Shown here: positions 1-64,000 of the stretch, one piece after another
How the letters are laid out: every line of letters begins with the position of its first letter
Numbering within the stretch: position 1 is the first letter of the stretch
From: an uncultured Candidatus Saccharibacteria bacterium
Lineage (GTDB): Bacteria; Patescibacteriota; Dojkabacteria; SC72
NCBI GenBank assembly: GCA_964405015.1
Contig: CAYOME010000001.1
Location: 165,584-229,583, forward strand
DNA: 64,000 bases
Direction of reading: 5' to 3'
Position numbers and translations under genes: made by a program
The notes under the pieces: generated by a model
What the model saw: only the letters and a program-made list of their open reading frames with translations
What the model was told of the DNA's origin: nothing
Databases searched by the model: none

Positions 1-2
1 TA

Positions 3-686
3 AAAGCAAGAAATGAATCAATTGGTTTACACTTACATATGTACAGCAAGTTAATATCTGCAGCGGGAGTAGTTGTAAACAATACAATATCTTGGGGTAG
101 CCCAACTGGAGATGGTCATGATACACCAAATACCACATATGGATATTCCGACTACATGAAGATAATTCAATGGTCGATAAATCAATTTGAAAAATATGGC
201 TTAGGAAGACCAACGATGTTCAGAGCAGGAGGTTGGTTCATTGACGAAGAGAATCTTAAAGTACTTAATGATTTAGAATTTACACTTGATTCATCTGGTA
301 GAACAGCATATATACATGGAAGAAATCAATTAAAGGGTGAATGGAATTTAAAAAATATTACACAACCATACCAACTCAATAGCACAGATCAAAATATAAC
401 TACAAATCCTAATATGAATCTTTGGGAATATCCTAACAATGGAGGAGACTCATGGGCATATACTTCTGACAAGCTAATTCAAAGATTTAAAGACAATTAC
501 TCAGGGGGTATATCTGATCAGAAAAAAGTTGTAACATATGTAACACATCCTCACTGGTTTGACAAAGAGGGACCTAATATTGAAAATACACTTAAATATA
601 TCTCCACAATGTCATACATTAGTGATAGCGGACCAGTAATATTCATATCACTTGATAATGTACACAGAGATATCGTAAAACAATAA
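3..686 (+). CDS. Hypothetical protein, 5' end likely outside the window (partial)
   Basis: The frame is open from position 3 with no upstream stop, and the first in-window ATG is at 39. The translation has no motif I can assign with confidence (a RAGGWF segment, possibly carbohydrate-active). Partial status is read directly from the sequence. Confidence 0.4.
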   Translation, partial: KARNESIGLHLHMYSKLISAAGVVVNNTISWGSPTGDGHDTPNTTYGYSDYMKIIQWSINQFEKYGLGRPTMFRAGGWFIDEENLKVLNDLEFTLDSSGRTAYIHGRNQLKGEWNLKNITQPYQLNSTDQNITTNPNMNLWEYPNNGGDSWAYTSDKLIQRFKDNYSGGISDQKKVVTYVTHPHWFDKEGPNIENTLKYISTMSYISDSGPVIFISLDNVHRDIVKQ

Positions 687-690
687 GATA

Positions 691-2832
691 ATGGATCTAA
701 CAAAACTGCTCACTGAAATTAATACCTACCTTCCAGGATATGATATTAGAATTTTCTTTCTACTTTTTTTGATTTGCACATTACTTCTTAATATAGGATT
801 GCTTTTAATTAGTAGAAAGTTCACAAAAAAGATCTGGAGTTTTCTACCCTCCTTTTTACTTCTTTTAATATATCTCTCATTTCCATTCATACTTCATTTC
901 TTTGGATATACATATGAAAGATTCCTTTCTTTAGAATATTTAAGTCTTTCTTCTACCTACTTACTTTTGCTTCTCTGCGAAATACTCTTTTTAATATTTC
1001 TCTCTTTAAGGAAAGAAGTTACCAAAATATTCTTCTGGATACAGATCTCAATTTCAATTCTTTCCTTAATATTAATACTTGTAATATCTACCTTCTCTGA
1101 ATCAAAAATATCCAGTTTAGGTGCAAACAAGGAAGGGATATTAGAAGAAGCAAGTGGGGTATCCATATATTTTTCTGTACCAATGAACAAAAAAAACCTA
1201 GATATCCATATCTCTCCAGAAACAGAGATACAAATATCATATGGATATGTACTTAATTCCTCTAAATGGATTACCAGTTTCAAAGTACAACCAAAAGAAT
1301 CATTCTTACCAAATCAAAAGGTCGTAATATATACCACAGGTATTACTAGACTCTTTCCATATGGTACTAAACATGAAAACAGCCAAGAGTTCTTTACTCC
1401 AAAAACTCCAGTATTAGAACAGGTTGTACTTGGTGCAGATATTAACAATGTTCCAATTAATGAGAAAATATATATTGATCTAGATTCTAAAGATCAACAA
1501 TTTGTAGAGTGGGAACCAATATTTGAACCTGAAGTCGAGTATGAAATTAAGAGGGATAGCTCAGAAAGGGTTGAGATTGTTCCTCTTAATTTAAAACAGG
1601 GTACACAGTACAAACTTTCTCTATATCGTAATATTATCAAATACAATACACAGACTTTAGAAAAGATATCACTTGAATCGCACGAGCTTTTAAATGAATA
1701 TTCATTTAAAACAATACCTGCTCCTGGATTAACAGGGTTTAATAGGGATAACAGATATATATCTAACAAAGAACCTCTAATACTTACCTTCGAGAGTCCA
1801 TTAAAAGAAGATTCTTTAAATGGAAAGATTAATATTAATCCACAAGTAGAAGGAGATATTTCTCTCTCTGAAGATAAAAAGCAAGTTATCTTCAAACCTA
1901 AATCAGAATTTACTAAAAATACAGAATATACCGTAACCATTGGCAAGGGAATTACCAATACAATGGGAGGATATATTGAAGAAGATATTAATATTGCATT
2001 TAAAACACCTGGTTATGTAAAATTAAGTAGTTCTAGTCCATGGAATGGTGCTAAAGATATTAATATAGCTACGAAAAGTATATCCCTAACCTTTGATCAA
2101 CCAGTTAACAAAGAGAGTGTAGAAAAACTCTGGAGCATATCTCCAAGTATAAATGGTTCATTCTCTTGGAAAGATAATACGGTGTATTACACTCTTGAAG
2201 GTAATCTTGGATATGGTACTAAATATACCGTTACTCTTCCTGCAGGTGTTGTATCTATATATGGTTTAAACTCTGCTTTTCCAATATCATTTTCATTTAC
2301 TACTAAGCACGAAACAGTACGTTTGAATGTACCTCAATATTACCAAAGTGAATCATTCACTTGTAATCTTGCTGCTACAAGGATGGTACTAGCATACAAG
2401 GGTATATCTAGTTCCGAAGGAGGAATTAGAGATTCTATTGGTATAGGGGAAAATCCACTCTCCTCATGGGTCAATGGATACGGAGTTCACGCAGGTCCAA
2501 TATCTTCATATATTTCTTCAAGAGGAGTAAGTAACAGTGTAAGAAGTGGAATGAGTCTTACAAGTGCCCTACAGGAAGTTAAGGAAGGTCATCCTGTACT
2601 AGTGTATGTATACAATGGATATTCACAACCATATGGAGCATTTGAATTACCTGGGGGATTTACAGGTTACAAAGGTATGCACTCCGAAGTAATTGTAGGA
2701 TACGTAGGTAAACCAGAATCTCCAATATCTATATATACCAATGATCCATGGAGAGGACCAAGGACATATACCCCAGGAGCTTTCTTAAGTAAATGGGCAT
2801 ATCTTGGATATACAGGTATAGTGATTTACTAA
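691..2832 (+). CDS. Polytopic membrane protein with bacterial Ig-like repeats and a C-terminal papain-like (peptidase C39-like) domain
   Basis: The 713-aa ORF begins with about five hydrophobic helices, followed by a repetitive beta-rich region. The C-terminal segment YYQSESFTCNLAATRMVLAYKG ... GMHSEVIVGY fits the Cys...His arrangement of the C39_2-like papain fold. The call rests on motif similarity only. Confidence 0.5.
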   Translation: MDLTKLLTEINTYLPGYDIRIFFLLFLICTLLLNIGLLLISRKFTKKIWSFLPSFLLLLIYLSFPFILHFFGYTYERFLSLEYLSLSSTYLLLLLCEILFLIFLSLRKEVTKIFFWIQISISILSLILILVISTFSESKISSLGANKEGILEEASGVSIYFSVPMNKKNLDIHISPETEIQISYGYVLNSSKWITSFKVQPKESFLPNQKVVIYTTGITRLFPYGTKHENSQEFFTPKTPVLEQVVLGADINNVPINEKIYIDLDSKDQQFVEWEPIFEPEVEYEIKRDSSERVEIVPLNLKQGTQYKLSLYRNIIKYNTQTLEKISLESHELLNEYSFKTIPAPGLTGFNRDNRYISNKEPLILTFESPLKEDSLNGKININPQVEGDISLSEDKKQVIFKPKSEFTKNTEYTVTIGKGITNTMGGYIEEDINIAFKTPGYVKLSSSSPWNGAKDINIATKSISLTFDQPVNKESVEKLWSISPSINGSFSWKDNTVYYTLEGNLGYGTKYTVTLPAGVVSIYGLNSAFPISFSFTTKHETVRLNVPQYYQSESFTCNLAATRMVLAYKGISSSEGGIRDSIGIGENPLSSWVNGYGVHAGPISSYISSRGVSNSVRSGMSLTSALQEVKEGHPVLVYVYNGYSQPYGAFELPGGFTGYKGMHSEVIVGYVGKPESPISIYTNDPWRGPRTYTPGAFLSKWAYLGYTGIVIY

Positions 2833-2878
2833 GATATCTTGCAAATATACCCAAACTATCTTAAAATTCACCATCCAT

Positions 2879-2962
2879 GCCGAGATGGCGGAACAGGCAG
2901 ACGCGCGGGACTTAAAATCCCGTTCTAGAAATAGAGTGGGGGTTCGATTCCCCCTCTCGGCA
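2879..2962 (+). tRNA. tRNA-Leu (anticodon TAA)
   Basis: Cloverleaf read by hand. The acceptor stem is GCCGAGA paired with TCTCGGC, discriminator A. The anticodon loop is CTTAAAA with anticodon TAA. A long variable arm is typical of a class II Leu tRNA, the T-loop is GGTTCGATTCC, and no CCA is encoded. Confidence 0.85.
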
Positions 2963-3021
2963 GATATCCCTTTAAAATAGTACTTCTTTGATATATAATC
3001 TTCTCAGTTAATTGACTATGT

Positions 3022-3393
3022 ATGATAATGAGCGAAATCACTGAGATCAAAAGAGAAGTCCAAGAAGAAATAATCGGAAGATATTTACGATCGATTGATA
3101 GAGAAGACCTCGTGATTCCACCAACGGAAGGCTGGGCAATACTTGAGGGAGAAGCGATTGCCGCCTATTATTGTAGAGATGGTATTCACAAATTTATCAG
3201 AGGTGAAAAAGTTGTTATCCTTGCCCATAATAGTATTGTATTTGAGATAATATCAAATATATATCCCCATGTAGTCGATGATGAAAAAGTTGGAGAAATT
3301 TGCTTAGTTCAATCCACTGCAACCTGGGATCCATATAAAGAATATCCAGAGACAGAAAATAAAGAATTTTTAGAGATACCAAGAGATTTTTAA
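3022..3393 (+). CDS. Hypothetical protein, paralog A of a tandem pair
   Basis: 123-aa ORF. Its C-terminal block NIYPHVVDDEKVGEICLV and a PTEGWA segment are shared with the next ORF. I recognise no known domain. Confidence 0.45.
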   Translation: MIMSEITEIKREVQEEIIGRYLRSIDREDLVIPPTEGWAILEGEAIAAYYCRDGIHKFIRGEKVVILAHNSIVFEIISNIYPHVVDDEKVGEICLVQSTATWDPYKEYPETENKEFLEIPRDF

Positions 3394-3395
3394 TA

Positions 3396-3746
3396 ATGAC
3401 AGATCCTACTCAAAGTACAATATTCAATACAGAAGAATCTTCCATTGACCCTATTAAAGCTCATATCCTCGACCATTTTCTAGCTGGAATAAATGAAGGA
3501 AACAGCCCTATCCCTGAAGGAGAAAATTGGGCATATGTACCAATAACAGAATATGGTATAGGTTTTCATTATACTACAGAGACAACAGTTACATACCAAA
3601 ATTCAGATAACCCTACAGAAACTTTGTTGACAATGCCAGATGGAAGTACATGGATAGTATTCTCTGAGATAATTCCTAATATCGTTGATGATGTAAAAGT
3701 AGGTGAAATATGCTTAGTAATTAGCAATGATCTTAAAAGAAGATAG
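3396..3746 (+). CDS. Hypothetical protein, paralog B of a tandem pair
   Basis: 116-aa ORF starting 2 nt after the previous gene. It shares the PEGENWA and IIPNIVDDVKVGEICLV blocks with paralog A. Confidence 0.45.
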   Translation: MTDPTQSTIFNTEESSIDPIKAHILDHFLAGINEGNSPIPEGENWAYVPITEYGIGFHYTTETTVTYQNSDNPTETLLTMPDGSTWIVFSEIIPNIVDDVKVGEICLVISNDLKRR

Positions 3747-3749
3747 CTA

Positions 3750-3995
3750 CTAATCAGCATCCTCAAATAAATCTGGATTTTCATTACCACACTTAGGACA
3801 CTTCTTTAACTCCTTTACACCCTCATAAAGATAACCACAATTTAAACACTTCCATCTTAACCACCTGCTATCTAAATCCTCTGGATTACCATCATTACTC
3901 TGTTGAGGTGTATTAACAGGTGATACATGCTCTGTAGGATCTACAGTAGTAGTATCATCATTAATATTTGTATTACTCTTTGATATATCCTCCAT
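3750..3995 (-). CDS. Small zinc-ribbon protein (CxxC-x13-CPxCG) with an acidic N-terminal region
   Basis: 81-aa ORF ending WKCLNCGYLYEGVKELKKCPKCGNENP. The motif resembles a rubredoxin knuckle, but the spacing between Cys pairs is too short for a true rubredoxin. It overlaps the upstream gene by 23 nt. Confidence 0.45.
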   Translation of the reverse strand: MEDISKSNTNINDDTTTVDPTEHVSPVNTPQQSNDGNPEDLDSRWLRWKCLNCGYLYEGVKELKKCPKCGNENPDLFEDAD

Positions 3996-4563
3996 CCTTT
4001 AATTTCTCTAAAATTAAATTAAAAGTCTCTTCCTCATTAAGATTTGAAGTATCCAAAACGATATCGTAGTAATCTAAAGGACGACCATATTTAACACCAT
4101 ACAACCTCATATATTTCTCCATATCAATCTTGTATCTTCTCTTAAGATCTCTTTTAACCTTCCAATTACTAAATATATTAGGCTTAATATTCTCTTTTAA
4201 CAACATCCTTTTAACTCTAGTATTCATATTACTCTCCAACCAAATACTCGCGGTATGATCAATACCCTCATTTTTAGCTATTGCTCCAAAGACCTTACTC
4301 TCTATCAATACATTCCCTTTCTTTGCATACTCTCTAAGTAATTGATCAATCTCTAAATCTAAGGAATTACCACCATTAGAAGATTCTTGTAAAAACTCTT
4401 CAAAAGACTCAATCTCTTCCTTCTTTGCTTCCTTTCTAAAAAGATCTCCAGCATATATACGAGGAATATTAAAATGCTTAGCTAACATATTAGAAATAGT
4501 GGAACTACCTGATCCACCAGGACCTCCTACAATTAACAAAATACCTTTACTTTTTTGTTTCAT
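3973..4563 (-). CDS. cmk: Cytidylate kinase, archaeal type (Cytidylate_kin2 family)
   Basis: P-loop GGPGGSGSST. The overall pattern matches the short archaeal-type CMP kinases (LAKHF..P...AGDLFR, NVLIES, IWL.S....R, RY...YG.KYG, YDIVLDTS), at about 196 aa. Confidence 0.6.
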   Translation of the reverse strand: MKQKSKGILLIVGGPGGSGSSTISNMLAKHFNIPRIYAGDLFRKEAKKEEIESFEEFLQESSNGGNSLDLEIDQLLREYAKKGNVLIESKVFGAIAKNEGIDHTASIWLESNMNTRVKRMLLKENIKPNIFSNWKVKRDLKRRYKIDMEKYMRLYGVKYGRPLDYYDIVLDTSNLNEEETFNLILEKLKDGGYIKE

Positions 4564-4595
4564 ATATGAATATATAGTATATTAGTATACGAACA

Positions 4596-5780
4596 ATGTC
4601 GAGAAAAATACTCAAAAGAAGAACACAAAACAGTGATAGAAAATCTCCAGATAAAGGGATTCTTGTATTCCTGTTAATAATGGCAATCTTTGGAGCTATA
4701 ATGATATACGACGCTAGTGTATATCAAGCAAATCAAATATTTAAAGACCAATTTTACTTCCTTAAATCTCAACTAATATGGCTCGTATTAGGAAGCATTC
4801 CAGCATTCATCTTTTACATAATTGATTACAGGAAATTACTCAAACTAGCTTTACCAGCATTAATAGTTACAATCGTACTATTAATTCTTGTATTAATATT
4901 CGGAGACGCTATTAATGGCTCCAAAAGATGGTTTCAGATAGGGCCACTACCACCAATACAACCAGCTGAATTTGCAAAGATAGTAATTGTCATGTACCTA
5001 GCTAGTTGGTTAGCTAAAAAGGATTACAAATATACAAAATTTGAAGAAGCTCTTAAAAAAGGATTCCTTAGTAACCTACTAGGATTTCTTGCAATACTTG
5101 GTACAGTTGCGATATTAGTACTCCTAGAACCAGATTTGGGAACTACAATGATAATTTGTGTTACTGCGTTTGGAATGTTCTTTGTTTCAGGTAAAGACAA
5201 AGCACATACAGTAGGATCCCTTGGGGTATTACTTCTTTTCGTTCCAATAGCGATATTAGCCGCAATACTTGAACCATATAGGTTAAAGAGGGTTCAAACA
5301 TTTCTTAACTTAATGCTAACAGGTGAAGTAGCAGATCCAAGAGGAACAGGATATCAAATGCAACAAATATTGATAGGTATAGGATCTGGTGGATTCTGGG
5401 GTAAAGGGTTTGGTCAATCAAGACAAAGATTTGGATATTTAGTAGAAAACACAGCCTTTACCGATTCAATCTTTGCGGTGGTATTAGAAGAACTAGGACT
5501 CTGGGGAGGAGCGATAATTGTATTTTCATGGATATTCTTCCTCTGGAGAGGTTTTAAAATCGCTATGAATGCAATAGACAAAGAAGGACAATTACTTGCA
5601 ACAGGTATTACAATATGGCTAACATGCCAAGCTTTCTTTAATATGGCTGCTAATGTAGGATTAATACCACTAACAGGAATACCACTACCATTCCTAACAT
5701 ATGGTGGATCTAGTACAATAGTGACATTGATAGCCTTTGGACTTCTTTTAAATGTCAGTAGATATGCAAAAAATACATAA
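4596..5780 (+). CDS. ftsW: SEDS-family peptidoglycan polymerase FtsW/RodA
   Basis: 394-aa multi-pass membrane protein with the conserved FtsW/RodA C-terminal block PLTGIPLPFLTYGGSSTIV. It sits immediately upstream of murG. Confidence 0.85.
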   Translation: MSRKILKRRTQNSDRKSPDKGILVFLLIMAIFGAIMIYDASVYQANQIFKDQFYFLKSQLIWLVLGSIPAFIFYIIDYRKLLKLALPALIVTIVLLILVLIFGDAINGSKRWFQIGPLPPIQPAEFAKIVIVMYLASWLAKKDYKYTKFEEALKKGFLSNLLGFLAILGTVAILVLLEPDLGTTMIICVTAFGMFFVSGKDKAHTVGSLGVLLLFVPIAILAAILEPYRLKRVQTFLNLMLTGEVADPRGTGYQMQQILIGIGSGGFWGKGFGQSRQRFGYLVENTAFTDSIFAVVLEELGLWGGAIIVFSWIFFLWRGFKIAMNAIDKEGQLLATGITIWLTCQAFFNMAANVGLIPLTGIPLPFLTYGGSSTIVTLIAFGLLLNVSRYAKNT

Positions 5781-6960
5781 CAAGAAAATATTAATAACTG
5801 GTGGTGGAAGTGGAGGACACCTTTCTAGTGCCAATGCATTAATAGATTCGCTTCTTAATGATTACATGTTTTCTCCTGAAAACATAATATACGTTGGAGG
5901 TGATTTAGGAATGGAAGGAGAGAAACCTGGAAATTCTCTTGAGCAAAAACAAATGATAAACAAACCGTACAAGGTATATTTCATAAGGGCAGGTAAATTA
6001 CAAAGAAGAATATCCTTTAATTCAATCCGATTGCTACTTAGAACAATATTAGGTTTTGTAGATAGTTCAAAGATATTTTTGAAAGAGAAACCCGACCTTG
6101 TCATATCAACAGGAGGTTTTGTATCCGTACCAGTATGTATATTAAGTTGGATACACAAAACCCCAATATTCCTACATGAACAAACTGCATCAGTAGGGCT
6201 TGCAAACAAAATAGTTGGTAAAATATCTAAAAAAATATATGTTTCTTTCAAAGACTCTCTTAAATATTTTCCACCATCGAAAGTACTGCATGTGGGAAAC
6301 AATATTAGAAAAACAATATTTATGAAAGAAGTTACAGGAGATACAAACAAGGATATTGTTGAAATCTTCAAACAATCAAAAGAGTATCCTGTCATATATC
6401 TCTCTGGAGGTAGTCTAGGATCACATACACTTAATCAAAAGGTTCTCTCATCATTAGGTGATATCGTGAAAGAATATTGCGTAATACTTCAAACAGGTGA
6501 TAATCAACAAACAAATGATTTTGAATATGCCGTTGGGAAGAAATTTGAATTAGAAAAAGATCTTGCTAAAAGATTCCTACCTGTTAAATATGTAGATCAA
6601 GAAAGTATAGGATATGTCCTTAACAATATGCATTTGTTCATTGGTAGATCAGGAGCAAATACGGTATATGAGATAGGGGTGTTAAAAAAACATGCCCTCT
6701 TTGTCCCAATCCCCTGGGTTACTCATAATGAACAATATTTAAATGCTAAAGTTTTAGAAAATGTTGGTACAGCTAAAATACTGGAAGAGAAGTACTTAGA
6801 GAGTACAAATATGCTTGAAGAAATTAAAAGATTTGAAGAGCAAATTAAATTAAGAGATATCGATTACAAGAAATTGGACGAGCTCTTTCCAATGAATGCT
6901 ACATCTAAAATGTTAGATGATATCTTTAAAAATGAAGATAGAGGAGAACAAAAGTCTTAA
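5752..6960 (+). CDS. murG: UDP-N-acetylglucosamine--N-acetylmuramyl-(pentapeptide)-pyrophosphoryl-undecaprenol GlcNAc transferase MurG
   Basis: The N-terminal glycine loop ILITGGGSGGH and a GT28-like two-domain length are present. The gene position follows ftsW. The start may be the downstream Met at 5764. Confidence 0.85.
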   Translation: MSVDMQKIHNKKILITGGGSGGHLSSANALIDSLLNDYMFSPENIIYVGGDLGMEGEKPGNSLEQKQMINKPYKVYFIRAGKLQRRISFNSIRLLLRTILGFVDSSKIFLKEKPDLVISTGGFVSVPVCILSWIHKTPIFLHEQTASVGLANKIVGKISKKIYVSFKDSLKYFPPSKVLHVGNNIRKTIFMKEVTGDTNKDIVEIFKQSKEYPVIYLSGGSLGSHTLNQKVLSSLGDIVKEYCVILQTGDNQQTNDFEYAVGKKFELEKDLAKRFLPVKYVDQESIGYVLNNMHLFIGRSGANTVYEIGVLKKHALFVPIPWVTHNEQYLNAKVLENVGTAKILEEKYLESTNMLEEIKRFEEQIKLRDIDYKKLDELFPMNATSKMLDDIFKNEDRGEQKS

Positions 6961-7519
6961 AGAGTATAATCAATTTGGCATTGATGTAAAGGCAAAATAC
7001 TTTGTAACAATATCCAATATTGAACAACTTAAGGATGTACTTACTTCAGAATATTCGAAAGGGAATGTCTTAATTTTGGGAGAAGGTAACAATATTCTCT
7101 TTACAAAAGATTTCGAGGGCCTAGTAATTCAACCAAATATTAAAGGGAAAAAGATCATAGAGGAAAATAATGAAAATATCTTTGTAGAAGTGTCATGTGG
7201 AGAGAATTGGGATGATTTCGTTAAATGGGCAGTAGAGAACCACTACCAAGGAATTGAAAACCTCATCTTAATTCCAAGCAGTATTGGTGGAGCTGTATCT
7301 CAAAATATTGCGGCATATGGTCAAAACATAATGGATGTTGTTACAAAGGTATATGCTACTGAAATAGCTACTGGAAAAGAAAAGATCTTCGAATATGAAG
7401 AATGTGAGTTTAGATACAGAGAAAGCATCATTAAAGATGCGGACAGTATTAAGAGAGCACATCCTCATTTTGTAGAAAATCTACAAAAGCTTGGTGCAAA
7501 TATAGAGTGGGTTGATTAA
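6917..7519 (+). CDS. murB: MurB-like UDP-N-acetylenolpyruvoylglucosamine reductase, FAD-binding domain only (C-terminal substrate domain absent)
   Basis: The region VLILGEGNNILF ... GIENLILIPSSIGGAVSQNIAAYGQ ... CEFRYRESI matches the N-terminal FAD-binding half of MurB. The ORF stops after about 200 aa, where the substrate-binding domain would begin, and only about 200 bp of non-coding DNA follow. Confidence 0.6.
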   Translation: MISLKMKIEENKSLKEYNQFGIDVKAKYFVTISNIEQLKDVLTSEYSKGNVLILGEGNNILFTKDFEGLVIQPNIKGKKIIEENNENIFVEVSCGENWDDFVKWAVENHYQGIENLILIPSSIGGAVSQNIAAYGQNIMDVVTKVYATEIATGKEKIFEYEECEFRYRESIIKDADSIKRAHPHFVENLQKLGANIEWVD

Positions 7520-7532
7520 ACTACACAGGAAT

Positions 7533-7566
7533 GTATAAGTAGCTTATATAAGCCTTCTTTTTTGTT
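7533..7566 (+). terminator. Possible intrinsic terminator after murB'
   Basis: AT-rich palindromes TATAAGtagCTTATA and GCTTATATAAGC are followed by CTTCTTTTTTG. The stems are weak, so confidence is low. Confidence 0.3.
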
Positions 7567-7727
7567 TGTACATATATTCCCCCTATCAGGTATAAACACT
7601 TTTTTGTGAACACTGAATAAATATCTCCATAGATAAATGATTTTACTTAATAAGAAATACCTTGTAGTATTTCTCTCTTGACCACATTCGTACCAAATGA
7701 TACATTAATGGCAGGAAGTGGTAAAAA

Positions 7728-8192
7728 GTGGTGAAAGATGATATACATATAAATATGATAATTGGAGAATACAGAAGCAAAATAGGAGAAAAGAAAAGAG
7801 TTTCACTTCCAAAGAAATTTAGAGATGAACTAGGAGAAGAAATAATATTAACAAGAGGATATGAGGATTCATTGATAATTGTTAATAAGCAGATGTGGAG
7901 CAAAATAGCAGGGGAAGTAGTTAATGGCTCTTTTATAAACAAAAATATTCGTGATACAAGTAGATTCCTAGTAGGAGGAGCAACAGAAATCTCCATAGAT
8001 AAACAGGGTAGATTTTTAATACCAGAAGCACTCTTTGAACATGCCAATCTAAAACAAGATGTCGTATTCATAGGGTTAGTAAATTGGATAGAGGTATGGG
8101 ATAAAGAGAAATGGGATGAAAGATTACAATACCTTAAATCTAATGGAGAAGAGATTGCTAACGAATTAAGTAAGATGGAAGAGAAGAAATAA
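7728..8192 (+). CDS. mraZ: Division/cell-wall cluster transcriptional regulator MraZ
   Basis: 154 aa with two MraZ half-domains (KKRVSLPKKFRDEL and DKQGRFLIPEALFE). Its stop overlaps the rsmH start by 1 nt. Confidence 0.85.
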   Translation: MVKDDIHINMIIGEYRSKIGEKKRVSLPKKFRDELGEEIILTRGYEDSLIIVNKQMWSKIAGEVVNGSFINKNIRDTSRFLVGGATEISIDKQGRFLIPEALFEHANLKQDVVFIGLVNWIEVWDKEKWDERLQYLKSNGEEIANELSKMEEKK

Positions 8193-9079
8193 TGGAGAAA
8201 ATACACGTACCAGTACTACTAAAAGAAACAATAGACTCATTAAATATATCACCAAGTGGATTTTACATAGACTGTACCCTTGGAGATGGAGGACATAGCT
8301 TTGAAATATACTCCAGACTTAATAGCGACGGACTACTACTTAGTATTGATCAAGATCAACATGCAATTGATTTTGTAAATGAATACTACAAGGGAAAGAT
8401 TGGAGAAAATTGGAAGATCGAAAGAAGTAATTTCTCAAAAATATCCCAAGTAGCTAATAAATATGAAAGAAAAGCAGATGGAATCTTAATGGATTTAGGT
8501 CTTTCATCGAGACAACTAGAAGAATCGTACAACAGGGGCTTTAGCTATTTAGAAGATGACGAACCACTAGATATGAGAATGGATGAAAATCTTGGTGTTA
8601 AGGCTAAGGACTTGCTAATTGTATTACCAGAGAAAGAATTAACAAGACTTTTCTTAACCTATGGAGAGGAAAGATTTGCAAGAAAAATAGCAGTTGAGAT
8701 TAAGAAAAATATTACGAATATAAACACGGTTGGAGATCTTACAAGACTTGTCTATAGAGTTGTGCCGGCAGCTCATCAAAGTTCTAAGAACCCATCCCGC
8801 AGGGTCTTTCAGGCCCTGCGGATTGCGGTAAACGATGAACTTAATAGCCTAAAGGATGGTCTAGACAATTCCTTTGAGATCTTAAACACAAATGGTCGGA
8901 TATCAGTGATAACCTTCCATTCATTAGAAGATCGAATTGTTAAAGAATACTTTAACAATATTGTAGATAGCGGAAGAGGGATTCTTCTTTACGAAAATAT
9001 AATAGCCCCAACCGACATAGAGATAGAGGAGAATCCTAGATCCGCATCTGCAAAATTAAGAACAGTAATTAAAAAATAA
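8192..9079 (+). CDS. rsmH: 16S rRNA (cytosine1402-N4)-methyltransferase RsmH (MraW)
   Basis: HVPVLLKETIDSL, DCTLGDGGHS and MDLGLSS motifs are present. The gene has the canonical position after mraZ. Confidence 0.9.
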   Translation: MEKIHVPVLLKETIDSLNISPSGFYIDCTLGDGGHSFEIYSRLNSDGLLLSIDQDQHAIDFVNEYYKGKIGENWKIERSNFSKISQVANKYERKADGILMDLGLSSRQLEESYNRGFSYLEDDEPLDMRMDENLGVKAKDLLIVLPEKELTRLFLTYGEERFARKIAVEIKKNITNINTVGDLTRLVYRVVPAAHQSSKNPSRRVFQALRIAVNDELNSLKDGLDNSFEILNTNGRISVITFHSLEDRIVKEYFNNIVDSGRGILLYENIIAPTDIEIEENPRSASAKLRTVIKK

Positions 9080-9097
9080 TATATACTAACTGCCCAA

Positions 9098-9406
9098 ATG
9101 AATAGCACTAGAAAAACAAATATTACAACTAAGATATTCATTCTAACCCTTTTACTTTTTGGTATTTCCCAATTAGTAATGAATTCAGTTTTAACCCCAC
9201 TAGGTGTTAAATTACAATCCCTAAACACAGAGAAAGAGCACCTACTTGAAGAGAATAGAGGGATATCAGAAGAGATAGCAAAAAACAGCTCCATTAGAGT
9301 AATTGAAAACCTCTCAGAGAAGAAATTAGATATTACTCAGGACAAACAACAAACAGTAGTATATATTGAAGACACTACACTTGTTGCTAATAGAAATAAT
9401 GAGTAA
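9098..9406 (+). CDS. ftsL: FtsL-like small bitopic cell-division protein
   Basis: 102 aa with a single N-terminal TM helix followed by a coiled-coil-like region. It lies between rsmH and ftsI, so the call is from position and topology. Confidence 0.55.
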   Translation: MNSTRKTNITTKIFILTLLLFGISQLVMNSVLTPLGVKLQSLNTEKEHLLEENRGISEEIAKNSSIRVIENLSEKKLDITQDKQQTVVYIEDTTLVANRNNE

Positions 9407-11246
9407 GCTTACAAATCTACACTCAAAAAACAAAACAAAGGGGAAAAAAGATTCACTTTTTTCCAATATTCAAAAAAACAATTACAACCTAGTAATATTC
9501 CTGATCACTTTCCTTGGATTAGTAATAATAGTTCAAGCATTTAGATGGCAAGTTCTTGAATCTGAAAGATTCCAATTAATGGCCAAACAACAATATCAAG
9601 ATAGTAATAAACACACAGCAGAAAGAGGAATCATAAGAGCAAGTGATGGAACAGTACTCGCTGTAGATCAACCCATATGGAATATATATGCGACACTAAG
9701 CCAAGACAGTAAGGAAAGAGAGCTCTTCTTTAATAATAAAGACAAATTCATAGCTACGGTATCTTCAATACTAGCTGTAGAAAACAATACAATATCCGAT
9801 AAGATTACGGATGATTTTGTATATGCGGTATTAGCTAAAGGAGTAGATAATGAAAAAAAAGTTGCACTAGAGAGAGAGAATATCTTCGGAGATGAAAAAA
9901 CAAATAGAAGTGGATTCGGTTTGTATTTTGAAAAAGATGTAAAAAGAATATATCCTAATGCTCAACTAGCATCACATATAGTAGGGTTCATGGGCAAAGA
10001 TGCTCAAGGAAAAGATTTAGGACAATACGGTATAGAAGGTTTCTACTTCGGAGATATTACAGGAAGAGAAGGATATACATATGAAGAAAAGGATTCAAGT
10101 GGTAATACAATTTTAACCGCAGAGTATGAACCAGTATTACCAAGATCAGGGAAGGATATTAAGCTAACAATACAGCCAAGTATCCAAAACAAAGTAGAGA
10201 AATATCTTAAAGATGGAGTGGAGCGAACAGGTGCAAAAAGTGGAACCGTGATAATCATGGAACCTAAAACTGGAAAGATCCTAGCTATGGCTAACTTTCC
10301 AACCTTCAATCCAAATGAATATTGGAGAACATCAGATCCATGGATATTTAAAAATCTTGCAGTATCAGATGTCTATGAATACGGATCAGTTCAAAAGCCA
10401 ATTACTGTTGCACTAGCACTTGAGTCTAAAGCCGTAGATGAAGAATATACTTGTAATGACGCAACAGGATATTTAGATCTATTCACTGCAACAGGATATG
10501 AAGATCTAAAAGGGAGAAAGATTAGTACATGGGACTTAAGACCGGATGGTGTTCAAAATCTAGCAGAGATGCTTAAGAACTCGAACAATCCATGCATAGC
10601 CCAAACAGCCTTGAAAATAAATTCTGCATATTACTACTCAAAACTAAAAGAATTTGGAATAGGGGAATTCATTGGAATAGGATTACAAGAAGAGGCAACA
10701 AGCTACTTAAAACCATTCTCACTCTGGACAAGATTAGATATCATAACAGCATCATACGGACAAGGTATATCAGCAACTCCACTTCAAATTACATCAGCAA
10801 TAAGTACATTAGCAAATCATGGAACAAGAATGAGACCATACATTATCTCCGAAATCTCAGATGAGAAAGAGGTCATAGAATTTGAGCCCCAAGTTCTTTC
10901 AGAACCAATATCAAAAGATATTGCTGATAAAGTAGCAGAGATGATGTCACATGTGATAGAAGATGGAGGTATCAATGAAAGAGAAATAGAATTACTAAAA
11001 GAATATTACATAGCTGGTAAAACAGGTACAGCACAAGTAGCAAAAAAAGATGGACCCGGATATGAAGAGAAGAAAACAATTACTACCTTTGTAGGTTTTG
11101 CTCCAGCAGATGATGCCAAAATGCTTATGCTTGTAAGATTAGAAGAACCTAAAACAAGCCAATATGCTTCCCCAACCGTTGTACCTCTTTGGACAGATAT
11201 TTTCCTAGGTATAGTGAATGATCTGGAAATCCCAAAGAGAAATTGA
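9366..11246 (+). CDS. ftsI: Class B penicillin-binding protein (FtsI/PBP2-type transpeptidase)
   Basis: N-terminal TM helix, a PBP dimerisation region, and transpeptidase motifs (the GTVIIMEPKTGKILAMANFPTFNPN region, and KTGTAQ). An alternative start lies at 9399. Confidence 0.85.
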   Translation: MKTLHLLLIEIMSKLTNLHSKNKTKGKKDSLFSNIQKNNYNLVIFLITFLGLVIIVQAFRWQVLESERFQLMAKQQYQDSNKHTAERGIIRASDGTVLAVDQPIWNIYATLSQDSKERELFFNNKDKFIATVSSILAVENNTISDKITDDFVYAVLAKGVDNEKKVALERENIFGDEKTNRSGFGLYFEKDVKRIYPNAQLASHIVGFMGKDAQGKDLGQYGIEGFYFGDITGREGYTYEEKDSSGNTILTAEYEPVLPRSGKDIKLTIQPSIQNKVEKYLKDGVERTGAKSGTVIIMEPKTGKILAMANFPTFNPNEYWRTSDPWIFKNLAVSDVYEYGSVQKPITVALALESKAVDEEYTCNDATGYLDLFTATGYEDLKGRKISTWDLRPDGVQNLAEMLKNSNNPCIAQTALKINSAYYYSKLKEFGIGEFIGIGLQEEATSYLKPFSLWTRLDIITASYGQGISATPLQITSAISTLANHGTRMRPYIISEISDEKEVIEFEPQVLSEPISKDIADKVAEMMSHVIEDGGINEREIELLKEYYIAGKTGTAQVAKKDGPGYEEKKTITTFVGFAPADDAKMLMLVRLEEPKTSQYASPTVVPLWTDIFLGIVNDLEIPKRN

Positions 11247-11279
11247 GATAATAACTAAATAATTTATACAAAATTACAC

Positions 11280-12308
11280 ATGTTAGAGATACTTAAAGAA
11301 AGTTTAAACTACCTTTTAATATCCACTGTAGCTTCAATAGTATTTGCTCCAATAATGATCGGAATCTTGTATAAATTTAATCAAGTAAGTGGTCTTAAGA
11401 AAACAAAATTAGGTTCTACAGAAGGTACAAATTCAACATTCATGAAGATAATGGATAGTACTAAAACAAACGGTACTCCAAACATGGGAGGCATATTAAT
11501 TTGGATAGTAGTACCACTTGTTACATATATATTTGTACCTCTTACTCCAGTATTAAAAGTTTTACTACTTGGATTCCTACTTTTTGGTTTTTGGGGATTT
11601 GTAGATGTTGCGATATTTACAAATGGATTTAAGAACAATCCTAAGATGAAAGCATTGCAAGAAACTTTTGAATGGAGAATGGGAAAGTTAACAATCGCTA
11701 TACTTCTCAATCTCGGAGTTATGTTTCTTCTTAACAAGACAGGACTCTTTACTGAGATATCTCTTTTAAATATGTTAACAATCTCCGTATCTCCAGCAAT
11801 ATTGATATTAGCCTCAATAGTAGGGCAGTTTGCAATATATTCTGGAGAATTAACGGATGGATTGGATGGACTTATGGTTGGTATCTTCACAATTATTACA
11901 GCCTCAATGGCAGTATTACTCTTAGTTCAAGGTCAATATGAATTCTTACCATTTTTAGCAATACTACTCGGAGTACAAGTAGTCGATCTTTACTTCAATA
12001 TTCCACCAGCAAGATTCTGGAATGGTGGACCAGGAGCAATGCCCATCGCTTTTTCAATATTCTTCATAGGGTTAGTCACCAACAATCTACCTGCATATTT
12101 CTTAATGACCGCTATGACATGGATCATCATGGGATCAAGTGCAATACAAATACTTAGTTTGAAATTCTTCAAGAGAAGAGTCTTTAAGATAGCGCCACTA
12201 CACCATCACTTCCAAGCAGTAGGATGGCCACAGTACAAAGTAACAATGAGGTTCTGGCTCTTTACACTCTTCCTTTGTATCTTAGGAATATATGTTGGAT
12301 TAATCTAA
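11280..12308 (+). CDS. mraY: Phospho-N-acetylmuramoyl-pentapeptide transferase MraY
   Basis: Polytopic membrane protein with NTPNMGGILIW, DGLDGL and FSIFFIGL blocks. Its position after ftsI fits the dcw order. Confidence 0.85.
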   Translation: MLEILKESLNYLLISTVASIVFAPIMIGILYKFNQVSGLKKTKLGSTEGTNSTFMKIMDSTKTNGTPNMGGILIWIVVPLVTYIFVPLTPVLKVLLLGFLLFGFWGFVDVAIFTNGFKNNPKMKALQETFEWRMGKLTIAILLNLGVMFLLNKTGLFTEISLLNMLTISVSPAILILASIVGQFAIYSGELTDGLDGLMVGIFTIITASMAVLLLVQGQYEFLPFLAILLGVQVVDLYFNIPPARFWNGGPGAMPIAFSIFFIGLVTNNLPAYFLMTAMTWIIMGSSAIQILSLKFFKRRVFKIAPLHHHFQAVGWPQYKVTMRFWLFTLFLCILGIYVGLI

Positions 12309-13007
12309 ACACTTAGATTCTTTCTCGCAAACATTCTTTCCTAGCTTACAAGAACAAAGTGAACAACCATCACTAGAGTTGTAAACATCTCCGTCATTAC
12401 GCAAGAAACCTTCAAATGAACAATTTCCTGAAGGAATTAATGTCCCTAATTCATCTTGGTAATATATTTCGAAATCGTCTACATATTTAACAGGCATATT
12501 AGAAATTTCAAAGGAAGATTCACTTACGCATGGATTAACAAAAGATGTATCTACTAAGTTATTACCAATTGTAAATGTAATTCTCTTACCTTCGAGCTTG
12601 TAAAAACCTACTTGTGGAGCTACAAAGTTATCTTCATTACAAACACTCTTTTTCTCAAGTACAACCTTAAGAATATCACCTACCTGAGATATGTTTTCAA
12701 AACGAACTTCCTGTACAAAAGAACTCCCTTTCTCCAATCTATTAAGATATTCATAGTTAAAGGTTAGATTGTTTGTATTGAAATCCTCAACTTTAACAGT
12801 ATTAGGACCATTACCTTCATCATCACAAACAACTCTCCCTTTACTATCACAAACACAATTACTACCATCACTTACTACAACATCACCAAATGCACATTTA
12901 GTAAGCCCTAAAGAATCTTGCATGGATACGAAAAAAAGACTCGAAGCAGAGACAAACAAAACTACAGTAATAACTACCAACCAGTTAACATACCAATTAT
13001 TTTTCAT
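12300..13007 (-). CDS. Secreted cysteine-rich hypothetical protein
   Basis: 235-aa ORF with an N-terminal signal or anchor helix and about 14 Cys residues (CxC and CSLCSC patterns). No family is recognised. Confidence 0.4.
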   Translation of the reverse strand: MKNNWYVNWLVVITVVLFVSASSLFFVSMQDSLGLTKCAFGDVVVSDGSNCVCDSKGRVVCDDEGNGPNTVKVEDFNTNNLTFNYEYLNRLEKGSSFVQEVRFENISQVGDILKVVLEKKSVCNEDNFVAPQVGFYKLEGKRITFTIGNNLVDTSFVNPCVSESSFEISNMPVKYVDDFEIYYQDELGTLIPSGNCSFEGFLRNDGDVYNSSDGCSLCSCKLGKNVCEKESKCLD

Positions 13008-13089
13008 CGCAAAAGATATTGTATCACATTACTAACAAAAATATATTTCCCTCTACATTATACATCATCTTCTATGCTAAAATACCCTC

Positions 13090-13983
13090 ATGCATGATTC
13101 ACATATACATTTAGCCCTAAGTCCACTTAAAGAAAATTACTTAGGTGATATAGAGGAATTTGTTAAAGAAGGTGGTAAAAAGATATTAGTACAAACTACT
13201 GATGCTTCTGATTACCTAGAAACAATAGATATTGTTGAAAAGATTAACAACATATATCCTAATGTCGCATATCTTGCATTAGGAATACATCCTACAATAT
13301 TTGGAGAGATATCAGAGAAAACGGACATAAAAGGTGTAGACCTTTTTAAGTACGCGAAAAAACAAATTCAATATTTTGAAGATATATTTAATAAATATAA
13401 AGACATTACAAATGCAATAGGGGAAACAGGTTTAGACTACTTTGAGATGAACACATATTTAAATATCTCAGATAAAGTCAGAGAAGAATTAAAAGAAATA
13501 CAAAAGAATTCTTTTAGATATCAAATACGATTAGCATTAGAAAACAACCTACCAATGAGTATTCATTCAAGAGATGTACAAGGTCAAATTGACTGTACAA
13601 AAGATGTTTTAGAAATACTTGCACAAGAAGGCAAAGGACAAGTAAGAGCCTCCTTCCACAGCTATACTGGTGATATACATTTGGTAGAAGATATTCTTAA
13701 CATGGGAATGTATATTGGATTCAATGCAATAATTACATATCCAAGTGGAGAGAGTGTAAGAGATATATTAAAGTTAGTACCACCAGAAAGAATACTCTTT
13801 GAAACCGATGGTCCATACCTTCCTACTCAAAGTGTAAGAAAAAACAAAAAAGCACAGAAAAAATATGGAAGACCAGTAATGATAAAAGAGATAATCGAAG
13901 TAGCAGCAGAAATAAAAGGTTTAAGTATTCAAAAGATGGAAGAAATATCTGATCAGAACTTTACTAATCTTTTTTCAAAGTAG
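13090..13983 (+). CDS. tatD: TatD-family metal-dependent hydrolase/DNase
   Basis: N-terminal HDSHIHL, FHSYTGD and FETDGPYL motifs of the TatD TIM-barrel hydrolases. Confidence 0.8.
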   Translation: MHDSHIHLALSPLKENYLGDIEEFVKEGGKKILVQTTDASDYLETIDIVEKINNIYPNVAYLALGIHPTIFGEISEKTDIKGVDLFKYAKKQIQYFEDIFNKYKDITNAIGETGLDYFEMNTYLNISDKVREELKEIQKNSFRYQIRLALENNLPMSIHSRDVQGQIDCTKDVLEILAQEGKGQVRASFHSYTGDIHLVEDILNMGMYIGFNAIITYPSGESVRDILKLVPPERILFETDGPYLPTQSVRKNKKAQKKYGRPVMIKEIIEVAAEIKGLSIQKMEEISDQNFTNLFSK

Positions 13984-14662
13984 GGGATATTAATACTACA
14001 AACTCTCCATGAGGATTGTTTTCGAAATCTCTTCCTAAAAATATTTTTCTTAATTCATCAGGATTACCAATTAGAACCTCTTCTCTCATCTTTGTTAAAT
14101 CCTTTGCAACTACAATATCAACATTTAATTCAACACTTAATATCTCTTCTAACAAACGTAAGATTCTTTGAGGAGATTCATATATTACGAATGTAGATCC
14201 TAATTCAATATATTTTTTTAATATCTCTTTTCTCTTTTTTGCAGATTTAGGCAAAAAGCCTAAGAATGTAAATTTGTCAGTAGGTAACCCACTAATTGAT
14301 AACGCCGCTATCAACGCTGAAGGCCCAGGGATACTCTCAACAATATATCCTTTCTCTCTTAAGTCACGAACTAATTTAAAACCAGGATCACTAATCAAAG
14401 GTGTACCACAATCAGAAATTAAAGCTAAGTTTAAGCCCATATCTAATTTCTCTAACACCTTCTCAATCATTCTTTCATGATTCTGATCTCTGTATGATAT
14501 TAATTGGGTGGGAATAGAGTACTTGTTTAAAAGTTTAATACTCTCCCTTGTGTCTTCTGCAAGTATGAAAGGTACACTTTTTAATATCTCTAACGCTCTA
14601 ACAGTAATATCTCCTAAATTACCAATAGGGGTTGCAACAATATATAGTCTACCTTTGTTCAT
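13964..14662 (-). CDS. rsmI: 16S rRNA (cytidine1402-2'-O)-methyltransferase RsmI
   Basis: The N-terminus LYIVATPIGNLGDITVRALEIL is typical of the tetrapyrrole-methylase-like RsmI, at about 230 aa. Confidence 0.8.
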   Translation of the reverse strand: MNKGRLYIVATPIGNLGDITVRALEILKSVPFILAEDTRESIKLLNKYSIPTQLISYRDQNHERMIEKVLEKLDMGLNLALISDCGTPLISDPGFKLVRDLREKGYIVESIPGPSALIAALSISGLPTDKFTFLGFLPKSAKKRKEILKKYIELGSTFVIYESPQRILRLLEEILSVELNVDIVVAKDLTKMREEVLIGNPDELRKIFLGRDFENNPHGEFVVLISPTLKKD

Positions 14663-15360
14663 GATATTAACTCTTTAACTTTAAATATATCTACAAAGCA
14701 TTCTTCTAAAGAACTCTCCGATATATCCTCAGAAGAAATACTACCCTTTAGAGTAAAGACTCCAATAGATTCTCTTCTTAATTCTTTAGCAGTAGCACAT
14801 ACCCCTAAATTCTTACCCAAATCGTGAATTAATGTACGAATATATGTACCAGAAGAGCAATCAATTTCACATTTAATATTTGGATACTCATATTCCAACA
14901 CTTTAAATTCTGTTACTGAGATTAACTTAGGCTGTATATTTACCTCTTTGCCTTCTCTTGCTAAATCATATGCCCTTTGCCCATTGATTCTCTTTGCAGA
15001 AAAGATAGGGGGTTGTTGGGATATTTCACCTAACAAGCTCTTACTAATCTCCTTCTGTATTTCTTCTAGAGTAGGTATATGGCCATCACCAGTTTCAATT
15101 TTCTTTCCAGTAATATCTTGTGTATCCGTAGAAAAACCAAATATACCGTCCACCACATATCTCTTTTTAAAGGTTTGAAATGTATCCATTAACTTAGTAC
15201 CACGACCAAGTAATATGACAAGAAGACCACTTGCAAAAGGATCCAATGTCCCTGCGTGTCCAATCTTTTGTCCTTTCTCAAGAACTCTTTTTAGTCTTCG
15301 AATAACATCGTAGGATGTAATTCCAACCTCCTTGTCTATTAACAAAATACCGTCTATCAT
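14659..15360 (-). CDS. truB: tRNA pseudouridine(55) synthase TruB
   Basis: [16 protein letters not shown] and [18 protein letters not shown] (catalytic Asp) motifs are present. Confidence 0.85.
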
Positions 15361-15362
15361 AT

Positions 15363-15932
15363 ATGTATAAAATAACTTTTTTTAAACCCCTTGTATTATC
15401 TCATATGCCAAACGGATTAGCACTTGCCATAACAATATTAGTAATAATGCTGTTTGCAGCATATGGAGTATCACTACTTCTTAATCTTCTCACCCCCTTC
15501 TATACAACTCCTAAAAAGATTGCAAAGGAAATAATAAAAAAGTTTGAATTAGGTAAAGAGGATACATTTGCAGATCTTGGATCTGGTGATGGAAGAATGG
15601 TTTTTGATACATACAGAGAATACAAATGTAGGAGTGTGGGATATGAAGTAAGTCCAGTATTACTAATGTATGTAAAAGTGAAAAAGCTTTTACTTTTCCC
15701 ATTTAACAAAAGAGTAGAAATAAAAGAGGAAAGCTTCTTTAGAGCAGACCTAAGTACATACAATGTAATCTTTTGTTCTTTACCACAAGATATTTTAGAA
15801 ATACTTGAGAAAAAATTTGAAAAAGAGTTAAAGAAAGGCACAAAGGTATTCATTTGCAAAGGTAAATTACCAAACAAGAAAGGAAAAGAGATCAATATCC
15901 AAGACACACAGGTATACCAGTATACCTTCTAG
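15363..15932 (+). CDS. Membrane-anchored class I SAM-dependent methyltransferase-like protein
   Basis: A TM helix is followed by SAM motif I FADLGSGDGRMVF. The divergent start is only 2 nt from the truB start, so the true start may be the Met at 15405. Confidence 0.45.
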   Translation: MYKITFFKPLVLSHMPNGLALAITILVIMLFAAYGVSLLLNLLTPFYTTPKKIAKEIIKKFELGKEDTFADLGSGDGRMVFDTYREYKCRSVGYEVSPVLLMYVKVKKLLLFPFNKRVEIKEESFFRADLSTYNVIFCSLPQDILEILEKKFEKELKKGTKVFICKGKLPNKKGKEINIQDTQVYQYTF

Positions 15933-15979
15933 TAATTAAGTATTCCCATTTCTTTCTAAAAGTGTACAATAGGGTATAC

Positions 15980-17194
15980 ATGTCAGTATACGAACCATTA
16001 GCATCAAAATACAGACCGTCTACCTTGGATCAATTTGTTGGTCAGGATCATCTAGTGGGAGATAAGGGTCCAATTAGACAATTCTTAGAATCAGGAAGAA
16101 TACCTTCCATGATTTTTTGGGGTCCTCCAGGTACTGGTAAAACAACATTAGCATATATCATTTCACAAAACCTGTACTACGATTTTTACAAAATGCAAGC
16201 AGTTTCTAGTGGTAAAGATGCACTTAGAAAAGTAATCAAGATTGCAATGGCTAACCAACAATACAACAAGAAGACAATACTTTTCTTAGATGAAATACAT
16301 CGATGGAACAAAGCACAACAAGATGCATTACTACCATATGTAGAGAAGGGGATAATCATATTAATAGGTGCTACAACAGAAAATCCTTCATTTAGTATAA
16401 ATAGCGCATTACTTTCAAGAACTAAGGTTTTTGTATTTAATCAACAAACAGAAGAAGATATACAAACCCTAATCTCAGATATTCAAAAAAAAGAATATCC
16501 TGATATAAAACTAAGTAAGAAAGCATTACCCATACTAGCAAAACTTTCAAATGGAGATATAAGATCTTCCTTGAATATCTTGGAGATGGCAGTAACACTT
16601 GCTCAAGCGAATAAAAGTAAAGATGGTAAGGTAGAGATATCTGATGAAACCTTACAAAAGGTAATACAAAGACCTTTGTACTACGACAAGAGTGGAGAAG
16701 AGCATTACAACATAATATCAGCAATACATAAATCAATGAGATCAAGTGATCCTGATGCTGCAAGCTACTGGGTAGGGAGAATGCTCTTTGCTGGTGAAGA
16801 TCCCCTATATGTAGCAAGAAGATTACTTAGGTTTGCAAGTGAAGATATAGGGAATGCAGATCCACAAGCATTGATACTCGCAAATAGTGTGTATGAATCA
16901 TGTCAAAAGGTAGGTATGCCTGAGTGTGAAATATTTCTAATCCAATTAGCAATATATCTAGCAAAAGCGCCTAAAGACAATAGTGCATATACAACTGAAA
17001 TTCAAGTAAAAAAAGATATTGAACAATATGGTAACTTACCAGTACCACTCCATCTTAGAAATGCAGAAACAAAACTCATGAAAGATGTCGGATATGGAAA
17101 AGGATATCAATATGACCATGATCTTGAAAGTAAAAAATCAGATCAACAATGTATGCCTGATCAATTAAAAAAGAGGAAATATCTTAAATCATAA
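15980..17194 (+). CDS. rarA: Replication-associated recombination protein A (RarA/MgsA AAA+ ATPase)
   Basis: Walker A IFWGPPGTGKTTLA, Walker B ILFLDEIHR and the C-terminal MgsA helical domain are present. The ORF track starts at 15962, but the Met at 15980 aligns better with RarA N-termini. Confidence 0.85.
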   Translation: MSVYEPLASKYRPSTLDQFVGQDHLVGDKGPIRQFLESGRIPSMIFWGPPGTGKTTLAYIISQNLYYDFYKMQAVSSGKDALRKVIKIAMANQQYNKKTILFLDEIHRWNKAQQDALLPYVEKGIIILIGATTENPSFSINSALLSRTKVFVFNQQTEEDIQTLISDIQKKEYPDIKLSKKALPILAKLSNGDIRSSLNILEMAVTLAQANKSKDGKVEISDETLQKVIQRPLYYDKSGEEHYNIISAIHKSMRSSDPDAASYWVGRMLFAGEDPLYVARRLLRFASEDIGNADPQALILANSVYESCQKVGMPECEIFLIQLAIYLAKAPKDNSAYTTEIQVKKDIEQYGNLPVPLHLRNAETKLMKDVGYGKGYQYDHDLESKKSDQQCMPDQLKKRKYLKS

Positions 17195-17240
17195 AGGGTA
17201 TACCTTTGTAAAATATTAAGTAGGAAGATATAATAACAGG

Positions 17241-18464
17241 ATGGAAGTAATTAAGGATGAGAAAATAATAAATAGAATACTAGAAAAGGGCGTAGAACAG
17301 ATACTACCTTCGAAGGATAGTCTCAGAGAGCTCTTACTCTCTGGAAAAAGGATAAATATATATCAAGGTTTTGATCCTACAGCTCCAACTCTACATATTG
17401 GTCATACTGTAGGTATGAGAAAATTAGAAGATTTTAGGAAATTAGGTCATCAAGTAGTATTTCTCATTGGTGATTTTACCGCTAGAATTGGAGACCCTAC
17501 AGATAAAACATCTGCAAGAGTAAAACTTACAAAAGAACAGGTGGAGGAAAATATGCGTACATATGTACAACAAGCATCTTCCATTTTAGATATATTCAAC
17601 AAAGAAAACCCTGTTAAAGTACTTTACAATAGCCAATGGTTAGAACCACTCAACTTTAATGATGTAGTTGAATTAGCTTCTGAATTTACAGTACAGCAAA
17701 TGCTTAAAAGAAGTATGTTCCAAAAGAGATTGGAAGAAGACAAACCAATATATCTTAACGAGTTCCTTTACCCAATAATGCAAGGATATGACTCGGTCAT
17801 GATGGATACTGATGTAGAAGTTGGTGGTAATGATCAACTCTTCAATATGCTTGCAGGTAGGGATTTAATAAGAAGCAGATTAAACAAAGAGAAAATTGTA
17901 ATTGCCGGTAAGCTTCTTTCAACATCAGATGGAAAGAAAATGGGTAAATCAGAAGGCAATATGATTAAGCTTTCAGATGAAGCCAACGACATATTTGGTA
18001 AGGTAATGGCATTTACTGACGATCAGATATTAATAGGGTTTGAAATACTCACCTGCTATGAACTTACACAAGTAGAAGAAATTAAAAAGAGATTAGAGGG
18101 TGGAGAGAATCCAATCAATGTAAAGAAGGAATTAGCATATCAAATAACTAAGGAAATTAAAGGAGAGCAACAAGCACAACAAGCTTCAAACTTTTTTGAA
18201 AGTGTATTTCAAAAAATAGGTACAGAAAGTGAAATACCTACAAGAGAGATTAACTCTAATGAGATATCTCTTACTGAGCTTTTAGTAAATCTAGAGATAA
18301 CAGATAGTAAGTCGAAAGCTAGAAGACTAATAGAACAGGGTGCCGTAAAAATAAATGAAGAAAAAGTTTCAGATTGGAACATGGCAATATCCATTACTCA
18401 AAATACAAAACTAATTCTTAGATGTGGAAGACACGTATATGAATTAGTAAATAAGGGTAAATAA
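17241..18464 (+). CDS. tyrS: Tyrosine--tRNA ligase
   Basis: Class I HIGH motif (LHIGHTVG), KMSKS-type KMGKSEGN and a C-terminal S4 domain (RLIEQGAVKINEEKV). Confidence 0.85.
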   Translation: MEVIKDEKIINRILEKGVEQILPSKDSLRELLLSGKRINIYQGFDPTAPTLHIGHTVGMRKLEDFRKLGHQVVFLIGDFTARIGDPTDKTSARVKLTKEQVEENMRTYVQQASSILDIFNKENPVKVLYNSQWLEPLNFNDVVELASEFTVQQMLKRSMFQKRLEEDKPIYLNEFLYPIMQGYDSVMMDTDVEVGGNDQLFNMLAGRDLIRSRLNKEKIVIAGKLLSTSDGKKMGKSEGNMIKLSDEANDIFGKVMAFTDDQILIGFEILTCYELTQVEEIKKRLEGGENPINVKKELAYQITKEIKGEQQAQQASNFFESVFQKIGTESEIPTREINSNEISLTELLVNLEITDSKSKARRLIEQGAVKINEEKVSDWNMAISITQNTKLILRCGRHVYELVNKGK

Positions 18465-18520
18465 TTGGGGATTACATATTAAAAAATACATCCCCAAGAA
18501 GGGGATTTTTCTTTTAAAAA

Positions 18521-19981
18521 ATGACTACAAAAGAATTAGAAAAACAACTTAAGAAGTACTCTCCGAAAAGCTTTCAAGATGAAATATCTAAAGGTATGGA
18601 GCTATCCAGTAAATATCATACAGATCAAAAAAGGCTCTCAGGAGAACCGTTTTACAATCACTCTTTAAGGGTAGGACTTACACTCGCTAATATGGGATTT
18701 GAAACAAATACAATCTTAGGAGGATTACTCCATAATGTTCTATCCAAAAATCCTGATAAAGTAGATGAAATAGAAAAAGAAATAATTAATATACTTGGAC
18801 AAGATGTCCTTTTTTTAGTTCATAGTTGTGATGACATAAGTAAGGCTACAGGTAGTCACGATACAGAATACGAGGTTATTAATAAATACATATTAAATAG
18901 TGCTACAGATTTAAGACCCGTACTCATTAAACTCGCAGATACACTAGACAATGTAAGGACAATAGAATATATGCCCTCAGAAAGAGTAGGCTCTAAGATA
19001 CAAAAGGTCTTTAATATATATGGACCCTTAGCAGAATATCTTAACCTTAACTTACTTAAAAAAGAACTAGAAGAGAAAGCACTAGAAATATATAGACCAG
19101 AGGAATACATAAATATTAAAAATATGCTTGAACAAAATGGTTTTACATCTGAAATGAGAGAAAAATATATTTCATACTTCGAAGGCCTGCTTAAAAATAT
19201 CCCTGGTACACAAATCGTACATGGGAGAGTAAAAAGTATATATAGCATATACAACAAACAAAAGAAGATACTAAAAGAAGGATACAATATAAATATATCA
19301 AACATCCCAGACCTTCTGGCCTTCAGAGTTATTACAAACTCCGAGGATGAATGTTTTAAAATGCTAGAGATAATAATGGATATTGGTGAGATACTAACAC
19401 CTCAATTTGATGACTACATATCCCATCCTAAACCAAATGGATACAAAGCATTACAAGGCCCAGTCATTCTTCCATCTGTCTCTTCCAATATAGTTGAAAT
19501 ACAAATACTTACTCAAGATATGCACTACCACAATACATATGGACCAGCATCACATATTGCATATAAGGAGAGTAAAAGTAGATTTGCCAAGGCAACTGAT
19601 AAATATAACTGGGTTGAAACCATACACAAAGAAATGGATAGAAATATATCAAAAAGAGAAGAGAGAAGATCTCTTCCAATAACTGTAGATATATTTGGAG
19701 AAAAAGTATATGCATTTACTCCAAAAGGAAAAATCATTCAACTTGATAAAGGAGATACTGTTGTAGATTTTGCCTACTTAGTACATACCGATATTGGTAA
19801 TAGTATGGTATCTGCTAAAGTAAATGGTAAAGCTGTAAGACTCAGCTATAATGTCCAAACAGGAGATACAATAGAGATTAAGACTCAAACTGGTAAAAAA
19901 AATGTCAACCCCGATTGGATGAAATATGCAAACTCTCCAAGTACCCAAGCTAAAATACAAAAGACTTGGAAAAAAGTATAG
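18521..19981 (+). CDS. Short RelA/SpoT-homolog (p)ppGpp synthetase with a degenerate HD domain and a TGS domain
   Basis: It has the HD-like N-terminal region, but LLHNVL replaces the usual LLHDV. The synthetase core is present (RVKSIYSIYNKQKK, DLLAFRVIT) and the C-terminal TGS domain is present (FTPKGKIIQLDKGDTVVDFAY). At 486 aa it has no ACT/RIS domains. Confidence 0.75.
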   Translation: MTTKELEKQLKKYSPKSFQDEISKGMELSSKYHTDQKRLSGEPFYNHSLRVGLTLANMGFETNTILGGLLHNVLSKNPDKVDEIEKEIINILGQDVLFLVHSCDDISKATGSHDTEYEVINKYILNSATDLRPVLIKLADTLDNVRTIEYMPSERVGSKIQKVFNIYGPLAEYLNLNLLKKELEEKALEIYRPEEYINIKNMLEQNGFTSEMREKYISYFEGLLKNIPGTQIVHGRVKSIYSIYNKQKKILKEGYNINISNIPDLLAFRVITNSEDECFKMLEIIMDIGEILTPQFDDYISHPKPNGYKALQGPVILPSVSSNIVEIQILTQDMHYHNTYGPASHIAYKESKSRFAKATDKYNWVETIHKEMDRNISKREERRSLPITVDIFGEKVYAFTPKGKIIQLDKGDTVVDFAYLVHTDIGNSMVSAKVNGKAVRLSYNVQTGDTIEIKTQTGKKNVNPDWMKYANSPSTQAKIQKTWKKV

Positions 19982-20001
19982 ATATTAGTAGAATCATAAA
20001 T

Positions 20002-20115
20002 ATGAAAAAATCAACATCTTCATTTTTAAAAAAAGCTTTCAGCATATTCATAGCTCTAATGATGATAGCAAGCTTACTCGTACCTATATTACTCACGATA
20101 TTTGATTACCTCTAA
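20002..20115 (+). CDS. Possible small hydrophobic peptide (37 aa)
   Basis: ATG...TAA ORF MKKSTSSFLKKAFSIFIALMMIASLLVPILLTIFDYL between relA and recG. It is not in the ORF track because it is under 60 aa, and it is speculative. Confidence 0.2.
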   Translation: MKKSTSSFLKKAFSIFIALMMIASLLVPILLTIFDYL

Positions 20116-20121
20116 ACACAT

Positions 20122-22122
20122 ATGACCCCTTCTACGAAACTAGAAGAATTAAAAGGGGTAGGTGAAGCTCAATCAAAGAAATTTGAGAAATTGGGTATAA
20201 CAAATATTAAACAATTACTCTTCCATATACCCTTTAGATACAGAGATACTTCAGAGATATTAAATATAACTGATTTTAAATCACTACAAGAGGGTACATT
20301 TTTAGGACAAGTCCTTGAAACTAAAAATATATATACAAGAACAGGAAAGGTGTTAACCAAAACTAAAGTTACGGATGGAGTAGATACTCTGGACATATCT
20401 TTTTTCAATCAAAGTTACCTAGCTAAAGTTCTTAAACCCCAAGAATGGTACATCTTTGATGGAAAAATAACTGAAAAGGGAAAAAGTAAAAATATATACA
20501 ATCCTAAATATGAGAAATATACAGGGGATATCTCTAAACAAAGACATCTTGGAAAAATAATTGGGATATATCATGAAACAGAAGGAATATCTTCAAAACA
20601 AATACGAAACCTACTCACAACATTAAAAAAAGATATTAAAAATATACTCGAAGACCCAATACATGAGTACATTCAAGACACATATATACCAATTCAAACC
20701 TCCATATCCAATATCCATTTTCCTAAAGATAGGGAAGAAATAGATATTGCGAGAAAGAGAATAGCTTTCGATGAAATGCTTTCAATAGCACTACCATTAG
20801 AAAAAAATAAGTTAGAGAAATCTCTCCTTAAGTCTAATTCAATATTAGAAGACAAAGTACTTACCAAAGACTTTCTTTCATCCTTACCATTTGAATTAAC
20901 CCTCGATCAAACAAATGCATTAGAAGAGATCCTTGAGGATATCTCAAAAAACAAACCAATGAACAGACTCCTTAATGGAGATGTAGGAAGTGGAAAAACA
21001 GTAGTAGCTGCTCTTTGTATATTACAATGTATTAGAAATGGTTACAGTGCAACAATATTAGCACCAACTACCGTACTTGCTCAACAACATTTTGAAACCT
21101 TTTCAAAATTTCTAAAACCATTTGATATAGATATACAACTTTGGATATCATCAAGAAAAAGTAAGAGCTCTTCTCCTAACTCATTAATAGTTGGTACACA
21201 TGCAATACTCTACAAAAAAGATTTACCCAAAAATCTCAACCTAGTTATCGTTGATGAACAGCATAGGTTTGGAGTAGAACAAAGAGAAAGATTGTTGAAT
21301 ACAACAGATACTACACCTCACTACCTAACAATGACTGCAACGCCAATACCTAGAAGTTTAACAGAGATAGTGTTTGGAAATACCCAAGTAAGTGTAATTA
21401 AGCAAAAACCTAAAAACAGAAAAGATATAGATACAAAATATGTACCATATTCAAAAAGAGAAGACTGTTTAGATTGGGTAGCTAAAAAGATAAAAGATAG
21501 CGGATACAAGGAACAAGCTTTTGTTGTATATCCACTCATAGAAGAGTCTTCAAATTTAGAAGCTAGGGCAGTTTTAACAGAATTCGAAAATCTTAAAAAC
21601 AACAACTTTAAAGATCTTAAGGTAGAGATATTACACGGGAGACTTAAAGACAAAGAAAAAACAGATATTTTAGAAAGATTTAGTAAAAAAGAATTTAATA
21701 TATTAGTAACTACATCTGTAATTGAAGTAGGTATAGATATTACAGATGCAACAATAATGGTAATAGAAGATGCACATAGATTTGGATTAGCTCAGTTACA
21801 CCAGCTTAGAGGTAGAGTAGGTCGAGGAGATCTACAATCCTACTGTTTTGTATTAGCAGGTAAAGAAGAAGAGGACAGTAATGCAGTAGAAAGGTTGAAA
21901 TATTTTTCTTCACATAATTCTGGTTTTGATGTAGCAGAATATGATCTACAAAGAAGAGGCCCTGGAGAGGTATATGGTCTTAAACAATCAGGTGTTCCTC
22001 AATTTAAGGTCGCATCTTTAACTGATATTGAACTTTTTAAAGAAGCAAAGAGTGTTGCAAGAGAGATACTTAGGAGAGATAATATCGATCTAGAATATAT
22101 ATATGAAAATCTTTTTAAATAG
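20122..22122 (+). CDS. recG: ATP-dependent DNA helicase RecG
   Basis: N-terminal wedge/OB region, helicase motif I GDVGSGKT, DEQHRFGV, TATPIPRS and RGRVGRG. Confidence 0.85.
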   Translation: MTPSTKLEELKGVGEAQSKKFEKLGITNIKQLLFHIPFRYRDTSEILNITDFKSLQEGTFLGQVLETKNIYTRTGKVLTKTKVTDGVDTLDISFFNQSYLAKVLKPQEWYIFDGKITEKGKSKNIYNPKYEKYTGDISKQRHLGKIIGIYHETEGISSKQIRNLLTTLKKDIKNILEDPIHEYIQDTYIPIQTSISNIHFPKDREEIDIARKRIAFDEMLSIALPLEKNKLEKSLLKSNSILEDKVLTKDFLSSLPFELTLDQTNALEEILEDISKNKPMNRLLNGDVGSGKTVVAALCILQCIRNGYSATILAPTTVLAQQHFETFSKFLKPFDIDIQLWISSRKSKSSSPNSLIVGTHAILYKKDLPKNLNLVIVDEQHRFGVEQRERLLNTTDTTPHYLTMTATPIPRSLTEIVFGNTQVSVIKQKPKNRKDIDTKYVPYSKREDCLDWVAKKIKDSGYKEQAFVVYPLIEESSNLEARAVLTEFENLKNNNFKDLKVEILHGRLKDKEKTDILERFSKKEFNILVTTSVIEVGIDITDATIMVIEDAHRFGLAQLHQLRGRVGRGDLQSYCFVLAGKEEEDSNAVERLKYFSSHNSGFDVAEYDLQRRGPGEVYGLKQSGVPQFKVASLTDIELFKEAKSVAREILRRDNIDLEYIYENLFK

Positions 22123-22124
22123 CC

Positions 22125-22583
22125 ATGGAAATACATATAATATTAGACAATATTAGATCTGCATTTAATGTAGGAAGTATATTTAGATCCGCAGATGGGG
22201 CTGGGTATGTAAAAAAGATATATCTTTGTGGAATTACGACAGAAATAGATAACCCGAAACTAGATAAGACCGCATTAGGTGCTACTGAAATGATACCTTC
22301 CGAACACTACGATACTACCGATGAAGCAATTGATGAAATTAAAGAGTTGGGTATTCCTCTTTTTGCAATAGAGTTAACTGATGATGCTCAACATTTTCAA
22401 AAGATTGAATATCCTAATAAAGTAGCTATACTTTTAGGTCATGAAAAAAGGGGAGTAGATGAGAACTTACTTAGAAGAGTAGATAAAAAAATATATATCC
22501 CTATGAGAGGTATGAAAGAATCTCTCAATGTAGCAAATTGTGCTTCGATAATGCTTTATGAAATTACAAGAGGGTTAGATTAG
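22125..22583 (+). CDS. SPOUT (SpoU/TrmH-like) RNA 2'-O-methyltransferase
   Basis: 152 aa with LGHEKRGVDENLL and C-terminal NVANCASIMLYE trefoil-knot motifs. Confidence 0.7.
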   Translation: MEIHIILDNIRSAFNVGSIFRSADGAGYVKKIYLCGITTEIDNPKLDKTALGATEMIPSEHYDTTDEAIDEIKELGIPLFAIELTDDAQHFQKIEYPNKVAILLGHEKRGVDENLLRRVDKKIYIPMRGMKESLNVANCASIMLYEITRGLD

Positions 22584-22611
22584 GGTGTCAATTCTGATAT
22601 CATATCTATAA

Positions 22612-25485
22612 ATGAAAAAAGAGAAAAAGAAACTTTCTAAACGAACTATACTTCTAGCAGCATTACTTGTAATACTTTTAGGTGTACCAGCAATAATATA
22701 CCTAATAACTTCAAATCAAGAAGAGGGTAGATCATGGTATAGCTCAAGTTGGATGTATAGAAAATCAGTTACTGTATCTGGCAATGGAAGTACAACACTG
22801 ACAAATGAGGATATATTACTAACTATAGATACCTCAACATTAATTGGTCAAGGTAAATTACAATCCGATTGTGATGATTTAAGATTCACGGATAGTAATG
22901 ATTCAACTTTGCTTACGTATTGGATAGAAGCAGGTTGTTACACTACTACGACACAAGTATGGGTAAGAATACCTTCACTACCAGCTGGTGGTAAAACGAT
23001 ATACATGTACTATGGAAATTCTTCTGCTACTTCTGGACAAGCTTCCTGGACTGGTAATTTCATTATGCTTTACAACTCTTCTTGCCCATCTGGATGGACA
23101 AGTATTTCAGGAGCAGGTCAAACCTACAATGCAAGATTCCCATATGGTAGTACAACATATGGAACTACTGGCGGAGGAGCACACAACCATGGGACACCTA
23201 GTTGTACAACAGGAACTTCTTTACAAGGTTCTGTACTTACACAAAGTGATAGCGGTGGACAGACTGCAGGTTCTTCCCATACACATACCAATGCAATGGT
23301 TTCCGTTAACAATGTAACTAATTTGCCACCATATCTGGATATGGTTTTTTGTACAAAATCAAGACTAGATATAAATATTGGGTTAATTACAGTTGCAACA
23401 TCTGTACCTTCTGGATGGACAGCGTTCTCAGCATTAAATTCTCGATTCCCAAGAGGCGCAGCTACATATGGAGGAACAGGTGGAGCAGCTACTCATACAC
23501 ACCCAACAACAGGAGGATATACAACTGGAGCCGCAGCTACAAGTGGTGATACTCCTGGAACAGATAAGGGGGCTTGCCCGCATACACATACTACAGCAAG
23601 TGGAACAACTGATTCTGCAAGTTCATATCCACCTTACATATACACATATTTCGTATCAAAAAATGCAGGAGGTGTAGCACATGCAGGATTAATTTCAATG
23701 ACAACAGCAGCACCACCACTTGGATGGACAAGATTTACAGGATATGATTCTAGATTTCCATTAGGAACAACATCATATGGAACATCATATGGAACAACAG
23801 GTGGAGCAAGTACACATCAACATACCTTAACAATTACTACAAATCTTGGACCAGGAACAAACTGTAGTGAAGGTAGTAGAGCAACTTCTGCTACACCAAC
23901 AAATCATAGTCATAGCTGTACTACAACAGCAGCTTCCGGTTCAACACTACCTCAATATGTAACGACCCTCTACTATCAACGCAAAACATCCTTGGCTGGG
24001 ACTTTGAATTCAGAAGAAGTATTTAATCAAGCACCAACAGCACCAACATCTCTACTTACAGAAGGATATACTAATCCTATACCAGTATCTGATTTAACTC
24101 CAGAATTTAGTGCAATATTTAATGATCCAGATACCTCTGATACTGGTAACTACTATCAAATACAAGTAAATACAAACTCGAGTTTTACTGGTACTGTAAT
24201 GTGGGATAGTGGAAAGACAGCAATATCTCCAATAACTAGAGGAGCAAGATCTACAGATATTTCATATGCAGGGACAGCACTTTCACATAACGGTACAATA
24301 TATTACTGGAGGATAAAGTTTTGGGATCAAAATACCGTAAATAGCGAAGGTGTATGGTCTGCAACTGCGAACTTTACAATGAATAGTGCACCAACAGCAC
24401 CAACATCTTTACTCACGGAAGGATTAACTAACCCTACGAAAGTAACAGATGCGACTCCCGAATTTAGTGCAATATTTAATGATCCTAATCTTTATGATAC
24501 TGGAATATATTACCAAATACTCGTAAATGATTCTGATTCCCCAGGGGACTACTCTTGGGATAGTGGAAAAATTGCAATTTCGGCTATAACAAATGGCGAA
24601 AGATCTACAGATATTTCATATGCAGGAGAGACCCTGTATTTTGATGGAAATACATATGATTGGCAAATAAGATTCTGGGATAATGCCGATGCAGTAAGTG
24701 TATATTCTGCAACAGGCCAATTTACCATGAACAATCAACCAAATCAGCCAAGTAGCATGCTAACAGAAGGATTAACAAATCCAACAAAAGTCTCAGATCT
24801 TACACCTGAGTTTTCAGCCATATATATCGATCCCGATGGAGATGCTCTTGGCCATTATGAAATAGAAGTTAATACAAACAATACTTTTACAGGAACTGTG
24901 ATGTGGGACTCAGGACAAACCGCTATGAGCTTAGCATCTGGAAATCGAACTCCAGACATATCGTATGCAGGGACAACACTTTCATTCAATGGTACCGTTT
25001 ACTACTGGAGAATGAGATTCTGGGACTCTGCAGGAACAGCAGGAGCGTGGACTTGGCCGTACCCCTCCTTTCAAATGTCAGGATCTCCCAATGTTCCAAC
25101 AGATCTCTCTGTAGATGGAGATCCAACACCAACCGCCCTTATAGCTTCAGCTATACCCAAATTTCAAGCAAGACATTCTGATCCTAACGGAGATAGTGCA
25201 ATATATTACGAAATTGAAGTAAACTCAAATAGCTCATTTACTGGGACGGTAAAATGGGATAGCGGTAAACAATCAATGACATCCACAAGTAGTGGAAATC
25301 TTTCTCCAGAGTTGTCATATGCAGGCACTGTCCTTTCATCAAATGGTACAACCTACTACTGGAGAATACGATTCTGGGATACAGATGACAATGTAAGTGA
25401 TTGGTCTGCAACGGCTTCTTTCGTAGATCAATTTCAATATTTTAGATTTGAAGGCCTAAAACTGGAAGGATTGAAGATAAACTAG
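22612..25485 (+). CDS. Large membrane-anchored surface protein with a DUF2341-like N-terminal domain, three HxH-containing tail-collar-like repeats and four Fn3-like repeats
   Basis: An N-terminal TM helix is followed by a DUF2341-like block (CDDLRFTDSNDSTLLTYWIEAG ... IYMYYGN). Next come three repeats of about 100 aa (GWT...RFP.G..TYG.TGG...HxH). Then four repeats of about 115 aa (PTAPTSLLTEG.TNP...PEFSAIFNDPD...YYWR..FWD) fill the C-terminal half. Confidence 0.6.
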   Translation: MKKEKKKLSKRTILLAALLVILLGVPAIIYLITSNQEEGRSWYSSSWMYRKSVTVSGNGSTTLTNEDILLTIDTSTLIGQGKLQSDCDDLRFTDSNDSTLLTYWIEAGCYTTTTQVWVRIPSLPAGGKTIYMYYGNSSATSGQASWTGNFIMLYNSSCPSGWTSISGAGQTYNARFPYGSTTYGTTGGGAHNHGTPSCTTGTSLQGSVLTQSDSGGQTAGSSHTHTNAMVSVNNVTNLPPYLDMVFCTKSRLDINIGLITVATSVPSGWTAFSALNSRFPRGAATYGGTGGAATHTHPTTGGYTTGAAATSGDTPGTDKGACPHTHTTASGTTDSASSYPPYIYTYFVSKNAGGVAHAGLISMTTAAPPLGWTRFTGYDSRFPLGTTSYGTSYGTTGGASTHQHTLTITTNLGPGTNCSEGSRATSATPTNHSHSCTTTAASGSTLPQYVTTLYYQRKTSLAGTLNSEEVFNQAPTAPTSLLTEGYTNPIPVSDLTPEFSAIFNDPDTSDTGNYYQIQVNTNSSFTGTVMWDSGKTAISPITRGARSTDISYAGTALSHNGTIYYWRIKFWDQNTVNSEGVWSATANFTMNSAPTAPTSLLTEGLTNPTKVTDATPEFSAIFNDPNLYDTGIYYQILVNDSDSPGDYSWDSGKIAISAITNGERSTDISYAGETLYFDGNTYDWQIRFWDNADAVSVYSATGQFTMNNQPNQPSSMLTEGLTNPTKVSDLTPEFSAIYIDPDGDALGHYEIEVNTNNTFTGTVMWDSGQTAMSLASGNRTPDISYAGTTLSFNGTVYYWRMRFWDSAGTAGAWTWPYPSFQMSGSPNVPTDLSVDGDPTPTALIASAIPKFQARHSDPNGDSAIYYEIEVNSNSSFTGTVKWDSGKQSMTSTSSGNLSPELSYAGTVLSSNGTTYYWRIRFWDTDDNVSDWSATASFVDQFQYFRFEGLKLEGLKIN
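24030..25430 (+). repeat. Four tandem in-frame coding repeats of about 350 bp (Fn3-like modules) inside the 957-aa gene
   Basis: Repeated DNA and protein blocks begin near 24031, 24388, 24735 and 25085 (gcaccaacagcaccaacatct...). Confidence 0.6.
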
Positions 25486-25500
25486 TAGAATACATACCAT

Positions 25501-26232
25501 ATGAGCTTAAAATTCGATTCATCTAAAAAATTAAGAAAAGAAAAAACCAAACACAAGGTTGAATCTTGGGAAGACTTCGAACAAAGAGAAGATATCTTTT
25601 TGAAAGAAAGACTTCAAGCAAAAGAGCCAACAATATCTGCACAAGTAAGAATAACTGGTGGTAAGGCTAAAAACTTTAGAATAGATATACCAAGAACAAC
25701 AAGACCACTCACGGATAGAATGAAAGTTAGAATATTCGATGTTTTAAGAGAAGACATTGTAAAAAAGAACATTTTAGACCTCTATGCAGGTGCTGGTTCT
25801 TTCGGTTTAGAAGCCCTATCAAGAGGAGCTAAGGAAGCTACATTTGTAGAAGCATCTAAACAAGCAGATCAAGTTATTAGAGCAAATATAGCTCATACAG
25901 GATTTCTACCAGATGCTACAGTGGTTAAGTCTAAAGTAGAAGAATATCTAAGTAAGACAATTAAGGATCAAGATGCTTTCGATATAATCTTCATGGATCC
26001 ACCGTACAAACTTTACAACACAAAAAGAGTATTTAAGATGCAAGATATAATAAATAGCGCATCTAGGCTTTTACCAGGGGTTAGAGACCCTAATACGAAG
26101 AAGTTTAAAGGGGTATTAATAATCAAACATCCTAGAAGATATCCAATAGATAAACTTGAGTTAGGAAATATCAAGAAATTAGAAACTTTTGAATTTGGTT
26201 TAAATTCAATAACCTTTTTCATTGTTAAATAG
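25501..26232 (+). CDS. rsmD: 16S rRNA (guanine966-N2)-methyltransferase RsmD family
   Basis: LDLYAGAGSFGLEALSRGA (motif I) and DIIFMDPPY (motif IV), with an N-terminal extension of about 45 aa. Confidence 0.7.
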   Translation: MSLKFDSSKKLRKEKTKHKVESWEDFEQREDIFLKERLQAKEPTISAQVRITGGKAKNFRIDIPRTTRPLTDRMKVRIFDVLREDIVKKNILDLYAGAGSFGLEALSRGAKEATFVEASKQADQVIRANIAHTGFLPDATVVKSKVEEYLSKTIKDQDAFDIIFMDPPYKLYNTKRVFKMQDIINSASRLLPGVRDPNTKKFKGVLIIKHPRRYPIDKLELGNIKKLETFEFGLNSITFFIVK

Positions 26233-26398
26233 TTTGGATTGCATATTTTATAGAAAAAGAATAAAATACTACGTATGTATAAGAAATATGGCATTAACAA
26301 GTCACTCCTCGTCAAAGTTGTTTACACAACATCCTTTTAATGCTTTTTCTTTTTTTCAAAGAAATTTTTCCATTTTTTAATTCAGTATATATATAACT

Positions 26399-28156
26399 AT
26401 GAAACAAGATGAAGTTAGTAATTTAGAGAAGATGAGACATTCAGCATCTCATGTGTTAGCACAAGCTGTATTAAGAATATATCCCGATGCTAAATTGGGT
26501 ATAGGTCCTGCAATAGATAATGGCTTTTACTATGATTTTGATTTTTCAGAACCAATAGAGGAGAAAGATCTTAAAGCTATTGAAGATGAGATGAAAAAGA
26601 TATTAAAGAGAAAGTTGCAGATAACTCAAACCTTTATGAAACGTAAAGACGCTATTAAATATCTAAAAGATATTGGACAGGAGTATAAACTAGAATTGTT
26701 AGAAGATATTCCCGATGAAGAGGTTAGTTTCTTTGTTACAGGAGATAGTGAGTTCGTAGATATGTGTAGAGGTCCACATGTACAAGATACTGGGGATATC
26801 GGCCCTATAAAGCTTCTAAAGACCGCAGGAGCATATTGGAGAGGTGATGAGACAAAGAAAATGTTAACCAGAATATATGGTACAGCATTTGAAAACAAGG
26901 AAGACCTTAAAGAATATCTTAGACACTTAGAAGAGGCAGAACAAAGGAATCATAGGAAATTAGGTAAACAATTAAAATTGTTTGCAATAATTCCAGAGAT
27001 AGGACAAGGCTTACCTGTATGGTTACCAAGAGGATATATGATCAGAAGGATATTAGAAGAATATATGTTAGATCTTGAAAGAAAAAATGGATATCAACAT
27101 ATTTTAACTCCACATATTAACAGAGGGTTGCTTTTTGAAACTTCTGGACATTTAGGTTTTTACAAAGAATCCATGTATCCAGCTATTAAGATAGAGGATG
27201 AGGATTACTACCTAAAACCAATGAACTGTCCTGCAGGAATGATGGTTTACAAACTTGAACCAAAGAGTTACAGAGATTTACCATACAAGTTAGGGGAATT
27301 TGGAACAGTATATAGATTTGAAAAGTCAGGAGAGCTACATGGTCTTCAAAGAGTAAGAGGATTTACACAAAACGATGCACATCTTTTCTGTACAGAAGAA
27401 CAATTAGAAGGTGTTATTAACGAGACCTTAGATTTGTTAGATACTTTCTACAAAGATATAGGGTTTGATAAATATAGATTTAGGCTATCCATATCTGACA
27501 GAGAAAAGAATCCTAATAAATATGCAGGAGACCCGGAGAAGTGGAAGATAGCTGAAGAGAAACTTAGAAAAGTATTAGTAGATAGAGAATTAGAGTTTGA
27601 AGAGATGCCTGGAGATGCGGCATTCTATGGACCTAAGATCGATATACAAGCTGTAAATGTATTTGGTAAAGAGGATTCAGTATCTACAATACAGTTAGAT
27701 TTTAACCTACCTGAGAAATTTGAAATTAAATATGTTGATTCAGATGGGGTAGAGAAACAACCATTTGTAATACATAGAGCATTAATTGGATCATTTGAAA
27801 GATTCTTTGCATTCTTAATAGAACATCATGGTGGAGATTTCCCACTTTGGTTAGCACCAGATCAAGTTACAGTTGTCCCTATATCCGAAAAACATAACGA
27901 ATATGCACAAATGATTTTGCAATCCTTAAAGAATTCAGACATTAGAGCTGAAATTGATGATAGGAACAAGAGTATGCAAGCAAAAATTAGAGATGCAGAG
28001 AAGTTAAAGATTCCATATCTTGTAATAATTGGTGACAAGGAAGTAGAGACTGAGACAGTATCTGTAAGATCTAGATCAAACAAGCAAATTGGCCTTATGA
28101 AGAAGCAAGAGTTCATAGACTACCTTTTGGAGGAAATTCGTACCAAAGGTAGATAA
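26399..28156 (+). CDS. thrS: Threonine--tRNA ligase lacking the N-terminal TGS domain
   Basis: Editing-domain HSASHVLAQA, class II motifs (HRKLGKQLKLF, FRLS..DRE) and a C-terminal anticodon-binding domain. The protein starts directly at the N2 editing domain. Confidence 0.85.
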   Translation: MKQDEVSNLEKMRHSASHVLAQAVLRIYPDAKLGIGPAIDNGFYYDFDFSEPIEEKDLKAIEDEMKKILKRKLQITQTFMKRKDAIKYLKDIGQEYKLELLEDIPDEEVSFFVTGDSEFVDMCRGPHVQDTGDIGPIKLLKTAGAYWRGDETKKMLTRIYGTAFENKEDLKEYLRHLEEAEQRNHRKLGKQLKLFAIIPEIGQGLPVWLPRGYMIRRILEEYMLDLERKNGYQHILTPHINRGLLFETSGHLGFYKESMYPAIKIEDEDYYLKPMNCPAGMMVYKLEPKSYRDLPYKLGEFGTVYRFEKSGELHGLQRVRGFTQNDAHLFCTEEQLEGVINETLDLLDTFYKDIGFDKYRFRLSISDREKNPNKYAGDPEKWKIAEEKLRKVLVDRELEFEEMPGDAAFYGPKIDIQAVNVFGKEDSVSTIQLDFNLPEKFEIKYVDSDGVEKQPFVIHRALIGSFERFFAFLIEHHGGDFPLWLAPDQVTVVPISEKHNEYAQMILQSLKNSDIRAEIDDRNKSMQAKIRDAEKLKIPYLVIIGDKEVETETVSVRSRSNKQIGLMKKQEFIDYLLEEIRTKGR

Positions 28157-28182
28157 TTAATTTATATATACATACATATTAA

Positions 28183-28725
28183 ATGGAGTTTAACGCTCAA
28201 AAAAGTAATAAAGATTTAGGATTAAGAGTAAATGAAGGTATTAGAATACCTGAAGTCCTAGTTATCGATCAAAATGGAGAGAATTTAGGTAAACTTAATA
28301 CTCAAGAAGCAAGAAGAGTAGCACAAGAATCAGGTTTAGATTTAGTAGAAGTTGGTCCAAATTCAACACCTCCTGTTTGTAGAATAATGGATTACTCTAA
28401 ATATGTATATGAACAGAACAAAAAGTTAAGAAAAAACAAAGCTGGTAAAGCAAAAGATCTAAAGGAATTTAGATTTAGTCCAGTAATAGATTCTGGTGAT
28501 ATGAATACTAGAATAAGGAGAGCTTTAGAATTTCTTGAAAAAGATCATCCTGTACGTATAACTGTACAGAAAAAAGGTCGTCAAACATATGAACAAGCTC
28601 GTTCAATTTTTGATGAAATATTGACTAATTTCAATGAATATAGTACTATCGAACCCGAACCAAAGAGTGAAGGTAATAGAATTAGTATAACGTTTAAGAA
28701 AAATGGCACGTCAAAAAACAAATAA
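28183..28725 (+). CDS. infC: Translation initiation factor IF-3
   Basis: INEGIRIPEVLVIDQNGENLGKL and the C-terminal IF3_C fold motifs. It lies in the conserved position before rpmI-rplT. Confidence 0.85.
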   Translation: MEFNAQKSNKDLGLRVNEGIRIPEVLVIDQNGENLGKLNTQEARRVAQESGLDLVEVGPNSTPPVCRIMDYSKYVYEQNKKLRKNKAGKAKDLKEFRFSPVIDSGDMNTRIRRALEFLEKDHPVRITVQKKGRQTYEQARSIFDEILTNFNEYSTIEPEPKSEGNRISITFKKNGTSKNK

Positions 28726-28918
28726 AACTGCAGTAAAAAGAATAAAGCTTTCAAATCCAAAAGGAAATAGGAAGGCTAAAATGATGTACAACCAAAGTCA
28801 TCAAGGTCACTTGAAGACAAAAAGGTCATCAAGATCAAAAAGAAGACAAAGCTCAGATGCTTTGGTCTATAAAACTACACAAAAGAATCTTAAAAAAGTA
28901 GTTGTTAACTTAAGCTAA
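28703..28918 (+). CDS. rpmI: 50S ribosomal protein L35
   Basis: Small basic protein starting MARQKTNKTAVKRIK. It overlaps the infC end by 23 nt and precedes rplT. Confidence 0.7.
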   Translation: MARQKTNKTAVKRIKLSNPKGNRKAKMMYNQSHQGHLKTKRSSRSKRRQSSDALVYKTTQKNLKKVVVNLS

Positions 28919-28925
28919 TAGAGAA

Positions 28926-29264
28926 ATGAGAGTAAAGGGTGGTACAGTAAGAAAAAGAAGACATAACAAGATCCTAGCAAAGACTAGTGGATATAGAATG
29001 ACCAAAAATAGCTTGTATAAGGTTGCTCATGAAGCATATATGCATGCTGGTCAATATTCATACAATGACAGAAGAAAGAGAGCAGGAGATATGAGAAACT
29101 TGTGGATACAAAAGATTAATGCAGCATGTAAGAATAATGAGATTCAATACAAAGATCTTATCGATGGATTGAATAAAAAGAATATTGAATTAAATAGGAA
29201 AGTACTTGCAGATATTGCAGTAAATGATCCTTCAGTTTTTACCTTTATCGTTAAATCTCTGTAG
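28926..29264 (+). CDS. rplT: 50S ribosomal protein L20
   Basis: MRVKGGTVRKRRHNKILAKTSGYRM matches the L20 N-terminus. Confidence 0.85.
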   Translation: MRVKGGTVRKRRHNKILAKTSGYRMTKNSLYKVAHEAYMHAGQYSYNDRRKRAGDMRNLWIQKINAACKNNEIQYKDLIDGLNKKNIELNRKVLADIAVNDPSVFTFIVKSL

Positions 29265-29286
29265 GGTCTTTGATTTGATTGTATAA

Positions 29287-29317
29287 AAGGACTCTACAAG
29301 GAGTCCTTTTTTGTTTT
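29287..29317 (+). terminator. Rho-independent terminator after rplT
   Basis: The stem AAGGACTC pairs with GAGTCCTT around a tacaag loop, followed by TTTTTTGTTTT. Confidence 0.7.
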
Positions 29318-29358
29318 AAAATATTGTATACTTCAACATAAAATCATATATATAGAAT

Positions 29359-30390
29359 ATGGCTCAGGATCTCTCAGAAATACTAAAACAGATTGATGAT
29401 GATCTACATACACTCTCTGTTTCAGATTTAAAAACTAAATATCTTTCTAAATCAGGATTACTTACACAGCTCTTTAAAGCTATAAAAGATGTACCACAAG
29501 ATCAAAGAGCAGAATATGGTTCACAATTAAATCAAATAAAGATCTTAATTGAAGAGAATATCTCTAAAAAAGAAATAGATGAACAAAAGAAGCATATCAA
29601 TACATCCAAGATAGATCCTAGTGCACCTTTTGATACGAACACCTCTACTGGAAAAAAACCACATATTCTTGATATGAGAGGTTCACAGCACCCACTTACT
29701 CAAGAACTAGAAAAGATTTTGGATATATTCCAAAAGATGGGATTTGATGTAATGGAAAGTAAACAGCTAGATGATGATTTCCATATGTTTGAAAGTCTTA
29801 ATTTCCCTAAAGGACATCCAGCAAGAGATATGTATGATACATTCTGGACAGATGATGGATTCGTATTACCAGCACATACATCTACTATGCAAAATAGGGC
29901 ATTAAGAAAATATGGTCCACCACCAATTAGAGTAGTATTACCAGGTAGATGCTTTAGAAATGAAGCAACTGATGCAAGTCATGAACATACCTTCTATCAA
30001 ATCGAAGGTATCTATGTAGACAAGGGAATATCCCTAGCACATATGCAAGGAACTATCAAAGAATATCTTGAGAGGTATTTAGAAACCGATTTAGAAGTAA
30101 AAGTTCAACCATCTTACTTTCCTTTTACAGAGCCAGATACTGAATTTGTAATTAGTTGCCCATTCTGTAAAAAAACAGGCTGTACAACATGTGGACATTC
30201 AGGATGGATAGAATTAATGGGTTGTGGAATGATTCATCCGAATGTATTAAAAGCTGGAGGAATAGATCCTGAGGTATACACGGGTTTTGCATGGGGAGTA
30301 GGCTTAGACAGATTAACACTAATTAAGAGGGGTATTACTGACATTCGTAAACTTAGAGATGGTGATCTTAATTTCTTGAAACAATTCTAA
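29359..30390 (+). CDS. pheS: Phenylalanine--tRNA ligase alpha subunit
   Basis: Class II core with FPKGHPARDM, RCFRNE and GFAWGVGLDRL motifs, immediately upstream of pheT. Confidence 0.9.
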   Translation: MAQDLSEILKQIDDDLHTLSVSDLKTKYLSKSGLLTQLFKAIKDVPQDQRAEYGSQLNQIKILIEENISKKEIDEQKKHINTSKIDPSAPFDTNTSTGKKPHILDMRGSQHPLTQELEKILDIFQKMGFDVMESKQLDDDFHMFESLNFPKGHPARDMYDTFWTDDGFVLPAHTSTMQNRALRKYGPPPIRVVLPGRCFRNEATDASHEHTFYQIEGIYVDKGISLAHMQGTIKEYLERYLETDLEVKVQPSYFPFTEPDTEFVISCPFCKKTGCTTCGHSGWIELMGCGMIHPNVLKAGGIDPEVYTGFAWGVGLDRLTLIKRGITDIRKLRDGDLNFLKQF

Positions 30391-30392
30391 CT

Positions 30393-32852
30393 ATGAAATT
30401 ACCAAAAAACAGTATTAAAGAATATACAGGTATTGATATTGAAAAGGAGGATATCTTACATATCCTTGCTGGAAAGATAGGGGAAGTTGAAGAAGTTACA
30501 GATTGGGAAGAAATGTACAAAGGGATATATGTAGCAGAGATTAAAAGTAAAAAAGATCATCCAGATGCAGACAAACTAGGAATATATACAATCTCTACCG
30601 GTGATCAAGAAGATGTACAAGTAGTAGCAGGAGATAAAACTTTAGAAGTAGGTGATAAGGTTGCATATATTCAACCAGGAAATATTGTTCCATCTACTTA
30701 CAAAACTTCTGAAGAATTTGAAATAAAGGCTGTTAAAATGAGAGGTATACTTTCCAATGGTATGCTTTGTTCTGAAAAAGAATTAAACATTGGACCAGAT
30801 CATACAAAGGTATTAAAACTTGAAAGTAGTGCTCCCGTTGGAGAACTCTTTTCAAAATATTACGATCTTAATGATATTGTCTTTGATATTGAAAACAAAG
30901 CACTTACTAACAGAGGAGACCTTTTTGGAATACTTGGATTAACAAGAGAAATAGCTGGAGCAAAGAGCATTAAATTTACTTCTCCAAAATGGTATTTAGA
31001 TAATACATCTGGAGAATATACACAAAAGGATAATTTTGGTTTAGATATTGAAAATAGAATGCCAGCATTGTGTTCTAGATATGTTGGTGTAGTAATAGAT
31101 AGCGTTACTGTACAAGAATCCCCAGTATGGTTAAAATCCATATTGATTAAATCTGGAATTAGACCAATTAACAATATTGTAGATATTACAAATTACCTTT
31201 CCATCCTAGTCGGACAACCTTTACATGCCTTCGACTACAACAAAGTAATCCAAAATGATCCAAGTACAAATACTAAAGCACATATAGAGGTCAGGTTAGC
31301 TAAAGATGGTGAGAGAATACATACTCTTGATAACAATGTAGTTACACTCACTGGTAATAACCTAGTCATTGCTGACAGTACAAATCCAATAGCAATTGCG
31401 GGTGTAATCGGAGGGTTGGATACAGAAATAGACAGTAATACAAAAACAATAATATTGGAAAGTGCAAACTTCGATAGATTCAATATTAGAAAAACCTCTA
31501 TGTCTTTAGGTATATTTACAGATGCTGTTACACGATTTACTAAATACTTAGATCCTAATCAATGCCTACCTGTAGAAAAATATGCAATATCTCTTGTTTT
31601 AGAATTAGCAGGAGGAGAAGTTGTAACACCAATAGTTGATAAATATGATCAAAGATATGAACCTAGCACAATCTCTCTTTCTATTGAGAAGCTAAATATT
31701 CACCTTGGTACAAATTTAACAAAAGAAGATATTATCAATATCTTAACAAATATTGAATATACAATTCTTTCTTCAGATGAAAAATATATCACTGTTAAAG
31801 CACCTTCCTTTAGAACTGATATAGTCATACCTGAAGATATACATGAGGATATTGGAAGAATATATGGATATGAGAATATTAAACCAGTATTACCTCTTCG
31901 TGATCTTAAAGCTTCTGGTAAGAATAAGATCGTAGATTTTAAGAGTAGGATTAGAAAAATTTTAAGCTACTCTGGTGCAAATGAATTACTTACATACAGT
32001 TTTGTCAGTGCACAACAGATATTAAAGTCAAATCAAGATCCAAATCTTGCATACCATATTAAGAATTCTCTTTCTCCAGAGCTTTCCCTTATGAGAACAT
32101 CCTTAATTACATCCTTACTTACAAAAGCTCAGGAGAATATTCAAAGAAATATTCCTACATTCTGTATATATGAATTCAATATTGCTCATCAAAAAGGTAA
32201 TATGGATAGCTTTGAATTACCAAAAGAACAATGGAATATGTCCTTACTTTTCTCCTCAAGAGAAAACATATTAGATGGTAATCCCTACTATCAAGTAAAG
32301 AGATATTTTGAGAAGGTGTATACTTCTCTTGGTATTGAGGATATTGAATATTCTTTAATTGCTGATACCTCAGAAAGAGATCTTCCTACATGGATATTGA
32401 ATATATTACCTACGTTTAATCCAAATGCTAGTGCATATATTACCTACAAGGGAAATATCTTAGGTATATTAGGAGATCTTGATGATATGGTTAAGAAAAG
32501 TTTCAAACTTCCTGTATATACAGCTGGATTAGAAATTGATTTAGAATCACTTCTTAAGATAGATACAAAGGTTAAAAAATATGAAGAAGGATCTAAATTC
32601 CCTTCTATTACTCAAGATATTACCTTTGTTGTAAATATTGAGAAACAATATAAAGAGATAGAGGAGAGAATACTTAGAGAAATAAATACTAGAAATAGGA
32701 AAGCAAAGGTAGAGTGTTTAGATATATATAGCAAGGACGGAATTAAAAAGAATCTTACAGTTAGAGTCTCTATAGAACATATGGAAAAGACCCTAAGTGA
32801 TAAAGAGATGGAAAAGATTGTGGAGAAATTAGAGAAAGATATTAACGAGTAA
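30393..32852 (+). CDS. pheT: Phenylalanine--tRNA ligase beta subunit
   Basis: 819 aa with the tRNA-binding N-terminal domain, B3/4 and B5 regions and a C-terminal FDX-ACB-like domain. Its position follows pheS. Confidence 0.85.
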   Translation: MKLPKNSIKEYTGIDIEKEDILHILAGKIGEVEEVTDWEEMYKGIYVAEIKSKKDHPDADKLGIYTISTGDQEDVQVVAGDKTLEVGDKVAYIQPGNIVPSTYKTSEEFEIKAVKMRGILSNGMLCSEKELNIGPDHTKVLKLESSAPVGELFSKYYDLNDIVFDIENKALTNRGDLFGILGLTREIAGAKSIKFTSPKWYLDNTSGEYTQKDNFGLDIENRMPALCSRYVGVVIDSVTVQESPVWLKSILIKSGIRPINNIVDITNYLSILVGQPLHAFDYNKVIQNDPSTNTKAHIEVRLAKDGERIHTLDNNVVTLTGNNLVIADSTNPIAIAGVIGGLDTEIDSNTKTIILESANFDRFNIRKTSMSLGIFTDAVTRFTKYLDPNQCLPVEKYAISLVLELAGGEVVTPIVDKYDQRYEPSTISLSIEKLNIHLGTNLTKEDIINILTNIEYTILSSDEKYITVKAPSFRTDIVIPEDIHEDIGRIYGYENIKPVLPLRDLKASGKNKIVDFKSRIRKILSYSGANELLTYSFVSAQQILKSNQDPNLAYHIKNSLSPELSLMRTSLITSLLTKAQENIQRNIPTFCIYEFNIAHQKGNMDSFELPKEQWNMSLLFSSRENILDGNPYYQVKRYFEKVYTSLGIEDIEYSLIADTSERDLPTWILNILPTFNPNASAYITYKGNILGILGDLDDMVKKSFKLPVYTAGLEIDLESLLKIDTKVKKYEEGSKFPSITQDITFVVNIEKQYKEIEERILREINTRNRKAKVECLDIYSKDGIKKNLTVRVSIEHMEKTLSDKEMEKIVEKLEKDINE

Positions 32853-35805
32853 GAGAAATTGTAGAACTCTGATATGTAAGAGAACCTAAATATGCCCTAG
32901 CAAATACTAAGTATGTACCACTTGGAACAGGAGGTATATTTGTCCATTGTACACTCCATCCATTACTTCCATTGTTGTCAGTATATTCGTTAGTGTATGC
33001 ACCACCTGATCTAGAGATAAAAAACTTTACAGAAGTAGGTGTAGCTCCAGATACACCAGCTTCTAAAGTTACAGGAAACGTACTAATAGCAGTATTGTTT
33101 GCAGGGTTGCTAATAGATATAGATATCTGAGGAGCTAATACAGTAAATGGAATTGTACTACTTGCACTCTTCCCCTTGTTATCGGTAGCTGATACTACCA
33201 ATGTATGATTACCTGAATTAAGTCCACTCAAGCTATGAGTTAAGTTGAATGATCCATTTGTTAATGAAGCAGATGGAATAGGGGTACCATCTATTGAAAT
33301 AGTGAAAGAAGATATAGATTCTAGATATCTAACACTACCTTGAATCTCCATACTACCATTATAATCAAACTGCTGATTTGCAGTTGGCTTACTTACCTCT
33401 ATCACTGGAGCATTGTCTGGACCAAGAGGTAATGTACATACTCCAATCTCAGGTTTAGTAAATAGATATCTACTACCTTCAGCCTCAGAGAGGAATTTTT
33501 GATATGCATCCCTTTGGGAAGCATTCTCTAATTTAAAGGAAAGATATACCTTGTCTGTTACAAGATTGTACTGTCTTGCTAAAGCCTCATTACTTGGAAT
33601 TAAACCATTCTGATTACATATCGCTACAGATTCTCTAGTATCAATCTGAGGACCCTTACCTTCAATATATACTGTAGCTTCCTTCTCACAATTAACACCA
33701 TCTGCAGGAACAGCTCCAGTATCTCTACATACAGAAGTAGACAAAATACCTGAAGGTCTAGTATACAACTCCACCTTATACCTATCTACCAACCTACTAG
33801 TAATACCATGAGCTATTGGTAGTGGTACAGATACACCCCAAGCTCCAGGAGTAACTGTATTGTCATTGTTACCCGCCCATACACCTACAACCAAATTCTT
33901 GTGATACATTACAGTAGTTAAATCTTTAGGACCATCAGTAGTACCAGTTTTAAAACATACGTTTGTACCCTTAACCTTGGTATATGCACCACCAATCCTA
34001 TCCCCATGACCACCAAGATCACATATGATGTAGTTAAGAAGGTAAACCTCTTTCTCATCAATTACCTGCTTTGCATTAAACTCAGTAACCTCTTTTAATA
34101 TCTCACCCTTTGAGTCTTCAACCTTAAGAATTGAGACTGTATCATTTTTAGCACCCTCATTAGCAAACACACCAAAAGCTGCAGTATGCTCAACTAATTT
34201 CATTTCCCCAGCACCCAATGCTAGAGCTAATCCATAGTCAGCTTTGTTTTTTAATGTAGTAATACCTAACTTCTCAGTAGTTTGTAAGAAAGCATCAACA
34301 CCAACCATTTGTAATGTATATATAGAAGGAAGGTTTCTAGATCTACCTAAATTCTTTCTAGCAGTACCAACACCTTCAAAAGATCTATCCCAGTTTTCTG
34401 GTTTGTAGTTACCAAAAGACATTCTAATATCAGGAGCCAATGTCCAAGGACCAAATCCTTTACCAAAGGCCGTAATATATACATATGGCTTTGCAGAAGA
34501 ACCTACCTGCCTATTACTGGTCGTAATATTTACATTACCATCCACTTTAGGATCTGTTGTATTCCAGTAATCAACAGAACCTACCATAGAGAGTATTTCT
34601 CCAGTGTTTGGATTCATTACAACAACAGCTCCATTATTTACCTTATGAGGCAAACCATTCTTTGCAATACCATTTCTCAACTCCTCTTCCGCAATCTCTT
34701 GAATAGAGTAATCAAGAGATGTAGTAACCTTCAATCCACCTCTTTCTACACGATCTACTCCAAATTCCTCCTCTAACTGCTGCTTAACATAGAAGACAAA
34801 GTGAGGAGCCTTAATATCTATCTTTTTAGATGTATATACTAACTCTTCTTCTCTTGCAGCCTCAATCTCTTCTTCAGTTACACCCGTTAGATCCTTGTGC
34901 TTAAGCATTTGATCCAATACAAAACCCTGCCTTACTTTTGCTAGTTCAGGATTAGTACCAAACAAAGGAGAGTAGGTACCAGGACTCTGAATAAGTCCTG
35001 CAATTAAAGCACTCTCTGCCAATGTTAATTCCTCTACATCTTTTCCGAAATATGCATTAGCTGCAGCTTGGAAACCATAGTTAACACCACCAAGAGGAAT
35101 TTCATTCATATACATTTGTAATATTTCATCTTTGGTGAATGTCTGTTCAACCTGCATAGTAATCAAAATCTCTTTTATCTTTCTTGAATATTTCTGTTTG
35201 TAAGCTTCATCTCCTAAGACATCATAGAGGATAGTATTTTTAATCAATTGTTGAGTAATAGTACTTGCTCCTCTTACAATACTTCCACTCTTAAGGTTTT
35301 GTATTGCAGACATAGCAATACCTGCATAATCTAAACCCTTGTGCTGGTAGAATTCAATATCTTCAGCAGCAAGTAAAGCCCATTTGGTATGCTCCGGTAT
35401 CTTCTCTATTGAAACAAATTCTCTATTCTGCTCTCCATATACACGGTAAAGTAATACACCATTCCTATCAAATATCTGAGTACTCTGATCAGATGTTCTT
35501 TCCACCAATTTATCTGGAGAAGGAAGTGATGTCTGTAATGATTTCAAATATACTCCAACACCAATCAATACTGTACAAGCAAGGAAAAATCCAATACCAA
35601 CAAGAATATATATAATCTTTCTAAACTTCACCTTATCAAACTTACCACTTAAAATTCCACTCTTTGTTGACCTAGATATATTGTTCTTTTTCAAGTTCTT
35701 ACTGTTATATCTTTTTACACGATTAAAGCTACTCAAAGGAGTAGGACCACTCTTCTTGAAACTTCTCCTGTTGTTCTTTTTTGACATAGACATAGAGTAT
35801 TTCAT
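32842..35805 (-). CDS. Class A penicillin-binding protein (PBP1A-type transglycosylase/transpeptidase) with C-terminal Ig-like domains
   Basis: N-terminal TM helix, GT51 motifs (EDIEFYQHKGLD, RGASTITQQLIKN), a transpeptidase region, and a C-terminal extension of about 250 aa with beta-rich Ig-like repeats. Confidence 0.85.
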   Translation of the reverse strand: MKYSMSMSKKNNRRSFKKSGPTPLSSFNRVKRYNSKNLKKNNISRSTKSGILSGKFDKVKFRKIIYILVGIGFFLACTVLIGVGVYLKSLQTSLPSPDKLVERTSDQSTQIFDRNGVLLYRVYGEQNREFVSIEKIPEHTKWALLAAEDIEFYQHKGLDYAGIAMSAIQNLKSGSIVRGASTITQQLIKNTILYDVLGDEAYKQKYSRKIKEILITMQVEQTFTKDEILQMYMNEIPLGGVNYGFQAAANAYFGKDVEELTLAESALIAGLIQSPGTYSPLFGTNPELAKVRQGFVLDQMLKHKDLTGVTEEEIEAAREEELVYTSKKIDIKAPHFVFYVKQQLEEEFGVDRVERGGLKVTTSLDYSIQEIAEEELRNGIAKNGLPHKVNNGAVVVMNPNTGEILSMVGSVDYWNTTDPKVDGNVNITTSNRQVGSSAKPYVYITAFGKGFGPWTLAPDIRMSFGNYKPENWDRSFEGVGTARKNLGRSRNLPSIYTLQMVGVDAFLQTTEKLGITTLKNKADYGLALALGAGEMKLVEHTAAFGVFANEGAKNDTVSILKVEDSKGEILKEVTEFNAKQVIDEKEVYLLNYIICDLGGHGDRIGGAYTKVKGTNVCFKTGTTDGPKDLTTVMYHKNLVVGVWAGNNDNTVTPGAWGVSVPLPIAHGITSRLVDRYKVELYTRPSGILSTSVCRDTGAVPADGVNCEKEATVYIEGKGPQIDTRESVAICNQNGLIPSNEALARQYNLVTDKVYLSFKLENASQRDAYQKFLSEAEGSRYLFTKPEIGVCTLPLGPDNAPVIEVSKPTANQQFDYNGSMEIQGSVRYLESISSFTISIDGTPIPSASLTNGSFNLTHSLSGLNSGNHTLVVSATDNKGKSASSTIPFTVLAPQISISISNPANNTAISTFPVTLEAGVSGATPTSVKFFISRSGGAYTNEYTDNNGSNGWSVQWTNIPPVPSGTYLVFARAYLGSLTYQSSTISLTR

Positions 35806-35915
35806 AGTGAAAATTGCTTTAGATATTACTTAATAAATATATAGTATTAGGGACCAATATTCAACTATCGGTTACTTCCCTTTATGACTCCATACCTTAA
35901 TGATATAATCCAAGT

Positions 35916-37211
35916 ATGGCAAACATAAAACTTACAACACAACCATATAAGGGGACTACAGATACATATCCCAACGAAGCAAGGAAAAGAGATTTTCTTT
36001 TTCAAACATGGAAAAATGTAGCTAAAGAATTCGGATATGAAGAATATGATACACCTTCCTTAGAAGATGCTAATTTGTATAGAGCAAAGTCAGGAGATGA
36101 ATTAGCTAACAAACAGCTATTCAACTTCATAGATAAAGGTGGAAGAGAAATAGCTTTAAGGCCAGAAATGACCCCATCTTTAGCAAGAATAATTGCTGCT
36201 AGAAAGAATGAGCTTACATTACCGATAAGATGGTTTAATATCGGTAAATATTTTAGATATGAAAAACCTCAAAAGGGTAGAACCCGAGAATTCTTTCAAT
36301 TGAATATAGATATTTTTGGAGTAGAAACAATAGATGCTGAGTTAGAAATAATTCAGTATGTACTTACAGTTATGGATAGACTCAAAGCTCCCAAAAATAC
36401 ATATGAGCTAAGAGTAAATAATAGGTATCTTCTAGAGTACCTTTTCGATGAAATACTAAATATTGATCCTGAGATTAAGCCTAAATTAGCAAGAGCAATT
36501 GATAACTACCTGAAATTAGATACCAAGGAATTTAGAGAATATCTTTTAGAGATAGGGTTAACAGAAAAACAAATAGAAGATGTATCGGACTTCCTTAAAT
36601 GGGATATTAAAGACTTGGAAAAGATTGAAGAGAAATCCAAAGGTGCAAAAGAGTTACTCTTACTTTTTAAAAGAATTTCTGCCTTGAATATAACCAATGT
36701 AGTATTCTGTCCATATATAATGAGAGGTTTAGCATATTACACAGGATGTGTGGTAGAGATGTTTGATATTGGTAGTAAAGAAAATCCTAGAGCCTTATTT
36801 GGTGGTGGGAGATATGACAATCTATTAGAGATTTTCGATAGAGAGAAATTGCCAGCTTTTGGATTAGGATGGGGAGATGTTACTACTCTTGACTACTTAA
36901 ATACTTACAATCTTTTACCTGAATACAAAACAGAAACTGCATTGTATATTACACAACTAGATGAGAATCTAAGAGATGAGTATTCGAAATTAGCTATGTA
37001 TTTTAGATCAATGGGTATTAATACCGAATTACAGCCCACTAGTTCAAAACTTAGTAAGCAACTAGAATATGCTAACAAGAAGGGTTTCCCATGGGTATTA
37101 ATAGTTGGAGAAGATGAAATTAAAAAGGGTACGGTTCAGCTAAAGAATATGAAAACCAAAGAAGCTTTTGATATTAAGAAAGAAGATGTCATATACAAGA
37201 TAAAAGGGTAG
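35916..37211 (+). CDS. hisS: Histidine--tRNA ligase
   Basis: Class II motif 2 (RWFNIGKYFRYEKPQKGRTREFFQLNIDIFG), motif 3 (GGGRYDNL), ALRPEMTPS and a C-terminal anticodon-binding domain. Confidence 0.8.
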   Translation: MANIKLTTQPYKGTTDTYPNEARKRDFLFQTWKNVAKEFGYEEYDTPSLEDANLYRAKSGDELANKQLFNFIDKGGREIALRPEMTPSLARIIAARKNELTLPIRWFNIGKYFRYEKPQKGRTREFFQLNIDIFGVETIDAELEIIQYVLTVMDRLKAPKNTYELRVNNRYLLEYLFDEILNIDPEIKPKLARAIDNYLKLDTKEFREYLLEIGLTEKQIEDVSDFLKWDIKDLEKIEEKSKGAKELLLLFKRISALNITNVVFCPYIMRGLAYYTGCVVEMFDIGSKENPRALFGGGRYDNLLEIFDREKLPAFGLGWGDVTTLDYLNTYNLLPEYKTETALYITQLDENLRDEYSKLAMYFRSMGINTELQPTSSKLSKQLEYANKKGFPWVLIVGEDEIKKGTVQLKNMKTKEAFDIKKEDVIYKIKG

Positions 37212-37237
37212 ATATATACTTTCACGTTTACTTTTAA

Positions 37238-37648
37238 CCCTCAAATACAATAAACAGTCATACTGTTTTAAAAGAAAGTAATACCAAATTTAACCCAACA
37301 ACATGCCCACATTTTAAAGATTGTCTTGTTTGCAAACTACATGATACTGATTGTGATAAATATGTAGAAATACTCTCCTATGGAGATGTTCACTTAGATA
37401 CCAACAGATATATACTTCATATAAAGGGAAATATAATTCATTTAACAAAATGTGAGAATATCTTCCTTACTTACCTATTAACCAAAAAAACCTATGTACA
37501 TATACAAGAAGTTAAAGAATTGTTCAAAAGGAATAACTGTAAATCTATTACTGTAATGATTAGTAGATTAAGAAGAAAGATCAGGAATTCAACGGGATAT
37601 AACCCAATAAAGAATAGATATGGTCTTGGATATTATATTTCTAATTAA
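37238..37648 (+). CDS. Stand-alone OmpR/PhoB-type winged-helix DNA-binding protein with an N-terminal Cys cluster (no canonical start codon found; possible pseudogene)
   Basis: The open frame after the stop at 37235-37237 translates to ...CPHFKDCLVCKLHDTDCDKY...GDVHLDTNRYILHIKGNIIHLTKCENIFLTYLL...VMISRLRRKI...GLGYYISN. This matches the Trans_reg_C wHTH consensus. There is no ATG, GTG or TTG before the domain, and the ORF track misses it. Confidence 0.45.
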   Translation, partial: PSNTINSHTVLKESNTKFNPTTCPHFKDCLVCKLHDTDCDKYVEILSYGDVHLDTNRYILHIKGNIIHLTKCENIFLTYLLTKKTYVHIQEVKELFKRNNCKSITVMISRLRRKIRNSTGYNPIKNRYGLGYYISN

Positions 37649-40266
37649 ACTTTCTTCTTCCATTCAGAGATCTTATTTAGAGCTTCTAATGGTGTTAGGT
37701 TATCAATATCTATCTTTTGTATATCCCTCTCTATCTCAGAATCTTTTGAAAGAAATAGGGGGAATTGATATGTACTTTTCTTTTCATCAATCTTTGTATC
37801 TTTAATATCCAAGATACTTCCCTCTCTAAGATCAGACTCTTTGCTAAACATTTGCTCCTGTTCAAAACTTTCCAATATCTCGTTTGCTCTTTTAATCATC
37901 TTCTCTGGTAAACCAGCCATCTTAGCAACATAGATACCATAGCTTCTATCTGTACCACCCTCTACAATCTTTCTAAGAAATATTACACTACCTTCTTCTA
38001 AATCTTCTTCAACAAGTACATTGAAATTTTTCACCCTTCCTAAAATCTTCTCAGAGAGTTTGAGTAATTCATGATAGTGGGTTGCAAACAAAGTTCTTGC
38101 TTTAACATCATTAACTAAATACTCAGCTAATGCCCATGCAATACTAACCCCATCGTATGTACTTGTACCCCTTCCTACCTCATCTAAAACGATTAAACTG
38201 AACCTCGTTGCATTGTTTACAATATTTGCAGCCTCATCCATCTCAACCATAAAGGTACTCCTACCACGAGATAGATCATCAGAAGCTCCAACCCTTGTAA
38301 ATATCCTATCTACCAAAGAAAGCTCCATTTCCTTTGCAGGAACAAAACTCCCTATCTGAGCAAGTAATACAATACTTGCTACTTGTCTAATATATGTTGA
38401 CTTACCCGACATATTAGGACCAGTTAGAACTGCCATAGAGGAGTCAGAGAAATTCAAAAGAGTATCATTAGATATGAACTCTTCTTCTATTAAACTTTCA
38501 ACAATAGGGTGCCTACCATCTTTAATTCGAAGAATTCCATCCTTTTCACCCATATTATAAAGCTTCGGTTTACAATATTCTTTTGTATTTGCTAAATATG
38601 CAAAGCCAAGCAATACATCTATCTTAGCAATTTCCTTAGAGAGTTCTTGTAACTTAGGTATATCCTTAATTAATGTATTCCTAAATTCTGTAAATATTTT
38701 GTATTCAAGCTCTGAAATTTTTTCCTGAGCATTCAAAATTATACTCTCCTTGTTCTTTAGTTCTTCAGTAATATATCTTTCACAATTGACTAGTGTCTGT
38801 TTTCTAATATATCTATCTGGTACTTTGTCTTGATGTGTTTTTGTTACTTCTATGTAATATCCAAACACCTTGTTAAACCCTATCTTAAGAGAAGATATCC
38901 CTGTTTGAGATTTCTCTCTCTCTTCAAATTCTTTAATCCACCCCTTACTGTTTCCAGATATATCCCTTAATTCAGAAACTTCTTCATTGAAAGAAGCTTT
39001 AATAATGCCACCTTCTAACAGCGAGGTAGGTGGGGAATCCACGATACATTCATCAATACGCTTAACAACATCATTAATTACTTCCAAGTAAGGATCAAAT
39101 TCTTTAGAGAGATCCGGAATACTACTTAATTGAGAAACAAATTGAAGTATATTTTCTAAAGATATCTGCAAAGCTTTTAAATCTCTACCATTAGCTCTAT
39201 TTAGACCTATCTTCCCAACAATCCTCTCTATATCGTTCATTCCATTCAATATTTCCCTCAAGCTATCTAATATCTCTCTAGATGAAAGAAAAAGCTCTAC
39301 AATTTTCTGTCTATCTTCTATACCTTTTAAATCAATCAATGGATTAAGTAACCAGGAATACAACATTCTTTTGCCCATGAGTGTTGATGTAAAATCTATT
39401 ACACTCAAAAGTGAATTTTGAATATTACCTGAGTATGCATTAGCAACTATTTCTAAGTTTCTTACAGTAGCCCTATCTAATATCATATTACCGGATATGT
39501 TTACTTTCTTAGGTCTTTGTATATGCTTAGGATCCATTAACTGAGTCTCAACAATATATTCCAATATCATTGCAAGACTTGAGACAGTAGGTGAATCACT
39601 GTTTAAACCTAAAGATTCTATATTTTGTATATGGAAAAATTCTTTAATCTTTCCTTCACTGTACTGTTTGTTCCTAATGCTTTTCGATACAAATTGAACA
39701 GGTAATGTAGGAAAGCTTAACTCTTTTTCATTCTCAAGTATTAATACCTCAACGGGTTCATATGAAGAGAGTATTGATTCTATATTCTTCTTAGAATTAT
39801 CAGTATATATGTACATAAGGTCTCCAGTTGAGACATCACACAAGGAAACACTTAAAGTTTTTTTCTCAATATAAAATGCTGCAAGGTAGTTATTTTTGAC
39901 CTCATTTGCGTTGTCTCCATCTAAAGTACCAGGAGTAACGATACGTGTTACGCCTCTTTTAACAATACCTTTTGCAAGTTTAGGATCTTCTAATTGATCA
40001 ACTATCACTGTGCAATATCCTGCATTAATTAACTTGGGTAAGTATTGTTCTATTGCTTTATGAGGAAATCCTGCGAGTGGAGTAGGGTTTGTATTTTTAT
40101 CTCTTGTTGTAAGAGTAATATTTAACACCTTAGAAGTAATCTTTGCATCTTCTCCGAATGTTTCAAAAAAGTCTCCCATTCTAAAAAGCACAACCTTATC
40201 GGGGTATTGCTTTTTAAATTTCATATATTGACTCATCATTGGAGTCTCTTTTATTCCAATATCCAT
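37645..40266 (-). CDS. mutS: DNA mismatch repair protein MutS
   Basis: 873 aa with the mismatch-binding N-terminus (FYELFGEDA-like MGDFFETFGEDA), Walker A GPNMSGKSTYIRQ and the ST..DE..RGTST block. Confidence 0.9.
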   Translation of the reverse strand: MDIGIKETPMMSQYMKFKKQYPDKVVLFRMGDFFETFGEDAKITSKVLNITLTTRDKNTNPTPLAGFPHKAIEQYLPKLINAGYCTVIVDQLEDPKLAKGIVKRGVTRIVTPGTLDGDNANEVKNNYLAAFYIEKKTLSVSLCDVSTGDLMYIYTDNSKKNIESILSSYEPVEVLILENEKELSFPTLPVQFVSKSIRNKQYSEGKIKEFFHIQNIESLGLNSDSPTVSSLAMILEYIVETQLMDPKHIQRPKKVNISGNMILDRATVRNLEIVANAYSGNIQNSLLSVIDFTSTLMGKRMLYSWLLNPLIDLKGIEDRQKIVELFLSSREILDSLREILNGMNDIERIVGKIGLNRANGRDLKALQISLENILQFVSQLSSIPDLSKEFDPYLEVINDVVKRIDECIVDSPPTSLLEGGIIKASFNEEVSELRDISGNSKGWIKEFEEREKSQTGISSLKIGFNKVFGYYIEVTKTHQDKVPDRYIRKQTLVNCERYITEELKNKESIILNAQEKISELEYKIFTEFRNTLIKDIPKLQELSKEIAKIDVLLGFAYLANTKEYCKPKLYNMGEKDGILRIKDGRHPIVESLIEEEFISNDTLLNFSDSSMAVLTGPNMSGKSTYIRQVASIVLLAQIGSFVPAKEMELSLVDRIFTRVGASDDLSRGRSTFMVEMDEAANIVNNATRFSLIVLDEVGRGTSTYDGVSIAWALAEYLVNDVKARTLFATHYHELLKLSEKILGRVKNFNVLVEEDLEEGSVIFLRKIVEGGTDRSYGIYVAKMAGLPEKMIKRANEILESFEQEQMFSKESDLREGSILDIKDTKIDEKKSTYQFPLFLSKDSEIERDIQKIDIDNLTPLEALNKISEWKKKV

Positions 40267-40319
40267 TACCTATTATACAAAAGAATATATAGTGAAAACT
40301 ATATACTATACCAGTATGG

Positions 40320-42923
40320 CTATTTTTTACCAAGTATTAGCTTTGCTTCTTCATCAGATACGAGTTTCCTAGACTCTTTGATATCCTTGTAGTTTACAGA
40401 TACTCCATATACACCCATTTGTACACTATATTTGATTAGATCTTTGCTACCCTCTGTCATAACTATTACTCTTCTTGGAGTATTCCTAGTTACATCTACA
40501 ACGGCATCTACAATTTTGTATGCACTATTTACACCAAGATTGTATCTAGCATCTATGTCATTAATATCGAAGCCTTGCATTACTCTAACTATTCTAGGCA
40601 TGTTTAGTACTAACCCATCTATTTTTGAATCTAGTATTTCATCTGCCATTATTACTTCTGTAGGTGTATCTATGATTGCATATACCCTAAATGTAGAAGT
40701 TCTTCTAAGTCCAATAGAGGAGAGACTCTTCTTAAAGTCAGAAACTAGTGTACTATTTTGTGGACTATGTATAGCTAAATCAACATTTCTTTTTTTGTAT
40801 ACATTCCTCAATCTTTTAACAATCATCAATACTCTCTTAAGTAATTCCTTGTTATTTATGTAATGTGATATACCAAAGATTGACAGCTGATTTTCATCTT
40901 CAAAGTCTTTACCTCTCTTAAGTGCCTTAAAATCTGCTACACTAGCAGAACCCAAAGAAAGTAATACGTTGTTTCCTTCAGCTAAATCTACATATTTACA
41001 TATCCTCTCCACAATATCTTTAGAATATTCAACAAATTTTTTCTCCTCTACAAATGCTAATGGGTGCCTTCCAACCTTAAGCAATATTTGATCAAGATCT
41101 ATATAGCAGAGGCCATGAGAATTACCAACATAGTCAATTAACTCATCACTTTCTACATTAGGGTTTACAAATACCTTTGTAGCAGAAGGTGGAAGAGAAA
41201 CATCATGAGGAATCTTACTCTCATATTCAGAAGGTTTCTCAGTTTCAGTAACCTGTGAAGTAGGTACACTCCTAAGTAAATCTATCCCTTCTAAATTCTC
41301 TTCATTGTATGCCTCTACTACCGGATGTACCTGCTGTGGTTCACTCTTACCTTCAACTACCATTTTTGCCTCATTACTTCTTTCCCTATACACTGACCCT
41401 GCCTTACCATCAATTCTTACAATATCTCCGTCCTTTAATACATTTGAAGCATTTGTAGCCCCAACTATTGCTGGGATATCAAATTCTCTACAAAGTATTG
41501 CAGTATCGCTAGTTACACCACCAGTTTCCAATATGACTCCACCGGAATGAACAATGAGAGCTTCCATTTCATTTCCATATTTTTTGATAAGGAGGATATC
41601 ATTCTTACTTACTGCAACATCAGCACTTCTATCTACACATACAACCTTACCAATTACTTGACCAAAACTCGCACCAATACCAGAAACTAGTAAATCTTCC
41701 TTACTCTCAGTAAGAGTAGATGTAACTACTGGTTGAGGTTTACTCTCTATTGTTTTCTTTGCAATATTTATTAACTTCTCCGTCAACGAATTCTTTTCCG
41801 TCCTATTACTCTGTACTATCTTTTTTGCATGTTCAACAGCCTTACTCTCCAACATACCAATACCCATATATTTGTCTACTGTCCATTTAAGAACCTCACC
41901 CAAGGTATCAAAATCTTTAGCCTCAACAATGACCAACTGATCAGTACTTCTCTCATACAAATCCTTACTCTGTAATACCCATACTCTCCCACCAGATATT
42001 ACCCATTCAATATTTTGAGCTTGTCTTAATTTGTTCTCTACTATTAAAGCAATCTTAGATATCTCTTGTAAGTACTTGTCTTCAACTTTCTGTCTGTGGC
42101 TCCAATTAGATGATATCTTAATCTTTTCTACATTTGATTTACCTTTAACAGTTCCACCCAGCATTCTTACTTTCATCCAATCTTGTGGAGAAATATGTTT
42201 TTCAATTATATTCAATTCTCTTTTGTTAAGTAGATATGTATCAGGTGTTAACTCTCCCAATGCAATACTATCTCCTAGTCCAAATACTGCTTCGATACTT
42301 AATTTTGAAGGATCTTGAGTTATTGGATCTACTGTAAACGCTACACCAGAAACTTCAGCTTGAATCATCTTTTGAACAACAACAGCAATCTTTACATCAG
42401 AAAGATTAATACCCTTAGAAGAGGCATATGCAACTACATCATCAGTAAACAAGGAACCATATATCCTCTTAACAGAATCAAACAAATTCTTTATACCTCT
42501 AATATTCAACTCCGTAGAAAAAATCCCAGAGAATGAAACATCAGGAGCAGAAGGAAACACAACAGAAGATCTTACAGATACCCATGCATCAGTAAATCCA
42601 GAGAGTCTGGTATACGCTGTTAGTATTTCTTCTAATACTTCAGGAGAAAAGTCTGTTTTCAATATTGATTCAAGTATCTCTGATTCTTCAGGATTCTTAC
42701 CCTTTTCAAAAAGCTTCTGTGAATCTCTAAGCAAAGATTTTGAAATTATATCTTCAAATACATTAGAGGAAATTACAAAAAACTCAGGTATTGGAATATC
42801 CATATCCTTAAGTTCAAAGAGACTTAATCCTTTTCTTCCTACAGTAGATTCTTTAAGATTTCTAGCTTGAAAATCTTCCCAATAGTAGATTGATCTATTA
42901 ATCTTTGTAATATTTGATGACAT
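40320..42923 (-). CDS. PEP-synthase/pyruvate-phosphate-dikinase-like protein with Asp in place of the phosphocarrier His
   Basis: N-terminal PPDK_N ATP-grasp region and a central PEP-utilisers mobile domain whose signature reads GGVTSDTAILCREFDIPAIVG (canonical GGRTCHAAIIARE.GIPAVVG). The C-terminal domain of about 350 aa is divergent. Confidence 0.65.
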   Translation of the reverse strand: MSSNITKINRSIYYWEDFQARNLKESTVGRKGLSLFELKDMDIPIPEFFVISSNVFEDIISKSLLRDSQKLFEKGKNPEESEILESILKTDFSPEVLEEILTAYTRLSGFTDAWVSVRSSVVFPSAPDVSFSGIFSTELNIRGIKNLFDSVKRIYGSLFTDDVVAYASSKGINLSDVKIAVVVQKMIQAEVSGVAFTVDPITQDPSKLSIEAVFGLGDSIALGELTPDTYLLNKRELNIIEKHISPQDWMKVRMLGGTVKGKSNVEKIKISSNWSHRQKVEDKYLQEISKIALIVENKLRQAQNIEWVISGGRVWVLQSKDLYERSTDQLVIVEAKDFDTLGEVLKWTVDKYMGIGMLESKAVEHAKKIVQSNRTEKNSLTEKLINIAKKTIESKPQPVVTSTLTESKEDLLVSGIGASFGQVIGKVVCVDRSADVAVSKNDILLIKKYGNEMEALIVHSGGVILETGGVTSDTAILCREFDIPAIVGATNASNVLKDGDIVRIDGKAGSVYRERSNEAKMVVEGKSEPQQVHPVVEAYNEENLEGIDLLRSVPTSQVTETEKPSEYESKIPHDVSLPPSATKVFVNPNVESDELIDYVGNSHGLCYIDLDQILLKVGRHPLAFVEEKKFVEYSKDIVERICKYVDLAEGNNVLLSLGSASVADFKALKRGKDFEDENQLSIFGISHYINNKELLKRVLMIVKRLRNVYKKRNVDLAIHSPQNSTLVSDFKKSLSSIGLRRTSTFRVYAIIDTPTEVIMADEILDSKIDGLVLNMPRIVRVMQGFDINDIDARYNLGVNSAYKIVDAVVDVTRNTPRRVIVMTEGSKDLIKYSVQMGVYGVSVNYKDIKESRKLVSDEEAKLILGKK

Positions 42924-42945
42924 TTCCTAGGCAGTAATATTATCT

Positions 42946-44100
42946 CTAAATGCTACCTTTAGCTTTTAATTTTTGCAAGTCTATATAGAACTCATAGCAT
43001 ATCCTCATAATGACAATTGCTGGTACTGCCAATACTGCTCCCCATACACCAAAGAGTACAAAGAATGTAAATGCAGCAAACATAATAAAGATGGGTCTTA
43101 CGCCCATCACATTTCCCATTATTTTAGGCACGATAATGTTGTTTTCTAATTGCTGATATACAAAGAATACAACCACAATTATCAATGCTGCCAATGGGCC
43201 CTTTACAACAATGGCTATTAATATTGGAGGTATTGCTCCAATAGTTGCACCTAGGTTAGGTATAGCGGACATTAATGCTACAAATACCGCTATAGGGAGA
43301 GCAAATGGTACACCTAAAATCCAGAGTGTTAAACCCATTACTAAACCAGCAATACTACTTATCAACGCTTGACCTAGTAACCATCTACCTAACTTACTTT
43401 CTACTTCAAGTACCAATTCCTTTACTCTATTCCTCTTTGCATCGGACACGATCCTTACCAAACCAAACTCTAAGATATTGTCATGATCTAATACTAGATA
43501 TATAGAAAAGATTACAGAAGCAAAGAGTAGGGCTGTAGAACTAAATACAGAACCAAGAGTATTAGCAATATTTTCGAAACTCTCAAATATTGTAAATTTC
43601 TCAAAGAAATCCTTAACAAATGTATTTATCATCGAAGTTTCAATTGTATATCCCAACACATTAATATCTTGGATATCCTTTGAAAGTAAATCTATCCATC
43701 TTGGAACTGCTTTAACTAACTCATCTATTTGATCAATGAATGGGAATACGACAACAGAAAGTACAGCAGAGAGAACTACAAAACCCAAGAAGTAAGTTAA
43801 TGCTACTGCAAGTCCCTTACCAACTTTTCTTGAAGTAAGAAATCTGACAACAGGCCTAGAGGTAGACATGAATACAAAACCTCCAAAGAGGAATATGAAT
43901 ACTGTTAACAATTCTTTACCTAAGAAAAATACTGCAAGTAGAAAAAGTACAGCTAAAACAAACTTCCATGAGAACTCAACAACGATAGTGGGCTTTTTGA
44001 CCTCATCTCTTTGCCTGTACTTCTCTAACTCTCTTAAATCTTGTACTAAGTTACTCTCAGTGGAAATCTTTTTCGAATCCATGTTTAATATTTTAGCCAT
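42946..44100 (-). CDS. AI-2E (PerM/UPF0118) family transporter-like membrane protein
   Basis: 384 aa with about 8 TM helices in the arrangement typical of the AI-2E family. The call is from topology and length only. Confidence 0.5.
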   Translation of the reverse strand: MAKILNMDSKKISTESNLVQDLRELEKYRQRDEVKKPTIVVEFSWKFVLAVLFLLAVFFLGKELLTVFIFLFGGFVFMSTSRPVVRFLTSRKVGKGLAVALTYFLGFVVLSAVLSVVVFPFIDQIDELVKAVPRWIDLLSKDIQDINVLGYTIETSMINTFVKDFFEKFTIFESFENIANTLGSVFSSTALLFASVIFSIYLVLDHDNILEFGLVRIVSDAKRNRVKELVLEVESKLGRWLLGQALISSIAGLVMGLTLWILGVPFALPIAVFVALMSAIPNLGATIGAIPPILIAIVVKGPLAALIIVVVFFVYQQLENNIIVPKIMGNVMGVRPIFIMFAAFTFFVLFGVWGAVLAVPAIVIMRICYEFYIDLQKLKAKGSI

Positions 44101-44129
44101 TTACTTACCATATTTAATTAATCCAGTTA

Positions 44130-45239
44130 TTATACCAATTCCCTTACACTAGATCTATTTAATACTTTCCTTTTAGATATCAAGTACGAAGCAAAGAAAG
44201 AAGTTATCGGAACAATTAGTAAAATACCAATACTTGCAGACAATGTTCTAACGATCTCTTCAGCTATTACATCAGCCCTAAGAATATTCCCAATGCCTCC
44301 ACTGTTGTATGTAAGAAGCATAACTAGGGCAAAACTGGAACCAGCATATGCAATAAAAAGGGTATTAACCATTGAAGAAAGATGGTCCTTACCAATATTC
44401 ATACCCTGTTTGTAAAGTTGAAACATATTCAATTTAGGGTTAGCAATATTCAATTCATATATGGAGGATACCTGACTCATTACAACATCGTCTAATACAC
44501 CAACTGCACCTATTAATATACTTACAAAAAATACTTCAGCTAAATTAATACTTCCACCTGTTTGACTAAGAAGTAAAAATGCTTCTTCACTCCCCGATCC
44601 ATCTACCCTCATAAAGGTTGTAAAAAGTTTAGCTAGAAAACCTACTATTAATATCCCTATGAATGTTGAAAGTACTGCTATACTACTTTTAATATTAAAT
44701 CCGTGAGAGGTGTACATAATGACAATAAGGGAAATACATACCGTAGTAATACCAATTAAAAGTATATTCCCTCCATCTAATATTCTAGGTATTGCCCAAC
44801 CATACAGAAGTAGGACAGTGAATCCCAAACTAATTAAAGATCCTAGCCCTTGTCTTTTACCAATAGCTATAGCTACAACAGAAAATATCAATATCATTAC
44901 CAACACCGAACCCTCTCTTACAAAGCCCGTTATACTCCAACTCTCATAGTCAAAACCATCAGTAAGAAAAGATACATACACCTTATCTCCAACCTTAAAC
45001 TTTGATTCTCCGTTATCAGAGAGAGCAGGTATAGTCCTCACACTTTCACCCCTTTTCTCAACATATATTTCATATTCAAAACAAGTATATCCACCATCTA
45101 AAGATTCGGAACAAGGCACTTCGAAAATCTCTAATACCGTACCTTTAAAAGATTCTTCTGAATCCTGTGCAAAGGAAGGAGTAGGGAATAGTAATGTAAG
45201 AAGTAATAGTAATATGAATTTCATTCCCACATTATACAA
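44130..45239 (-). CDS. YibE/F-like polytopic membrane protein with an N-terminal secreted beta domain
   Basis: Signal peptide, an extracytoplasmic domain of about 90 aa, then about 7 TM helices. The family assignment is tentative. Confidence 0.4.
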   Translation of the reverse strand: MYNVGMKFILLLLLTLLFPTPSFAQDSEESFKGTVLEIFEVPCSESLDGGYTCFEYEIYVEKRGESVRTIPALSDNGESKFKVGDKVYVSFLTDGFDYESWSITGFVREGSVLVMILIFSVVAIAIGKRQGLGSLISLGFTVLLLYGWAIPRILDGGNILLIGITTVCISLIVIMYTSHGFNIKSSIAVLSTFIGILIVGFLAKLFTTFMRVDGSGSEEAFLLLSQTGGSINLAEVFFVSILIGAVGVLDDVVMSQVSSIYELNIANPKLNMFQLYKQGMNIGKDHLSSMVNTLFIAYAGSSFALVMLLTYNSGGIGNILRADVIAEEIVRTLSASIGILLIVPITSFFASYLISKRKVLNRSSVRELV

Positions 45240-45266
45240 AAAAAAGAGGGGCTTGCACCCCTCTTA
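45233..45266 (-). terminator. Rho-independent terminator (minus strand) after the sortase-substrate gene
   Basis: On the plus strand an A-run precedes the hairpin AGAGGGGcttgcaCCCCTCT, so on the minus strand the hairpin is followed by T8. Confidence 0.65.
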
Positions 45267-45286
45267 ATCTAAAGCAACAGATGTAT

Positions 45287-46219
45287 TTACTTTCTCTTAC
45301 TGTAATACAAATATACAGAACTAGATCCAAATGCTAGTACTGCAATTAATGCAAATACCATCATTAAGTTGTTACCAAACAATGCATCTAATTCACCCGC
45401 CGCTTGAGGTAAATTACCATCAACTACAGCATCTCCATTTACATCACCAGTAGGTGAGTAGTCTACACGAATCTTCTCATCCAATGTAACTTCATTACCT
45501 GCTAAATCTTTAACAGACATTGTGAATACATTACGACCTTCTTCTAATTCAATATTCTCTAATCTAAACACACCTTTATCATCTGCAACAACGTCATAGC
45601 TTAAGATACCTCTTTTAACAGTAACTGTACTATTTGGTTCAACAGTACCAGCAACTACAAAAGTGTCCTTGTTTGTCTCTTCTCCATATTTAATAGATAC
45701 GGAATCCTGTGAAGGAGCACTTCTATCTACCTTTGCCAGTTCAATACTACTTCTTGGACCAATTACTCTATTAGGAAAACCCTTAACTCCAGCAACAGAT
45801 ACTGAGTAATCGCCTTCATTCTCTGCGGTATATTCATATGAGAATGTACCCTCTCCACTAACCTTAGTACTCGCTATCTTTACATCATTTACATATACAA
45901 AGATATCGTCATATCCCAAAGCTTTACCTCTAACTAATATTGTTTCTCCATTAGTAATATCTGTAACATCAGTAAGCTCAGGAGCTTCTAAATCTAAATC
46001 TACCGAAGGCTCTTCTCTAAATCTAATGAAAGAGTAGATACCAAATGCAACTAGCAATACACCCAAACCGATGAAGACAGAACCAACCAAACGAGATATT
46101 TTCTCTTGATTGTTTCTCTCTGGTTGCTTTATCTCAACCTTACTTTGCATGTTATCTTGTTGTATTTCTACAACCTTATTATTATTTTGGGCAGAGTTAT
46201 TATTTTTCTTCTTAGCCAC
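45287..46219 (-). CDS. Surface protein with a C-terminal sortase-type sorting signal (LPQAAG-like motif, hydrophobic helix, KRK tail) and a dockerin-like Ca-binding repeat
   Basis: A long N-terminal signal/anchor is followed by beta-rich domains. The C-terminus reads DVNGDAVVDGNLPQAAGELDALFGNNLMMVFALIAVLAFGSSSVYLYYSKRK. The gene lies divergent from the sortase. Confidence 0.55.
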   Translation of the reverse strand: MAKKKNNNSAQNNNKVVEIQQDNMQSKVEIKQPERNNQEKISRLVGSVFIGLGVLLVAFGIYSFIRFREEPSVDLDLEAPELTDVTDITNGETILVRGKALGYDDIFVYVNDVKIASTKVSGEGTFSYEYTAENEGDYSVSVAGVKGFPNRVIGPRSSIELAKVDRSAPSQDSVSIKYGEETNKDTFVVAGTVEPNSTVTVKRGILSYDVVADDKGVFRLENIELEEGRNVFTMSVKDLAGNEVTLDEKIRVDYSPTGDVNGDAVVDGNLPQAAGELDALFGNNLMMVFALIAVLAFGSSSVYLYYSKRK

Positions 46220-46301
46220 TCTAACCTATATTAAAATTTATATACTCTATACAAATAGAATAGAATAAAATTTTACAGAGTGCAAGAAAAATATATAATA
46301 A

Positions 46302-47006
46302 ATGGATATGAGAAAGAAAACGATATTAAAATTCACATTAACAATACTCCTTTTAACAGGCTTTCTAATACCAGTTGGAATATTTGTAATATATCCAAAT
46401 TACAACAAACTAATTGGACCTATAAAGAGATTTAATATACAAAGAAGTACAGAAGAAATAACTTTTCAAATATTAACAACCCTTTCTCCTACTAGAGACC
46501 AAGTACTTGGAATAACTGATATAACATCAACAAACAAGACAATAGAGGAAAGTTTGGGCAGTAATTTTGTAATTCAAGAAAAGCAATTAGAGAGTTTAAA
46601 TACTCAAATTCAAATTGAATCCATTGAAGTAAAAGGAAAAGTGCATGAAGGTGTAGATTCCAATACTATGGACTTAGGTTTTTGGCACTTTCCTCTCTCC
46701 CAATATCCAGGAACTAAAGGAAATAGTGTAATCATTGGACATAGATATGCCAAATTGCCACCTGATCCAGACACTTTCTTTAATCTAGACAAAGTAAAAG
46801 TAGGGGATAGGATACTTGTAGAACAAGATAATAATTCATATACCTACATAGTTACAGAAACTAAGATTGTTGAAAAGAATGACATCTCTATCCTTCAAAA
46901 CTTTGGAGACTACCGTATTACCCTAGTTACATGTACACCTCTTTGGACTGATCATCAAAGATTGGTAATAGTTGGTAAACTGGACAAATTGTATAAAAAC
47001 ACATAG
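46302..47006 (+). CDS. Sortase-family transpeptidase
   Basis: N-terminal TM anchor, VIIGHRYA (catalytic His), ITLVTCTP (TLxTC catalytic Cys) and a downstream conserved Arg (HQRLVIVG). Confidence 0.8.
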   Translation: MDMRKKTILKFTLTILLLTGFLIPVGIFVIYPNYNKLIGPIKRFNIQRSTEEITFQILTTLSPTRDQVLGITDITSTNKTIEESLGSNFVIQEKQLESLNTQIQIESIEVKGKVHEGVDSNTMDLGFWHFPLSQYPGTKGNSVIIGHRYAKLPPDPDTFFNLDKVKVGDRILVEQDNNSYTYIVTETKIVEKNDISILQNFGDYRITLVTCTPLWTDHQRLVIVGKLDKLYKNT

Positions 47007-47042
47007 AATTCAATACTTCTAAATAATATTAATATATTTCTG

Positions 47043-48086
47043 ATGAACGATTTTTACACAAAAAAAGAGCTTAATGGGTATACCTTTGAATTTACAATGA
47101 CAATACCAAAAGATAACTTTAAGCATTCATTCGATCTTTTAGTTAAAGAATATGCCAAGGATACTGATATAAAAGGGTTTAGAAAAGGAAAAGTACCTAC
47201 TGACCTAATGAGTGATCAAATGAAAGATGTAGTTAAGTATGAGACATTTGAGAGATTAGCACCTCTTTACATAAATACTGCACTTTCAAAAGAGAAACTT
47301 GAACCTATCGCTCCACCAGAGTACAAAGAATTACCAAAGATCTTAGAAGGTTTAGATATTACCTTCACAATAAGGGTAACTACAATGCCTGAGTTTAAAG
47401 TAGGAGATGTTAAAAAGATTAAGATTAAAAAAGACAAACTTAAGGTAGAAGATAGTGAGATAGAAGAAGCTATTAATGAATTAAAAAGCTCTCAAAAAAC
47501 TAAAGCTACAGAGATAAATGATGAATGGGCAAAAGAGATAGCAGTAGTAATAAATGCTCCAGAGGTTAATACATTAGATGAACTTAAACAGAAAATTAGA
47601 GAAGCATTACAACTTCAAAAAGACCACTATCAATTACACCAATTACAAGATGAGGCATTAAGAAAAGGTATTGAGATATCAAAAATAGAAATCCCAGAAT
47701 CAGCAATAAAGTTCGAAGCTTCTGAGAGAGAAAGAGCTTTTGTAGAAGATATGAAGAACAGAGGAGTAAAGATCGAAGACTTCTTAAAGGGTAACAATAT
47801 CACAATGGAAAAGATGAGAGAACTTTGGTTAAAAGATGCTAAAGATGCGCTTGAGGCAGATACCTTCTTAAAGCTTTTTTCTGATGATAGGAAAGTAGAT
47901 ATAACTGATGAAGAATTAGAAGCTAAGATAGAGGAGATTAAAAAGACTCAACCTAATGCAGACAAAAGTATCTTTAGTAATCCTCAATGGAGAGATTACA
48001 TTAAAGGTGTTGAAAAGAAAGAAAAAGGTTTTAGACTTTTCATAGAGGAAGTATTAGGGAAAGATTTCTTAGATGATCATAACTAA
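47043..48086 (+). CDS. tig: Trigger factor (short form, apparently lacking the PPIase domain)
   Basis: N-terminal ribosome-binding signature GFRKGKVP and a C-terminal helical arm domain. It is 347 aa versus about 430 typical, and it is followed by clpP as in the canonical arrangement. Confidence 0.75.
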   Translation: MNDFYTKKELNGYTFEFTMTIPKDNFKHSFDLLVKEYAKDTDIKGFRKGKVPTDLMSDQMKDVVKYETFERLAPLYINTALSKEKLEPIAPPEYKELPKILEGLDITFTIRVTTMPEFKVGDVKKIKIKKDKLKVEDSEIEEAINELKSSQKTKATEINDEWAKEIAVVINAPEVNTLDELKQKIREALQLQKDHYQLHQLQDEALRKGIEISKIEIPESAIKFEASERERAFVEDMKNRGVKIEDFLKGNNITMEKMRELWLKDAKDALEADTFLKLFSDDRKVDITDEELEAKIEEIKKTQPNADKSIFSNPQWRDYIKGVEKKEKGFRLFIEEVLGKDFLDDHN

Positions 48087-48105
48087 CATTTAGAATATAC
48101 CAACA

Positions 48106-48693
48106 ATGTCTTTACTCATACCAATGGTTGTAGAAAAAGATAGGGAAGGGGAAAGAGCTTACGATATATATTCTAGGTTACTTAAGGATAGGATAATCTT
48201 TGTTAGTGGACCAATTGAAACAGATATGGCAGATACAGTAGTTGCACAATTACTGTTTTTAGAAAAAGAAAATGATCAGGAAGATATTCAAATGTTTATC
48301 AACTCCCCTGGGGGAGTAATTAATGCTGGAATGGCAATACTGGATACAATGAATTACATTAAATGTGATGTATCTACAATAGCTGTAGGTCTTGCAGCAT
48401 CTATGGGTTCATTCCTACTAGCACATGGTAAGAAGGGTAAAAGGTTTTCGCTACCTAATAGTAAGATTCATATTCATCAACCTCTTGGTGGTGTAGAGGG
48501 TCAAGCTAGTGATATCGCTATTGAAGCTCAAGAGATATTAAAAATTAGAGAGAAGATGTACAAGATGATTTCTAAGCAAACAGGACAATCTTTAAAGCAG
48601 ATTGAAAAAGATGCAGATAGGGATAAATTTTTTACAGCAGATGAAGCTAAGGAGTACGGATTGATAGATAAAGTAATATCAAAAAGAGAGTAA
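48106..48693 (+). CDS. clpP: ATP-dependent Clp protease proteolytic subunit ClpP
   Basis: Catalytic Ser in [11 protein letters not shown], the His in IHIHQPLGG, and the N-terminal [14 protein letters not shown] motif. Confidence 0.9.
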
Positions 48694-48694
48694 G

Positions 48695-49189
48695 ATGCAA
48701 GGACAAAGAGATCCTATCTACGATAATGCTAAACAAGAAGCCGAAGAATATATTAGGTCACAGATCATAAATATGATCCAGAGTGGTGATAATGATGCTT
48801 TCGTAAACGAGACGATTAGAGATATTTCTCTTACGGATATTCATGATATCCTCTTTCGTCTATATGTAGATAATAGCCTTCCATTCAAACTTACTAGAGT
48901 AGCTCATATAAAGATAGAGAATCTAGAAACTTTCGAACAACTTTGTGACCACATGGAGATTTACGATGTATCCATACCAGAAAAAGAGGCTCAAAGAGTA
49001 TATTTCCTAGAGACAAGCGATTGTGCAATTACAGTAATACCCATTCAATTATCTCCAGAAGATGGTATTAATATTCAAATAGAGCTCTTGGAGGATTCTC
49101 CTGCATTTGTAAAAGAGTTATGGAATAAAGCGACTAGAAAAAAAGGCTTAGATGATATAAAATTTGTAAAGTTTGGTAAGGGCGATTAG
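48695..49189 (+). CDS. Hypothetical acidic protein translationally coupled to clpP (occupies the usual clpX position)
   Basis: 164 aa with no Walker motifs, so it is not ClpX. It starts 2 nt after the clpP stop, and its last 10 nt overlap the tRNA-Val gene. Confidence 0.45.
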   Translation: MQGQRDPIYDNAKQEAEEYIRSQIINMIQSGDNDAFVNETIRDISLTDIHDILFRLYVDNSLPFKLTRVAHIKIENLETFEQLCDHMEIYDVSIPEKEAQRVYFLETSDCAITVIPIQLSPEDGINIQIELLEDSPAFVKELWNKATRKKGLDDIKFVKFGKGD

Positions 49190-49253
49190 CTCAGCTGGTT
49201 AGAGCATCACATTGACATTGTGGAGGTCACAGGTTCGAGTCCCGTATCGCCCA
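49180..49253 (+). tRNA. tRNA-Val (anticodon GAC)
   Basis: Acceptor GGGCGAT pairs with ATCGCCC, discriminator A. D-arm GCTCAGCTGGTTAGAGC. The anticodon loop is TTGACAT with anticodon GAC. T-loop TTCGAGT with one mismatch in the T stem, and no encoded CCA. Confidence 0.8.
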
Positions 49254-49277
49254 TTTTCTTCTAAATATAATAAAAAT

Positions 49278-49679
49278 ATGTGGCAATGCCCAAAGTGTAA
49301 AAGAGAGTTTAAAAAGAAGAATCAAACACATTCATGTGTAGCATATCCTATTGAGTATCATTTTATGAACAAAGACTATTCCAAAGACCTCTTTGAAAAA
49401 CTTGTAAAAAGAATAGAGAATGAGGTTGGTGAGATAAAGATAGAATCTTTACCATGCTGCATACACCTAGTAAGTAGCTATACATTCAGTGGGATATGGT
49501 TACTCAAAGATAAACTCAGACTTGATTTCAGAGTAGACTATCCAATTGAAAGTAATAGGGTATTAAAGCAAGAAAAACTTTCTACCAACAGATTTCTCTA
49601 CTATGTAGAAATAGCCGAAGAAAAGGATATCGATAAGGAGCTTATAAAGTGGCTAAAGGATTCATATTTCTTAAAATAG
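49278..49679 (+). CDS. Hypothetical protein with an N-terminal zinc-ribbon (CPKC...HSC)
   Basis: The ORF track starts at 49212, inside the tRNA, so I use the first Met after the tRNA (MWQCPKCKREF...). The fold is unknown. Confidence 0.4.
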   Translation: MWQCPKCKREFKKKNQTHSCVAYPIEYHFMNKDYSKDLFEKLVKRIENEVGEIKIESLPCCIHLVSSYTFSGIWLLKDKLRLDFRVDYPIESNRVLKQEKLSTNRFLYYVEIAEEKDIDKELIKWLKDSYFLK

Positions 49680-49693
49680 TTAATACATAATTA

Positions 49694-50254
49694 ATGAAAG
49701 ATACACTTAAACATCTTCTAATGCACAAATCGGAGGAAATAATGTCTAAAGACTTAAAGTATCATGACTGGGCACATGCAAAAAATGTATATAGAAATGC
49801 GCAAACTCTTCTCAAATATATCCAAGGGGATGAGATAGTAGTATTAACTTCTGCCCTCTTTCATGATATTGCTAGAGATAAAGAAAATCATGAATTAGAG
49901 GGAGCAAACATACTAAAAGATCTACTTAATGATATTTCGGAATTTCCAAAAGACAAAATAGAGGAAACATGCCTTGCGGTACTGCATCATGAACAAGGAC
50001 AGATATCAAATGAAGAAAAAATCCTTTCAGATGCAGATAAAATGGATGCTTTTAATGAGTTAGGCATTGGAAGAGGATTTATGATGGCAGCGAAGAAAGG
50101 ATACCCCCTTAAAGAAGCTGCTCTTGGATATCTAGATTTACTTAATAGTTGGTATAACGGTTTCCACTTTGATAAATCAAAAGAAATAATAAAAGATAAT
50201 TATGATTCTACAAAGAAAATATTGGAGAAAATGTTAAATGAGTATAAGTTGTGA
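49694..50254 (+). CDS. HD-domain phosphohydrolase
   Basis: H...HD metal-binding signature (YHDWAHAKNV, ALFHDIARD, LHHE, DADKMD) in a 186-aa protein. Confidence 0.65.
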   Translation: MKDTLKHLLMHKSEEIMSKDLKYHDWAHAKNVYRNAQTLLKYIQGDEIVVLTSALFHDIARDKENHELEGANILKDLLNDISEFPKDKIEETCLAVLHHEQGQISNEEKILSDADKMDAFNELGIGRGFMMAAKKGYPLKEAALGYLDLLNSWYNGFHFDKSKEIIKDNYDSTKKILEKMLNEYKL

Positions 50255-50271
50255 ATAGGTGAAAGTAATAA

Positions 50272-51303
50272 TTATAAATCCTTCTCCTTCTTAAGTTCCT
50301 TTAGTAATTCAAGCATGTGTTTTTTGAGATCAATATTCTCATCGAATAAACCGGTTCCATTTCTCTCCCAGGTCATACTTTTATCATCAATCATATTCCA
50401 AAAGTATAATTCTTCCACATATCCCTTTTCAGTACACAACTCTTTAAATAACCTATATGAATATCCCTGATACTCATACCAAGTAGGATAGGAAATACCA
50501 TCGCACACTACCTCTTGTTCTGGATTGATACTACCACCTTCATAATCTCCATTTTTAGGACCAATATCAAATTCAGTAATTATCAATGGTAATTTTGCAC
50601 TATCATGTATTTCGTCTAATACTCTATTGAGCGATTCTGTTGTAGGCAAGAAGAAAGGTCTTGGATAATATCCGCTATGAGCCTGTTCTCCTATGATATC
50701 TATTCTCCCTCCCAATTTCTTAATGTTATCAACTAGAATTAGAAACGGCTTTCTTATTTCTTCTCTAATTAAACAACCATATTCATTTATCATATACCTA
50801 CCTTCTGGATATTCATCTATAGCCCATTTAAAGATATCAGCAATTACATCTGTTTTTTTCATTTCTGTACCTAAAAAGTTCTCTTCATCTTCCTTGACTA
50901 TTTCGTTTACTAATTTAAAGAATGAGACTTTTCCCTTGTATCTATTTATTACAGCTCTAACATGATTTTCCAACGCTTGATATTTTTTATCAGAATCAAG
51001 TTCTTTATACCACTCTGGGAATACATCTAAACGCCCTGTAATTACAGTATTGAAATGAATACAAACACCATTCTCTTTAGCAAAATCAACAAGAAGATCA
51101 ACATTCTTCCAATCATATTCTATTTCAATATTCGGACCCTTAGCGATCATTCCAAATATCCCAGTTCCATACATCCCAAAGTTATTAAAATACTCTAAAG
51201 CCATTTCCTTGTACTTTGAAGATATGTTTTGTGAAGCAACATCATTAAAATATTTATGGTGAAGAATAGTTCCAGTTTTCATATAGAAGCGAGTTCTTTT
51301 CAA
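50272..51303 (-). CDS. Glycoside hydrolase family 10-like (beta/alpha)8 enzyme, no signal peptide
   Basis: It aligns with GH10 landmarks: VCIHFNTVITG, RYKGKVSFFKLVNEIV (acid/base Glu in the VNE context), RYMINEYG, RIDIIGEQAHSG and LPLIITEFDIG (nucleophile Glu in the ITEFD context). Confidence 0.55.
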   Translation of the reverse strand: MKRTRFYMKTGTILHHKYFNDVASQNISSKYKEMALEYFNNFGMYGTGIFGMIAKGPNIEIEYDWKNVDLLVDFAKENGVCIHFNTVITGRLDVFPEWYKELDSDKKYQALENHVRAVINRYKGKVSFFKLVNEIVKEDEENFLGTEMKKTDVIADIFKWAIDEYPEGRYMINEYGCLIREEIRKPFLILVDNIKKLGGRIDIIGEQAHSGYYPRPFFLPTTESLNRVLDEIHDSAKLPLIITEFDIGPKNGDYEGGSINPEQEVVCDGISYPTWYEYQGYSYRLFKELCTEKGYVEELYFWNMIDDKSMTWERNGTGLFDENIDLKKHMLELLKELKKEKDL

Positions 51304-51341
51304 AACTTTAATTACTTATATCCCTATGTTACACTAAAAAA

Positions 51342-51830
51342 ATGAAAACCGTAAGAATTGGAGATTCTCAATCCGTAGAAAAAAGAAGAATCGTCAACAC
51401 TTCTGCTGGCTGTTATCTAGTACGGAAATTACCTACCCAAAAGTATGAATTACTTCTCATTCGCAAGAAATGGAAAACAGGCGAAGAAAAATATGTATTA
51501 CCCAAAGGTCACATCGAAGGGAATGAATCTTTAGAAGAAGCTGCTATAAGGGAAACAATAGAAGAATCTGGTTATACTGATTTCGAATTACTAAACTACC
51601 TTGGTTCTATTACGTACGAATTGGATTGGAGAGAAATACAAGTTAAAACTGATCACTATTTTTTGTCTATATTAATTAGTGATAAACAGAATGACATAAA
51701 TAAAGAAACATACGAAGACGAAGTAACCATAGAAATTATATGGATAGATTTAGGAAAAGGGTTTAATCTTCTTACCTATGAAACGCAGAAGGAGATACAC
51801 AAAATAATAAAAGACATTTTGAAAATATAA
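51342..51830 (+). CDS. NUDIX hydrolase
   Basis: Nudix box GHIEGNESLEEAAIRETIEESGY (GX5EX7REUXEEXGU). Confidence 0.8.
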   Translation: MKTVRIGDSQSVEKRRIVNTSAGCYLVRKLPTQKYELLLIRKKWKTGEEKYVLPKGHIEGNESLEEAAIRETIEESGYTDFELLNYLGSITYELDWREIQVKTDHYFLSILISDKQNDINKETYEDEVTIEIIWIDLGKGFNLLTYETQKEIHKIIKDILKI

Positions 51831-51984
51831 TAATTATAACTTACAAAAGAAGTATAACTGATTCCGATTATATAGTTATGTTTTTCTTCTTCTTGATATG
51901 ACAATAAAATGAATAATATGCCTCACCCTCAGAAACTTTCGATAGAAGGCTAGAAATGTTTCTATAAAGATGTAGTATATTCCT

Positions 51985-52593
51985 ATGGAAATAGATAATC
52001 AGTCTGTAAAAAGAATCCTACAAGAAGAATTTTGTAAGAATATCTTGACTATACAACAAGTGAGAAATTTACCTTCTAGAAATACATATATCGTTAAAGA
52101 TTCAAATACTCCGTTTGTCTATAAAATCTACAATAGACAAGGACAAGAAGACGAGATATTAAATAGCATCCCAATTCAAGAGTATTTAAAAGGTGTAAAC
52201 TTCACTCTCCCTAAGATAATTAGTACTACAAGTGATAAACCATACTTTCTTAATCAGGATTACATAGTTACTCTACAAGAGTACATAGAAGGAGAGAAAA
52301 TTACACTTACAGAAGAGAATGTCTTATCTGTTGGAAAACTACTAGATAGTTTACAGAGGATTTCATATAACAATGAAACCATAGTACATGGAGATTTTAT
52401 CTTAAACAATATTATCAAAACCAAAGAAGGTAATTTGTATTTAATAGATTGGGATTATGCACATCTTGGGGATTCACAAGAAGATATTGAATATTTTATA
52501 GAATCAGAGATTATAGAAAGTAACTTACCTTTAGAAATTCAAAAACACTTAAAGATTTCTTTCTTAAATCAAGTAAGAGATAGTAATAATTGA
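51985..52593 (+). CDS. Compact APH/choline-kinase-like phosphotransferase (protein-kinase-like fold)
   Basis: Brenner catalytic motif HGDFILNNII and metal-binding LIDWDYAHLGDSQEDIEYF, plus an upstream VYKIY Lys strand. At 202 aa it is shorter than typical APH enzymes. Confidence 0.55.
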   Translation: MEIDNQSVKRILQEEFCKNILTIQQVRNLPSRNTYIVKDSNTPFVYKIYNRQGQEDEILNSIPIQEYLKGVNFTLPKIISTTSDKPYFLNQDYIVTLQEYIEGEKITLTEENVLSVGKLLDSLQRISYNNETIVHGDFILNNIIKTKEGNLYLIDWDYAHLGDSQEDIEYFIESEIIESNLPLEIQKHLKISFLNQVRDSNN

Positions 52594-52627
52594 AGATTTT
52601 TGAAATAACTTAAATCACTAGAATGAA

Positions 52628-53095
52628 ATGTCTTATCCCCAAGAACCCTCAATAGAAGGTCAAATCTATTTCTATCCACCAGAATATTACGTGTTTGATA
52701 ACTTCTCATCTTTTCAAATTAAGTACAAAGGTAAAATATATCCAACTGCAGAACATGCATATCAATCTGCAAAATTTCTTAATACAGATCCTAAACTATC
52801 AGAAGAAATAAGGAAGGCTAAATCAGCACATGAGGCATTTAAAATAGCAGAAGAGAATTCTGATAAAAAACAAAAAGATTGGGATGATATCAAACTAATT
52901 ATCATGAAAGAAATACTCATATGCAAAGTAAATCAGCATGAATACGTTAAAAAGAAACTATTACAATCCGCAGACAGAGAAATAGTAGAGGACTCATGGA
53001 GAGATAGTTACTGGGGTTGGGGAGAAGATAAGGAAGGAGAGAACCATTTAGGTAAGCTATGGATGGAAATTAGAGAAAAACTTAAAGCACTTTAG
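52628..53095 (+). CDS. NADAR (YbiA/DUF1768) family N-glycosidase
   Basis: Characteristic blocks are YVFDNFSSFQIKYKGKIYPTAEHAYQSAKF, DWDDIKLIIMKEIL and SYWGWGEDKEGENHLGKLWMEIR. Confidence 0.75.
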   Translation: MSYPQEPSIEGQIYFYPPEYYVFDNFSSFQIKYKGKIYPTAEHAYQSAKFLNTDPKLSEEIRKAKSAHEAFKIAEENSDKKQKDWDDIKLIIMKEILICKVNQHEYVKKKLLQSADREIVEDSWRDSYWGWGEDKEGENHLGKLWMEIREKLKAL

Positions 53096-53703
53096 CCAAG
53101 TACAAGCTCAGGAGAAGGTTCTACTTCAGTCTCTTTCTTCTCATAGATTCTGAGGGTATTCTTTGCTGAGAAATCCAATTTGCGAACACCTTTACATGCA
53201 AGATTAAGAGTTAAGGTTTTTATTTGATTATTCTCAACCAATGGATCAACTGAGGAGTCTATCATACTAATTGCAACCGAATATGGATCATACACTTCTC
53301 CCTCTCTTGATAAATATCCTTTATTTAGAGGAGTCTCATCAAGTGTTTCATTACGACCCCCTTGTTGAACATTATCTCTAAAACTCTTTATATTGTAAGG
53401 ACTTCTATGAACAACCTCTTTGAAATGCACAGATCTAGATCCCAATTCTTTCTTGAGAGCACTTATTGTCGAGAGTAATACTTCTCTATCTCCTTCCTCC
53501 AACTCATTAATCTTAAGAATGTCTTTTGTGTAAGAAGGCTTCTTTGCTATATTCTCAAGTACTTCCAAATAATTTTCAAGTTCGGGATCACTCTTCGGCT
53601 CGAGACCTTCTTGTACAGCCACTTTAAGTGTATTACCTGAATCTTTTATTCTTTCTTCTAAAATATCTGTTGTATTCATATATAGGAATAATAGCACAAA
53701 CAT
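53092..53703 (-). CDS. Hypothetical protein
   Basis: 203-aa ORF convergent with the NADAR gene (4-nt overlap). No recognisable motif, and the start is possibly at an internal Met. Confidence 0.35.
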   Translation of the reverse strand: MFVLLFLYMNTTDILEERIKDSGNTLKVAVQEGLEPKSDPELENYLEVLENIAKKPSYTKDILKINELEEGDREVLLSTISALKKELGSRSVHFKEVVHRSPYNIKSFRDNVQQGGRNETLDETPLNKGYLSREGEVYDPYSVAISMIDSSVDPLVENNQIKTLTLNLACKGVRKLDFSAKNTLRIYEKKETEVEPSPELVLG

Positions 53704-53777
53704 ATACAGATAAAACAGATATGACCTAATATTTAAAATATATGATAATATTCAACAAATAATTAATAACAATACTA

Positions 53778-54326
53778 ATGCTTCTTTACATAACATCGAA
53801 TCAAAACAAAACAGTTACAGCAAATAGATTACTAAGCCCATTTGGAATAACAGTAGAAGGATATAAAGTAGAAGGAATAATTGAACCACAGATAGAAGAT
53901 ATAGTAGAAATATCAAAATACAAAGCAAAACAAGCATATGAAATTGTTAAGAAACCATTAATCGTAAGTGATGGAGGATGGATGATACCAGCATTAAATG
54001 GATTCCCCGGTCCATATATGGCATATGTAAATAGTTGTTTTACACCAGAAGATTTTCTTAATCTCATGAAAGATAAGAAGGATCAAACAATCATTCTTAA
54101 GGAATGTGTTACATATATTGATGAAAATCAAACCAAATCTTTTGTATACGAAACTAAAGGGCATTTTCTTAAAGAAAAACATGGACAAGCAACATCAGTA
54201 GATCAAGTAATAACCTTTAGAGAAGATCTGAAAACAACAGCAGAGTGTATAAATGAAGGAATATCAGGAATACCTCAAAACAATCTATGGAATGAAGTAG
54301 GGGAATGGATAAAAGAGAATATTTAA
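53778..54326 (+). CDS. Ham1/ITPase-family non-canonical purine NTP pyrophosphatase (archaeal-like short form)
   Basis: ITSNQNK (the ATGNxxK site), KKPLIVSDGGWMIPALNGFPGPYMAYV (the DDSGL..ALNG.PG.YS site), and closely parallel archaeal ITPase blocks. Confidence 0.65.
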   Translation: MLLYITSNQNKTVTANRLLSPFGITVEGYKVEGIIEPQIEDIVEISKYKAKQAYEIVKKPLIVSDGGWMIPALNGFPGPYMAYVNSCFTPEDFLNLMKDKKDQTIILKECVTYIDENQTKSFVYETKGHFLKEKHGQATSVDQVITFREDLKTTAECINEGISGIPQNNLWNEVGEWIKENI

Positions 54327-54328
54327 AC

Positions 54329-54850
54329 TTATATTCCGAGATTATACTTACGGATATTTTCTATAGAAATCGCATCAAGTTTCCTTATTCTCTCAACTAT
54401 TAACCAAATTAATTCTGGCTGAATGATTTTCTGCTCAATCAATTCAATCATTGTACTTTCTAGAAATCTTTTTGCTTCTAAATATGGATTTGGAATAATT
54501 CTTTTGTCTAACATTCTGGAACGTTCTGATATTCTAAATTCTTCCTGATGAAGTATATTATCAATCAATTTGTACATAACCCCCTTTATACTGTTTGGAT
54601 ACAGAGGCGCTTTTAACATCTCTTCTCTATATTCCCAAGATTTCTGAATAAGAGAATATCTGAGCCCGTAATATGAAGATGTAAATTCAGCAACATCCTC
54701 TTGATCAAGATCATAGACATAAAATGGAGAACTCGTATCATGATATCTTCTTGCAATATTTTCAAAATACAAAAGATACTTTTCCAAGGGGTCCAAAGAC
54801 TCACTCTCTTCATGTTCATCAAAAGAAGAAATACCTGATTCTATACTCAT
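54329..54850 (-). CDS. Hypothetical protein, downstream partner of the nucleotidyltransferase-like gene
   Basis: 173-aa acidic helical protein starting 10 nt after the NTase-like gene. No clear HEPN Rx4-6H motif was found. Confidence 0.35.
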   Translation of the reverse strand: MSIESGISSFDEHEESESLDPLEKYLLYFENIARRYHDTSSPFYVYDLDQEDVAEFTSSYYGLRYSLIQKSWEYREEMLKAPLYPNSIKGVMYKLIDNILHQEEFRISERSRMLDKRIIPNPYLEAKRFLESTMIELIEQKIIQPELIWLIVERIRKLDAISIENIRKYNLGI

Positions 54851-54859
54851 ACAATCCCC

Positions 54860-55294
54860 CTATTGATTTTTTAAATATTCCTCAATCATCTTCACATGTA
54901 TAGCATCCTTGTCTCTCCCCATTTTCTTCTTCCAATCCAGAGTATCTTCTATTGATAGGAATGGATAACTTCCAATAACTATTGCTCTGTCATGTAATTC
55001 TTGGAATGTATAATCTTGCATACCCCAACAATTCCACATTTCAATAAGTTGATCAAATAGATATAGATGATGACAACTCCATCTCTCATCATAGATATTT
55101 TCAGACAACCCCTTAACTCTTTCCCAGGTAGAAGGGGATACAAACAAATCTAAATCTCTTAAATCAGAAAGAGGTCTTAAACCTAATGCAAACATAACTC
55201 CAGAACCCATGATTATGTAATCATCTGAGGATAAATTAAGAGTGTCTAACATCTTAAACGCATAAGCGGACTTAAGCTCTTGTTCTGTTAACAT
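54860..55294 (-). CDS. Minimal nucleotidyltransferase (Pol-beta superfamily)-like protein
   Basis: IIMGSGVMFALGLRPLSDLRDLDLFV fits the hG[GS]-x9-13-[DE]h[DE]h NTase signature. It is 144 aa, and the call rests on the motif only. Confidence 0.4.
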   Translation of the reverse strand: MLTEQELKSAYAFKMLDTLNLSSDDYIIMGSGVMFALGLRPLSDLRDLDLFVSPSTWERVKGLSENIYDERWSCHHLYLFDQLIEMWNCWGMQDYTFQELHDRAIVIGSYPFLSIEDTLDWKKKMGRDKDAIHVKMIEEYLKNQ

Positions 55295-55427
55295 ATTTGT
55301 TCAAATAATTTTACAAAAAAACCTTCATATTATATACCTTTCTATCGTTTTTGCACACTATAAGCCCAACATTGCAAACAAATATCATATCCACTAAAAT
55401 ACCTTAAATAATTAAAAATATTCTTAC

Positions 55428-56072
55428 ATGAAAGAAAAGATTGAATTTACAAATAACTATAATGACCTAAGTACCGATAGAGGTTTTCAATTTGAATTCC
55501 TTTGTTCAAGATGTGGGATAGGATTAAGAAGCAAATTTAAATCCTTTACCATAGGAAATGTTAGCTCAGCAATAAATACTGCAAGTAATATTTTCGGAGG
55601 AATTTTAAACAATATTGCATCTGTTGGAGAGGACGTAAAATCGGCAGCATGGGAAAAAGCACATGACGAAGCATTTGAAGAAGCAATTCTTGAACTTAAA
55701 GATGATTTCATACAATGTCCAAGATGTTCAACTTGGGTATGCAGAAAGAAATGTTGGAATACAGAGAAAGGACTTTGCAAAGAATGTGCACCAGATTTAG
55801 GGGTAGAGATGGCAGCCGCACAAGCAAGTAAATCTGTTGAAGAGGTTTGGGCACATGCAGCAATGGCAGAGGAAGATATAAAGTTGGGAAAGGAATATTG
55901 GAGAGAAGGTATTACTGCAACATGTCCAAATTGTGAAAAACCCCTTGCTAAAAATGCAAAGTTTTGTCCAGAATGTGGATTTGCTCTTAAGCAGAAAGAT
56001 CAATGTTCTAAATGTAATGCTAAGGTAGAACCAAATACAAAATTCTGTCCAGAGTGTGGAAATAAAATTTAA
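55428..56072 (+). CDS. Multi zinc-ribbon protein (four CxxC...CxxC pairs)
   Basis: CSRCG, CPRCSTWVCRKKC..CKEC, CPNCEKP..CPECG and CSKCNAK..CPECGNKI, with the last two resembling double zinc-ribbon (DZR) units. Confidence 0.5.
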   Translation: MKEKIEFTNNYNDLSTDRGFQFEFLCSRCGIGLRSKFKSFTIGNVSSAINTASNIFGGILNNIASVGEDVKSAAWEKAHDEAFEEAILELKDDFIQCPRCSTWVCRKKCWNTEKGLCKECAPDLGVEMAAAQASKSVEEVWAHAAMAEEDIKLGKEYWREGITATCPNCEKPLAKNAKFCPECGFALKQKDQCSKCNAKVEPNTKFCPECGNKI

Positions 56073-56094
56073 TAGAGGCAAAAACTCATATATT

Positions 56095-56352
56095 ATGGAA
56101 ACTGAGCAAAATAAAAATGAAGTAATAGTAATAGGAGGAGTATATAGACATTTTAAAGGTGAATATTACCAAGTCCTAACTGTAGGATTAGATTCTGAGA
56201 CATTAGAGGAACAAGTCGTATATACTACCTTGTACTTTAATCCCGAGAAAGAAACTCGTGTATGGATTAGACCCCTAAATGATTTCATGGGTACAAAGGA
56301 AATGGAAGACGGAACAATAATTAGAAGGTTTGAATTTATTAGTGAGAGGTAA
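56095..56352 (+). CDS. DUF1653-family small protein
   Basis: GGVYRHFKGEYYQVL...EQVVYTTLY...RVWIRPLNDF matches the DUF1653 consensus (YRHYKG..Y.V......VVY.....WVRP). I chose the Met at 56095 because the track start at 56056 overlaps the upstream gene. Confidence 0.55.
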   Translation: METEQNKNEVIVIGGVYRHFKGEYYQVLTVGLDSETLEEQVVYTTLYFNPEKETRVWIRPLNDFMGTKEMEDGTIIRRFEFISER

Positions 56353-56393
56353 GGATATTTAAAAAAGAAGGTATTGAATGTATACTTTTAAAT

Positions 56394-56921
56394 ATGAAAA
56401 ACCCTCAAGTAATAAAAATTGTGCTACTTTTAGCATGCCTTTCAATATTAGTTGTCTTACAAGGATTTAGAGTTAAGGACCCAGATGTAATAGGAGTCTC
56501 CGATAGCAATTCCCAAGGTGAATATTACAAGGTATTAGATGTAGTAGATGGAGACACAATAAAGATAGAAGAGATTGGAACAATAAGAGCAATTGGTATA
56601 GATACTCCAGAGACTGTAGATCCAAGAAAAGATGTTGAGTGCTTTGGGATGGAAGCATCAAACAAAGCGAAAGATCTATTAGAAAATCAACTCGTTAGGA
56701 TAGAATTCGATGAATCACAAGGTGCAGTAGATAAATATGGAAGGGTATTAGCATATATATATCTTGAAGATGGAAGAATGTTTAATGAAATAATGATTAA
56801 AGAAGGATATGCACATGAATATACATATGATTCAGAATACAAATATCAGAGTGATTTTAAAATAGCAGAAACCTTTGCAAAGGAGTCCCAAAAAGGCCTC
56901 TGGGGAGCCATTTGTCAGTAG
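56394..56921 (+). CDS. Secreted staphylococcal-nuclease-like (thermonuclease/SNase) protein
   Basis: A signal peptide, then VVDGDTIKIEE...IRAIGIDTPET, ECFGMEASNKAKDLL and DKYGRVLAYIYLEDGRMFNEIMIKEGYA, with the SNase catalytic-site residue pattern. Confidence 0.8.
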   Translation: MKNPQVIKIVLLLACLSILVVLQGFRVKDPDVIGVSDSNSQGEYYKVLDVVDGDTIKIEEIGTIRAIGIDTPETVDPRKDVECFGMEASNKAKDLLENQLVRIEFDESQGAVDKYGRVLAYIYLEDGRMFNEIMIKEGYAHEYTYDSEYKYQSDFKIAETFAKESQKGLWGAICQ

Positions 56922-56953
56922 GTATCTCATAACAAATTGATAAGAAAAAAAAC

Positions 56954-56982
56954 TTGCTAGGTATATCCCATATTGGTATATT
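56954..56982 (+). promoter_or_regulatory. Candidate sigma70-type promoter for the giant surface-protein gene
   Basis: TTGCTA, a 17-nt spacer, then TATATT, lying 26 nt upstream of the ATG at 57008. Confidence 0.35.
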
Positions 56983-57007
56983 AAATGTATAAGTATCCAT
57001 ACCTATT

Positions 57008-60000
57008 AATGAAAAAACTGCCTAGAATACAGATAAAAAATATTAACAGACGAATCTTAGTAACAATAACTGCCATAATATTGTTAGTACCTTTGTTAAT
57101 TGTTTCACTACCATATATCAAGGTCTGGCAAGCGAGAGCTGCTGCAACAATATATTGGGATGGTGGTGGTGATGGAACATCATGGTCAAATGCACTAAAC
57201 TGGAATACCGATGTAGTACCAAGCCCAACAGATGAAGTCTTGATAGATACGGCAAGTACAGTCAATATTACGGATCCAATAACAGTAACCTCTCTTACTT
57301 TAGGAAAATCTGATGGAAGTGCAGCTACTGTATTACAATTTTCATACGATGCCGTAACACTTGGAGCATTAACTATTACTGGTAGCGAATTTAGATTAAA
57401 TCCAGGAGCAATCGTTAGACATGTAGATTACAATGGAGTTAACCCTGCAAAAGTAAATATTGATGTTCAAACAGGAAATGCCTTAATTCTTGGTTCTATA
57501 AATGTTGATGCGAGAGGGTACAGAGCGGGTGATGGACCAGGACAAGGAACTGATGGTGGTGATGGTGGTGGAGGTGCTGCGTACGGAGGTAATGGTGGAA
57601 GAGCACAGCAAGGATATGCAGGAGGTACTGGGTATGGGGTATATACACTCCCTACCGAATTTGGTAGCGGTGGTGGAAATAGATCTGGATATGCAAGCAC
57701 TGGAGGTCATGGAGGTGGAGTCGTTAAGCTAAGCGTTGGTGGTACTTTAACTGTAACGGGAACTATAACTGCAGATGGAAATGTAGGAGCAAACTCTGGT
57801 GATCGAAAACCCGGAGGTGGGAGTGGTGGTTCAATATTAATTACTACTGGGACCATAACTGGTAATGGAATTGTAAAAGCAAACGGAGCACAGGGTGGAG
57901 ACTCCAACTATGATGGAGGTAGTGGTGGAGGAGGAAGAATTGCAATATATTACACTACTAATACATCTTCATTCTCTACTTTAGCAGCTGCGGGTGGAAA
58001 TTCAACCTTAGCGGGTTCTGCACAATATGGTGGGGCAGGTACAATATATATGAAAACACCTTCTCAGACTAATGGTGATTTAATAGTTAGCAACAATGCT
58101 TCAGGATGGTCTACCAACCTTTCTGCAGAAGTACCATATACTCCACTTCCAAGCGCTTTAACACTTGATAATCTAACAATATCGAAATTCGCCAATGTAA
58201 ATTATACTGATACCCTCACCGTAGGAACTACTTCAGAGGTTTCATATTACGCATATCTTAATCTAACAGGTACTGCAACACTTAATACTTTCAATATTAA
58301 TAATAGTGGTCATTTTTTCTCCCAAGTTACAGCAACAACTACATACAATACCATTAACTGGACAGGGGGAATCATAACAGATAACGGAGGAACGTTTGCA
58401 CTTGTTAGTGGTGGAGCTGCTCTAAGTATTCCAACAGGATCAATATTAAATGGAAATGTTCAAAGAACATTCACCAATGTCACTGTTGATGGTACTCTTT
58501 CTCATACAGAGAATGGAGCGACACCAACAAACAAACTAGACTATATTATTAGTGGAAATCTTACTGTTAATCTATCTGGAAGAATTAATGTAAACGAAAA
58601 AGGATATGCCCCAAGCCAAGGTCCTGGACAAGGAGTTGATCAAGAGGGTGCTGGTGGTGGTGCATACGGAGGAAATGGTGGAAATGGTGCAAACGGAGTA
58701 GGTGGTACTGCGTACGGAAGTTTAACAATACCCACTGACCTTGGAAGCGGTGGTGGATTAAGAAGTGGTAGTGGAGTTTACGGTGGAGGAGCAGTAAAAC
58801 TTACAGTAACAGGTACGACAACAATAAATGGAGATATTACTTCAAATGGTGGATATGGAGACGATGGTTCAGATAGAGATCCAGGAGGTGGTAGTGGTGG
58901 CTCTATCTTAATATATACTGGCACATTAACAGGTACTGGAAATATCAACGCAAATGGTGGTAATACAAAAGATACAAACTACGATGGCGGTGGTGGTGGT
59001 GGTGGAAGAATTGCTTTGTACTTCACTAACGATACTTCCACATTCGCTTCCTTAACCGCTGATGGAGGAAGACCTGGAGCTGGAGGTAGGTATGGTGGAG
59101 CTGGTACTATTTACCTTAAAGACAACGACGATACATACGGTGATTTGATAATAGATAATAATGAACCATCTTGGTACACACAATATTACTATGTTGCATT
59201 AACACCCTTACCTTCAAATCTTACACTTAAAAACATGACCATTGCTGACTTCTCTATTATTGAGTCTTCACAGAGTCTTTCTGTAACTGGCGACTTAAAC
59301 ATATCTAAATATTCTCACTTTAAAAATATTGGAACCGCAACTCTTAACAACATAAACATTACAGATAATGGATGGTATTACAATGAATCAGGATCTACTA
59401 CTACATATACAACTATTAACTGGACAGGGGGAATCATAACAGATAATGGTGGAACATTTGCATTACTAAGTGGAGGAAATGATCTTTCTATTCCCACGGG
59501 ATCGACACTAAATGGAAATGTACAAAGAACATTTAACAACGTTACAATAAACGGAACTTTAACTCATACCGAAAATGGAGCTACACCTGTTTACAAACTA
59601 GATTACATAGTAAATGGAGATTTACTTGTAACTTCATCAGGACAAATAAATGTAAATCTCAAGGGATATGCAATGAGTGAAGGACCCGGTGCAGGTGCAG
59701 ACGGTAGTGGTGGAGGTGGTGCAGGATATGGAGGCTATGGAAGTAATGGCGATAACTCAGTTGGGGGTCAAGCATATGGAAGTATTACACAACCAACCGA
59801 TCTTGGTAGTGGAGGTGGATATGGATCAAACTGGGGAGGTAATAGCCGAGGAGGTGGAGCGATCAAACTTTCAGTTGCAGGGACACTTACCGTTAATGGA
59901 TCAATAGTCTCTAATGGTGCAAATGGAAATGATGGCACTGACAGAGTACCAGGGGGAGGAAGTGGTGGCTCAATATGGATTACAACAGGAACACTCTCTG

Positions 60001-63000
60001 GTACTGGTACCTTTACTGCAAATGGTGGAAATGCATCAGATTCTAACTCTGATGGTGGAGGTGGTGCAGGTGGAAGAATTGCTCTGTATTTCACAACAAA
60101 TAATGCAACTCTTGCGACATTAACAGCTGATGGGGGTAGACCATCAACCTCCAAAGCATACGGTGGTGCTGGAACTATATATATTAAAGACAATGATGAG
60201 CCCAATGCAGATTTAATAATTGACAACAATGAAACCTCGTGGAATACAGCCCTAACTTCTATTGCTCCGACCCCAATAAGTACAAACCTTAACTTAAAAA
60301 ATTTAACAATCACTGATTTTGCCCGGGTTGAAACTTCAAATACCATAAATGTTGTAAATGAATTATTCTTAGGTCAGAAAGCATATTTTGTAAATACTGG
60401 TAATGTGTCCACAAACACATTCAATATTTTAGAAGCCTCTACATATCTTAATCAAGCAACATCATCAATAACTTACAACACACTTAATTGGACTGGAGGT
60501 AACGTTACTGATAATGGAGGAAACTTTGCACTTTTAAGTTCAGGCGATAATTTGCTAATACCTATCGGATCGACCCTGTATGGAAATGTCCAAAGAACAT
60601 TTACCGGTCTTACTGTGAATGGAGTTTTAACCCATACAGAAAATGGATCAACACCTCAATATAAACTAGATTACATAGTAAATGGAGATTTACTTGTAAG
60701 TTCAACTGGACAAATAAATGTAGATCTTAAGGGATATGCAATGAGTGAAGGACCCGGTGCGGGTGGAGATAGTGGTGGTGGTGGGGGGGGTGGATACGGA
60801 GGTAATGGTGGAAATGGACAAACTGGAGCTGGTGGTCAAGCATATGGAAGTATGACAGAACCAACCGATCTTGGTAGTGGTGGTGGATATGGTTCAAACT
60901 GGAGAGGTAATAGCCGAGGAGGTGGAGCTGTTAAACTTACAGTTTCTAATTCACTTACGGTAAATGGTTCAATCATTGCCAACGCCGGTGGTGGTGGTGA
61001 TGGTACGGACAGGGTACCAGGAGGTGGAAGTGGTGGATCAATTTGGTTAATAACTGGAACACTTGCGGGTACTGGTACAATTACAGCAAATGGTGGGAAT
61101 GGAGGAAATTGGAACTCTGACGGTGGTGGTGGTGGTGGTGGAAGAATAGCTTTGTATTATAAAGAAAACACTTCAACATTTAGCCTATTTACCGTTAATG
61201 CTGGTACTGGAGGTGGAGCAGCTTTAAATGGTTCTGTAGGAACAATATTCCTTGGAGGCTTCCCAATGAATCCAATAAATATGGCTCAATACAAAATAGA
61301 TGGTGTAACTGGTATCGGGGCAGGTGCAGCTACAAACGAAAACAGTATGAAGATAAAATTCCAAATGATGGACCCTAATAATACAGATACACTAACACCC
61401 GAAGTAGAATTTGTACCTTTAGGAACCGCATTTAGTAATGTAGCAACAAATACAGGAACTCCAGTATCTTACACGGGTGCAGCAGTAAATGGAGAAGTAG
61501 AAGTAACAGGATTAGCAGATGGAAGCTCATACCACTGGCAAGCAAGAATATGTGATGCAACAGCTCTTTGTTCTGATTGGACTAGCTTTGGAAACAATAC
61601 AGAGGCGGAAGCTGATGTAAGAGTAGTAATGAATGCAGATCCAAATTCACCAACAATACCCGAATCCTCTTTCTATATAAACGCACAATATACTAACAAT
61701 CTTCAACCTACATTAGGATTTGTAATTACAGACTCAAATACCGTTGACTCAGTAGGATATCAGATACAAATAGCAACAGATGCTGACTTTAATACGATCA
61801 TTACAGATTACACCTCCGCAATGGCTGCACAAGGCACACAAACCTTTACAGTAGGACAAGCAGCAGGAACAGGAACATATGCTGAAGGAGCTGAATCTCA
61901 AGAACTTACAACTGGTGGATATTACTGGAGAGTCATGGCTATTGATGATAAAGGTGGAACATCAGATTGGACTGTTGCACCAGGTACACCATCATTTAGA
62001 ATAGATCTTTCGAGACCAACAAATGCAACCTCAGTATTTGTTAAAGCATATGCAGGAGCTACAGATCAATATTCAGAAGGAGCTGAAAACGTCTGGTTTA
62101 GAAGAAATGATCTTTACTTTAGTTGGACAGCAGGTACAGATACACAAGGGGTAAAAGGTTACTGTATATATGTTGGAGACAACCCCAATGGAGATCCAGC
62201 AACAGAGAAAGGATTGCTAGGATCATCCCCTATTAGTACTACAGGTACAACATGCCAATTCATTACTGACCAAACAGAAATTGATTTCTCTAATTCCGCT
62301 CTCAGAAGCTATGAATGGTTAACATCGAGTAATACAAAATATTACTTCAAGGTAAAAACTATAGATATCGCAAACAATGTATATGAAGGACCAGATGTAT
62401 CAAACTATGTATCTTTCAATTTTGATAATACAGCTCCACAAAATGTAACAGCAATATCAACACCAAGTATTGTATTCTCAAATATTGCAGATATGTTCTT
62501 TAGCTGGACAACTGGAACTGCAGGAGCCTCTGATGATAATTCACAAGTATTAGGATTCCAATATGCTATTAACACAAGAGATACTTGGTGGGGCAATGCC
62601 ACAGATACCTTCACAGGGGTAACATATTCTCCAATGGATAGGACACAACCTCTATATCTACCAGAGGAAGTACATAGTTCTGTTCAATTAGGACAAAATA
62701 CTGTCTACTTTAGAGTTGTAGACCATGCAGGTAACTACTCTGAATTAAGAACAGCTGTTCTTAACTATGGAGGAGAAGCTCCTAAGTTTGCACAAGGAGA
62801 TGAGATAACTGTAACTCCAGTGGAAAATACCACCAACACATTTGCATTCAGCTGGCCAGCAGCAACAGCATCAGTTGGAAATACAGTAGCTACATACTAC
62901 TACATGATAAATACACCACCACCAGCATCATATTCAACAATTACTTCTAACTCAGCAACATATATAGCTACTACAGAAACATCTCTTGAAGAATTCTTGG

Positions 63001-64000
63001 TACCAGGACTAAGAAAGGGAGCAAATACAATATATATTGCTGTTGTAGACGAAGCAGGAAATTACTCACCAACAAATGCACTCTCAGCAACCTTTAACTT
63101 GAATTCTGAATTGCCAGATTCTCCATTAGATGTTGCAGTTGCAGATATTTCGATAAAAGATGTATCTATTTGGAGAGCAGCAGTTGTATGGAGTGAACCA
63201 GAATATCAAGGTACAGGGACCTTAACATACCATGTATATAGATCAGAAGATGGAGAGACATGGGAAGAAATTGCAACCACAACAGGTCTTACATATGTAG
63301 ACACAGTCCCAGAATCAAAAACATATTACTGGAGAGTAGCTACAACAGACAACTCCGATGAATCTATAGCAAGTCCATCAATATCAAATGGGGTTTCATT
63401 GGTACCAAGAGGAAAATATCTAGTACCACCAGATCTAACATCAGGTCCTGCAAGCTCATCAATATCTACAACTAAGGCAACAATATCCTGGACTACAAGT
63501 AGAATTGCAGATAGCAAGGTAGCATTTGGTTTAGAAAGTAACAATTACTTTGAATCCGAATCCTACAATTCTTCAGAAGTAACAGAGCACAAAATTGTAC
63601 TAAGCAACTTAACACCAGGTACAGAATATTTCTACAAAGCAAAATGGACGGATGAGGATGGTAATACAGGATCAAGTGATGAATTAACATTTACTACAGA
63701 ACCTGCACCTCAAGTGAAAGATGTAAGGATTAGTAATAGAGGAGTAAGTGGAGCAATAATTAACTTTACGACTGTTAAAGCAAGTAGTGTAAAAATATAT
63801 TACGGAACAACTACAAACTTTGGTGGAGTAAAAGAGATAGCTACATCTAAATTAGAAACATCATATGCCTTAGAATTGAATCAACTAGATGATGGTACCA
63901 AATATTACTACAAGATAAATACACTTGATGAAGAAGGAAAAGAGTATGAAGGTACTACTCTTGATTTCACTACATTACCAAGACCAAGAGTCTACAACAT
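57008..64000 (+). CDS. Giant secreted repeat protein (more than 2,330 aa, 3' end outside the window) with Gly-rich beta-helix-like modules and C-terminal Fn3-like domains
   Basis: Translated by hand, the frame is open from the ATG at 57008 to the window end. The N-terminus carries a signal/anchor (MKKLPRIQIKNINRRILVTITAIILLVPLLIV). About 3.5 tandem modules of roughly 355 aa follow (GYRAGDGPGQG...GGGRIAIYYT...GGAGTIY...TINWTGGIITDNGGTFAL...). Then come several Fn3-like units with YYWRV and TEYFYKAKW signatures. The ORF track omits it because there is no stop inside the window. Confidence 0.8.
57500..61260 (+). repeat. About 1.07-kb tandem coding repeats (3.5 copies) inside the giant gene
   Basis: Near-identical DNA blocks recur, for example ttaactggacagggggaatcataacagataa at about 58355 and 59415, with a diverged copy at about 60485. 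The blocks ggatatgcaatgagtgaaggacccggtgc at about 59665 and 60735 also match. Confidence 0.75.

Follow-up and report, generated by a model that had tools for sequence, protein, structure and literature searches.

The window (the whole 64,000-nucleotide stretch of DNA analyzed) carries on its minus strand a gene for a relative of phosphoenolpyruvate (PEP) synthase, PpsA, in which the phosphocarrier histidine of the swivel domain has been replaced by an aspartate, Asp473, and, judging from its sequence, the encoded protein has lost both the His-mediated relay and the PEP/pyruvate chemistry and is not a PEP synthase. With the His gone and the PEP/pyruvate/Mg2+ ligands and the catalytic Cys all replaced, canonical PEP-synthase chemistry, by which ATP, pyruvate and H2O yield AMP, PEP and Pi, should be impossible. 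The explanation we lean towards, albeit at somewhat less than even confidence, is that of a PpsA-derived pseudo-dikinase devoid of a phosphoryl relay, which would function via ATP binding/hydrolysis, and for which "pyruvate, water dikinase", one of the names the family bears in public records (the other being "phosphoenolpyruvate synthase"), would be wrong.

Architecture and distribution of the family

The gene and the parts of its product are laid out as follows (basis of each assignment in brackets).

40320..42923, minus strand: complete PpsA-like "D-type" gene, 867 aa (open reading frame listing and translation)
41940..42848, minus strand: N-terminal ATP-grasp domain (PPDK_N), residues 26-328 (Pfam, E 5e-64)
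41610..41939, minus strand: helical linker, residues 329-438, its length varying across the family (AlphaFold2 secondary structure)
41397..41609, minus strand: swivel domain (PEP-utilizers mobile), residues 439-509 (Pfam, E 2.6e-18; pLDDT ~80)
41460..41522, minus strand: former phospho-His loop, GGVTSDTAILCREFDIPAIVG, residues 468-488 (exact string match)
41505..41507, minus strand: GAT codon of Asp473, in the catalytic His column (E. coli H421) (alignments)
41193..41381, minus strand: variable insert between swivel and barrel, residues 515-577 (pLDDT 30-50; conservation profile)
40329..41192, minus strand: C-terminal TIM barrel, residues 578-865 (AlphaFold2: eight beta-strands, pLDDT 80-92)

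The three-domain architecture of PEP synthases is thus present, its first two domains being recognized by Pfam and the third by fold, and PpsA (EC 2.7.9.2; E. coli, PDB 2ols, 8a8e, 9dae) is a clear full-length homologue with its ATP-grasp, swivel and TIM-barrel domains in the same order, differing in that the window protein has the extra variable insert at the swivel/barrel junction, within which a locally conserved HPVVEAY motif is found. PPDK (PDB 1kbl, 2r82, 5jvl) likewise shares the swiveling-domain architecture and fold. Homology to the PpsA/PPDK/Enzyme I domains (phmmer E of 6e-60 to 8a8e; Foldseek E of 2e-27 to 2ols) makes the protein a member of the PEP-utilizing enzyme superfamily in the sense of common descent, and the curated PpsA models are matched far below their cutoffs (315.8 bits vs. 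598 for the full-length match to NCBIfam NF005057; 280.5 bits vs. 739.75 for TIGR01418). The linker comprises long helices at 341-372 and 380-394, which are modeled at low pLDDT in a region poorly conserved in the orthologue profile. The AlphaFold2 model as a whole reaches a pTM of 0.43, which leaves its inter-domain geometry unreliable, and its global Foldseek TM of ~0.3 to all PPDK conformers is uninformative on conformation.

Relatives are encoded in no fewer than 541 genome stretches, and, with taxonomy read from record titles and source names, the informatively named ones all belong to Dojkabacteria/WS6; titles reading "uncultured Candidatus Saccharibacteria", which appear to be generic submission labels, were left out as taxonomy. 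The family is a deep one, present throughout Candidatus Dojkabacteria (WS6). Fully canonical PpsA is encoded in related CPR groups and in one Dojkabacteria-labeled MAG, where it occupies another locus, the assemblies in question (GCA_020429425.1 and GCA_964501355.1) both being absent from the 80 D-type loci listed. Literature searches returned no description of a His-to-Asp family.

The swivel loop and Asp473

The swivel loop of the window protein, GGVTSDTAILCRE, aligns with the GG-x-T-S/C-H-A-A-I-x-x-R-E signature of canonical enzymes. The preliminary description had placed the replacement of the phosphocarrier His by Asp at 41490-41515, which falls inside the motif at 41460..41522, and the stretch it quoted is encoded exactly so on the minus strand. 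The substitution itself is borne out by several alignments: phmmer against the PDB pairs GGVTSDTAILCREFDIP with GGRTSHAAIVSRELGIP of PEP synthase 8a8e, finding matching loops also in 9dae and in rifampin phosphotransferase chain 5hv2, and in both a multiple alignment and a swivel-domain HMM, D473 falls into the same column as H421 of E. coli PpsA. The HMM also served to read the His column for the sequences of a neighbor-joining tree.

A check for sequencing error among orthologues had been set beforehand. T-S-D is found in all 120 close orthologues (54-100% identity), and Asp occupies the His column in 74 of the 77 readable species-level Candidatus Dojkabacteria (WS6) genome loci through both of its codons (64 GAT, 10 GAC), the remaining three carrying Glu, Asn and Ala (one each). 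A His at this position, in orthologues or under a better alignment, had been named as the outcome that would overturn the claim; it occurs in none of the 120 close orthologues or 77 species-level loci, and no alternative His was found in or next to the loop of the window protein. Two more distant candidates for a substitute were rejected, namely the conserved H533 (of the HPVVEAY motif), which belongs to the insert modeled at low confidence rather than to the swivel fold, and H620, which corresponds to a structural "HP" common to canonical PpsA.

Within the loop, nothing is kept better than the S-D pair, which persists even where GG and RE have been lost (P0154, P0165, P0171, P0175); the residue following the Asp is variable and bulky, canonical enzymes having an invariant Ala there. 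In the AlphaFold2 model, Asp473 opens a predicted helix (473-480) with Ser472 as its N-cap. A stable Ala lineage exists, whose two members, 59% identical to each other (P0136 and L080), keep all the other invariants, and two sequences that are otherwise 83% identical are separated by a recent D-to-N change. Opposite PPDK Arg337, the Arg of the canonical Q-x-R-P motif, the D-type family has K, R, M, Q or T, a difference from PPDK that comes on top of those shared with PpsA.

ATP-grasp domain, barrel and the readings they allow

The ATP-grasp domain had been described as looking intact, and the residue-level comparison agrees, with every Mg-ATP-positioning residue conserved and the ATP-phosphate/Mg residues being those of PpsA. 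K31, R118, T137, E306 and Q318 are invariant in two family alignments and in the variant lineages, the first four being the equivalents of Lys22, Arg117, Thr136 and Glu297 of rifampin phosphotransferase (RPH), whose roles in positioning Mg-ATP are documented (PMC4844700). The K-loop has changed from GGK to GRK, acquiring a new Arg in most D-type sequences (P0187 and P0200 included). Mean pairwise identity within the clade falls from.48 in the ATP-grasp domain to.38 in the swivel and.33 in the barrel, as compared to.44,.55 and.47, respectively, in canonical PpsA, a set of different phylogenetic depth; the ranking of the domains is inverted, and the ATP-grasp domain is the most conserved one of the clade. 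Judged by these identities, selection seems to bear most on the ATP-grasp domain, having shifted off the swivel and barrel; synonymous sites are saturated at the divergences in question.

The preliminary description also held the C-terminal PEP/pyruvate domain to be highly divergent, and this is confirmed: PEP-utilizers_C gives a sub-threshold Pfam match (635-857, E 0.021, 14.5 bits vs. a cutoff of 22.8), and all the catalytic motifs are replaced. From E. coli PpsA to the window protein, GVGLARLE becomes GLCYIDLD, VRLSDF becomes LSLGSA, GFRG becomes IFGI, MCEIP becomes IIDTP, GSNDMTQ becomes NMPRIVR and ICGQ becomes VMTE, so that the PEP/pyruvate site is left without its Glu, its catalytic Cys, its Asn-Asp pair and any of its three Arg. 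These six motifs are replaced clade-wide and intact in both E. coli PpsA and canonical CPR PpsA, so that PpsA differs from the window protein in keeping the catalytic His as well as the site residues. The fold of the predicted barrel is nevertheless kept (TM of 0.80-0.81 to the PpsA C-domains 9dae_A and 8a8e_A), and the barrel alone as a PDB query matches only PpsA C-domains (E 8.6e-10). No conserved catalytic-face residues were found on the barrel across the clade, and a short sister form (685-775 aa) lacks the PF02896 signal and retains the ATP-grasp domain and S-D. Intermediate forms, P0147 and P0163 among them, suggest that decay of the barrel preceded the His-to-Asp change.

The protein combines the loss of essential catalytic residues with an intact reading frame and conservation across many species, as is characteristic of a pseudoenzyme. 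Under the relay-dead reading, the protein would act through ATP binding and probably slow hydrolysis to AMP, in the role of a switch, regulatory or scaffold protein, and the swivel and barrel would survive as structural modules, probably for oligomerization. Asp473 would lie at the opening turn of the helix by which the phospho-His was once presented, where its carboxylate would stabilize the helix N-terminus and might mimic the phosphorylated state without carrying a phosphate. Crh, a natural His-less HPr paralogue, offers a likeness, as does the HPr His15Asp variant: in both, the phosphocarrier His is swapped for a poor relay residue, only a regulatory role being kept, although HPr is a small carrier of unrelated fold. 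E. coli HPr His15Asp is reportedly still able to accept and donate phosphate slowly. The HPr His-to-Asp change is, however, a recognized phosphomimetic that abolishes >96% of transfer, and it was engineered (PMC3526391), whereas the D-type Asp is natural and lineage-fixed. Of the two alternatives put forward in the preliminary description, that of a pseudo-enzyme or regulator is the one favored, by the Ala lineage, the D-to-N change, the variation at the Arg337 equivalent and the constraint moved to the ATP-grasp domain, with two observations counting against it: S-D conservation is stronger than helix capping alone might predict, and the full set of Mg-ATP catalytic residues exceeds the needs of mere binding.

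The same two observations speak for the other alternative, chemistry via an acyl phosphate, which is disfavored overall. That Asp473 is a genuine phosphoryl carrier, its carboxylate being (pyro)phosphorylated by the ATP-grasp domain and the swivel either delivering the group to a new acceptor or acting as a timed switch, seems unlikely to us, and the fuller version, a natural "Asp-relay dikinase" in which the ATP-grasp domain has gone back to carboxylate activation, with an aspartyl-(pyro)phosphate on the swivel and the phosphate passed to an acceptor or serving as a timer, marginally less likely still. The ATP-grasp superfamily ancestrally phosphorylates carboxylates, and a carrier would be in keeping with an Asp found in ~96% of species through both codons, with an S-D that persists in highly degenerate loops next to intact Mg-ATP-positioning residues, with a K-loop Arg that could stabilize the carboxylate or acyl phosphate, and with the slow transfer ascribed to HPr His15Asp. 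An obligatory aspartyl-phosphate relay is, however, argued against by the Ala lineage, the variable Arg337 equivalent and the position of the Asp at the helix N-terminus, and a covalent carrier by the Asn and Glu variants, which, like the Ala lineage, retain every other conserved feature, and by the variable bulky residue after the Asp, which together with the shorter side chain would make canonical docking harder; the near-complete loss of transfer in HPr His15Asp (PMC3526391) points the same way. No acceptor site is visible either, given that the catalytic-face residues are unconserved and the barrel of the short form is eroded. The protein gives no Pfam or NCBIfam match to receiver- or HAD-type aspartyl-phosphate families, the Asp lying in a PEP-utilizers swivel fold. 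Whichever applies, an Asp fixed in hundreds of species next to an apparently competent Mg-ATP site amounts to a natural experiment on the phospho-His swivel mechanism, through which one can ask whether a dikinase scaffold may run on an acyl phosphate or serve as an ATP-dependent switch; if the former were true, a whole candidate lineage of minimal metabolism would be running an Asp-relay dikinase.

It is similarly doubtful that the ATP-grasp domain has become a kinase or ligase for a new substrate, be it a small molecule or a protein, with the Asp473 swivel as lid, general base or metal ligand. The strong and full conservation of the domain, Mg ligands included, would suit such a role, and RPH, PigC/RedH and HpeI, which have the ATP-grasp domain in common with the window protein, demonstrate how readily the scaffold is re-used outside central metabolism. 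The known re-uses of the scaffold, however, all keep the His; RPH retains its phosphocarrier His825 and a dedicated substrate domain, its swivel being C-terminal (PMC4844700), whereas the window protein lacks the His and shows no domain evidently devoted to a substrate. Moreover, the clade motifs of the ATP-grasp domain (EKxIxPQEWM and WxxxQK) mark a lineage rather than a new pocket, since two sister forms have them as well: P0147, which keeps the His, and P0149, with a fully degenerate swivel loop. Accessory biosynthetic or catabolic genes, which a new substrate might lead one to expect, were not found near the PpsA-like gene, its neighbors being housekeeping genes. A swivel-type domain outside the dikinase relay is also seen at the C-terminus of Geobacillus/Bacillus pyruvate kinase (2e28), which the window swivel matches; that domain is attached to an active enzyme and carries T-S-H, as opposed to the T-S-D of the window swivel.

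That the protein has remained a PEP synthase or PPDK-like enzyme, working with alternative residues, is very improbable: the retained three-domain architecture and barrel fold, along with the public annotations, would favor it, but the His and all the listed residues of the PEP/pyruvate site are gone, the scores are far under the curated PpsA cutoffs, the short form has no recognizable barrel signal, and a separate canonical PpsA exists in CPR and in the Dojkabacteria-labeled MAG. Gluconeogenesis, furthermore, is lacking in WS6 genomes (PMC5113843), which leaves no apparent use for a PEP synthase in them. In metabolic reconstructions of CPR bacteria without pyruvate kinase, the PEP/pyruvate step is assigned to PEP synthetase (PMC7304191); the Dojkabacteria protein should be unable to catalyze this step and ought not to be counted as its enzyme. 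That the sequence contains an error of sequencing or assembly, or that the gene is a pseudogene in decay, has nothing but the unusual residue in its favor and is refuted by the orthologue, genome-stretch and codon data (an intact reading frame, a residue kept in hundreds of independent assemblies, both Asp codons in use and many invariant positions), its probability being practically negligible.

Genomic neighborhood

The PpsA-like gene is flanked on both sides by genes of the same orientation.

42946..44100, minus strand: AI-2E family transporter gene, 22 nt upstream, co-oriented (Pfam PF01594, E 6.7e-56)
37645..40266, minus strand: mutS, 53 nt downstream, co-oriented (translation)
45244..45265, minus strand: terminator-like hairpin (9-bp stem, 5 of its pairs GC, with a T-run after it)

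Synteny places the AI-2E gene next to the PpsA-like gene in 71 of 81 loci and mutS in 66 of 81, the latter also in the short form L082 (where Pfam recognizes MutS_I to MutS_V), so that mutS adjacency is common to both length forms of the family. For the relay-dead pseudo-dikinase favored above, the conserved co-oriented AI-2E permease and MutS would be the sole contextual leads to a cellular target. That genomes as small as 0.6-1.2 Mb keep a protein of some 850 aa, its synteny with mutS being fixed, makes it likely that the protein matters to how this uncultured Dojkabacteria lineage lives. An anti-phage defense role was considered and rejected, as PADLOC defense models match neither the PpsA-like protein nor its upstream neighbor. 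No terminator-like site was found between the AI-2E and PpsA-like genes; the hairpin at 45244..45265 lies upstream of the gene run YibE/F, AI-2E and PpsA-like, and possibly represents a transcription-unit boundary.

Swivel loop and phosphocarrier position

The PpsA-like gene, its swivel loop and the codon at the phosphocarrier position are placed as follows in the window (GC 34%), all by translation:

40320..42923, minus strand: PpsA-like gene, 867 aa (ORF translation)
41460..41522, minus strand: swivel loop GGVTSDTAILCREFDIPAIVG, residues 468-488
41505-41507, minus strand: Asp473 codon, GAT

The loop reading in the preliminary description matches the translation exactly, and its coordinates lie within the motif, given where the loop and the Asp473 codon fall. 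Its central claim, that Asp has replaced the phosphocarrier His, is borne out by alignment with the fetched E. coli ppsA, which puts Asp473 in the column of H421, by the swivel-domain HMM, which does so again, and by the orthologues. In a phmmer search of PDB sequences, the loop aligned to GGRTSHAAIVSRELGIP of PEP synthase 8a8e, as well as to the equivalent loops of 9dae and the rifampin phosphotransferase (RPH) chain 5hv2.

All 120 orthologues (54-100% identity) drawn from the 5.8 billion proteins searched have T-S-D. With each GTDB species represented by one genome, a scan turned up at least 541 genome stretches encoding relatives and, among the 80 loci kept from these, all the informatively named ones belong to Candidatus Dojkabacteria/candidate division WS6. 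Asp occupies the position in 74 of the 77 readable loci (GAT in 64, GAC in 10), the others having Glu, Asn and Ala once each; a truncated 78th locus (L064) also has Asp, and His was found in none of these 78. When 1.8 billion cluster representatives were searched exhaustively with HMMER, the approximately 28 best clusters (33-62% identity) had Asp, save for Asn in P0130 and Ala in P0136, and His came back only around 30% identity, among PpsA sequences of canonical appearance. The change thus holds in orthologues and, with Asp in 120/120 of them and in 74/77 loci under both codons, a sequencing or assembly artefact is effectively excluded. A short form of 685-775 aa, whose source names, where given, are Dojkabacteria, likewise has S-D and the ATP-grasp motifs of the long form; no PEP-utilizers_C domain was recorded in these proteins.

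Literature searches found no published description of this Asp-bearing (D-type) family, which public records annotate variously, with “PEP synthase” at one end and the non-committal “PEP/pyruvate-binding domain-containing protein” at the other. Five residues past Asp473, the swivel helix carries a Cys (C478, 41490..41492) that is near-invariant in the clade (ILCRE, versus canonical IVSRE or IIARE), a few deep branches having A, S or M there.

ATP-grasp domain and C-terminal barrel

The ATP-grasp N-domain is, as initially described, intact: Pfam PPDK_N matches strongly at residues 26-328 (E 5e-64), and K31, R118, T137, E306 and Q318 are conserved clade-wide, the window protein included. The first four correspond to RPH Lys22, Arg117, Thr136 and Glu297, residues that hold the ATP phosphates and Mg2+ in place (PMC4844700). 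Mean pairwise identity in the clade falls from the ATP-grasp (0.48) through the swivel (0.38) to the barrel (0.33), whereas in the canonical set it runs swivel (0.55), barrel (0.47), ATP-grasp (0.44); only this inverted ranking is relied upon, since the two sets differ in phylogenetic depth.

The PEP-utilizers mobile domain is matched at residues 439-509 (E 2.6e-18) and PEP-utilizers_C only below threshold at residues 635-857 (E 0.021), while the full-length match to the NCBIfam PpsA equivalog NF005057 reaches 316 bits, its cutoff being 598. Six barrel motifs kept by E. coli PpsA and by canonical CPR PpsA (Microgenomates, WWE3, Gottesmanbacteria), namely GxGLxRxE, xxYRxxDF, GxRG, MxEIP, GxNDLTQ and ICGQ, supply, as is established for PPDK and Enzyme I, three Arg, the Glu, the Asn-Asp metal/PEP ligands and the catalytic Cys; the window protein reads GLCYIDLD, LLSLGSAS, IFGISHY, IIDTP, NMPRIVR and VMTE instead, and clade-wide these positions are consistently altered or merely variable. 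The earlier impression of a highly divergent PEP/pyruvate domain is therefore well founded. The fold, however, is predicted to be intact despite the replaced motifs: an AlphaFold2 model from a 94-sequence alignment (mean pLDDT 71.9) has eight beta-alpha units in the C-terminal domain at pLDDT 80-92, with TM 0.80-0.81 to solved PpsA C-terminal domains, and the isolated domain matched nothing in the PDB other than PpsA.

Possible roles of Asp473 and of the protein

By homology, the window protein belongs to the PEP-utilising superfamily, but it falls short of a PEP synthase on three defining counts: the phosphocarrier His and the PEP-site residues are missing, and its score is below the curated cutoff. 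Pseudo-enzyme or regulator, and acyl-phosphate chemistry, had been proposed side by side; the former now stands, tentatively, as the best-supported mechanism in the shape of a pseudo-dikinase without a phosphoryl relay, the latter as its rival. In such a pseudo-dikinase, selection would act on the ability of the ATP-grasp domain to bind or hydrolyse Mg-ATP; the swivel and barrel would be retained as structural modules, and Asp473 would act non-covalently.

That Asp473 is a genuine aspartyl-phosphate carrier seems unlikely. Some functional role is suggested by its near-universality under both codons, by the S-D dipeptide persisting where the flanking GG and RE are lost (cluster representatives P0154, P0165, P0171 and P0175), by the complete Mg-ATP site and by the Arg gained in the K-loop (GGK to GRK) of most D-type sequences. 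An obligatory relay, however, is hard to reconcile with the exceptions: P0136 and locus L080, only 59% identical, both have Ala with all other invariant residues kept, so that one lineage is stable with Ala; L071, with Asn, shares 83% identity with the Asp-bearing L069; and Glu is found at L065. Furthermore, the column of the canonical Q-x-R-P Arg (equivalent to PPDK Arg337) varies within the clade (K, R, M, Q or T), the position following Asp, an invariant Ala in canonical enzymes, is taken by varying and often beta-branched residues, and the PEP site is not replaced by any conserved polar constellation, the short-form barrel sequence being eroded and no acceptor site being visible in the clade's barrel sequences. 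In the AlphaFold2 model, Asp473 opens helix 473-480 with Ser472 at the N-cap; Asp, Asn, Glu and Ala are ordinary residues at a helix N-terminus, which offers a structural reason for both the conservation and the exceptions. In the PTS carrier HPr, a His-to-Asp change is used as a phosphomimetic and lowers phosphotransfer by >96% (PMC3526391).

An ATP-grasp enzyme acting on a new substrate is likewise improbable. A still-functional PEP synthase is effectively excluded. WS6 genomes lack gluconeogenesis (PMC5113843), and in the metabolic setting described by Wrighton et al. a gluconeogenic PEP synthase would serve no evident purpose; Jaffe et al. suggested that CPR bacteria without pyruvate kinase may use PEP synthetase (PMC7304191), a replacement that the window protein, judging by its residues, cannot provide.

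Genuine PpsA, intermediates and gene neighbourhood

A search seeded with P0147, the nearest His-bearing relative, brought up fully canonical PpsA from Microgenomates, WWE3 and Gottesmanbacteria, together with one Dojkabacteria-named protein, P0354 (L084 4143-6644, GCA_020429425.1), which has the His and all PEP-site residues and is flanked by a transglutaminase-like and an unknown gene, with mutS not adjacent. As this protein carries every catalytic motif at an unrelated locus, the D-type is a family apart from genuine PpsA. A further protein grouping with it, P0348 (L085 6001-8424, GCA_964501355.1), is likewise fully canonical PpsA. In P0147 the His and the three Arg are still present but the Glu, Asn and Cys are gone; P0163 still has the His, second Arg and Glu, but no longer the first barrel Arg, the third (G-x-R-G) Arg, the Asn-Asp pair or the Cys. 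These intermediates suggest that barrel decay came before His loss. P0149, a further apparent intermediate, has lost the whole GG-T-S-H loop.

Three PpsA homologues of about 1170-1230 aa (P0177, P0206, P0210) have the swivel loop split immediately before the catalytic His (GG-x-T-C ... N-C-H-A-A), as would be expected of an intein at the active site. Unlike PpsA or PPDK, very long proteins (P0192, 2309 aa; P0211, 2648 aa; P0193, P0205, P0260 and others) combine at least one ATP-grasp domain with three to six tandem His-bearing swivel domains.

The PpsA-like gene sits within a run of housekeeping genes (trigger factor, ClpP, sortase; Ig-like surface protein, YibE/F, AI-2E permease; PpsA-like; MutS, HisRS, PBP1). 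The AI-2E, PpsA-like, mutS order (37645..44100, minus strand, in the window; L002-L082) is found in essentially all loci long enough (AI-2E in 71/81, mutS in 66/81) and persists in Dojkabacteria even where protein identity is as low as 33%; short-form genes lie directly upstream of mutS without the permease. This synteny is a lead only, and we know of no functional link between any PpsA-like protein and MutS. No terminator-like hairpin was seen between the permease, PpsA-like and mutS genes; a strong one lies further off:

45244..45265, minus strand: terminator-like hairpin AAGAGGGGTGCAAGCCCCTCTT then T-run, between the Ig-like surface-protein gene and YibE/F

PADLOC returned no defence-system match. 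Elsewhere in this small CPR-type genome, the window encodes a family 10 glycoside hydrolase (xylanase-like; 50272..51303, minus strand) and a RelA/SpoT homologue (HD, RelA_SpoT and TGS; 18521..19981, plus strand). A giant ORF (56985..64000, plus strand), at least 2338 aa long and continuing past the window end, has Ig-like (Rha78A_N) and purple-acid-phosphatase-N/PhoD-N (FN3-like) domains and probably encodes one of the very large surface proteins that CPR genomes commonly contain.

Follow-up and report, generated by a model that had tools for sequence, protein, structure and literature searches.

What does a sortase do in a bacterium of the Candidatus Dojkabacteria, and on which protein does it act? 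The question is raised by a sortase gene and a divergently transcribed neighbour that lie within a 64,000-nucleotide stretch of DNA from an uncultured member of this lineage (the whole stretch is called the window below). More than half of CPR/Patescibacteria genomes are reported to contain sortases (PMC6744442). The literature searched on Patescibacteria, CPR, Dojkabacteria and Microgenomates yielded generic mentions only, with no paper in which the client of a CPR sortase, or its motif, is named. The reading preferred here, to which we assign a probability of roughly 60%, is that the products of the two genes form a dedicated pair of sortase and substrate, inherited vertically and conserved across all of Candidatus Dojkabacteria, with a new natural recognition motif.

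The sortase gene (46302..47006, plus strand) encodes 234 residues and, like the neighbouring gene, lies precisely where a preliminary description of this DNA had placed it; homologues align from Met3, and the true start may therefore be 46308. Its product matches the Pfam Sortase model PF04203 with 95.7 bits (cut-off 26.6) and the NCBIfam model TIGR01076 with 79.8 bits (cut-off 39.35), which places it in the sortase family (PF04203/TIGR01076, MEROPS C60), and a homologue search returned 393 relatives. The preliminary description had credited the enzyme with intact His, Cys and Arg residues, and the alignments bear this out. His147 (VIIGHRYA), Cys211 (LVTCTP) and Arg220 (HQRLV), encoded on the plus strand by codons read from the sequence at 46740-46742, 46932-46934 and 46959-46961, respectively, are invariant in 18 aligned homologues and align to the His-Cys-Arg triad region of sortases in the PDB. 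The catalytic domain, taken as the span of the Pfam match, covers residues 103-227 (46608..46982, plus strand). It is preceded by an N-terminal membrane anchor at about residues 8-31 (46323..46394, plus strand), a hydrophobic stretch, ILKFTLTILLLTGFLIPVGIFVIY, that falls within an AF2 helix (residues 3-37, pLDDT 76-92). The AlphaFold model as a whole has a mean pLDDT of 55 and was built on a shallow alignment, so fold matches to it would carry no meaning. By sequence, the sortase looks genuine and catalytically competent.

The candidate substrate, or client, is encoded on the minus strand (45287..46219; stop codon 45287-45289) and comprises 310 residues that begin at a GTG start with a conserved MAKKK N-terminus. 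Its 164 homologues are nearly all about 300-335 residues long. The first 43 residues (46091..46219, minus strand) form a conserved, Lys-rich segment, predicted to be cytoplasmic. The alignment shows M1, A2, K5, M24 and K27 as invariant or almost so; Met24, which lies within SMKSKVEIK, is invariant. A predicted transmembrane helix of 22 residues follows (residues 44-65; 46025..46090, minus strand; AF2 helix 35-68). The segment and the helix had both been overlooked in the preliminary description. Across 139 homologues the N-terminal hydrophobic run has a median length of 22 residues and a positive-inside charge distribution, and by a crude test 133 of the 139 lack a small-x-small cleavage site; the helix is probably an uncleaved signal anchor.

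Outside the membrane the client is predicted to carry two Ig-like domains. Domain 1 (residues 81-164; 45728..45979, minus strand) is an AF2 beta-sandwich with pLDDT 86-93, and domain 2 (residues 175-254; 45458..45697, minus strand) is of the BIg, or Ca2+-stabilised adhesin, type, matching Pfam Big_13, Big_6 and Glucodextran_B, and matching NCBIfam Ca_tandemer at 44.7 bits, under the cut-off of 50. Foldseek searches with the client fold returned the Bap C region and the BIg domains of SiiE and MpIBP at E 2e-8 to 2e-5; the 50 matches listed comprise BIg, FN3 and other Ig-like folds, and no Gram-positive pilin (CnaA/CnaB) is among them. The YPK pilin motif is likewise absent from the client sequence. 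The suggestion that the client might be a pilin did not survive these results: the BIg fold, the missing pilin motif and the apparently uncleaved N-terminal helix all speak against it, and the modelled structure is that of two adhesin-type Ig domains. The ectodomain fold resembles SiiE, MpIBP region II and the Bap C region, down to an acidic D/N-rich loop after the domain. Those proteins, however, are giant, many-repeat, type-1-secreted adhesins of Gram-negatives, or Bap, whereas the client has two domains only, placed between two transmembrane helices and joined to a sortase signal.

The loop in question, DVNGDAVVD (residues 259-267; 45419..45445, minus strand), had been called dockerin-like. 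Its conservation is real, with the pattern [D/S]-V-[N/D]-G-[D/N/E]-A-V-x-D across the client family, but the dockerin identity does not hold: Pfam Dockerin_1 gave no match to the client at E<=0.1, and there is a single D-x-N-G-D-x-x-x-D loop rather than the two tandem 22-residue segments of a dockerin. Because the loop follows a Ca2+-stabilised adhesin-type Ig domain, an adhesin-type Ca2+ site is the better comparison, and the loop is a possible site of that kind.

Beyond the loop the protein ends ...DVNGDAVVDGN-LPQAAG-ELDALFGNN-LMMVFALIAVLAFGSSSVYLYY-SKRK. The motif LPQAAG (residues 270-275; 45395..45412, minus strand) falls in a linker of low pLDDT (residues 265-277) and is separated by a spacer of nine residues from a 22-residue hydrophobic helix (residues 285-306; 45302..45367, minus strand; AF2 helix 277-309), after which comes the basic tail SKRK, predicted to be cytoplasmic (residues 307-310; 45290..45301, minus strand); the native-motif peptide is DGNLPQAAGELD. 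Motif, hydrophobic segment and basic tail thus stand in tripartite order at the extreme C-terminus, as the preliminary description had proposed in pointing to a cell-wall sorting signal with LPQAAG in place of LPxTG. The proposal is strengthened by 214 distinct client homologues with a complete C-terminus, whose overall identity falls to about 30%. Every one of the 214 has the hexapeptide [L/I]-P-x-[A/S]-[A/S/D]-G; position 2 is always Pro, position 4 is Ala in 202 and Ser in 12, and Thr occurs at no position of the motif in any of them. The surrounding linker varies in length and sequence through insertions, deletions and substitutions, which in this alignment marks the hexapeptide as being under selection. 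Spacers range from 3 to 16 residues, hydrophobic runs from 19 to 31 residues in all homologues bar one, and the tails contain 2-4 Lys/Arg. The motif departs from LPXTG anchors in its want of Thr at the scissile P1 position, and the anchor models Gram_pos_anchor PF00746 and TIGR01167 are not among the client's Pfam and NCBIfam matches at E<=0.1.

With motif and substrate fold in hand, the class of the enzyme can be considered. The top-scoring class model in NCBIfam is that of class E (NF033747, 79.8 bits against a cut-off of 160), followed by class C (NF033745, 71.9 against 160), class D (NF058671, 71.8 against 140, and NF033746, 68.9 against 165, both partial matches) and the 'marine' class GN (TIGR03784, 47.6 against 158); no class A model was returned by NCBIfam. 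Among solved structures the best sequence match is the class C sortase 8t28 (E=1e-15), and most class A structures match at E 1e-7 to 1e-4 only. Chain 5hu4, labelled only 'Cysteine protease' and presumably a Listeria class A enzyme, matches at 3e-14. The TLVTCTP signature is class C-like, and one homologue bears the NCBI name 'class D sortase'. Inspection of the sequence revealed no class C lid motif (DPW, DPF or DPY) upstream of residue 100, and the C-terminus lacks a hydrophobic or transmembrane segment.

Each class was rejected in turn. Housekeeping class A is disfavoured by the weaker matches of most of its structures relative to class C, and by the lack of any LPxTG protein in the 64-kb window or the related loci. 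Class E shares with the present enzyme, as does class C, a membrane anchor and a His-Cys-Arg triad, but its motif is LAxTG, whereas the Dojkabacteria motif keeps Pro at position 2 and lacks Thr. The LPxTA-type motif of class D needs Thr where the client has Ala or Ser. Class C pilus sortases act on LPxTG and differ in having a lid, a C-terminal transmembrane segment and substrates of the CnaA/CnaB pilin fold. Since the C, D and E scores are near-equal in all 18 homologues, and all far below the cut-offs (those of 160 are missed by about 80 bits), the sortase is left unclassified; as judged from its sequence it fits no curated class.

The class C resemblance nevertheless bears on a different function, in which the sortase would polymerise the client into a pilus- or sheet-like polymer by joining the cleaved C-terminus of one subunit to a lysine of the next, for example Lys249, in the manner of class C sortases. 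That residue is the sole invariant lysine of the client ectodomain in the alignment, the sortase gene adjoins its substrate as in pilus loci, and both 8t28 and the TLVTCTP signature point in the same direction. We nonetheless consider polymerisation quite improbable. The class C model is missed by a wide span of bits, the enzyme has neither the DP[WFY] lid motif nor the C-terminal transmembrane segment, the client has adhesin BIg folds with no pilin among the 50 matches listed and no YPK-type motif, and an N-terminal helix that is apparently uncleaved would block extrusion of a fibre.

Sortase chemistry on residues other than Thr at P1 has precedent. In vivo, BasE of Bacillus anthracis, whose motif is LPNAG, requires SrtA (PMC3208642), and the evolved enzyme eSrtA(4S-9) accepts LPXSG and LPPAG (PMC9126251), so that replacement of Thr by Ala or Ser, as in the Dojkabacteria client, can be reconciled with anchoring or ligation by a sortase. 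BasE, however, is a single exception among the clients of a housekeeping class A enzyme whose usual motif is LPxTG, and eSrtA(4S-9) is a laboratory product, whereas Dojkabacteria show no form other than the Thr-less motif of six positions, fixed across 214 sequences. The arrangement of the genes recalls SrtC-BasI/BasH of B. anthracis (class D, LPNTA), in which the sortase is likewise encoded beside its dedicated client (PMC3208642). The motifs, too, are alike in the order L-P-x-(P1)-Ala, where Gly after the scissile position gives way to a small residue, but LPNTA has Thr at P1, whereas the Dojkabacteria client always has Ala or Ser there and ends the motif with an extra, invariant Gly. Moreover, the two Dojkabacteria genes diverge instead of sharing an operon, have no sporulation context, and are found lineage-wide in a CPR clade. 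The marine sortase TIGR03784 also has a dedicated neighbouring target (TIGRFAMs descriptions); the concept of a sortase with a single adjacent client is shared, but host, cargo and motif are all different.

How firmly are the two Dojkabacteria genes linked? They are adjacent and divergent, as first described for this window, in 75 of the 75 species-level loci that are informative, namely those with upstream DNA, with a median spacer of 96 bp. Here the divergent intergenic region (46220..46301) is AT-rich and 82 bp long. A promoter scan found a TTTACA-16-TATAAT site with 11/12 matches (46272..46299, plus strand), which is a lead only, promoter-like sites being no more frequent than in shuffled sequence. 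A terminator scan placed a GC hairpin and T-run (45244..45265, minus strand), consisting of a 9-bp stem with 5 GC pairs followed by TTTTTT, that begins 22 nt past the client stop codon. Because the entire 10-kb region MutS-PPDK-AI-2E-...-tig-clpP is syntenic as a whole in the Dojkabacteria lineage, adjacency alone is weaker evidence than it appears. It regains some weight from two remote loci, L084 and L085, whose sortases are 39-44% identical: the pair stays together in both despite altered flanks, which hold LemA and TPM_phosphatase in one, DUF2238 in the other and DUF2085 in both.

Searches for other substrates point the same way. No open reading frame in the 64-kb window besides the client combines a C-terminal motif, a transmembrane segment and a basic tail, and related loci totalling about 1.2 Mb yielded no further C-terminal sorting-like signals; together these scans covered about 10% of one genome and the matching neighbourhood in other genomes. 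A profile of the client signal, run against 1.84 billion protein representatives, recovered only full-length client-family homologues or their fragments, always with the match at the extreme C-terminus, in a type of search that misses substrates with the hexapeptide alone in common. The C-terminus of a giant protein encoded nearby lies beyond the window's edge. About 40 homologues of this protein have a conserved end with no transmembrane segment and no sorting tail, and on this basis the giant protein is rejected as a substrate. With no other LPQAAG-like protein found and no such tail on the giant protein's homologues, the system appears to consist of a single enzyme and its single client, and not to be a general route of anchoring. 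The preliminary description had staked its reading on two expectations: that the sortase would stand apart from class A, which is what the HMM scores and PDB matches give, and that further LPQAAG-like substrates, perhaps including the giant protein, would exist, of which the searches found none.

These same data bear on the possibility that the client simply crosses the membrane twice and displays an Ig stalk outside, its hexapeptide a hinge or interaction site, and that the sortase serves unsampled substrates encoded elsewhere in the genome. Inherited gene order in a wholly syntenic region could account for the adjacency, the LPXTG-anchor HMMs miss the client tail, the substrate scan took in a small part of any one genome, and Thr-type signals do exist among the proteins retrieved, one of which (P0327) ends in LAETG, a transmembrane segment and a basic tail. 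Yet the client follows the exact grammar of a sortase signal (L/I-P, any residue, small residues, Gly, spacer, transmembrane segment, basic tail), a motif in a disordered linker is difficult to explain by structure alone, the adjacency outlasts changes in the flanks, and no alternative substrate appears in any data searched. We regard a two-pass protein independent of the sortase as unlikely.

For the preferred reading, a dedicated pair, a wall acceptor exists, since the window carries genes (4596-12308) for FtsW, MurG, a MurB-like protein, a PBP and MraY. We infer that the catalytic domain of the sortase faces outward, recognises the client signal [L/I]-P-x-[A/S]-[A/S/D]-G and cuts inside it. 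Aligned with LPxT↓G and the class D LPxT↓A, the motif would most likely be cut after position 4, LPQA↓AG, although both register and scissile bond are uncertain because the motif has six positions, not five. The client would then be held as a thioester on Cys211 and handed on to an amine group in lipid II or peptidoglycan. The cargo would be a short stalk composed of two Ig domains of the adhesin type, with its N-terminal transmembrane anchor probably retained, leaving the mature client at the membrane-wall interface. To our knowledge, retention of such an anchor is atypical of sortase clients.

A bolder extension of the dedicated pair, which we hold to be doubtful, is that the product forms a covalent staple between membrane and wall. 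The client would keep its N-terminal helix and cytoplasmic tail while its C-terminus is bound to peptidoglycan, giving every Dojkabacterium a two-Ig strut comparable to Braun's lipoprotein of E. coli but built by a sortase, and the enzyme would be strictly Thr-less in its six-position specificity (LPxA↓AG) and orthogonal to all known classes. The N-terminal anchor can also be read otherwise, as making wall attachment unnecessary for retention. Sortases that lack an available nucleophile are generally known to hydrolyse their substrates, and the enzyme might act mainly as a processing protease, or as a ligase to a non-wall acceptor, taking off the C-terminal helix by hydrolysis or by transfer to another protein or a glycolipid, with the Ig stalk anchored at its N-terminus only or released. 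The CPR envelope is also poorly understood (PMC5220378). This role as protease or non-wall ligase has a slim chance of being correct, in view of the peptidoglycan and lipid II genes in the window, the transfer to a wall or pilin amine that is common to all characterised sortase classes (PMC8225981), and the poor economy, in a genome of about 0.7 Mb, of a dedicated transpeptidase that serves just to clip a helix.

The anchor HMMs miss this signal, and homologues of the client are named 'hypothetical' or 'Ig-like domain-containing'; predictions of CPR surface proteomes are thus likely to be incomplete. If [L/I]Px[A/S][A/S/D]G is truly the preferred motif, the enzyme would be a sortase from nature whose recognition motif lacks Thr, whereas orthogonal sortase specificities for protein-ligation tools have hitherto been sought via directed evolution (PMC9126251). 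The pair offers a concrete, testable assignment of enzyme to substrate in an entire class of bacteria that are uncultivated and probably episymbiotic, and it points to a universally conserved protein of the surface or envelope.

The sortase gene (46302..47006, +; 234 aa) and the gene of its candidate client (45287..46219, -; 310 aa) lie divergently at the coordinates that the preliminary description gave them, separated by 82 bp, in a window of 34% GC whose proteins match MAGs of Candidatus Dojkabacteria (candidate division WS6, CPR/Patescibacteria). A dcw-type cell-wall cluster (4596..12308, +) encodes an FtsW/RodA family protein, MurG, a short MurB-like FAD-binding protein of 200 aa, RsmH/MraW, a class B PBP and MraY; a peptidoglycan and lipid II gene set is thus encoded in the same window as the pair. 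The product of another gene (691..2832, +), 713 aa long, carries two Big_5 Ig-like domains and, after them, a Peptidase_C39_2 domain, and is probably another surface or secreted protein. The Dojkabacteria-type locus is also present in many MAGs titled 'uncultured Candidatus Saccharibacteria bacterium' (loci L001, L004, L005 and others), with proteins 45-77% identical to those of Dojkabacteria-titled MAGs, and the Saccharibacteria titles appear to be generic or mistaken.

The client ends in ...DVNGDAVVDGN-LPQAAG-ELDALFGNN-LMMVFALIAVLAFGSSSVYLYY-SKRK, the tripartite tail that the preliminary description had reported, and its homologues (164 detected, nearly all about 300-335 aa) retain this arrangement. 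In a set of 214 distinct sequences with complete C-termini, comprising client homologues, orthologues translated from 80 species-level loci and distant representatives, every member carries the form [L/I]-P-x-[A/S]-[A/S/D]-G. A variant form, MPVAAG, stems from a truncated fragment in which the initial Met is an artefactual start. Neither Pro nor Gly ever varies; Q, V, E, I, L and N occur at position 3, while position 4 holds Ala (202 sequences) or Ser (12), and positions 4-5 read AA (117), AS (72), AD (13) or SA (12), with Thr in none of the 214 hexapeptides. Downstream follow a spacer of 3-16 residues, then a hydrophobic run, 19-31 residues long with one exception, and finally 2-4 Lys/Arg. 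The hexapeptide is fixed while the surrounding linker drifts, with as many as about 20 residues inserted just upstream and a 4-residue indel immediately downstream, a pattern that indicates selection on the hexapeptide itself. That the C-terminal helix is instead a plain second TM anchor, with the sortase acting on clients elsewhere, is an unlikely reading.

Evidence on such clients elsewhere comes from a 45-position profile of the sorting signal, scored against 1.84 billion representative proteins at E<=0.001. All 33 matches lie at the extreme C-terminus and all are full-length members of the client family (261-369 aa) or fragments thereof; no other protein architecture among these representatives carries the signal. 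A scan of the window and of roughly 1.2 Mb of related loci likewise revealed no further ORF that ends in a motif, a TM segment and a basic tail. The signal therefore appears confined to the client's family; the preliminary description had proposed looking for other LPxAAG-like signals, also at the C-terminus of the neighbouring giant protein. The giant ORF (56985..>64000, +; >2338 aa), with Ig/FN3-like modules (Ig_Rha78A_N, Pur_ac_phosph_N, PhoD_N), runs past the window end, so that its C-terminus lies outside the window. About 40 of its homologues (P0272-P0312), some named Dojkabacteria, Microgenomates or Roizmanbacteria, end in a shared tail, ...TITPKATxNALxLVITNLQEAFGFLGGLKK (consensus SIDTVTITPKAT[DE]NAL[ND]LVITNLQEAFGFLGGL[KR]K), in which there is no sorting motif, TM segment or basic tail, and which might itself serve in anchoring or secretion. 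A distant 1442-aa homologue of the giant protein, P0327, encoded outside the window on a 1.2-Mb JGI contig, ends in ...LAETG, a hydrophobic segment and RK, a class E-type sorting signal with the canonical Thr. Signals with Thr thus occur among related surface proteins, and against them the Thr-less Dojkabacteria motif stands out.

Gene linkage was assessed by scanning the sortase alignment against one genome per GTDB species, which returned 124 relatives, 80 of them kept. A client homologue lies directly upstream of the sortase, on the opposite strand, in 75/75 loci with upstream DNA (median spacer 96 bp). This adjacency was initially discounted as evidence because the whole surrounding region is syntenic in these reduced genomes, in the order MutS-PPDK-AI-2E-(YibE/F)-substrate<->sortase-trigger factor-ClpP; its main variable element is a gene for a YibE/F-family membrane protein (44130..45239, - in the window), found between the AI-2E transporter and client genes in 29 of the 75 client-bearing loci. 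Two remote client-family members, P0253 and P0266, are 30-32% identical to the window client and likewise adjoin a divergent sortase, itself 39-44% identical to the window enzyme, and both flanks of these pairs are altered: LemA and TPM_phosphatase are inserted at one locus, DUF2238 and unannotated genes lie at the other, and DUF2085 occurs at both. Because of this linkage, the conservation of the tail and the confinement of the signal to one family, the tail is more than a chance resemblance to a sorting signal. The sortase-client feature is real, and the core proposal of a sortase with a divergent candidate substrate bearing a non-canonical motif is supported.

In the sortase itself, a hydrophobic anchor at the N-terminus precedes the C-terminal sortase domain (PF04203, residues 103-227, 95.7 bits). 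The catalytic residues previously named as intact, His147 in VIIGHRYA, Cys211 in LVTCTP and Arg220 in HQRLV, are present and invariant across 18 aligned homologues (56-77% identity). The generic model TIGR01076 is passed above cut-off, but the HMM classification that had been proposed reached no class cut-off (140-166 bits): class E scores 79.8 bits, C 71.9, D 71.8 and 68.9, GN 47.6 and F 38.6, and all 18 homologues behave alike, with classes C, D and E all at ~1e-23 to 1e-24. The closest solved structure, 8t28 (E=1e-15), is of class C; it is followed by 5hu4, labelled only 'Cysteine protease' and presumably a class A sortase from Listeria, and by 4d7w/4d70, presumably Clostridium perfringens SrtD; SrtE1 stands near the bottom of the list. 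Read directly, the sequence has neither a class C lid motif nor a C-terminal TM segment. Given the scores below cut-off, the mixed structure matches and these missing features, the sortase represents an unclassified clade that no curated class fits. It is certainly not a typical class A enzyme; since the argument raised against the pair combined a class A sortase with a lack of other substrates, that argument does not apply. The AlphaFold model of the sortase is poor (pLDDT 55), and no reading rests on it. Homologues align from Met3 of the window protein (46308), and a strong promoter-like site, TTTACA-16-TATAAT (46272..46299, +), ends 3 nt before the first ATG; the mRNA may start without a leader or with a very short one.

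The client model (mean pLDDT 79) comprises a disordered segment (residues 1-33), a long helix (35-68), two beta-sandwiches (81-164 and 175-254), a disordered linker with the motif (265-277, pLDDT below 50) and a C-terminal helix (277-309). The sandwiches match Big_13, Big_6 and Glucodextran_B in Pfam and, in part, an NCBIfam Ca2+-stabilised adhesin repeat (44.7 bits vs a cut-off of 50), and Foldseek pairs them best, among PDB entries, with the Bap C region, SiiE BIg domains and MpIBP ice-adhesin repeats. The suggestion of a pilin thus gives way to adhesin-type BIg folds, with no Gram-positive pilin among the best 50 matches listed; polymerisation of the client through Lys249 is doubtful, less probable still than a plain second anchor. 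The loop once called dockerin-like is conserved family-wide as [D/S]-V-[N/D]-G-[D/N/E]-A-V-x-D, but it occurs singly and matches no dockerin HMM; lying directly after a Ca2+-adhesin-type Ig domain, it is more economically read as a putative adhesin-type Ca2+ site. The N-terminus (46091..46219, -) is unusual as well as conserved: it opens with MAKKK, from a GTG start in the window gene and several homologues, and runs through a Lys-rich stretch that varies to SMKSKVEIK, whose Met24 is invariant and could be an alternative start codon or part of a conserved cytoplasmic motif. The hydrophobic run that follows (median 22 residues, range 20-29, beginning after a median of 41) has positive-inside charges and no small-x-small site at its end in 133/139 sequences; by this crude test, an uncleaved signal anchor is more likely than a cleavable signal peptide. 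One Dojkabacteria genome (locus L010) encodes a 329-aa paralogue of the Ig region (17102..18091, +), without a sorting signal, ~7 kb downstream of the sortase.

We consider it probable, at 0.6, that the protein is dedicated to this sortase as its client and becomes anchored to the wall. The client would first be inserted with both termini cytoplasmic; the sortase would then cut inside the hexapeptide, forming a thioester at Cys211, and pass the client to a wall amine. Processing of the client, or its transfer to a non-wall acceptor, seems improbable, about on a par with polymerisation. For wall anchoring, the favoured register is LPx[A/S] | [A/S/D]G, in which the variable residue falls on the canonical 'x', a near-invariant Ala/Ser on the Thr (P1) position and a small residue on P1', as also in the class D motif LPxT|A (PMC8225981). 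Sortase chemistry at a non-Thr P1 has precedent in the Bacillus anthracis BasE signal LPNAG, which is SrtA-dependent in vivo (PMC3208642), and in the evolved eSrtA(4S-9), which accepts LPXSG and LPPAG (PMC9126251). Retention of the N-terminal anchor would leave the product tethered to the membrane at one end and to the wall at the other.

Functionally, the pair most resembles other sortases with a dedicated client, among them the 'marine' class GN sortase and the target encoded beside it. Similarly, SrtC and BasI of B. anthracis (class D, LPNTA) are encoded in the same operon (PMC3208642). The present pair falls outside every curated sortase class and, by HMM, outside the LPXTG-anchor family. 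Sortases occur in more than half of CPR genomes and are near-ubiquitous in Microgenomates (PMC6744442); the literature searched yielded nothing on CPR sortase clients or motifs, or on Dojkabacteria sortases specifically. What is new here, as predicted from sequence, is a sortase clade that belongs to no curated class and has one client throughout the lineage, with a six-position motif that lacks Thr; the mechanism would be an extension of known sortase biology. A Thr-less pair would somewhat surprise sortase specialists; it provides CPR surface biology with a directly testable enzyme-substrate pair, and the sortase is a candidate orthogonal ligase.

Follow-up and report, generated by a model that had tools for sequence, protein, structure and literature searches.

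The block of small genes between tRNA-Val and a giant surface-protein gene in this Dojkabacteria (Patescibacteria/CPR) genome is most probably a flexible genomic island, or plasticity zone, whose cargo is apparently swapped by homologous recombination and which has no integrase. It extends from 49254 to ~56930 of the 64-kb stretch of DNA that we analyzed (the window). The block is a known kind of feature and not a new system.

Results

The left and right core anchors of the block are tRNA-Val and the giant surface-protein gene. The genes upstream of tRNA-Val are housekeeping genes (such as sortase, tig, and clpP), and synteny from MutS to tRNA-Val (MutS, PPDK, AI-2E, YibE/F, Big, sortase, tig, clpP, a 164-aa gene, tRNA-Val) was kept in all Dojkabacteria-like relatives found. 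tRNA-Val(GAC) (49180-49253, + strand; ARAGORN and Rfam) also follows clpP in the loci of ten further relatives, making it a conserved anchor to the left of the variable region. A short leader 3′ of the tRNA (49254-49279, +) is common to the window and a sister strain, L136. The conserved right anchor (56930-57008, +) consists of the leader of the giant gene and a promoter-like region (TTGCTA-17-TATATT at 56954-56982); in junction alignments, homology to L005, the closest long relative, resumes here. The giant gene itself (57009-64000, +), a core gene of the right flank, encodes a Gly-rich surface protein of >2300 aa and runs off the window.

Between these anchors lie 13 small genes (~7.7 kb), mostly single-domain, with six strand switches; they look independently transcribed. 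The earlier note on this DNA had described tRNA-Val followed by a mosaic of accessory genes with frequent strand switches, and had listed Zn-ribbon, HD, GH10, NUDIX, APH, NADAR, Ham1, DUF1653, and SNase domains. ARAGORN, Rfam, and Pfam bore out this description and each of these domains. The block is made up of two modules, a left module (49280-53663) that is polymorphic within an apparent single species and a right module (53663-56930).

The left module begins with a DUF5655 protein with an N-terminal CxxC Zn-ribbon (49278-49679, +; PF18899, 28.2 bits) and an HD-domain phosphohydrolase (49694-50254, +; PF01966, E 2.6e-11), for which an NCBIfam PRK10119-like match was under the cut-off. A GH10-family glycoside hydrolase follows on the opposite strand (50272-51303, −; PF00331, E 4.9e-29); it contains VNE and TEFD catalytic motifs, and we found no N-terminal hydrophobic segment or signal peptide in it. 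The next genes encode a Nudix hydrolase (51342-51830, +; PF00293, E 4e-15), which has an intact Nudix box and reached no NCBIfam equivalog cut-off, and a short APH/CotS-type small-molecule kinase (51985-52593, +; PF01636, E 9.6e-12) with HGD..N and IDWD motifs. The module ends with a NADAR-domain protein (52628-53095, +; PF08719, 109.7 bits) that exceeds the TIGR02464 cut-off (109.9 compared to 73.7 bits) and a gene for a 203-aa protein.

The right module starts with a Ham1/ITPase-family NTP pyrophosphatase (53778-54326, +; PF01725, E 4.3e-18), which scored 101.7 bits against the NCBIfam XTP/dITP diphosphatase model, under its cut-off of 203. Genes for 173-aa and 144-aa proteins are followed by a multi-zinc-ribbon protein (55428-56072, +; Pfam DZR, Zn_Ribbon_1, and Zn_ribbon_3) and a DUF1653 protein (56056-56352, +; PF07866, E 8.3e-19), whose start is likely near 56095, as gene callers give 85 aa. 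The last cargo gene encodes a staphylococcal-type nuclease (SNase; 56394-56921, +; PF00565, E 2.1e-26) with a NucI-like match of 121 bits. From the hydrophobic leader at its N-terminus, this nuclease is predicted to be exported or membrane-anchored.

Three ORFs, encoding the 203-aa (53092-53703, −), 173-aa (54329-54850, −), and 144-aa (54860-55294, −) proteins, matched no Pfam family. The 203-aa and 173-aa proteins are paralogs (24% identity by BLASTP, E 6e-8). The 173-aa protein belongs to a very rare family, with only 8 true relatives in 1.84 billion cluster representatives. Its AlphaFold model (pLDDT 89.6) is a six-helix bundle for which Foldseek found no match in the PDB (best E 0.46). The 144-aa protein, which fell in 4 clusters among 5.8 billion proteins, gave a poor model (pLDDT 55.6), a weak match to phrog_12854, and no Pfam or PDB match; on its GSG...DxD motif, it is only possibly nucleotidyltransferase-like. 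The nucleotidyltransferase-like pair that had been proposed here thus did not hold up.

Synteny comparison revealed that the stretch between clpP and the giant gene varies among relatives, as an island would predict. The cargo 3′ of tRNA-Val is different in every relative, and the region contains 0 to 13 genes. In L005 (ClpP 91%), the ortholog of the giant gene begins within ~100 bp of tRNA-Val; the two sequences part at the tRNA 3′ end and are homologous again just past the SNase stop codon, such that the whole 49254 to ~56930 block is missing. The limits previously assigned to the island match this indel almost to the base. Other relatives carry DUF5655, an uncharacterized gene, and an AAA_18 protein (L007); ASCH and UDG (L009); DUF5661, GNAT, and MPG (L008); a pentapeptide protein and NADAR (L010); DUF1653 (L011); YecM and a MutT-type Nudix (L092); DUF4238 (L102); or MPG, a methyltransferase, and an S41 peptidase (L131 and L135).

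Some of this cargo is homologous to genes of the block. The DUF5655 homolog of L007 is 68% identical and occupies the same position 3′ of tRNA-Val (tig, 66%), while the DUF1653 homolog of L011, directly 3′ of tRNA-Val, is 49% identical (tig, 49%). The NADAR homolog within the tRNA-Val region of L010 is 70% identical, and GH10 homologs, one of which is named Ca. Dojkabacteria, are 60-70% identical. The cargo genes that can be compared with relatives are therefore in-clade and have diverged about as much as core genes have.

Strain-level variation was evident in two contigs from the same sample, L136 and L002, which we took as a sister strain, assuming that they represent one genome, and which appear to belong to the same species as the window. 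L136 begins within the tRNA-Val 3′ end. Its nucleotides 1-53 correspond to window positions 49227-49279 at 96% identity and diverge beyond, so that the left recombination breakpoint coincides with the start codon of the first cargo gene. On the other side, the DNA sequences become identical again at 53663, and the right breakpoint of the replacement lies near this position, in the 5′ end of the 203-aa gene. Between these positions, L136 has a single HIT-family gene together with a diverged 203-aa gene allele (only 39% identical) instead of 49280-53663 of the window. Beyond the replacement, L136 keeps the gene order of the window through the right module and into the giant gene; the right module is common to both strains and missing from the next relative. 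Sliding identity was 98-100% across tig/clpP and several island patches and 82-88% along the giant gene; the 164-aa gene, mid-Ham1, the 144-aa gene, and SNase gave 75-93%. Across the remaining island of L136, patches of 98-100% alternate with patches of 84-93%, making it a recombination mosaic.

We asked if the block could instead be a classical mobile island that was integrated into the tRNA-Val 3′ end through site-specific recombination, or what remains of a prophage or ICE, with the integrase and att sites lost later. The position exactly at the tRNA 3′ end and the absence from the closest relative fit such an element. Moreover, the tetranucleotide distance of the island is slightly raised (0.21-0.22, compared to a typical 0.13-0.19), and therefore some foreign input is possible. 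The NADAR, Nudix, HD, and 144-aa proteins also match phage protein families, and IMG/VR contigs commonly carry NADAR homologs. However, these viral NADAR contigs contain no second island gene, the block contains no phage structural genes, and we detected no DNA similarity to phage and plasmid collections. In agreement with the earlier note, Pfam revealed no integrase or transposase among the island genes, and ten ORFs of integrase size from the rest of the 64-kb window were all core genes. The direct repeat of the tRNA-Val 3′ end that a decayed island might have left was absent, even when up to 3 mismatches were allowed, and our search returned no meaningful direct repeat. Because the coding density of the block is about 93%, there is no space for a decayed integrase. 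The nested variants, the cargo particular to each relative, and the swap of half the island do not fit one integration event, and cargo divergence follows core divergence. We consider an integrase-borne origin unlikely, although an integrase encoded outside the window may act in trans.

The earlier note had offered a second reading, a native locus whose genes function together in nucleotide and ADP-ribose house-cleaning or in anti-phage defense or counter-defense. The clustering of nucleotide enzymes on which it drew is real at the domain level. Of the 13 genes, five or six carry nucleotide-acting domains. HD, Nudix, NADAR, Ham1, and SNase are present here and HIT in the sister strain, and related enzyme classes (MPG, UDG, ASCH, and MutT-type Nudix) recur at the same site in relatives. 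In contrast, the functional link did not survive, since the genes do not stay together as a unit and a single functional system is thus not supported. No relative keeps the block genes as one set, gene order is not conserved, six genes give way to one HIT-family gene in L136, and homologs found elsewhere have unrelated neighbors; the six strand switches also argue against a unit. A defense role is likewise not supported. The SNase domain matches the PADLOC SNc effector profile, but PADLOC identified no complete defense system, only weak or single-domain matches. The NADAR protein scored 74 bits with the anti-phage NADAR model, far under the cut-off of 240, while passing the generic TIGR02464 model. 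The cargo of relatives comprises repair glycosylases, methyltransferases, and GNAT, with no recognized defense genes. A native co-functional locus is therefore improbable, and we read the site as permissive for swapping, with cargo that shares a theme but does not form one system.

It is very unlikely that the block is an assembly or binning artefact, in which a shared tRNA falsely joins it to the clpP contig and its true home is elsewhere or in another organism. Many short-read contigs of the same species do break at or inside tRNA-Val, which may reflect tRNA k-mers common to co-occurring species, and for another relative, contigs stop at the tRNA in 7 of the 10 listed places. However, independent same-species assemblies show the same island order and the same two junctions, in contigs 99.9-100% identical to the window: L001 covers tig through tRNA-Val and 9 bases on the island side, L084 spans the tRNA-Val 3′ end to 53786, and L086 extends from 54175 into the giant gene, with the tRNA join consisting of only ~30 overlapping bases (L001 and L084). 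L136 independently carries the right module on one contig with the tRNA 3′ end and the giant gene, other assemblies join clpP and tRNA-Val to DUF5655 (L007) or the giant gene (L005), and the block has the same GC content as the rest of the genome.

Discussion

A model that fits a flexible genomic island is that cargo is gained, lost, and swapped through homologous recombination, with the conserved anchors and the cargo genes common to strains serving as the recombining sequences. Incoming DNA would probably be taken up from related Patescibacteria, and no site-specific integrase would take part. We infer this mechanism of uptake and recombination from the breakpoints and the mosaic. The cargo would be a loose collection of dispensable enzymes and not a pathway. 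One part may function in scavenging (the putatively exported SNase, perhaps with the HD protein and the kinase), and another may sanitize bases and nucleotides (Ham1, Nudix, and NADAR in this genome; HIT, MPG, and UDG in the sister strain or relatives). The host is believed to live on imported nucleotides, and scavenging and sanitizing enzymes would suit such an organism.

Prophages and tRNA-integrated genomic or pathogenicity islands (P4-type integrase islands) resemble the block in lying immediately 3′ of a tRNA and being absent from a close relative. Unlike these elements, the block lacks an integrase, att direct repeats, and mobility or phage genes, and occurs as many nested variants rather than one element that is present or absent. 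With anti-phage defense islands it shares the clustering of small, variable, strand-switching genes and domains (NADAR, Nudix, kinase, and nuclease) that also occur in defense systems; it differs in containing no complete PADLOC system and in that relatives carry repair glycosylases, methyltransferases, and GNAT.

The closest likeness is to flexible genomic islands, which Rodriguez-Valera and colleagues reportedly described in additive and replacement senses. As in those islands, the site is fixed between core genes, beside a tRNA, and small accessory cargo differs per relative and between strains. Whole genes are replaced, breakpoints lie in conserved flanks, and the identity mosaic is of the kind typical of homologous recombination. 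tRNA-adjacent "additive" islands usually bear integrases or other mobile-element genes, while the tRNA-Val block bears neither. It also differs from known flexible islands in that its host is a reduced-genome CPR bacterium and that sanitation enzymes, rather than transporters, glycosyltransferases, or defense systems, dominate the cargo.

Genomic islands have been predicted from composition on concatenated MAG contigs of Patescibacteria, with transfer mostly within the phylum (Gios et al., mSystems 2025; PMC12455944). The part of that report available to us describes no equivalent tRNA-Val locus, and our island differs in being set by comparative synteny and strain breakpoints, with little compositional signal. 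According to the same part, cargo of the Patescibacteria islands includes restriction-modification systems, which were suggested to help in sourcing nucleotides (PMC12455944). To that extent the two are alike, as both are accessory CPR regions with nucleic-acid-related cargo.

Thirteen genes at tRNA-Val correspond to an indel relative to the closest relative

The window has a low GC content (about 0.33). It is placed in Patescibacteria/CPR, since the public MAGs nearest to it carry the label Candidatus Dojkabacteria (WS6) or 'uncultured Saccharibacteria'. tRNA-Val(GAC), detected by both ARAGORN and Rfam, lies at 49180-49253; the Rfam scan of the window returned two tRNAs and nothing else. Upstream of this tRNA are genes for YibE/F, a Big-domain protein, sortase, trigger factor, ClpP and a clade-specific 164-aa protein, while 13 short genes with six strand switches lie 3′ of it. 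The domains that an earlier note had recognized from sequence in these 13 genes were borne out by Pfam: DUF5655 with a Zn-ribbon, HD, GH10, NUDIX, an APH-type kinase, NADAR, Ham1, a double Zn-ribbon protein, DUF1653 and SNase. Three ORFs (203, 173 and 144 aa) received no family assignment. Coding density is about 93%, with intergenic sequence totaling only about 7% of the block. Counts of promoters and terminators equaled the shuffled expectation, except for the conserved promoter of the giant surface gene that follows the block.

We compared the junctions with those of the closest long relative (L005; ClpP 91% identical), where the giant surface gene lies about 100 bp past the tRNA. Homology stops at the tRNA 3′ end and restarts at about 56930, right after the SNase stop codon, and the resumed homology takes in the promoter-like region and start codon of the giant gene. 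Thus, the limits that the earlier note had drawn for the block agree with a clean indel relative to L005. Since independent assemblies reproduced the gene order and both junctions, an assembly artefact is unlikely.

The block and its flanks show several further features. The giant Gly-rich surface protein gene (57009-64000, + strand; >2300 aa) has a GC content of 0.40, compared to 0.33 for the genome, and no other part of the window deviates as strongly in tetranucleotide composition. Repeats of the GGTGGTGATGG type occur in it. Strains share only 82-88% identity over this gene, and identity to that of L005 is 57%, although its promoter region is conserved. Trigger factor (47043-48086, + strand) is only 347 aa, a length shared by all relatives; its N- and C-terminal domains were matched, but the PPIase (FKBP) domain was not. 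The start of DUF1653 (56128-56185) and the N-terminal part of SNase (56487-56544) share a 58-nt direct repeat with 71% identity, and both copies encode a GEYYxVLxV-like peptide. This repeat could be due to chance or a small duplication.

Gene content after tRNA-Val differs among relatives

To survey the site, we scanned with ClpP, taking one genome per species, which gave about a dozen relatives (L005-L015), and used the 164-aa gene to retrieve additional loci (L092-L102, L131-L135). Sortase, tig and clpP were syntenic in all relatives from the ClpP scan, as far as their contigs reach, and tRNA-Val(GAC) was 3′ of clpP in every relative whose contig extends there. The left flank was kept in more than 12 loci; for L092-L102, which share the orientation of the window, it is conserved back to MutS.

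Beyond the tRNA, each relative carried unlike cargo, ranging from 0 to 13 genes, and the version in the window was the largest seen. In one relative (L007), the cargo comprises DUF5655 (68% identical to that of the window), an unknown gene and one for an AAA_18 protein. The genes at this site encode ASCH and UDG in L009, and DUF5661, GNAT and an MPG glycosylase in L008. In L010, a pentapeptide protein and a 70%-identical NADAR precede a Dus and ClpB-like core block. DUF1653 (49% identical) was found at L011, YecM and a MutT-type Nudix at L092, DUF4238 at L102, and MPG, a methyltransferase and an S41 peptidase at both L131 and L135. The synteny comparison proposed in the earlier note therefore revealed variable content after the tRNA. 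A native locus with conserved gene order, one of the two origins that the note had considered, is refuted, as the cargo differs in every relative and the genes are never kept as a unit. Where cargo genes are shared, their divergence is about equal to that of core genes, and homologs of GH10 are 60-70% identical, one of them a named Dojkabacteria protein. These identities point to descent and exchange within the clade, rather than import from distant donors, as the source of the cargo.

The 164-aa gene (48695-49189, + strand) also shifts position. It is between clpP and tRNA-Val in some relatives and elsewhere lies inverted beyond the variable region, adjoining Dus (L006, 11785-12261, - strand; L008, 5225-5740, - strand). 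Between strains with identical ClpP proteins, its product is 70% identical in amino acids. Because of the position shifts and the low identity compared to ClpP, the gene seems to belong to the recombining zone. A metagenome scan with its profile returned nothing.

For the relative carrying P0011 (L092-L100, locus positions 10495-10573), seven of the 10 places shown have 13-85-kb contigs that stop at tRNA-Val or inside it, and in three the contigs run on into YecM and Nudix. The sequence after the tRNA may thus be heterogeneous, or co-occurring species may share tRNA k-mers. We gave contig breaks at the tRNA little weight as evidence of strain heterogeneity, since k=31 assemblies break likewise on tRNA k-mers of co-occurring species.

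Genes are replaced between strains

Cluster look-ups revealed near-identical variants of Ham1 and SNase, one of them on a 5.6-kb sister-strain contig (L136). This contig is from the same sample as a second sister-strain contig (L002); both are short and may stem from separate genomes. L136 starts inside the tRNA-Val 3′ end and has the next 26 nt in common with the window. Thereafter, one HIT-family gene, with an HLHLHL motif and a score just over the Pfam cut-off, and a 39%-identical allele of the 203-aa gene replace 49280-53663. From 53663 on, the contig is collinear with the window through Ham1, the 173-aa and 144-aa genes, Zn-ribbon, DUF1653, SNase and the giant gene.

Sliding identity between L002 and the window was 98-99.7% over tig and clpP and 75-82% over the 164-aa gene. 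For L136, patches of 98-100% alternate with patches of 84-93%, and the giant gene is at 82-88%. Breakpoints fall at gene starts and within conserved sequence. Judged from these alignments, the identity mosaic is the signature of homologous recombination between strains of apparently one species. We also observed breaks within Ham1, at 53786 and 54102-54175, in the short-read contigs of this species from each of three samples; at these breaks, identity to the sister strain changes from about 99% to about 93%. As the recombination mosaic accounts for these breaks, they probably mark a patch boundary in mixed populations.

The locus is most likely a flexible genomic island

Sequence comparison favours a flexible genomic island, or plasticity zone, as the most likely reading of the locus. 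A single site with core flanks holds varied content among relatives, and content also varies within what is apparently one species, with breakpoints in conserved sequence. A hot spot for recombination would be held between tRNA-Val and the next core gene, at which whole genes may be gained, lost or swapped by homologous recombination with DNA of related strains or species. The cargo would then be loosely assembled from dispensable functions, each carried by a single gene.

Enzymes that scavenge or sanitize nucleotides or DNA bases recur across versions of the locus: SNase, HD, Nudix, Ham1, HIT, NADAR, MPG and UDG. Curated cut-offs assign the NADAR protein of the island to the NADAR family, with 109.7 bits for PF08719 (cut-off 35.1) and 109.9 for TIGR02464 (cut-off 73.7); its score for the anti-phage NADAR model NF053876 was 74, below the cut-off of 240. 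Ham1 scored 66.3 bits for PF01725 (cut-off 22.5) and fell below the cut-offs of the NCBIfam equivalogs (101.7 against 203 and 79.7 against 145). On inspection, its N-terminal TSNxxK motif is present and its C-terminal motif is divergent. Outside this group, the predicted membership of the GH10 protein in glycoside hydrolase family 10 is given by the PF00331 profile (102 bits) and by two catalytic-glutamate motifs seen on inspection, VNE and TEFD, which we take to be the acid/base and the nucleophile, respectively.

We infer that the recurrent nucleotide-enzyme cargo plausibly fits organisms that are reported to be without nucleotide biosynthesis (PMC12455944). A stronger version, which we consider doubtful, is that the cargo is a selected 'imported-nucleotide immunity' toolkit of an epibiont, in which strains swap Ham1, Nudix, HIT, HD, NADAR, MPG and UDG to deal with nucleotides that are toxic, damaged or modified, and with the ADP-ribosyl adducts of different hosts. 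If so, the epibiont would live on host-derived nucleotides and exchange these genes at one recombination hot spot. The two paralogs (173 and 203 aa) and the 144-aa protein would then serve the same task as new enzymes or as regulators. No relative conserves the genes as a unit, so it is unlikely that the 13 form one co-functional system.

Tests for defence genes and an integrase-borne element

The earlier note had also raised a defence function and an NTase-like gene pair. PADLOC, run as the note had suggested, gave weak or single-domain matches for the island and no complete system. Nudix matched PDC-S07 at 5e-5 and NADAR matched PDC-M42C at 1e-6; the match of the kinase to PD-T4-6 was 4e-4 at best, and the SNase domain matched an SNc+LTD profile. 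The defence reading is thus unsupported.

The 203-aa (53092-53703, - strand) and 173-aa (54329-54850, - strand) proteins, encoded 0.6 kb apart, are distant paralogs (24% identity, E 6e-8), and the sister strain L136 has a third allele (532-1125, - strand). The family is all-helical and extremely rare, with eight true relatives among 1.84 billion cluster representatives, and has no Pfam or PDB match. The predicted model of the 173-aa protein is a confident six-helix structure (pLDDT 89.6), for which a search of the PDB gave no structural match. The 144-aa protein is represented by four clusters among 5.8 billion proteins. It has no match in Pfam, NCBIfam or the PDB by sequence and profile, and its model (pLDDT 55.6) gave meaningless matches in fold searches; a GSG...DxD motif is visible in its alignment.

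We found no support for an MNT-HEPN-like pair at 54329-55294. Neither profiles nor structure searches recognized an NTase fold in the 144-aa protein, the 173-aa family alignment contains no conserved His (we looked for the HEPN Rx4-6H), and 144-aa homologs elsewhere have no adjoining relative of the 173-aa gene. The proposed NTase-like pair therefore lacks profile or structure support beyond the GSG...DxD motif, and the adjacency is not kept. On an unrelated short contig (L090, 1103-1812), a 104-aa gene and a PIN-domain gene come after a homolog of the 144-aa protein (51% identical), surroundings that look toxin-antitoxin-like.

The remaining origin proposed in the earlier note was a decayed island integrated at the tRNA. 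The note's own failure to recognize an integrase or transposase was confirmed by Pfam, which found none among the 13 ORFs or their neighbours. A further ten ORFs of integrase size from other parts of the window proved to be core genes (FtsW, MurG, MraY-like, MgsA, TyrRS, PheRS, HisRS, TatD, MraW and RelA), and the high coding density leaves no room for an integrase remnant. As the note had proposed, we searched for a repeat of the tRNA 3′ end (GTTCGAGTCCCGTATCGCCCA). It occurs once in the 64 kb, even with up to three mismatches allowed, leaving no att direct repeat, and a general repeat scan gave chance-level AT-rich 14-18-mers and nothing else. A 14/15 match between 49254 and 54471 was discarded as an att pair, as it lies within a gene and at no module boundary.

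The GC content of the island (0.31-0.33) equals that of the genome, and its tetranucleotide distance is slightly raised (0.21-0.22 compared to 0.13-0.19). There was no DNA match when the island was compared with phage and plasmid collections by blastn, PHROGs returned generic enzyme families as sole matches, and IMG/VR scans with the 144-aa and 173-aa proteins returned nothing. Homologs of NADAR occur commonly in IMG/VR, where the scan gave 27 viral contigs, none with a second island gene. With neither integrase nor att sites in the window, the locus is unlikely to be a classical tRNA-integrated island, prophage or ICE; and with no space for a remnant and no phage or plasmid match, a decayed integrase-borne island is disfavoured.

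Discussion

Read as a flexible island, the locus would provide a base-resolved example of a small flexible gene pool in a reduced-genome CPR bacterium. Turnover would proceed at one tRNA-anchored hot spot, by integrase-less swaps of whole genes between strains. The themed cargo would fit strain-by-strain tuning of sanitation in organisms relying on scavenged nucleotides. The locus also draws attention to two protein families that are very rare and have no assigned function. For annotation, it warns that a tRNA-adjacent block is not automatically a 'decayed integrative island' or a 'defence island'. Genomic islands in Patescibacteria, and transfer mostly within the phylum, have already been described (PMC12455944). 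Among known systems, the closest category to this locus is the flexible genomic islands, or plasticity zones, of bacterial pangenomes.

Follow-up and report, generated by a model that had tools for sequence, protein, structure and literature searches.

Several type VII ABC systems act with a dedicated extracytoplasmic partner, as in FtsEX with EnvC, PcsB, RipC or CwlO, LolCDE with LolA, MacAB with TolC and YbbAP with TesA. Within the type VII ABC framework (PMC7668044, PMC5985334, PMC12646458), the locus described here resembles these systems in its ATPase, which is LolD/FtsE/MacB-like, in its permease, which combines a four-transmembrane (4-TM) FtsX part with a MacB-type external domain, and in being tied to one specific exported partner, a tie seen here from gene linkage alone. 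The difference lies in the partner, which here is an Ig/Fn3 fibre of 1,000-2,900 aa with a C-terminal amphipathic tail, whereas the known partners comprise a hydrolase activator of the coiled-coil type, a chaperone for lipoproteins, an efflux duct and a lipase.

The repeat module of the fibre shares 10-18 % identity with the beta-helical adhesins (FHA/HMW1/EtpA, Hap, IcsA, Ag43 and the Caldicellulosiruptor tapirins). Unlike the adhesins of two-partner secretion and the autotransporters, the protein lacks a TPS domain (no TPS-domain match in Pfam), a TpsB partner and a beta-barrel at its C-terminus. No Omp85-type gene was found across 10 related contexts, and the orthologues end in Fn3 domains and an amphipathic tail of approximately 20 aa instead of a barrel, so the protein is assigned neither to two-partner secretion of the FHA/HMW1 kind nor to type V secretion. 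We know of no outer membrane in the source organism. The RTX adhesins of type 1 secretion (LapA, SiiE, MpIBP) are likewise giant adhesins built of repeats, with an ABC transporter encoded next to them and a functional C-terminal signal, but here the N-terminus is of the Sec type, there are no RTX repeats (no RTX match in Pfam), and the ABC genes are of the MacB type, with a MacB/FtsX-type permease, and not of the HlyB exporter type. No MFP or TolC gene was seen in the related contexts examined. The LPXTG/sortase, PEP-CTERM/exosortase and T9SS CTD systems share with this locus a short conserved C-terminal tag that accompanies varied N-terminal payloads and occurs together with a membrane machine dedicated to it. 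They differ in that the tag here is an amphipathic helix without a transmembrane segment or basic tail, and the machine is an ABC pair of the same operon rather than a transpeptidase encoded elsewhere in the genome.

To our knowledge, the way in which candidate-phyla bacteria attach to their hosts is largely unknown, and their giant surface proteins are usually described just as 'possible adhesins'. Giant Fn3, FhaB and DUF2341 surface proteins of Patescibacteria have been proposed as candidate host-recognition proteins (PMC13059738, PMC11809585); the protein described here comes from the same phylum and is of the same general class, and the two reports contain no description of its module, its tail or the ABC linkage.

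Identification of the giant open reading frame

The stretch of DNA analysed, hereafter called the window, is 64,000 nt long. An open reading frame on its forward strand begins with the ATG at 57009 and continues for 2,330 codons with zero stops to the window end, where it is cut (57009..64000). The initial annotation had described a single open frame of more than 2,330 codons from 57008; the open frame was confirmed by translation, the start lies one base further on, and the frames from 57008 and 57010 are riddled with stops. The remaining five frames across the same stretch contain 64-187 stops each in a six-frame count. Fifteen collinear orthologues were identified in Patescibacteria/Dojkabacteria MAGs, and all 15 run 217-222 aa beyond the point corresponding to the window end, predicting approximately 220 more codons and a full product of approximately 2,550 aa.

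The gene had also been reported as missed by the program-made list of open reading frames. It is absent from that list because open reading frames running past the window end are omitted, and thus it is not a true miss. The only ORFs listed in the region had been described as Pro-rich antisense artefacts; the two, at 56981-57265 and 59768..60346, are indeed both on the reverse strand, and the Pro-rich character was reported for 59768..60346, which is Pro-rich because it lies opposite GGN codons; it reflects the GGN-rich coding of the forward strand and is an artefact, not a gene. The GC content of the giant gene is 0.37-0.40, compared with about 0.31-0.35 elsewhere; the GGN codons account for this, and horizontal transfer was not inferred from it.

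That the repeat-rich frame arose by misassembly, or is a functionless pseudogene in decay, is very improbable. The source is a MAG, and short-read contigs do break in repeats, as in a 3.7-kb Logan contig (L001) that ends 302 codons into the gene, in module 1, but 2,330 stop-free codons are very unlikely in DNA of 33-40 % GC, and the modules are just 63-82 % identical in DNA, so that repeat collapse is also unlikely. The collinear orthologues come, moreover, from many independent assemblies, and the folds are confidently predicted. The open reading frame is a real gene, for a predicted exported giant surface fibre of a Patescibacteria (Dojkabacteria-like) bacterium, and the earlier description of a giant exported repeat protein from a reduced-genome candidate-phyla bacterium is backed by the predicted structures, the fold search, the Pfam matches and the 15 collinear orthologues. 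A 52-mer taken from the window end had no exact match in the JGI metagenomes, and a scan of GTDB genomes gave one distant locus, beginning inside the giant gene.

The N-terminal region

The first 44 amino acids (57009..57140, forward strand) form a predicted Sec-type signal peptide or signal anchor, in agreement with the initial annotation. Inspection of the sequence identified an n-region with a charge of +6, a hydrophobic core at aa 16-37 and the residues A42-R43-A44 followed by A45. The core consists of 22 uncharged residues and is the sole hydrophobic 19-mer of the protein. The pattern [AVIT]-R-A followed by [AS], just ahead of 'TIxWDGGGDG', is kept among the orthologues, the rest of the signal region being 20 % identical. 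These features suggest export by Sec, with putative cleavage by signal peptidase I after A44. At 22 aa, the hydrophobic run exceeds the usual length of a signal that is cleaved and could instead be a permanent anchor, in which case the beta-helix would lie beside the membrane and the fibre polarity proposed below would be reversed.

Glycine-rich beta-helix modules

The signal region is followed by tandem modules with a start-to-start spacing of 1062-1083 nt (354-361 aa), the copies being 50-76 % identical in protein and 63-82 % in DNA according to chunked BLASTP and repeat finding. Tandem Repeats Finder reported no repeats in the giant gene because the period of approximately 1,065 nt is above its limit. 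Module 1 (57141..58343, aa 45-445) has a longer N-terminal cap, opening WDGGGDGTSWSNALNWNTD, followed by Gly-rich core 1 and connector 1; module 2 (58344..59405, aa 446-799) comprises a head, a Gly-rich core and a connector; module 3 (59406..60473, aa 800-1155) follows; and module 4 (60474..61253, aa 1156-1415) consists of a head and Gly-rich core without connector, all on the forward strand. The tandem arrangement and the size of about 355 aa had thus been read correctly, and the number, given earlier as 3.5, is about 3.75, corresponding to four Gly-rich cores and three connectors; among the orthologues the number of modules ranges from 1 to 5. Of the residues at aa 60-1420, 21 % are glycine.

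The module is covered by no Pfam family, and a PDB sequence search with the whole protein gave no match. Structure prediction gave a right-handed parallel beta-helix (beta-solenoid) with confident stacking of the rungs, which are approximately 35 aa long and carry long Gly loops, bearing out the fold that had been proposed for the modules. The best structural matches in the fold search were non-enzymatic adhesins. Module 3 alone as query matched 7,885 representative clusters, nearly all of them giant proteins bearing 2-12 copies, and giant surface proteins thereby gain a concrete anatomy in the form of a Gly-rich beta-helix module that is modelled with confidence and occurs in about 7,900 representative clusters.

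The modules might be catalytic, of the polysaccharide lyase, hydrolase or epimerase type, making the protein a giant cell-surface enzyme for glycans of the host or the environment and not an adhesin. This is improbable: there were zero enzyme matches in Pfam or NCBIfam, and the invariant columns of the module alignment consist nearly entirely of Gly, besides Trp, Pro and a single Arg, and include no acidic or basic catalytic cluster. The adhesin matches in the fold search and the replacement of the module by lectin or propeller heads in relatives also speak against an enzyme. A role in adhesion, to a host or partner, is inferred.

The NCBIfam model gliding_AgmC_N matched aa 1241-1391 weakly, at a sub-threshold score of 44.8 bits compared with the cut-off of 275. 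Membership in AgmC (NF047640), an adventurous gliding protein of Myxococcus, was rejected on this score and on the restriction of the match to the Gly-rich core; the match reflects common module chemistry rather than membership.

The Ig/Fn3 stalk and the C-terminal tail

The remainder of the protein within the window (61254..63998, forward strand, aa 1416-2330) consists of about eight Ig/Fn3-like beta-sandwich domains according to Pfam, AF2 and Foldseek. The Pfam matches include Ig_Rha78A_N (PF25788) at 61692-61973 (36.1 bits, gathering score 27.4), Pur_ac_phosph_N (PF16656) of the Fn3 type at 63459-63698 (32.7 bits compared with 30) and a PhoD_N-like match at 63834-63929, all on the forward strand. 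The AF2 model of these C-terminal 915 aa is all-beta with a pLDDT of 84.1, and the best Foldseek matches are Ig/Fn3 domain chains, with E values down to 2e-21. The C-terminal array was therefore correctly described as Fn3-like, with Pfam matches above the gathering score and a beta-sandwich fold. The stalk is 61-87 % identical to that of 14 orthologues and 46 % to that of the fifteenth, with hardly any indels.

Beyond the window end, all close orthologues have two further Fn3 domains and then a conserved amphipathic tail of approximately 20 aa with the consensus A-L-[DN]-L-V-[ILV]-x-N-L-x-x-x-F-G-F-L. A small variant-tail clade (L002, L037, L078) has instead ..SL[RK]NLF[NA]F. Conservation rises toward the C-terminus, from 0.20 in the signal region, approximately 0.5 in the modules and 0.31-0.36 in the connectors to 0.58-0.70 in the stalk and 0.81-0.90 in the last Fn3 domain and tail. 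The C-terminal 125 aa, used as a homology query, returned only short contig-end fragments.

A sortase gene lies 10 kb upstream (46302-47006), and the C-terminus of the protein falls outside the window; a sorting signal linking the giant protein to this sortase, as an LPXTG-anchored adhesin, had been suggested as something to look for. This now appears highly unlikely, as the amphipathic tail forms the end of all 15 collinear orthologues, which have no LPXTG-like motif, C-terminal hydrophobic helix or basic tail, the only hydrophobic segment being N-terminal; the link is thus unsupported. The likelier substrate is the sortase's own divergent neighbour at 45287-46219, which ends in LPQAAG, a hydrophobic helix and SKRK.

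In a survey of heads that drew on 80 metagenomic loci, the beta-helix module was absent from 35 of the 36 complete tail-bearing genes, which have Kelch or LamG heads or none. The conserved unit therefore consists of the Fn3 stalk, the tail and the ABC pair described below, with the beta-helix array as a swappable head. A constant stalk, tail and ABC pair combined with varied heads is what one would expect of a conserved mount whose binding heads can be exchanged.

The linked ABC ATPase and permease

Tail-bearing relatives of the giant gene are followed directly downstream by the genes of an ABC ATPase and of a type VII permease (MacB/FtsX type) in 56 of the 59 evaluable metagenomic loci. Among ten contexts examined individually, the pair adjoins the giant gene in nine: it is downstream in P0001, P0005, P0007, P0008, P0009, P0035 and P0021, also downstream in P0006, where two giant paralogues occur around one pair, and upstream on the same strand in P0099. 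P0022, a tail-less beta-helix relative, has no ABC pair in its context. The linkage is not universal, since the variant-tail clade (L002, L037, L078) has no adjoining pair. The window itself contains no ABC pair, and from the orthologous loci the pair of the window gene is predicted to lie beyond the window end. A candidate partner in the genome of the window, the permease P0133, is 84 % identical to the permease of a relative.

The partners were identified in Pfam as ABC_tran and as MacB_PCD with FtsX, and the permease has four TM helices, one extra N-terminal helix and an external domain of approximately 270 aa. In the orthologous loci they have the features by which type VII systems were recognized, namely a 4-TM FtsX domain, a large external MacB_PCD between TM1 and TM2 and an ATPase of the LolD/FtsE/MacB class. 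The nearest NCBIfam models are LolD/DevA/FtsE for the ATPase and MacB/LolCE/FtsX for the permease, with scores far under the family cut-offs (e.g. FtsX_Gpos, 31.9 compared with 225), and the nearest solved chains to the permease are YtrF, Spr0695, MacB and LolC/E/F. No gene for a MacA/HlyD-type adaptor was seen in the cassette.

The fibre might be held solely by an uncleaved N-terminal transmembrane helix, with the ABC pair serving some other purpose, for example the efflux of peptides or antibiotics or the homeostasis of the cell wall, the latter having reportedly been proposed for YtrEF of Bacillus subtilis. The 22-residue hydrophobic N-terminal segment, YtrF as nearest solved chain, the source annotations of the permease family ('antimicrobial peptide transport' or 'lipoprotein release') and the lack of an adjoining pair in three or four relatives are in favour of this. 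It is nevertheless unlikely, as the linkage is kept down to approximately 30 % identity of the giant gene while the other neighbours all change, it withstands both reordering (P0099) and duplication of the giant gene (L005), and the partners co-diverge with the giant gene. The extreme C-terminus is, in addition, the best conserved part of the protein, whereas the N-terminal anchor is just 20 % identical.

Proposed mounting of the fibre

The protein is probably an exported fibre with a Sec N-terminus, a rigid beta-helix rod and an Ig/Fn3 stalk, docked through its tail on the co-encoded type VII ABC pair. It would be exported by Sec, with cleavage of the signal peptide after A44, and would fold outside the cell. 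The last Fn3 domain and the tail, as the most conserved part, may then engage the extracytoplasmic domain of the permease; this docking is inferred from gene linkage and co-divergence. The ATPase could hold and mechanically actuate the fibre in the manner of FtsEX-EnvC/PcsB, or alternatively extrude it or release it at the surface, comparable to the handling of lipoproteins by LolCDE. The distal head, binding a partner cell or polymer, would be the variable N-terminal beta-helix.

The linkage suggests a mechanism, not described before, by which such fibres are mounted or driven, and a stalk-and-tail cassette genetically tied to a MacB/FtsX-type ABC pair is a testable hypothesis. If the tie is physical, type VII 'mechanotransmission' would be extended from the control of cell-wall hydrolases, lipoprotein extraction and efflux to surface fibres, and the C-terminal tag could be used to find the surface proteome of these organisms. 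More speculatively, the last Fn3 domain and amphipathic tail might constitute a new tag for sorting or docking, recognized by a type VII ABC complex dedicated to it. Such a complex would be a fifth functional class of mechanotransmitter, an ATP-driven mount displaying, tensioning, retracting or releasing giant adhesive fibres, the heads of which (beta-helix, Kelch, lectin) would be interchangeable, on wall-bound Patescibacteria without an outer membrane, and it could enable episymbionts to grasp partner cells or release them.

Flanking sequences

A type IV pilus-like cluster was considered as part of the conserved unit and rejected, as it is found downstream in L003/L004 and L005 only. Upstream, the giant gene is separated from an SNase gene by a gap of 87 nt containing a promoter-like TTGCTA-17-TATATT with a TG extension (56954..56982, forward strand). 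The sequence and the spacing of 26 nt to the ATG were as annotated, but the signal is not above chance, with six such sites in this 1 kb compared with 4.9 ± 2.0 in shuffled sequences, and a promoter here is plausible by position only. The order of the SNase gene followed by the giant gene is common to the window and the locus of the closest relative.

Open reading frame, upstream region and N-terminus

The giant gene is a single open reading frame on the plus strand which runs from the ATG at 57009 to the end of the window (2,330 codons, zero stops), while the other five frames across the same stretch contain 64-187 stops. The initial annotation placed the start at 57008, from where translation is stop-ridden. 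The gene had appeared to be missed because the ORF listing leaves out frames running off the window. The ORFs listed in the region (56981-57265 and 59768-60346) are all antisense to the giant gene, as had been stated, and the description as a Pro-rich artefact applies, by composition, to 59768-60346, which is Pro-rich because of the GGN-rich coding on the opposite strand. The GC content of the giant gene (57009-64000) is 0.37-0.405, compared with about 0.31-0.35 elsewhere in the window, and its GC skew is positive, as fits a gene rich in GGN glycine codons rather than one of foreign origin.

The promoter-like sequence TTGCTA-17-TATATT proposed earlier is present at 56954-56982, with a TG extension, but such matches occur near the giant gene at the level of shuffled sequence (6 vs 4.9 ± 2.0), and only its position, within the single gap of 87 nt that follows the SNase gene, makes it credible.

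The predicted protein begins with an n-region of charge +6 and a 22-residue uncharged segment (aa 16-37), the sole hydrophobic segment of the whole windowed protein, followed by A42-R43-A44 and A45, in agreement with the signal or anchor suggested initially. The motif [AVIT]-R-A then [AS] is kept in orthologues, directly ahead of 'TIxWDGGGDGxSW..xNW', the remaining signal region being only 20 % identical. From its sequence the N-terminus is taken to be a Sec signal followed by a site for signal peptidase I; the segment may instead be an uncleaved anchor.

Gly-rich modules and Ig/Fn3 stalk

Residues 45-1415 consist of tandem modules with a start-to-start spacing of 354-361 aa, in which glycine makes up 21 % of the residues. 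The initial count of 3.5 modules of about 355 aa was thus right in spacing, tandem arrangement and Gly-richness but not in number, the region holding four Gly-rich cores and three connectors. The copies are 50-76 % identical as protein and only 63-82 % identical at the DNA level, which contradicts an assembly artefact. No Pfam family covered the ~355-aa module in the Pfam search. An AlphaFold2 model of modules 2 and 3 (710 aa, from a 20-sequence alignment, A1) was all-beta with a mean pLDDT of 92.7 and a pTM of 0.89, and this high pTM implies that the two modules would form one rigid body, not beads on a string. In one Gly-rich core (aa 1241-1391, nt 60729-61181) there is a sub-threshold match to the N-terminal domain of AgmC (44.8 bits, cut-off 275), suggesting that the Gly-rich unit may also be present in this motility-associated Myxococcus gliding protein.

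The stalk (residues 1416-2330, plus strand) matches the Pfam families Ig_Rha78A_N and Pur_ac_phosph_N (Fn3 type) above threshold. The model of these C-terminal 915 aa, made from alignment A2, has about eight beta-sandwich domains (pLDDT 84.1, pTM 0.42), and Foldseek matched it to chains of Ig/Fn3 domains, namely titin/MyBP-C, contactin, Robo2, fibronectin FnIII 7-10 and, from the Aureispira grappling-hook protein GhpA, its base, bearing out the predicted Fn3-like array. As a rough estimate, a fibre of about four beta-helix modules and about ten domains of 3.5-4 nm would be some tens of nm in length. The uninterrupted frame and the models of modules and stalk favour the initial reading of a giant secreted repeat protein gene; the finding is real and had been read essentially correctly.

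Relatives and the C-terminal tail

A search of 5.8 billion proteins gave 860 matches to the giant protein, the closest 15 of which were collinear. Full-length four-module orthologues have 2,504-2,581 aa and 50-56 % identity and come from Patescibacteria MAGs, one of them (P0009) named Candidatus Dojkabacteria (formerly WS6). Since all collinear orthologues run on for 217-222 aa beyond the position of the window end, the full gene is predicted to have ~2,550 codons. The additional part contains, in the orthologues, two further Fn3 domains and a conserved tail with no LPXTG-type signal. The sorting signal which would have linked the protein to the sortase at 46302 is therefore lacking from the orthologue ends, and a sortase-substrate reading is contradicted both by this and by the sortase having its own candidate substrate alongside.

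The number of Gly-rich cores per orthologue is 1 to 5, and module count therefore differs among lineages. With the module alone as query, 7,885 representative clusters out of 1.84 billion were matched (E <= 1e-3); among those listed, nearly all are giant proteins with 2-12 module copies. Judged by source name, some of them belong to Verrucomicrobiota and Planctomycetota, and these have C-termini of a quite different kind.

The tail consensus from 53 loci is A-L-[DN]-L-V-[ILV]-x-N-L-x-x-x-F-G-F-L, which is amphipathic and not membrane-spanning (hydrophobic moment 0.39, mean hydrophobicity 0.37). Conservation climbs toward the C-terminus of the giant protein, from 0.20 in the signal to about 0.5 in module heads and cores (connectors 0.31-0.36), 0.58-0.70 in the stalk and 0.81-0.90 in the last Fn3 plus tail. 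In metagenomic loci, 35 of 36 complete tail-bearing genes lack the Gly-rich module. These module-less genes (1,030-2,745 aa) carry Kelch propellers or LamG/ConA-like lectin domains as heads, or have hardly any head, and retain a hydrophobic segment at the N-terminus, the array of Ig/Fn3 domains, the tail and a neighbouring pair of genes for an ABC ATPase and a MacB/FtsX-type permease (ABC pair). Because these parts are kept and conservation peaks C-terminally, the conserved unit is the stalk, tail and ABC pair, the beta-helix array of the window being one of several heads. The giant protein may instead be a beta-helix enzyme, though this is unlikely.

Linkage to the ABC pair

The closest relative has an 87 % identical stalk and, like the window, an SNase gene upstream of its giant gene. 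There the ABC ATPase comes 11 nt after the giant gene, with the MacB_PCD/FtsX permease next. The pair is likewise downstream in the relatives P0005, P0006, P0007, P0008, P0009, P0035 and P0021, the remaining neighbours all differing, and upstream on the same strand in P0099. On the contig of P0006 (L005 1-15515) a single ABC/MacB pair lies between two giant paralogues (2,507 and 2,504 aa), which suggests that one pair is able to serve two fibres. Scanning metagenomes with the alignment of the stalk gave 80 loci, 59 of them evaluable (2.5 kb or more beyond the stop). Both ABC genes were directly downstream on the same strand in 56 of these and the pair was convergent in one; the other two, with the variant tail ..SL[RK]NLF[NA]F, had no ABC pair. 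The ABC partners diverge in step with the giant gene, being 56-66 % identical in close orthologues and 28-39 % in distant ones, and P0022, a beta-helix relative without tail or Fn3 stalk, has no ABC pair at its locus. It is unlikely that the fibre is anchored N-terminally and the neighbouring pair is an unrelated pump.

An adjacent ABC pair is absent from the variant-tail clade (L002 1-7522, L037, L078, L017); in L002, a GTDB locus, two PQQ-like beta-propeller + CarboxypepD_reg proteins of ~1,000 aa each are encoded after the giant gene instead.

The ATPase is nearest to LolD/DevA/FtsE/MacB, and the permease has the FtsX 4-TM layout with one extra N-terminal helix and an external domain of ~270 aa; its solved relatives are YtrF, Spr0695, MacB and LolC/E/F. 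All NCBIfam scores of both partners are far under the cut-offs, and they therefore form a separate subfamily. Assignment as the division FtsEX was rejected.

The ABC pair is absent within the 64-kb window. The window's ClpP, ThrRS, MutS and SNase are on a 253,639-bp NCBI contig, and P0133, a permease 84 % identical to that of the closest relative, is on an NCBI contig likewise of 253,639 bp. From this match and the synteny of SNase and giant gene, the pair likely follows the giant gene in the window's own genome.

In relatives' contigs (L003 13721-19807, minus strand; L004; L005 15518-22221, minus strand) the opposite strand just downstream carries a cluster of type IV pilus-like genes, for prepilin peptidase A24, N_methyl pseudopilins, a protein of ~640 aa, T2SSF and T2SSE; this cluster may also lie beyond the window end. 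It was rejected as part of the conserved cassette, being present in the two closest contexts and missing from the others.

Putative function

The literature presents type VII ABC systems as machines each serving one external partner (PMC7668044, PMC5985334, PMC12646458), and giant Fn3/FhaB-like proteins are listed as candidate host-interaction factors in Patescibacteria (PMC13059738, PMC11809585). The giant gene is a further member of a catalogued, uncharacterised class, and the stalk-tail-ABC cassette looks like a novel variation on the 'machine plus partner' theme. No description of the Gly-rich module, the tail or the ABC linkage was found in the literature searched, which does not prove that there is none.

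With the giant gene, its folds, the orthologue tail, the ABC linkage and the partner identity established, the protein would be exported by Sec, cleaved after A44 and folded outside the cell, where the external domain of the permease would engage the last Fn3 plus tail. ATP-driven mechanotransmission could then hold and actuate the fibre, as FtsEX acts on EnvC/PcsB, or else extrude or release it, as LolCDE acts on lipoproteins, and the variable head would bind a partner cell or polymer.

Other genes in the window

Divergent from the sortase gene (46302-47006, plus strand), 45287-46219 (minus strand) encodes a 310-aa Ig-like protein (Big_13/Glucodextran_B) ending in LPQAAG, a hydrophobic helix and SKRK, a plausible substrate of the adjoining sortase. 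A large surface-type protein of 957 aa (22612-25485, plus strand) has DUF2341 and four Ig_Rha78A_N domains, a type shared with the giant protein stalk. The 713-aa product of 691-2832 (plus strand), with two Big_5 Ig-like domains and Peptidase_C39_2, may be a cysteine peptidase that is secreted or located at the surface. Among housekeeping genes of this reduced genome there is also one for a GH10 family glycoside hydrolase of the xylanase type (50272-51303, minus strand).
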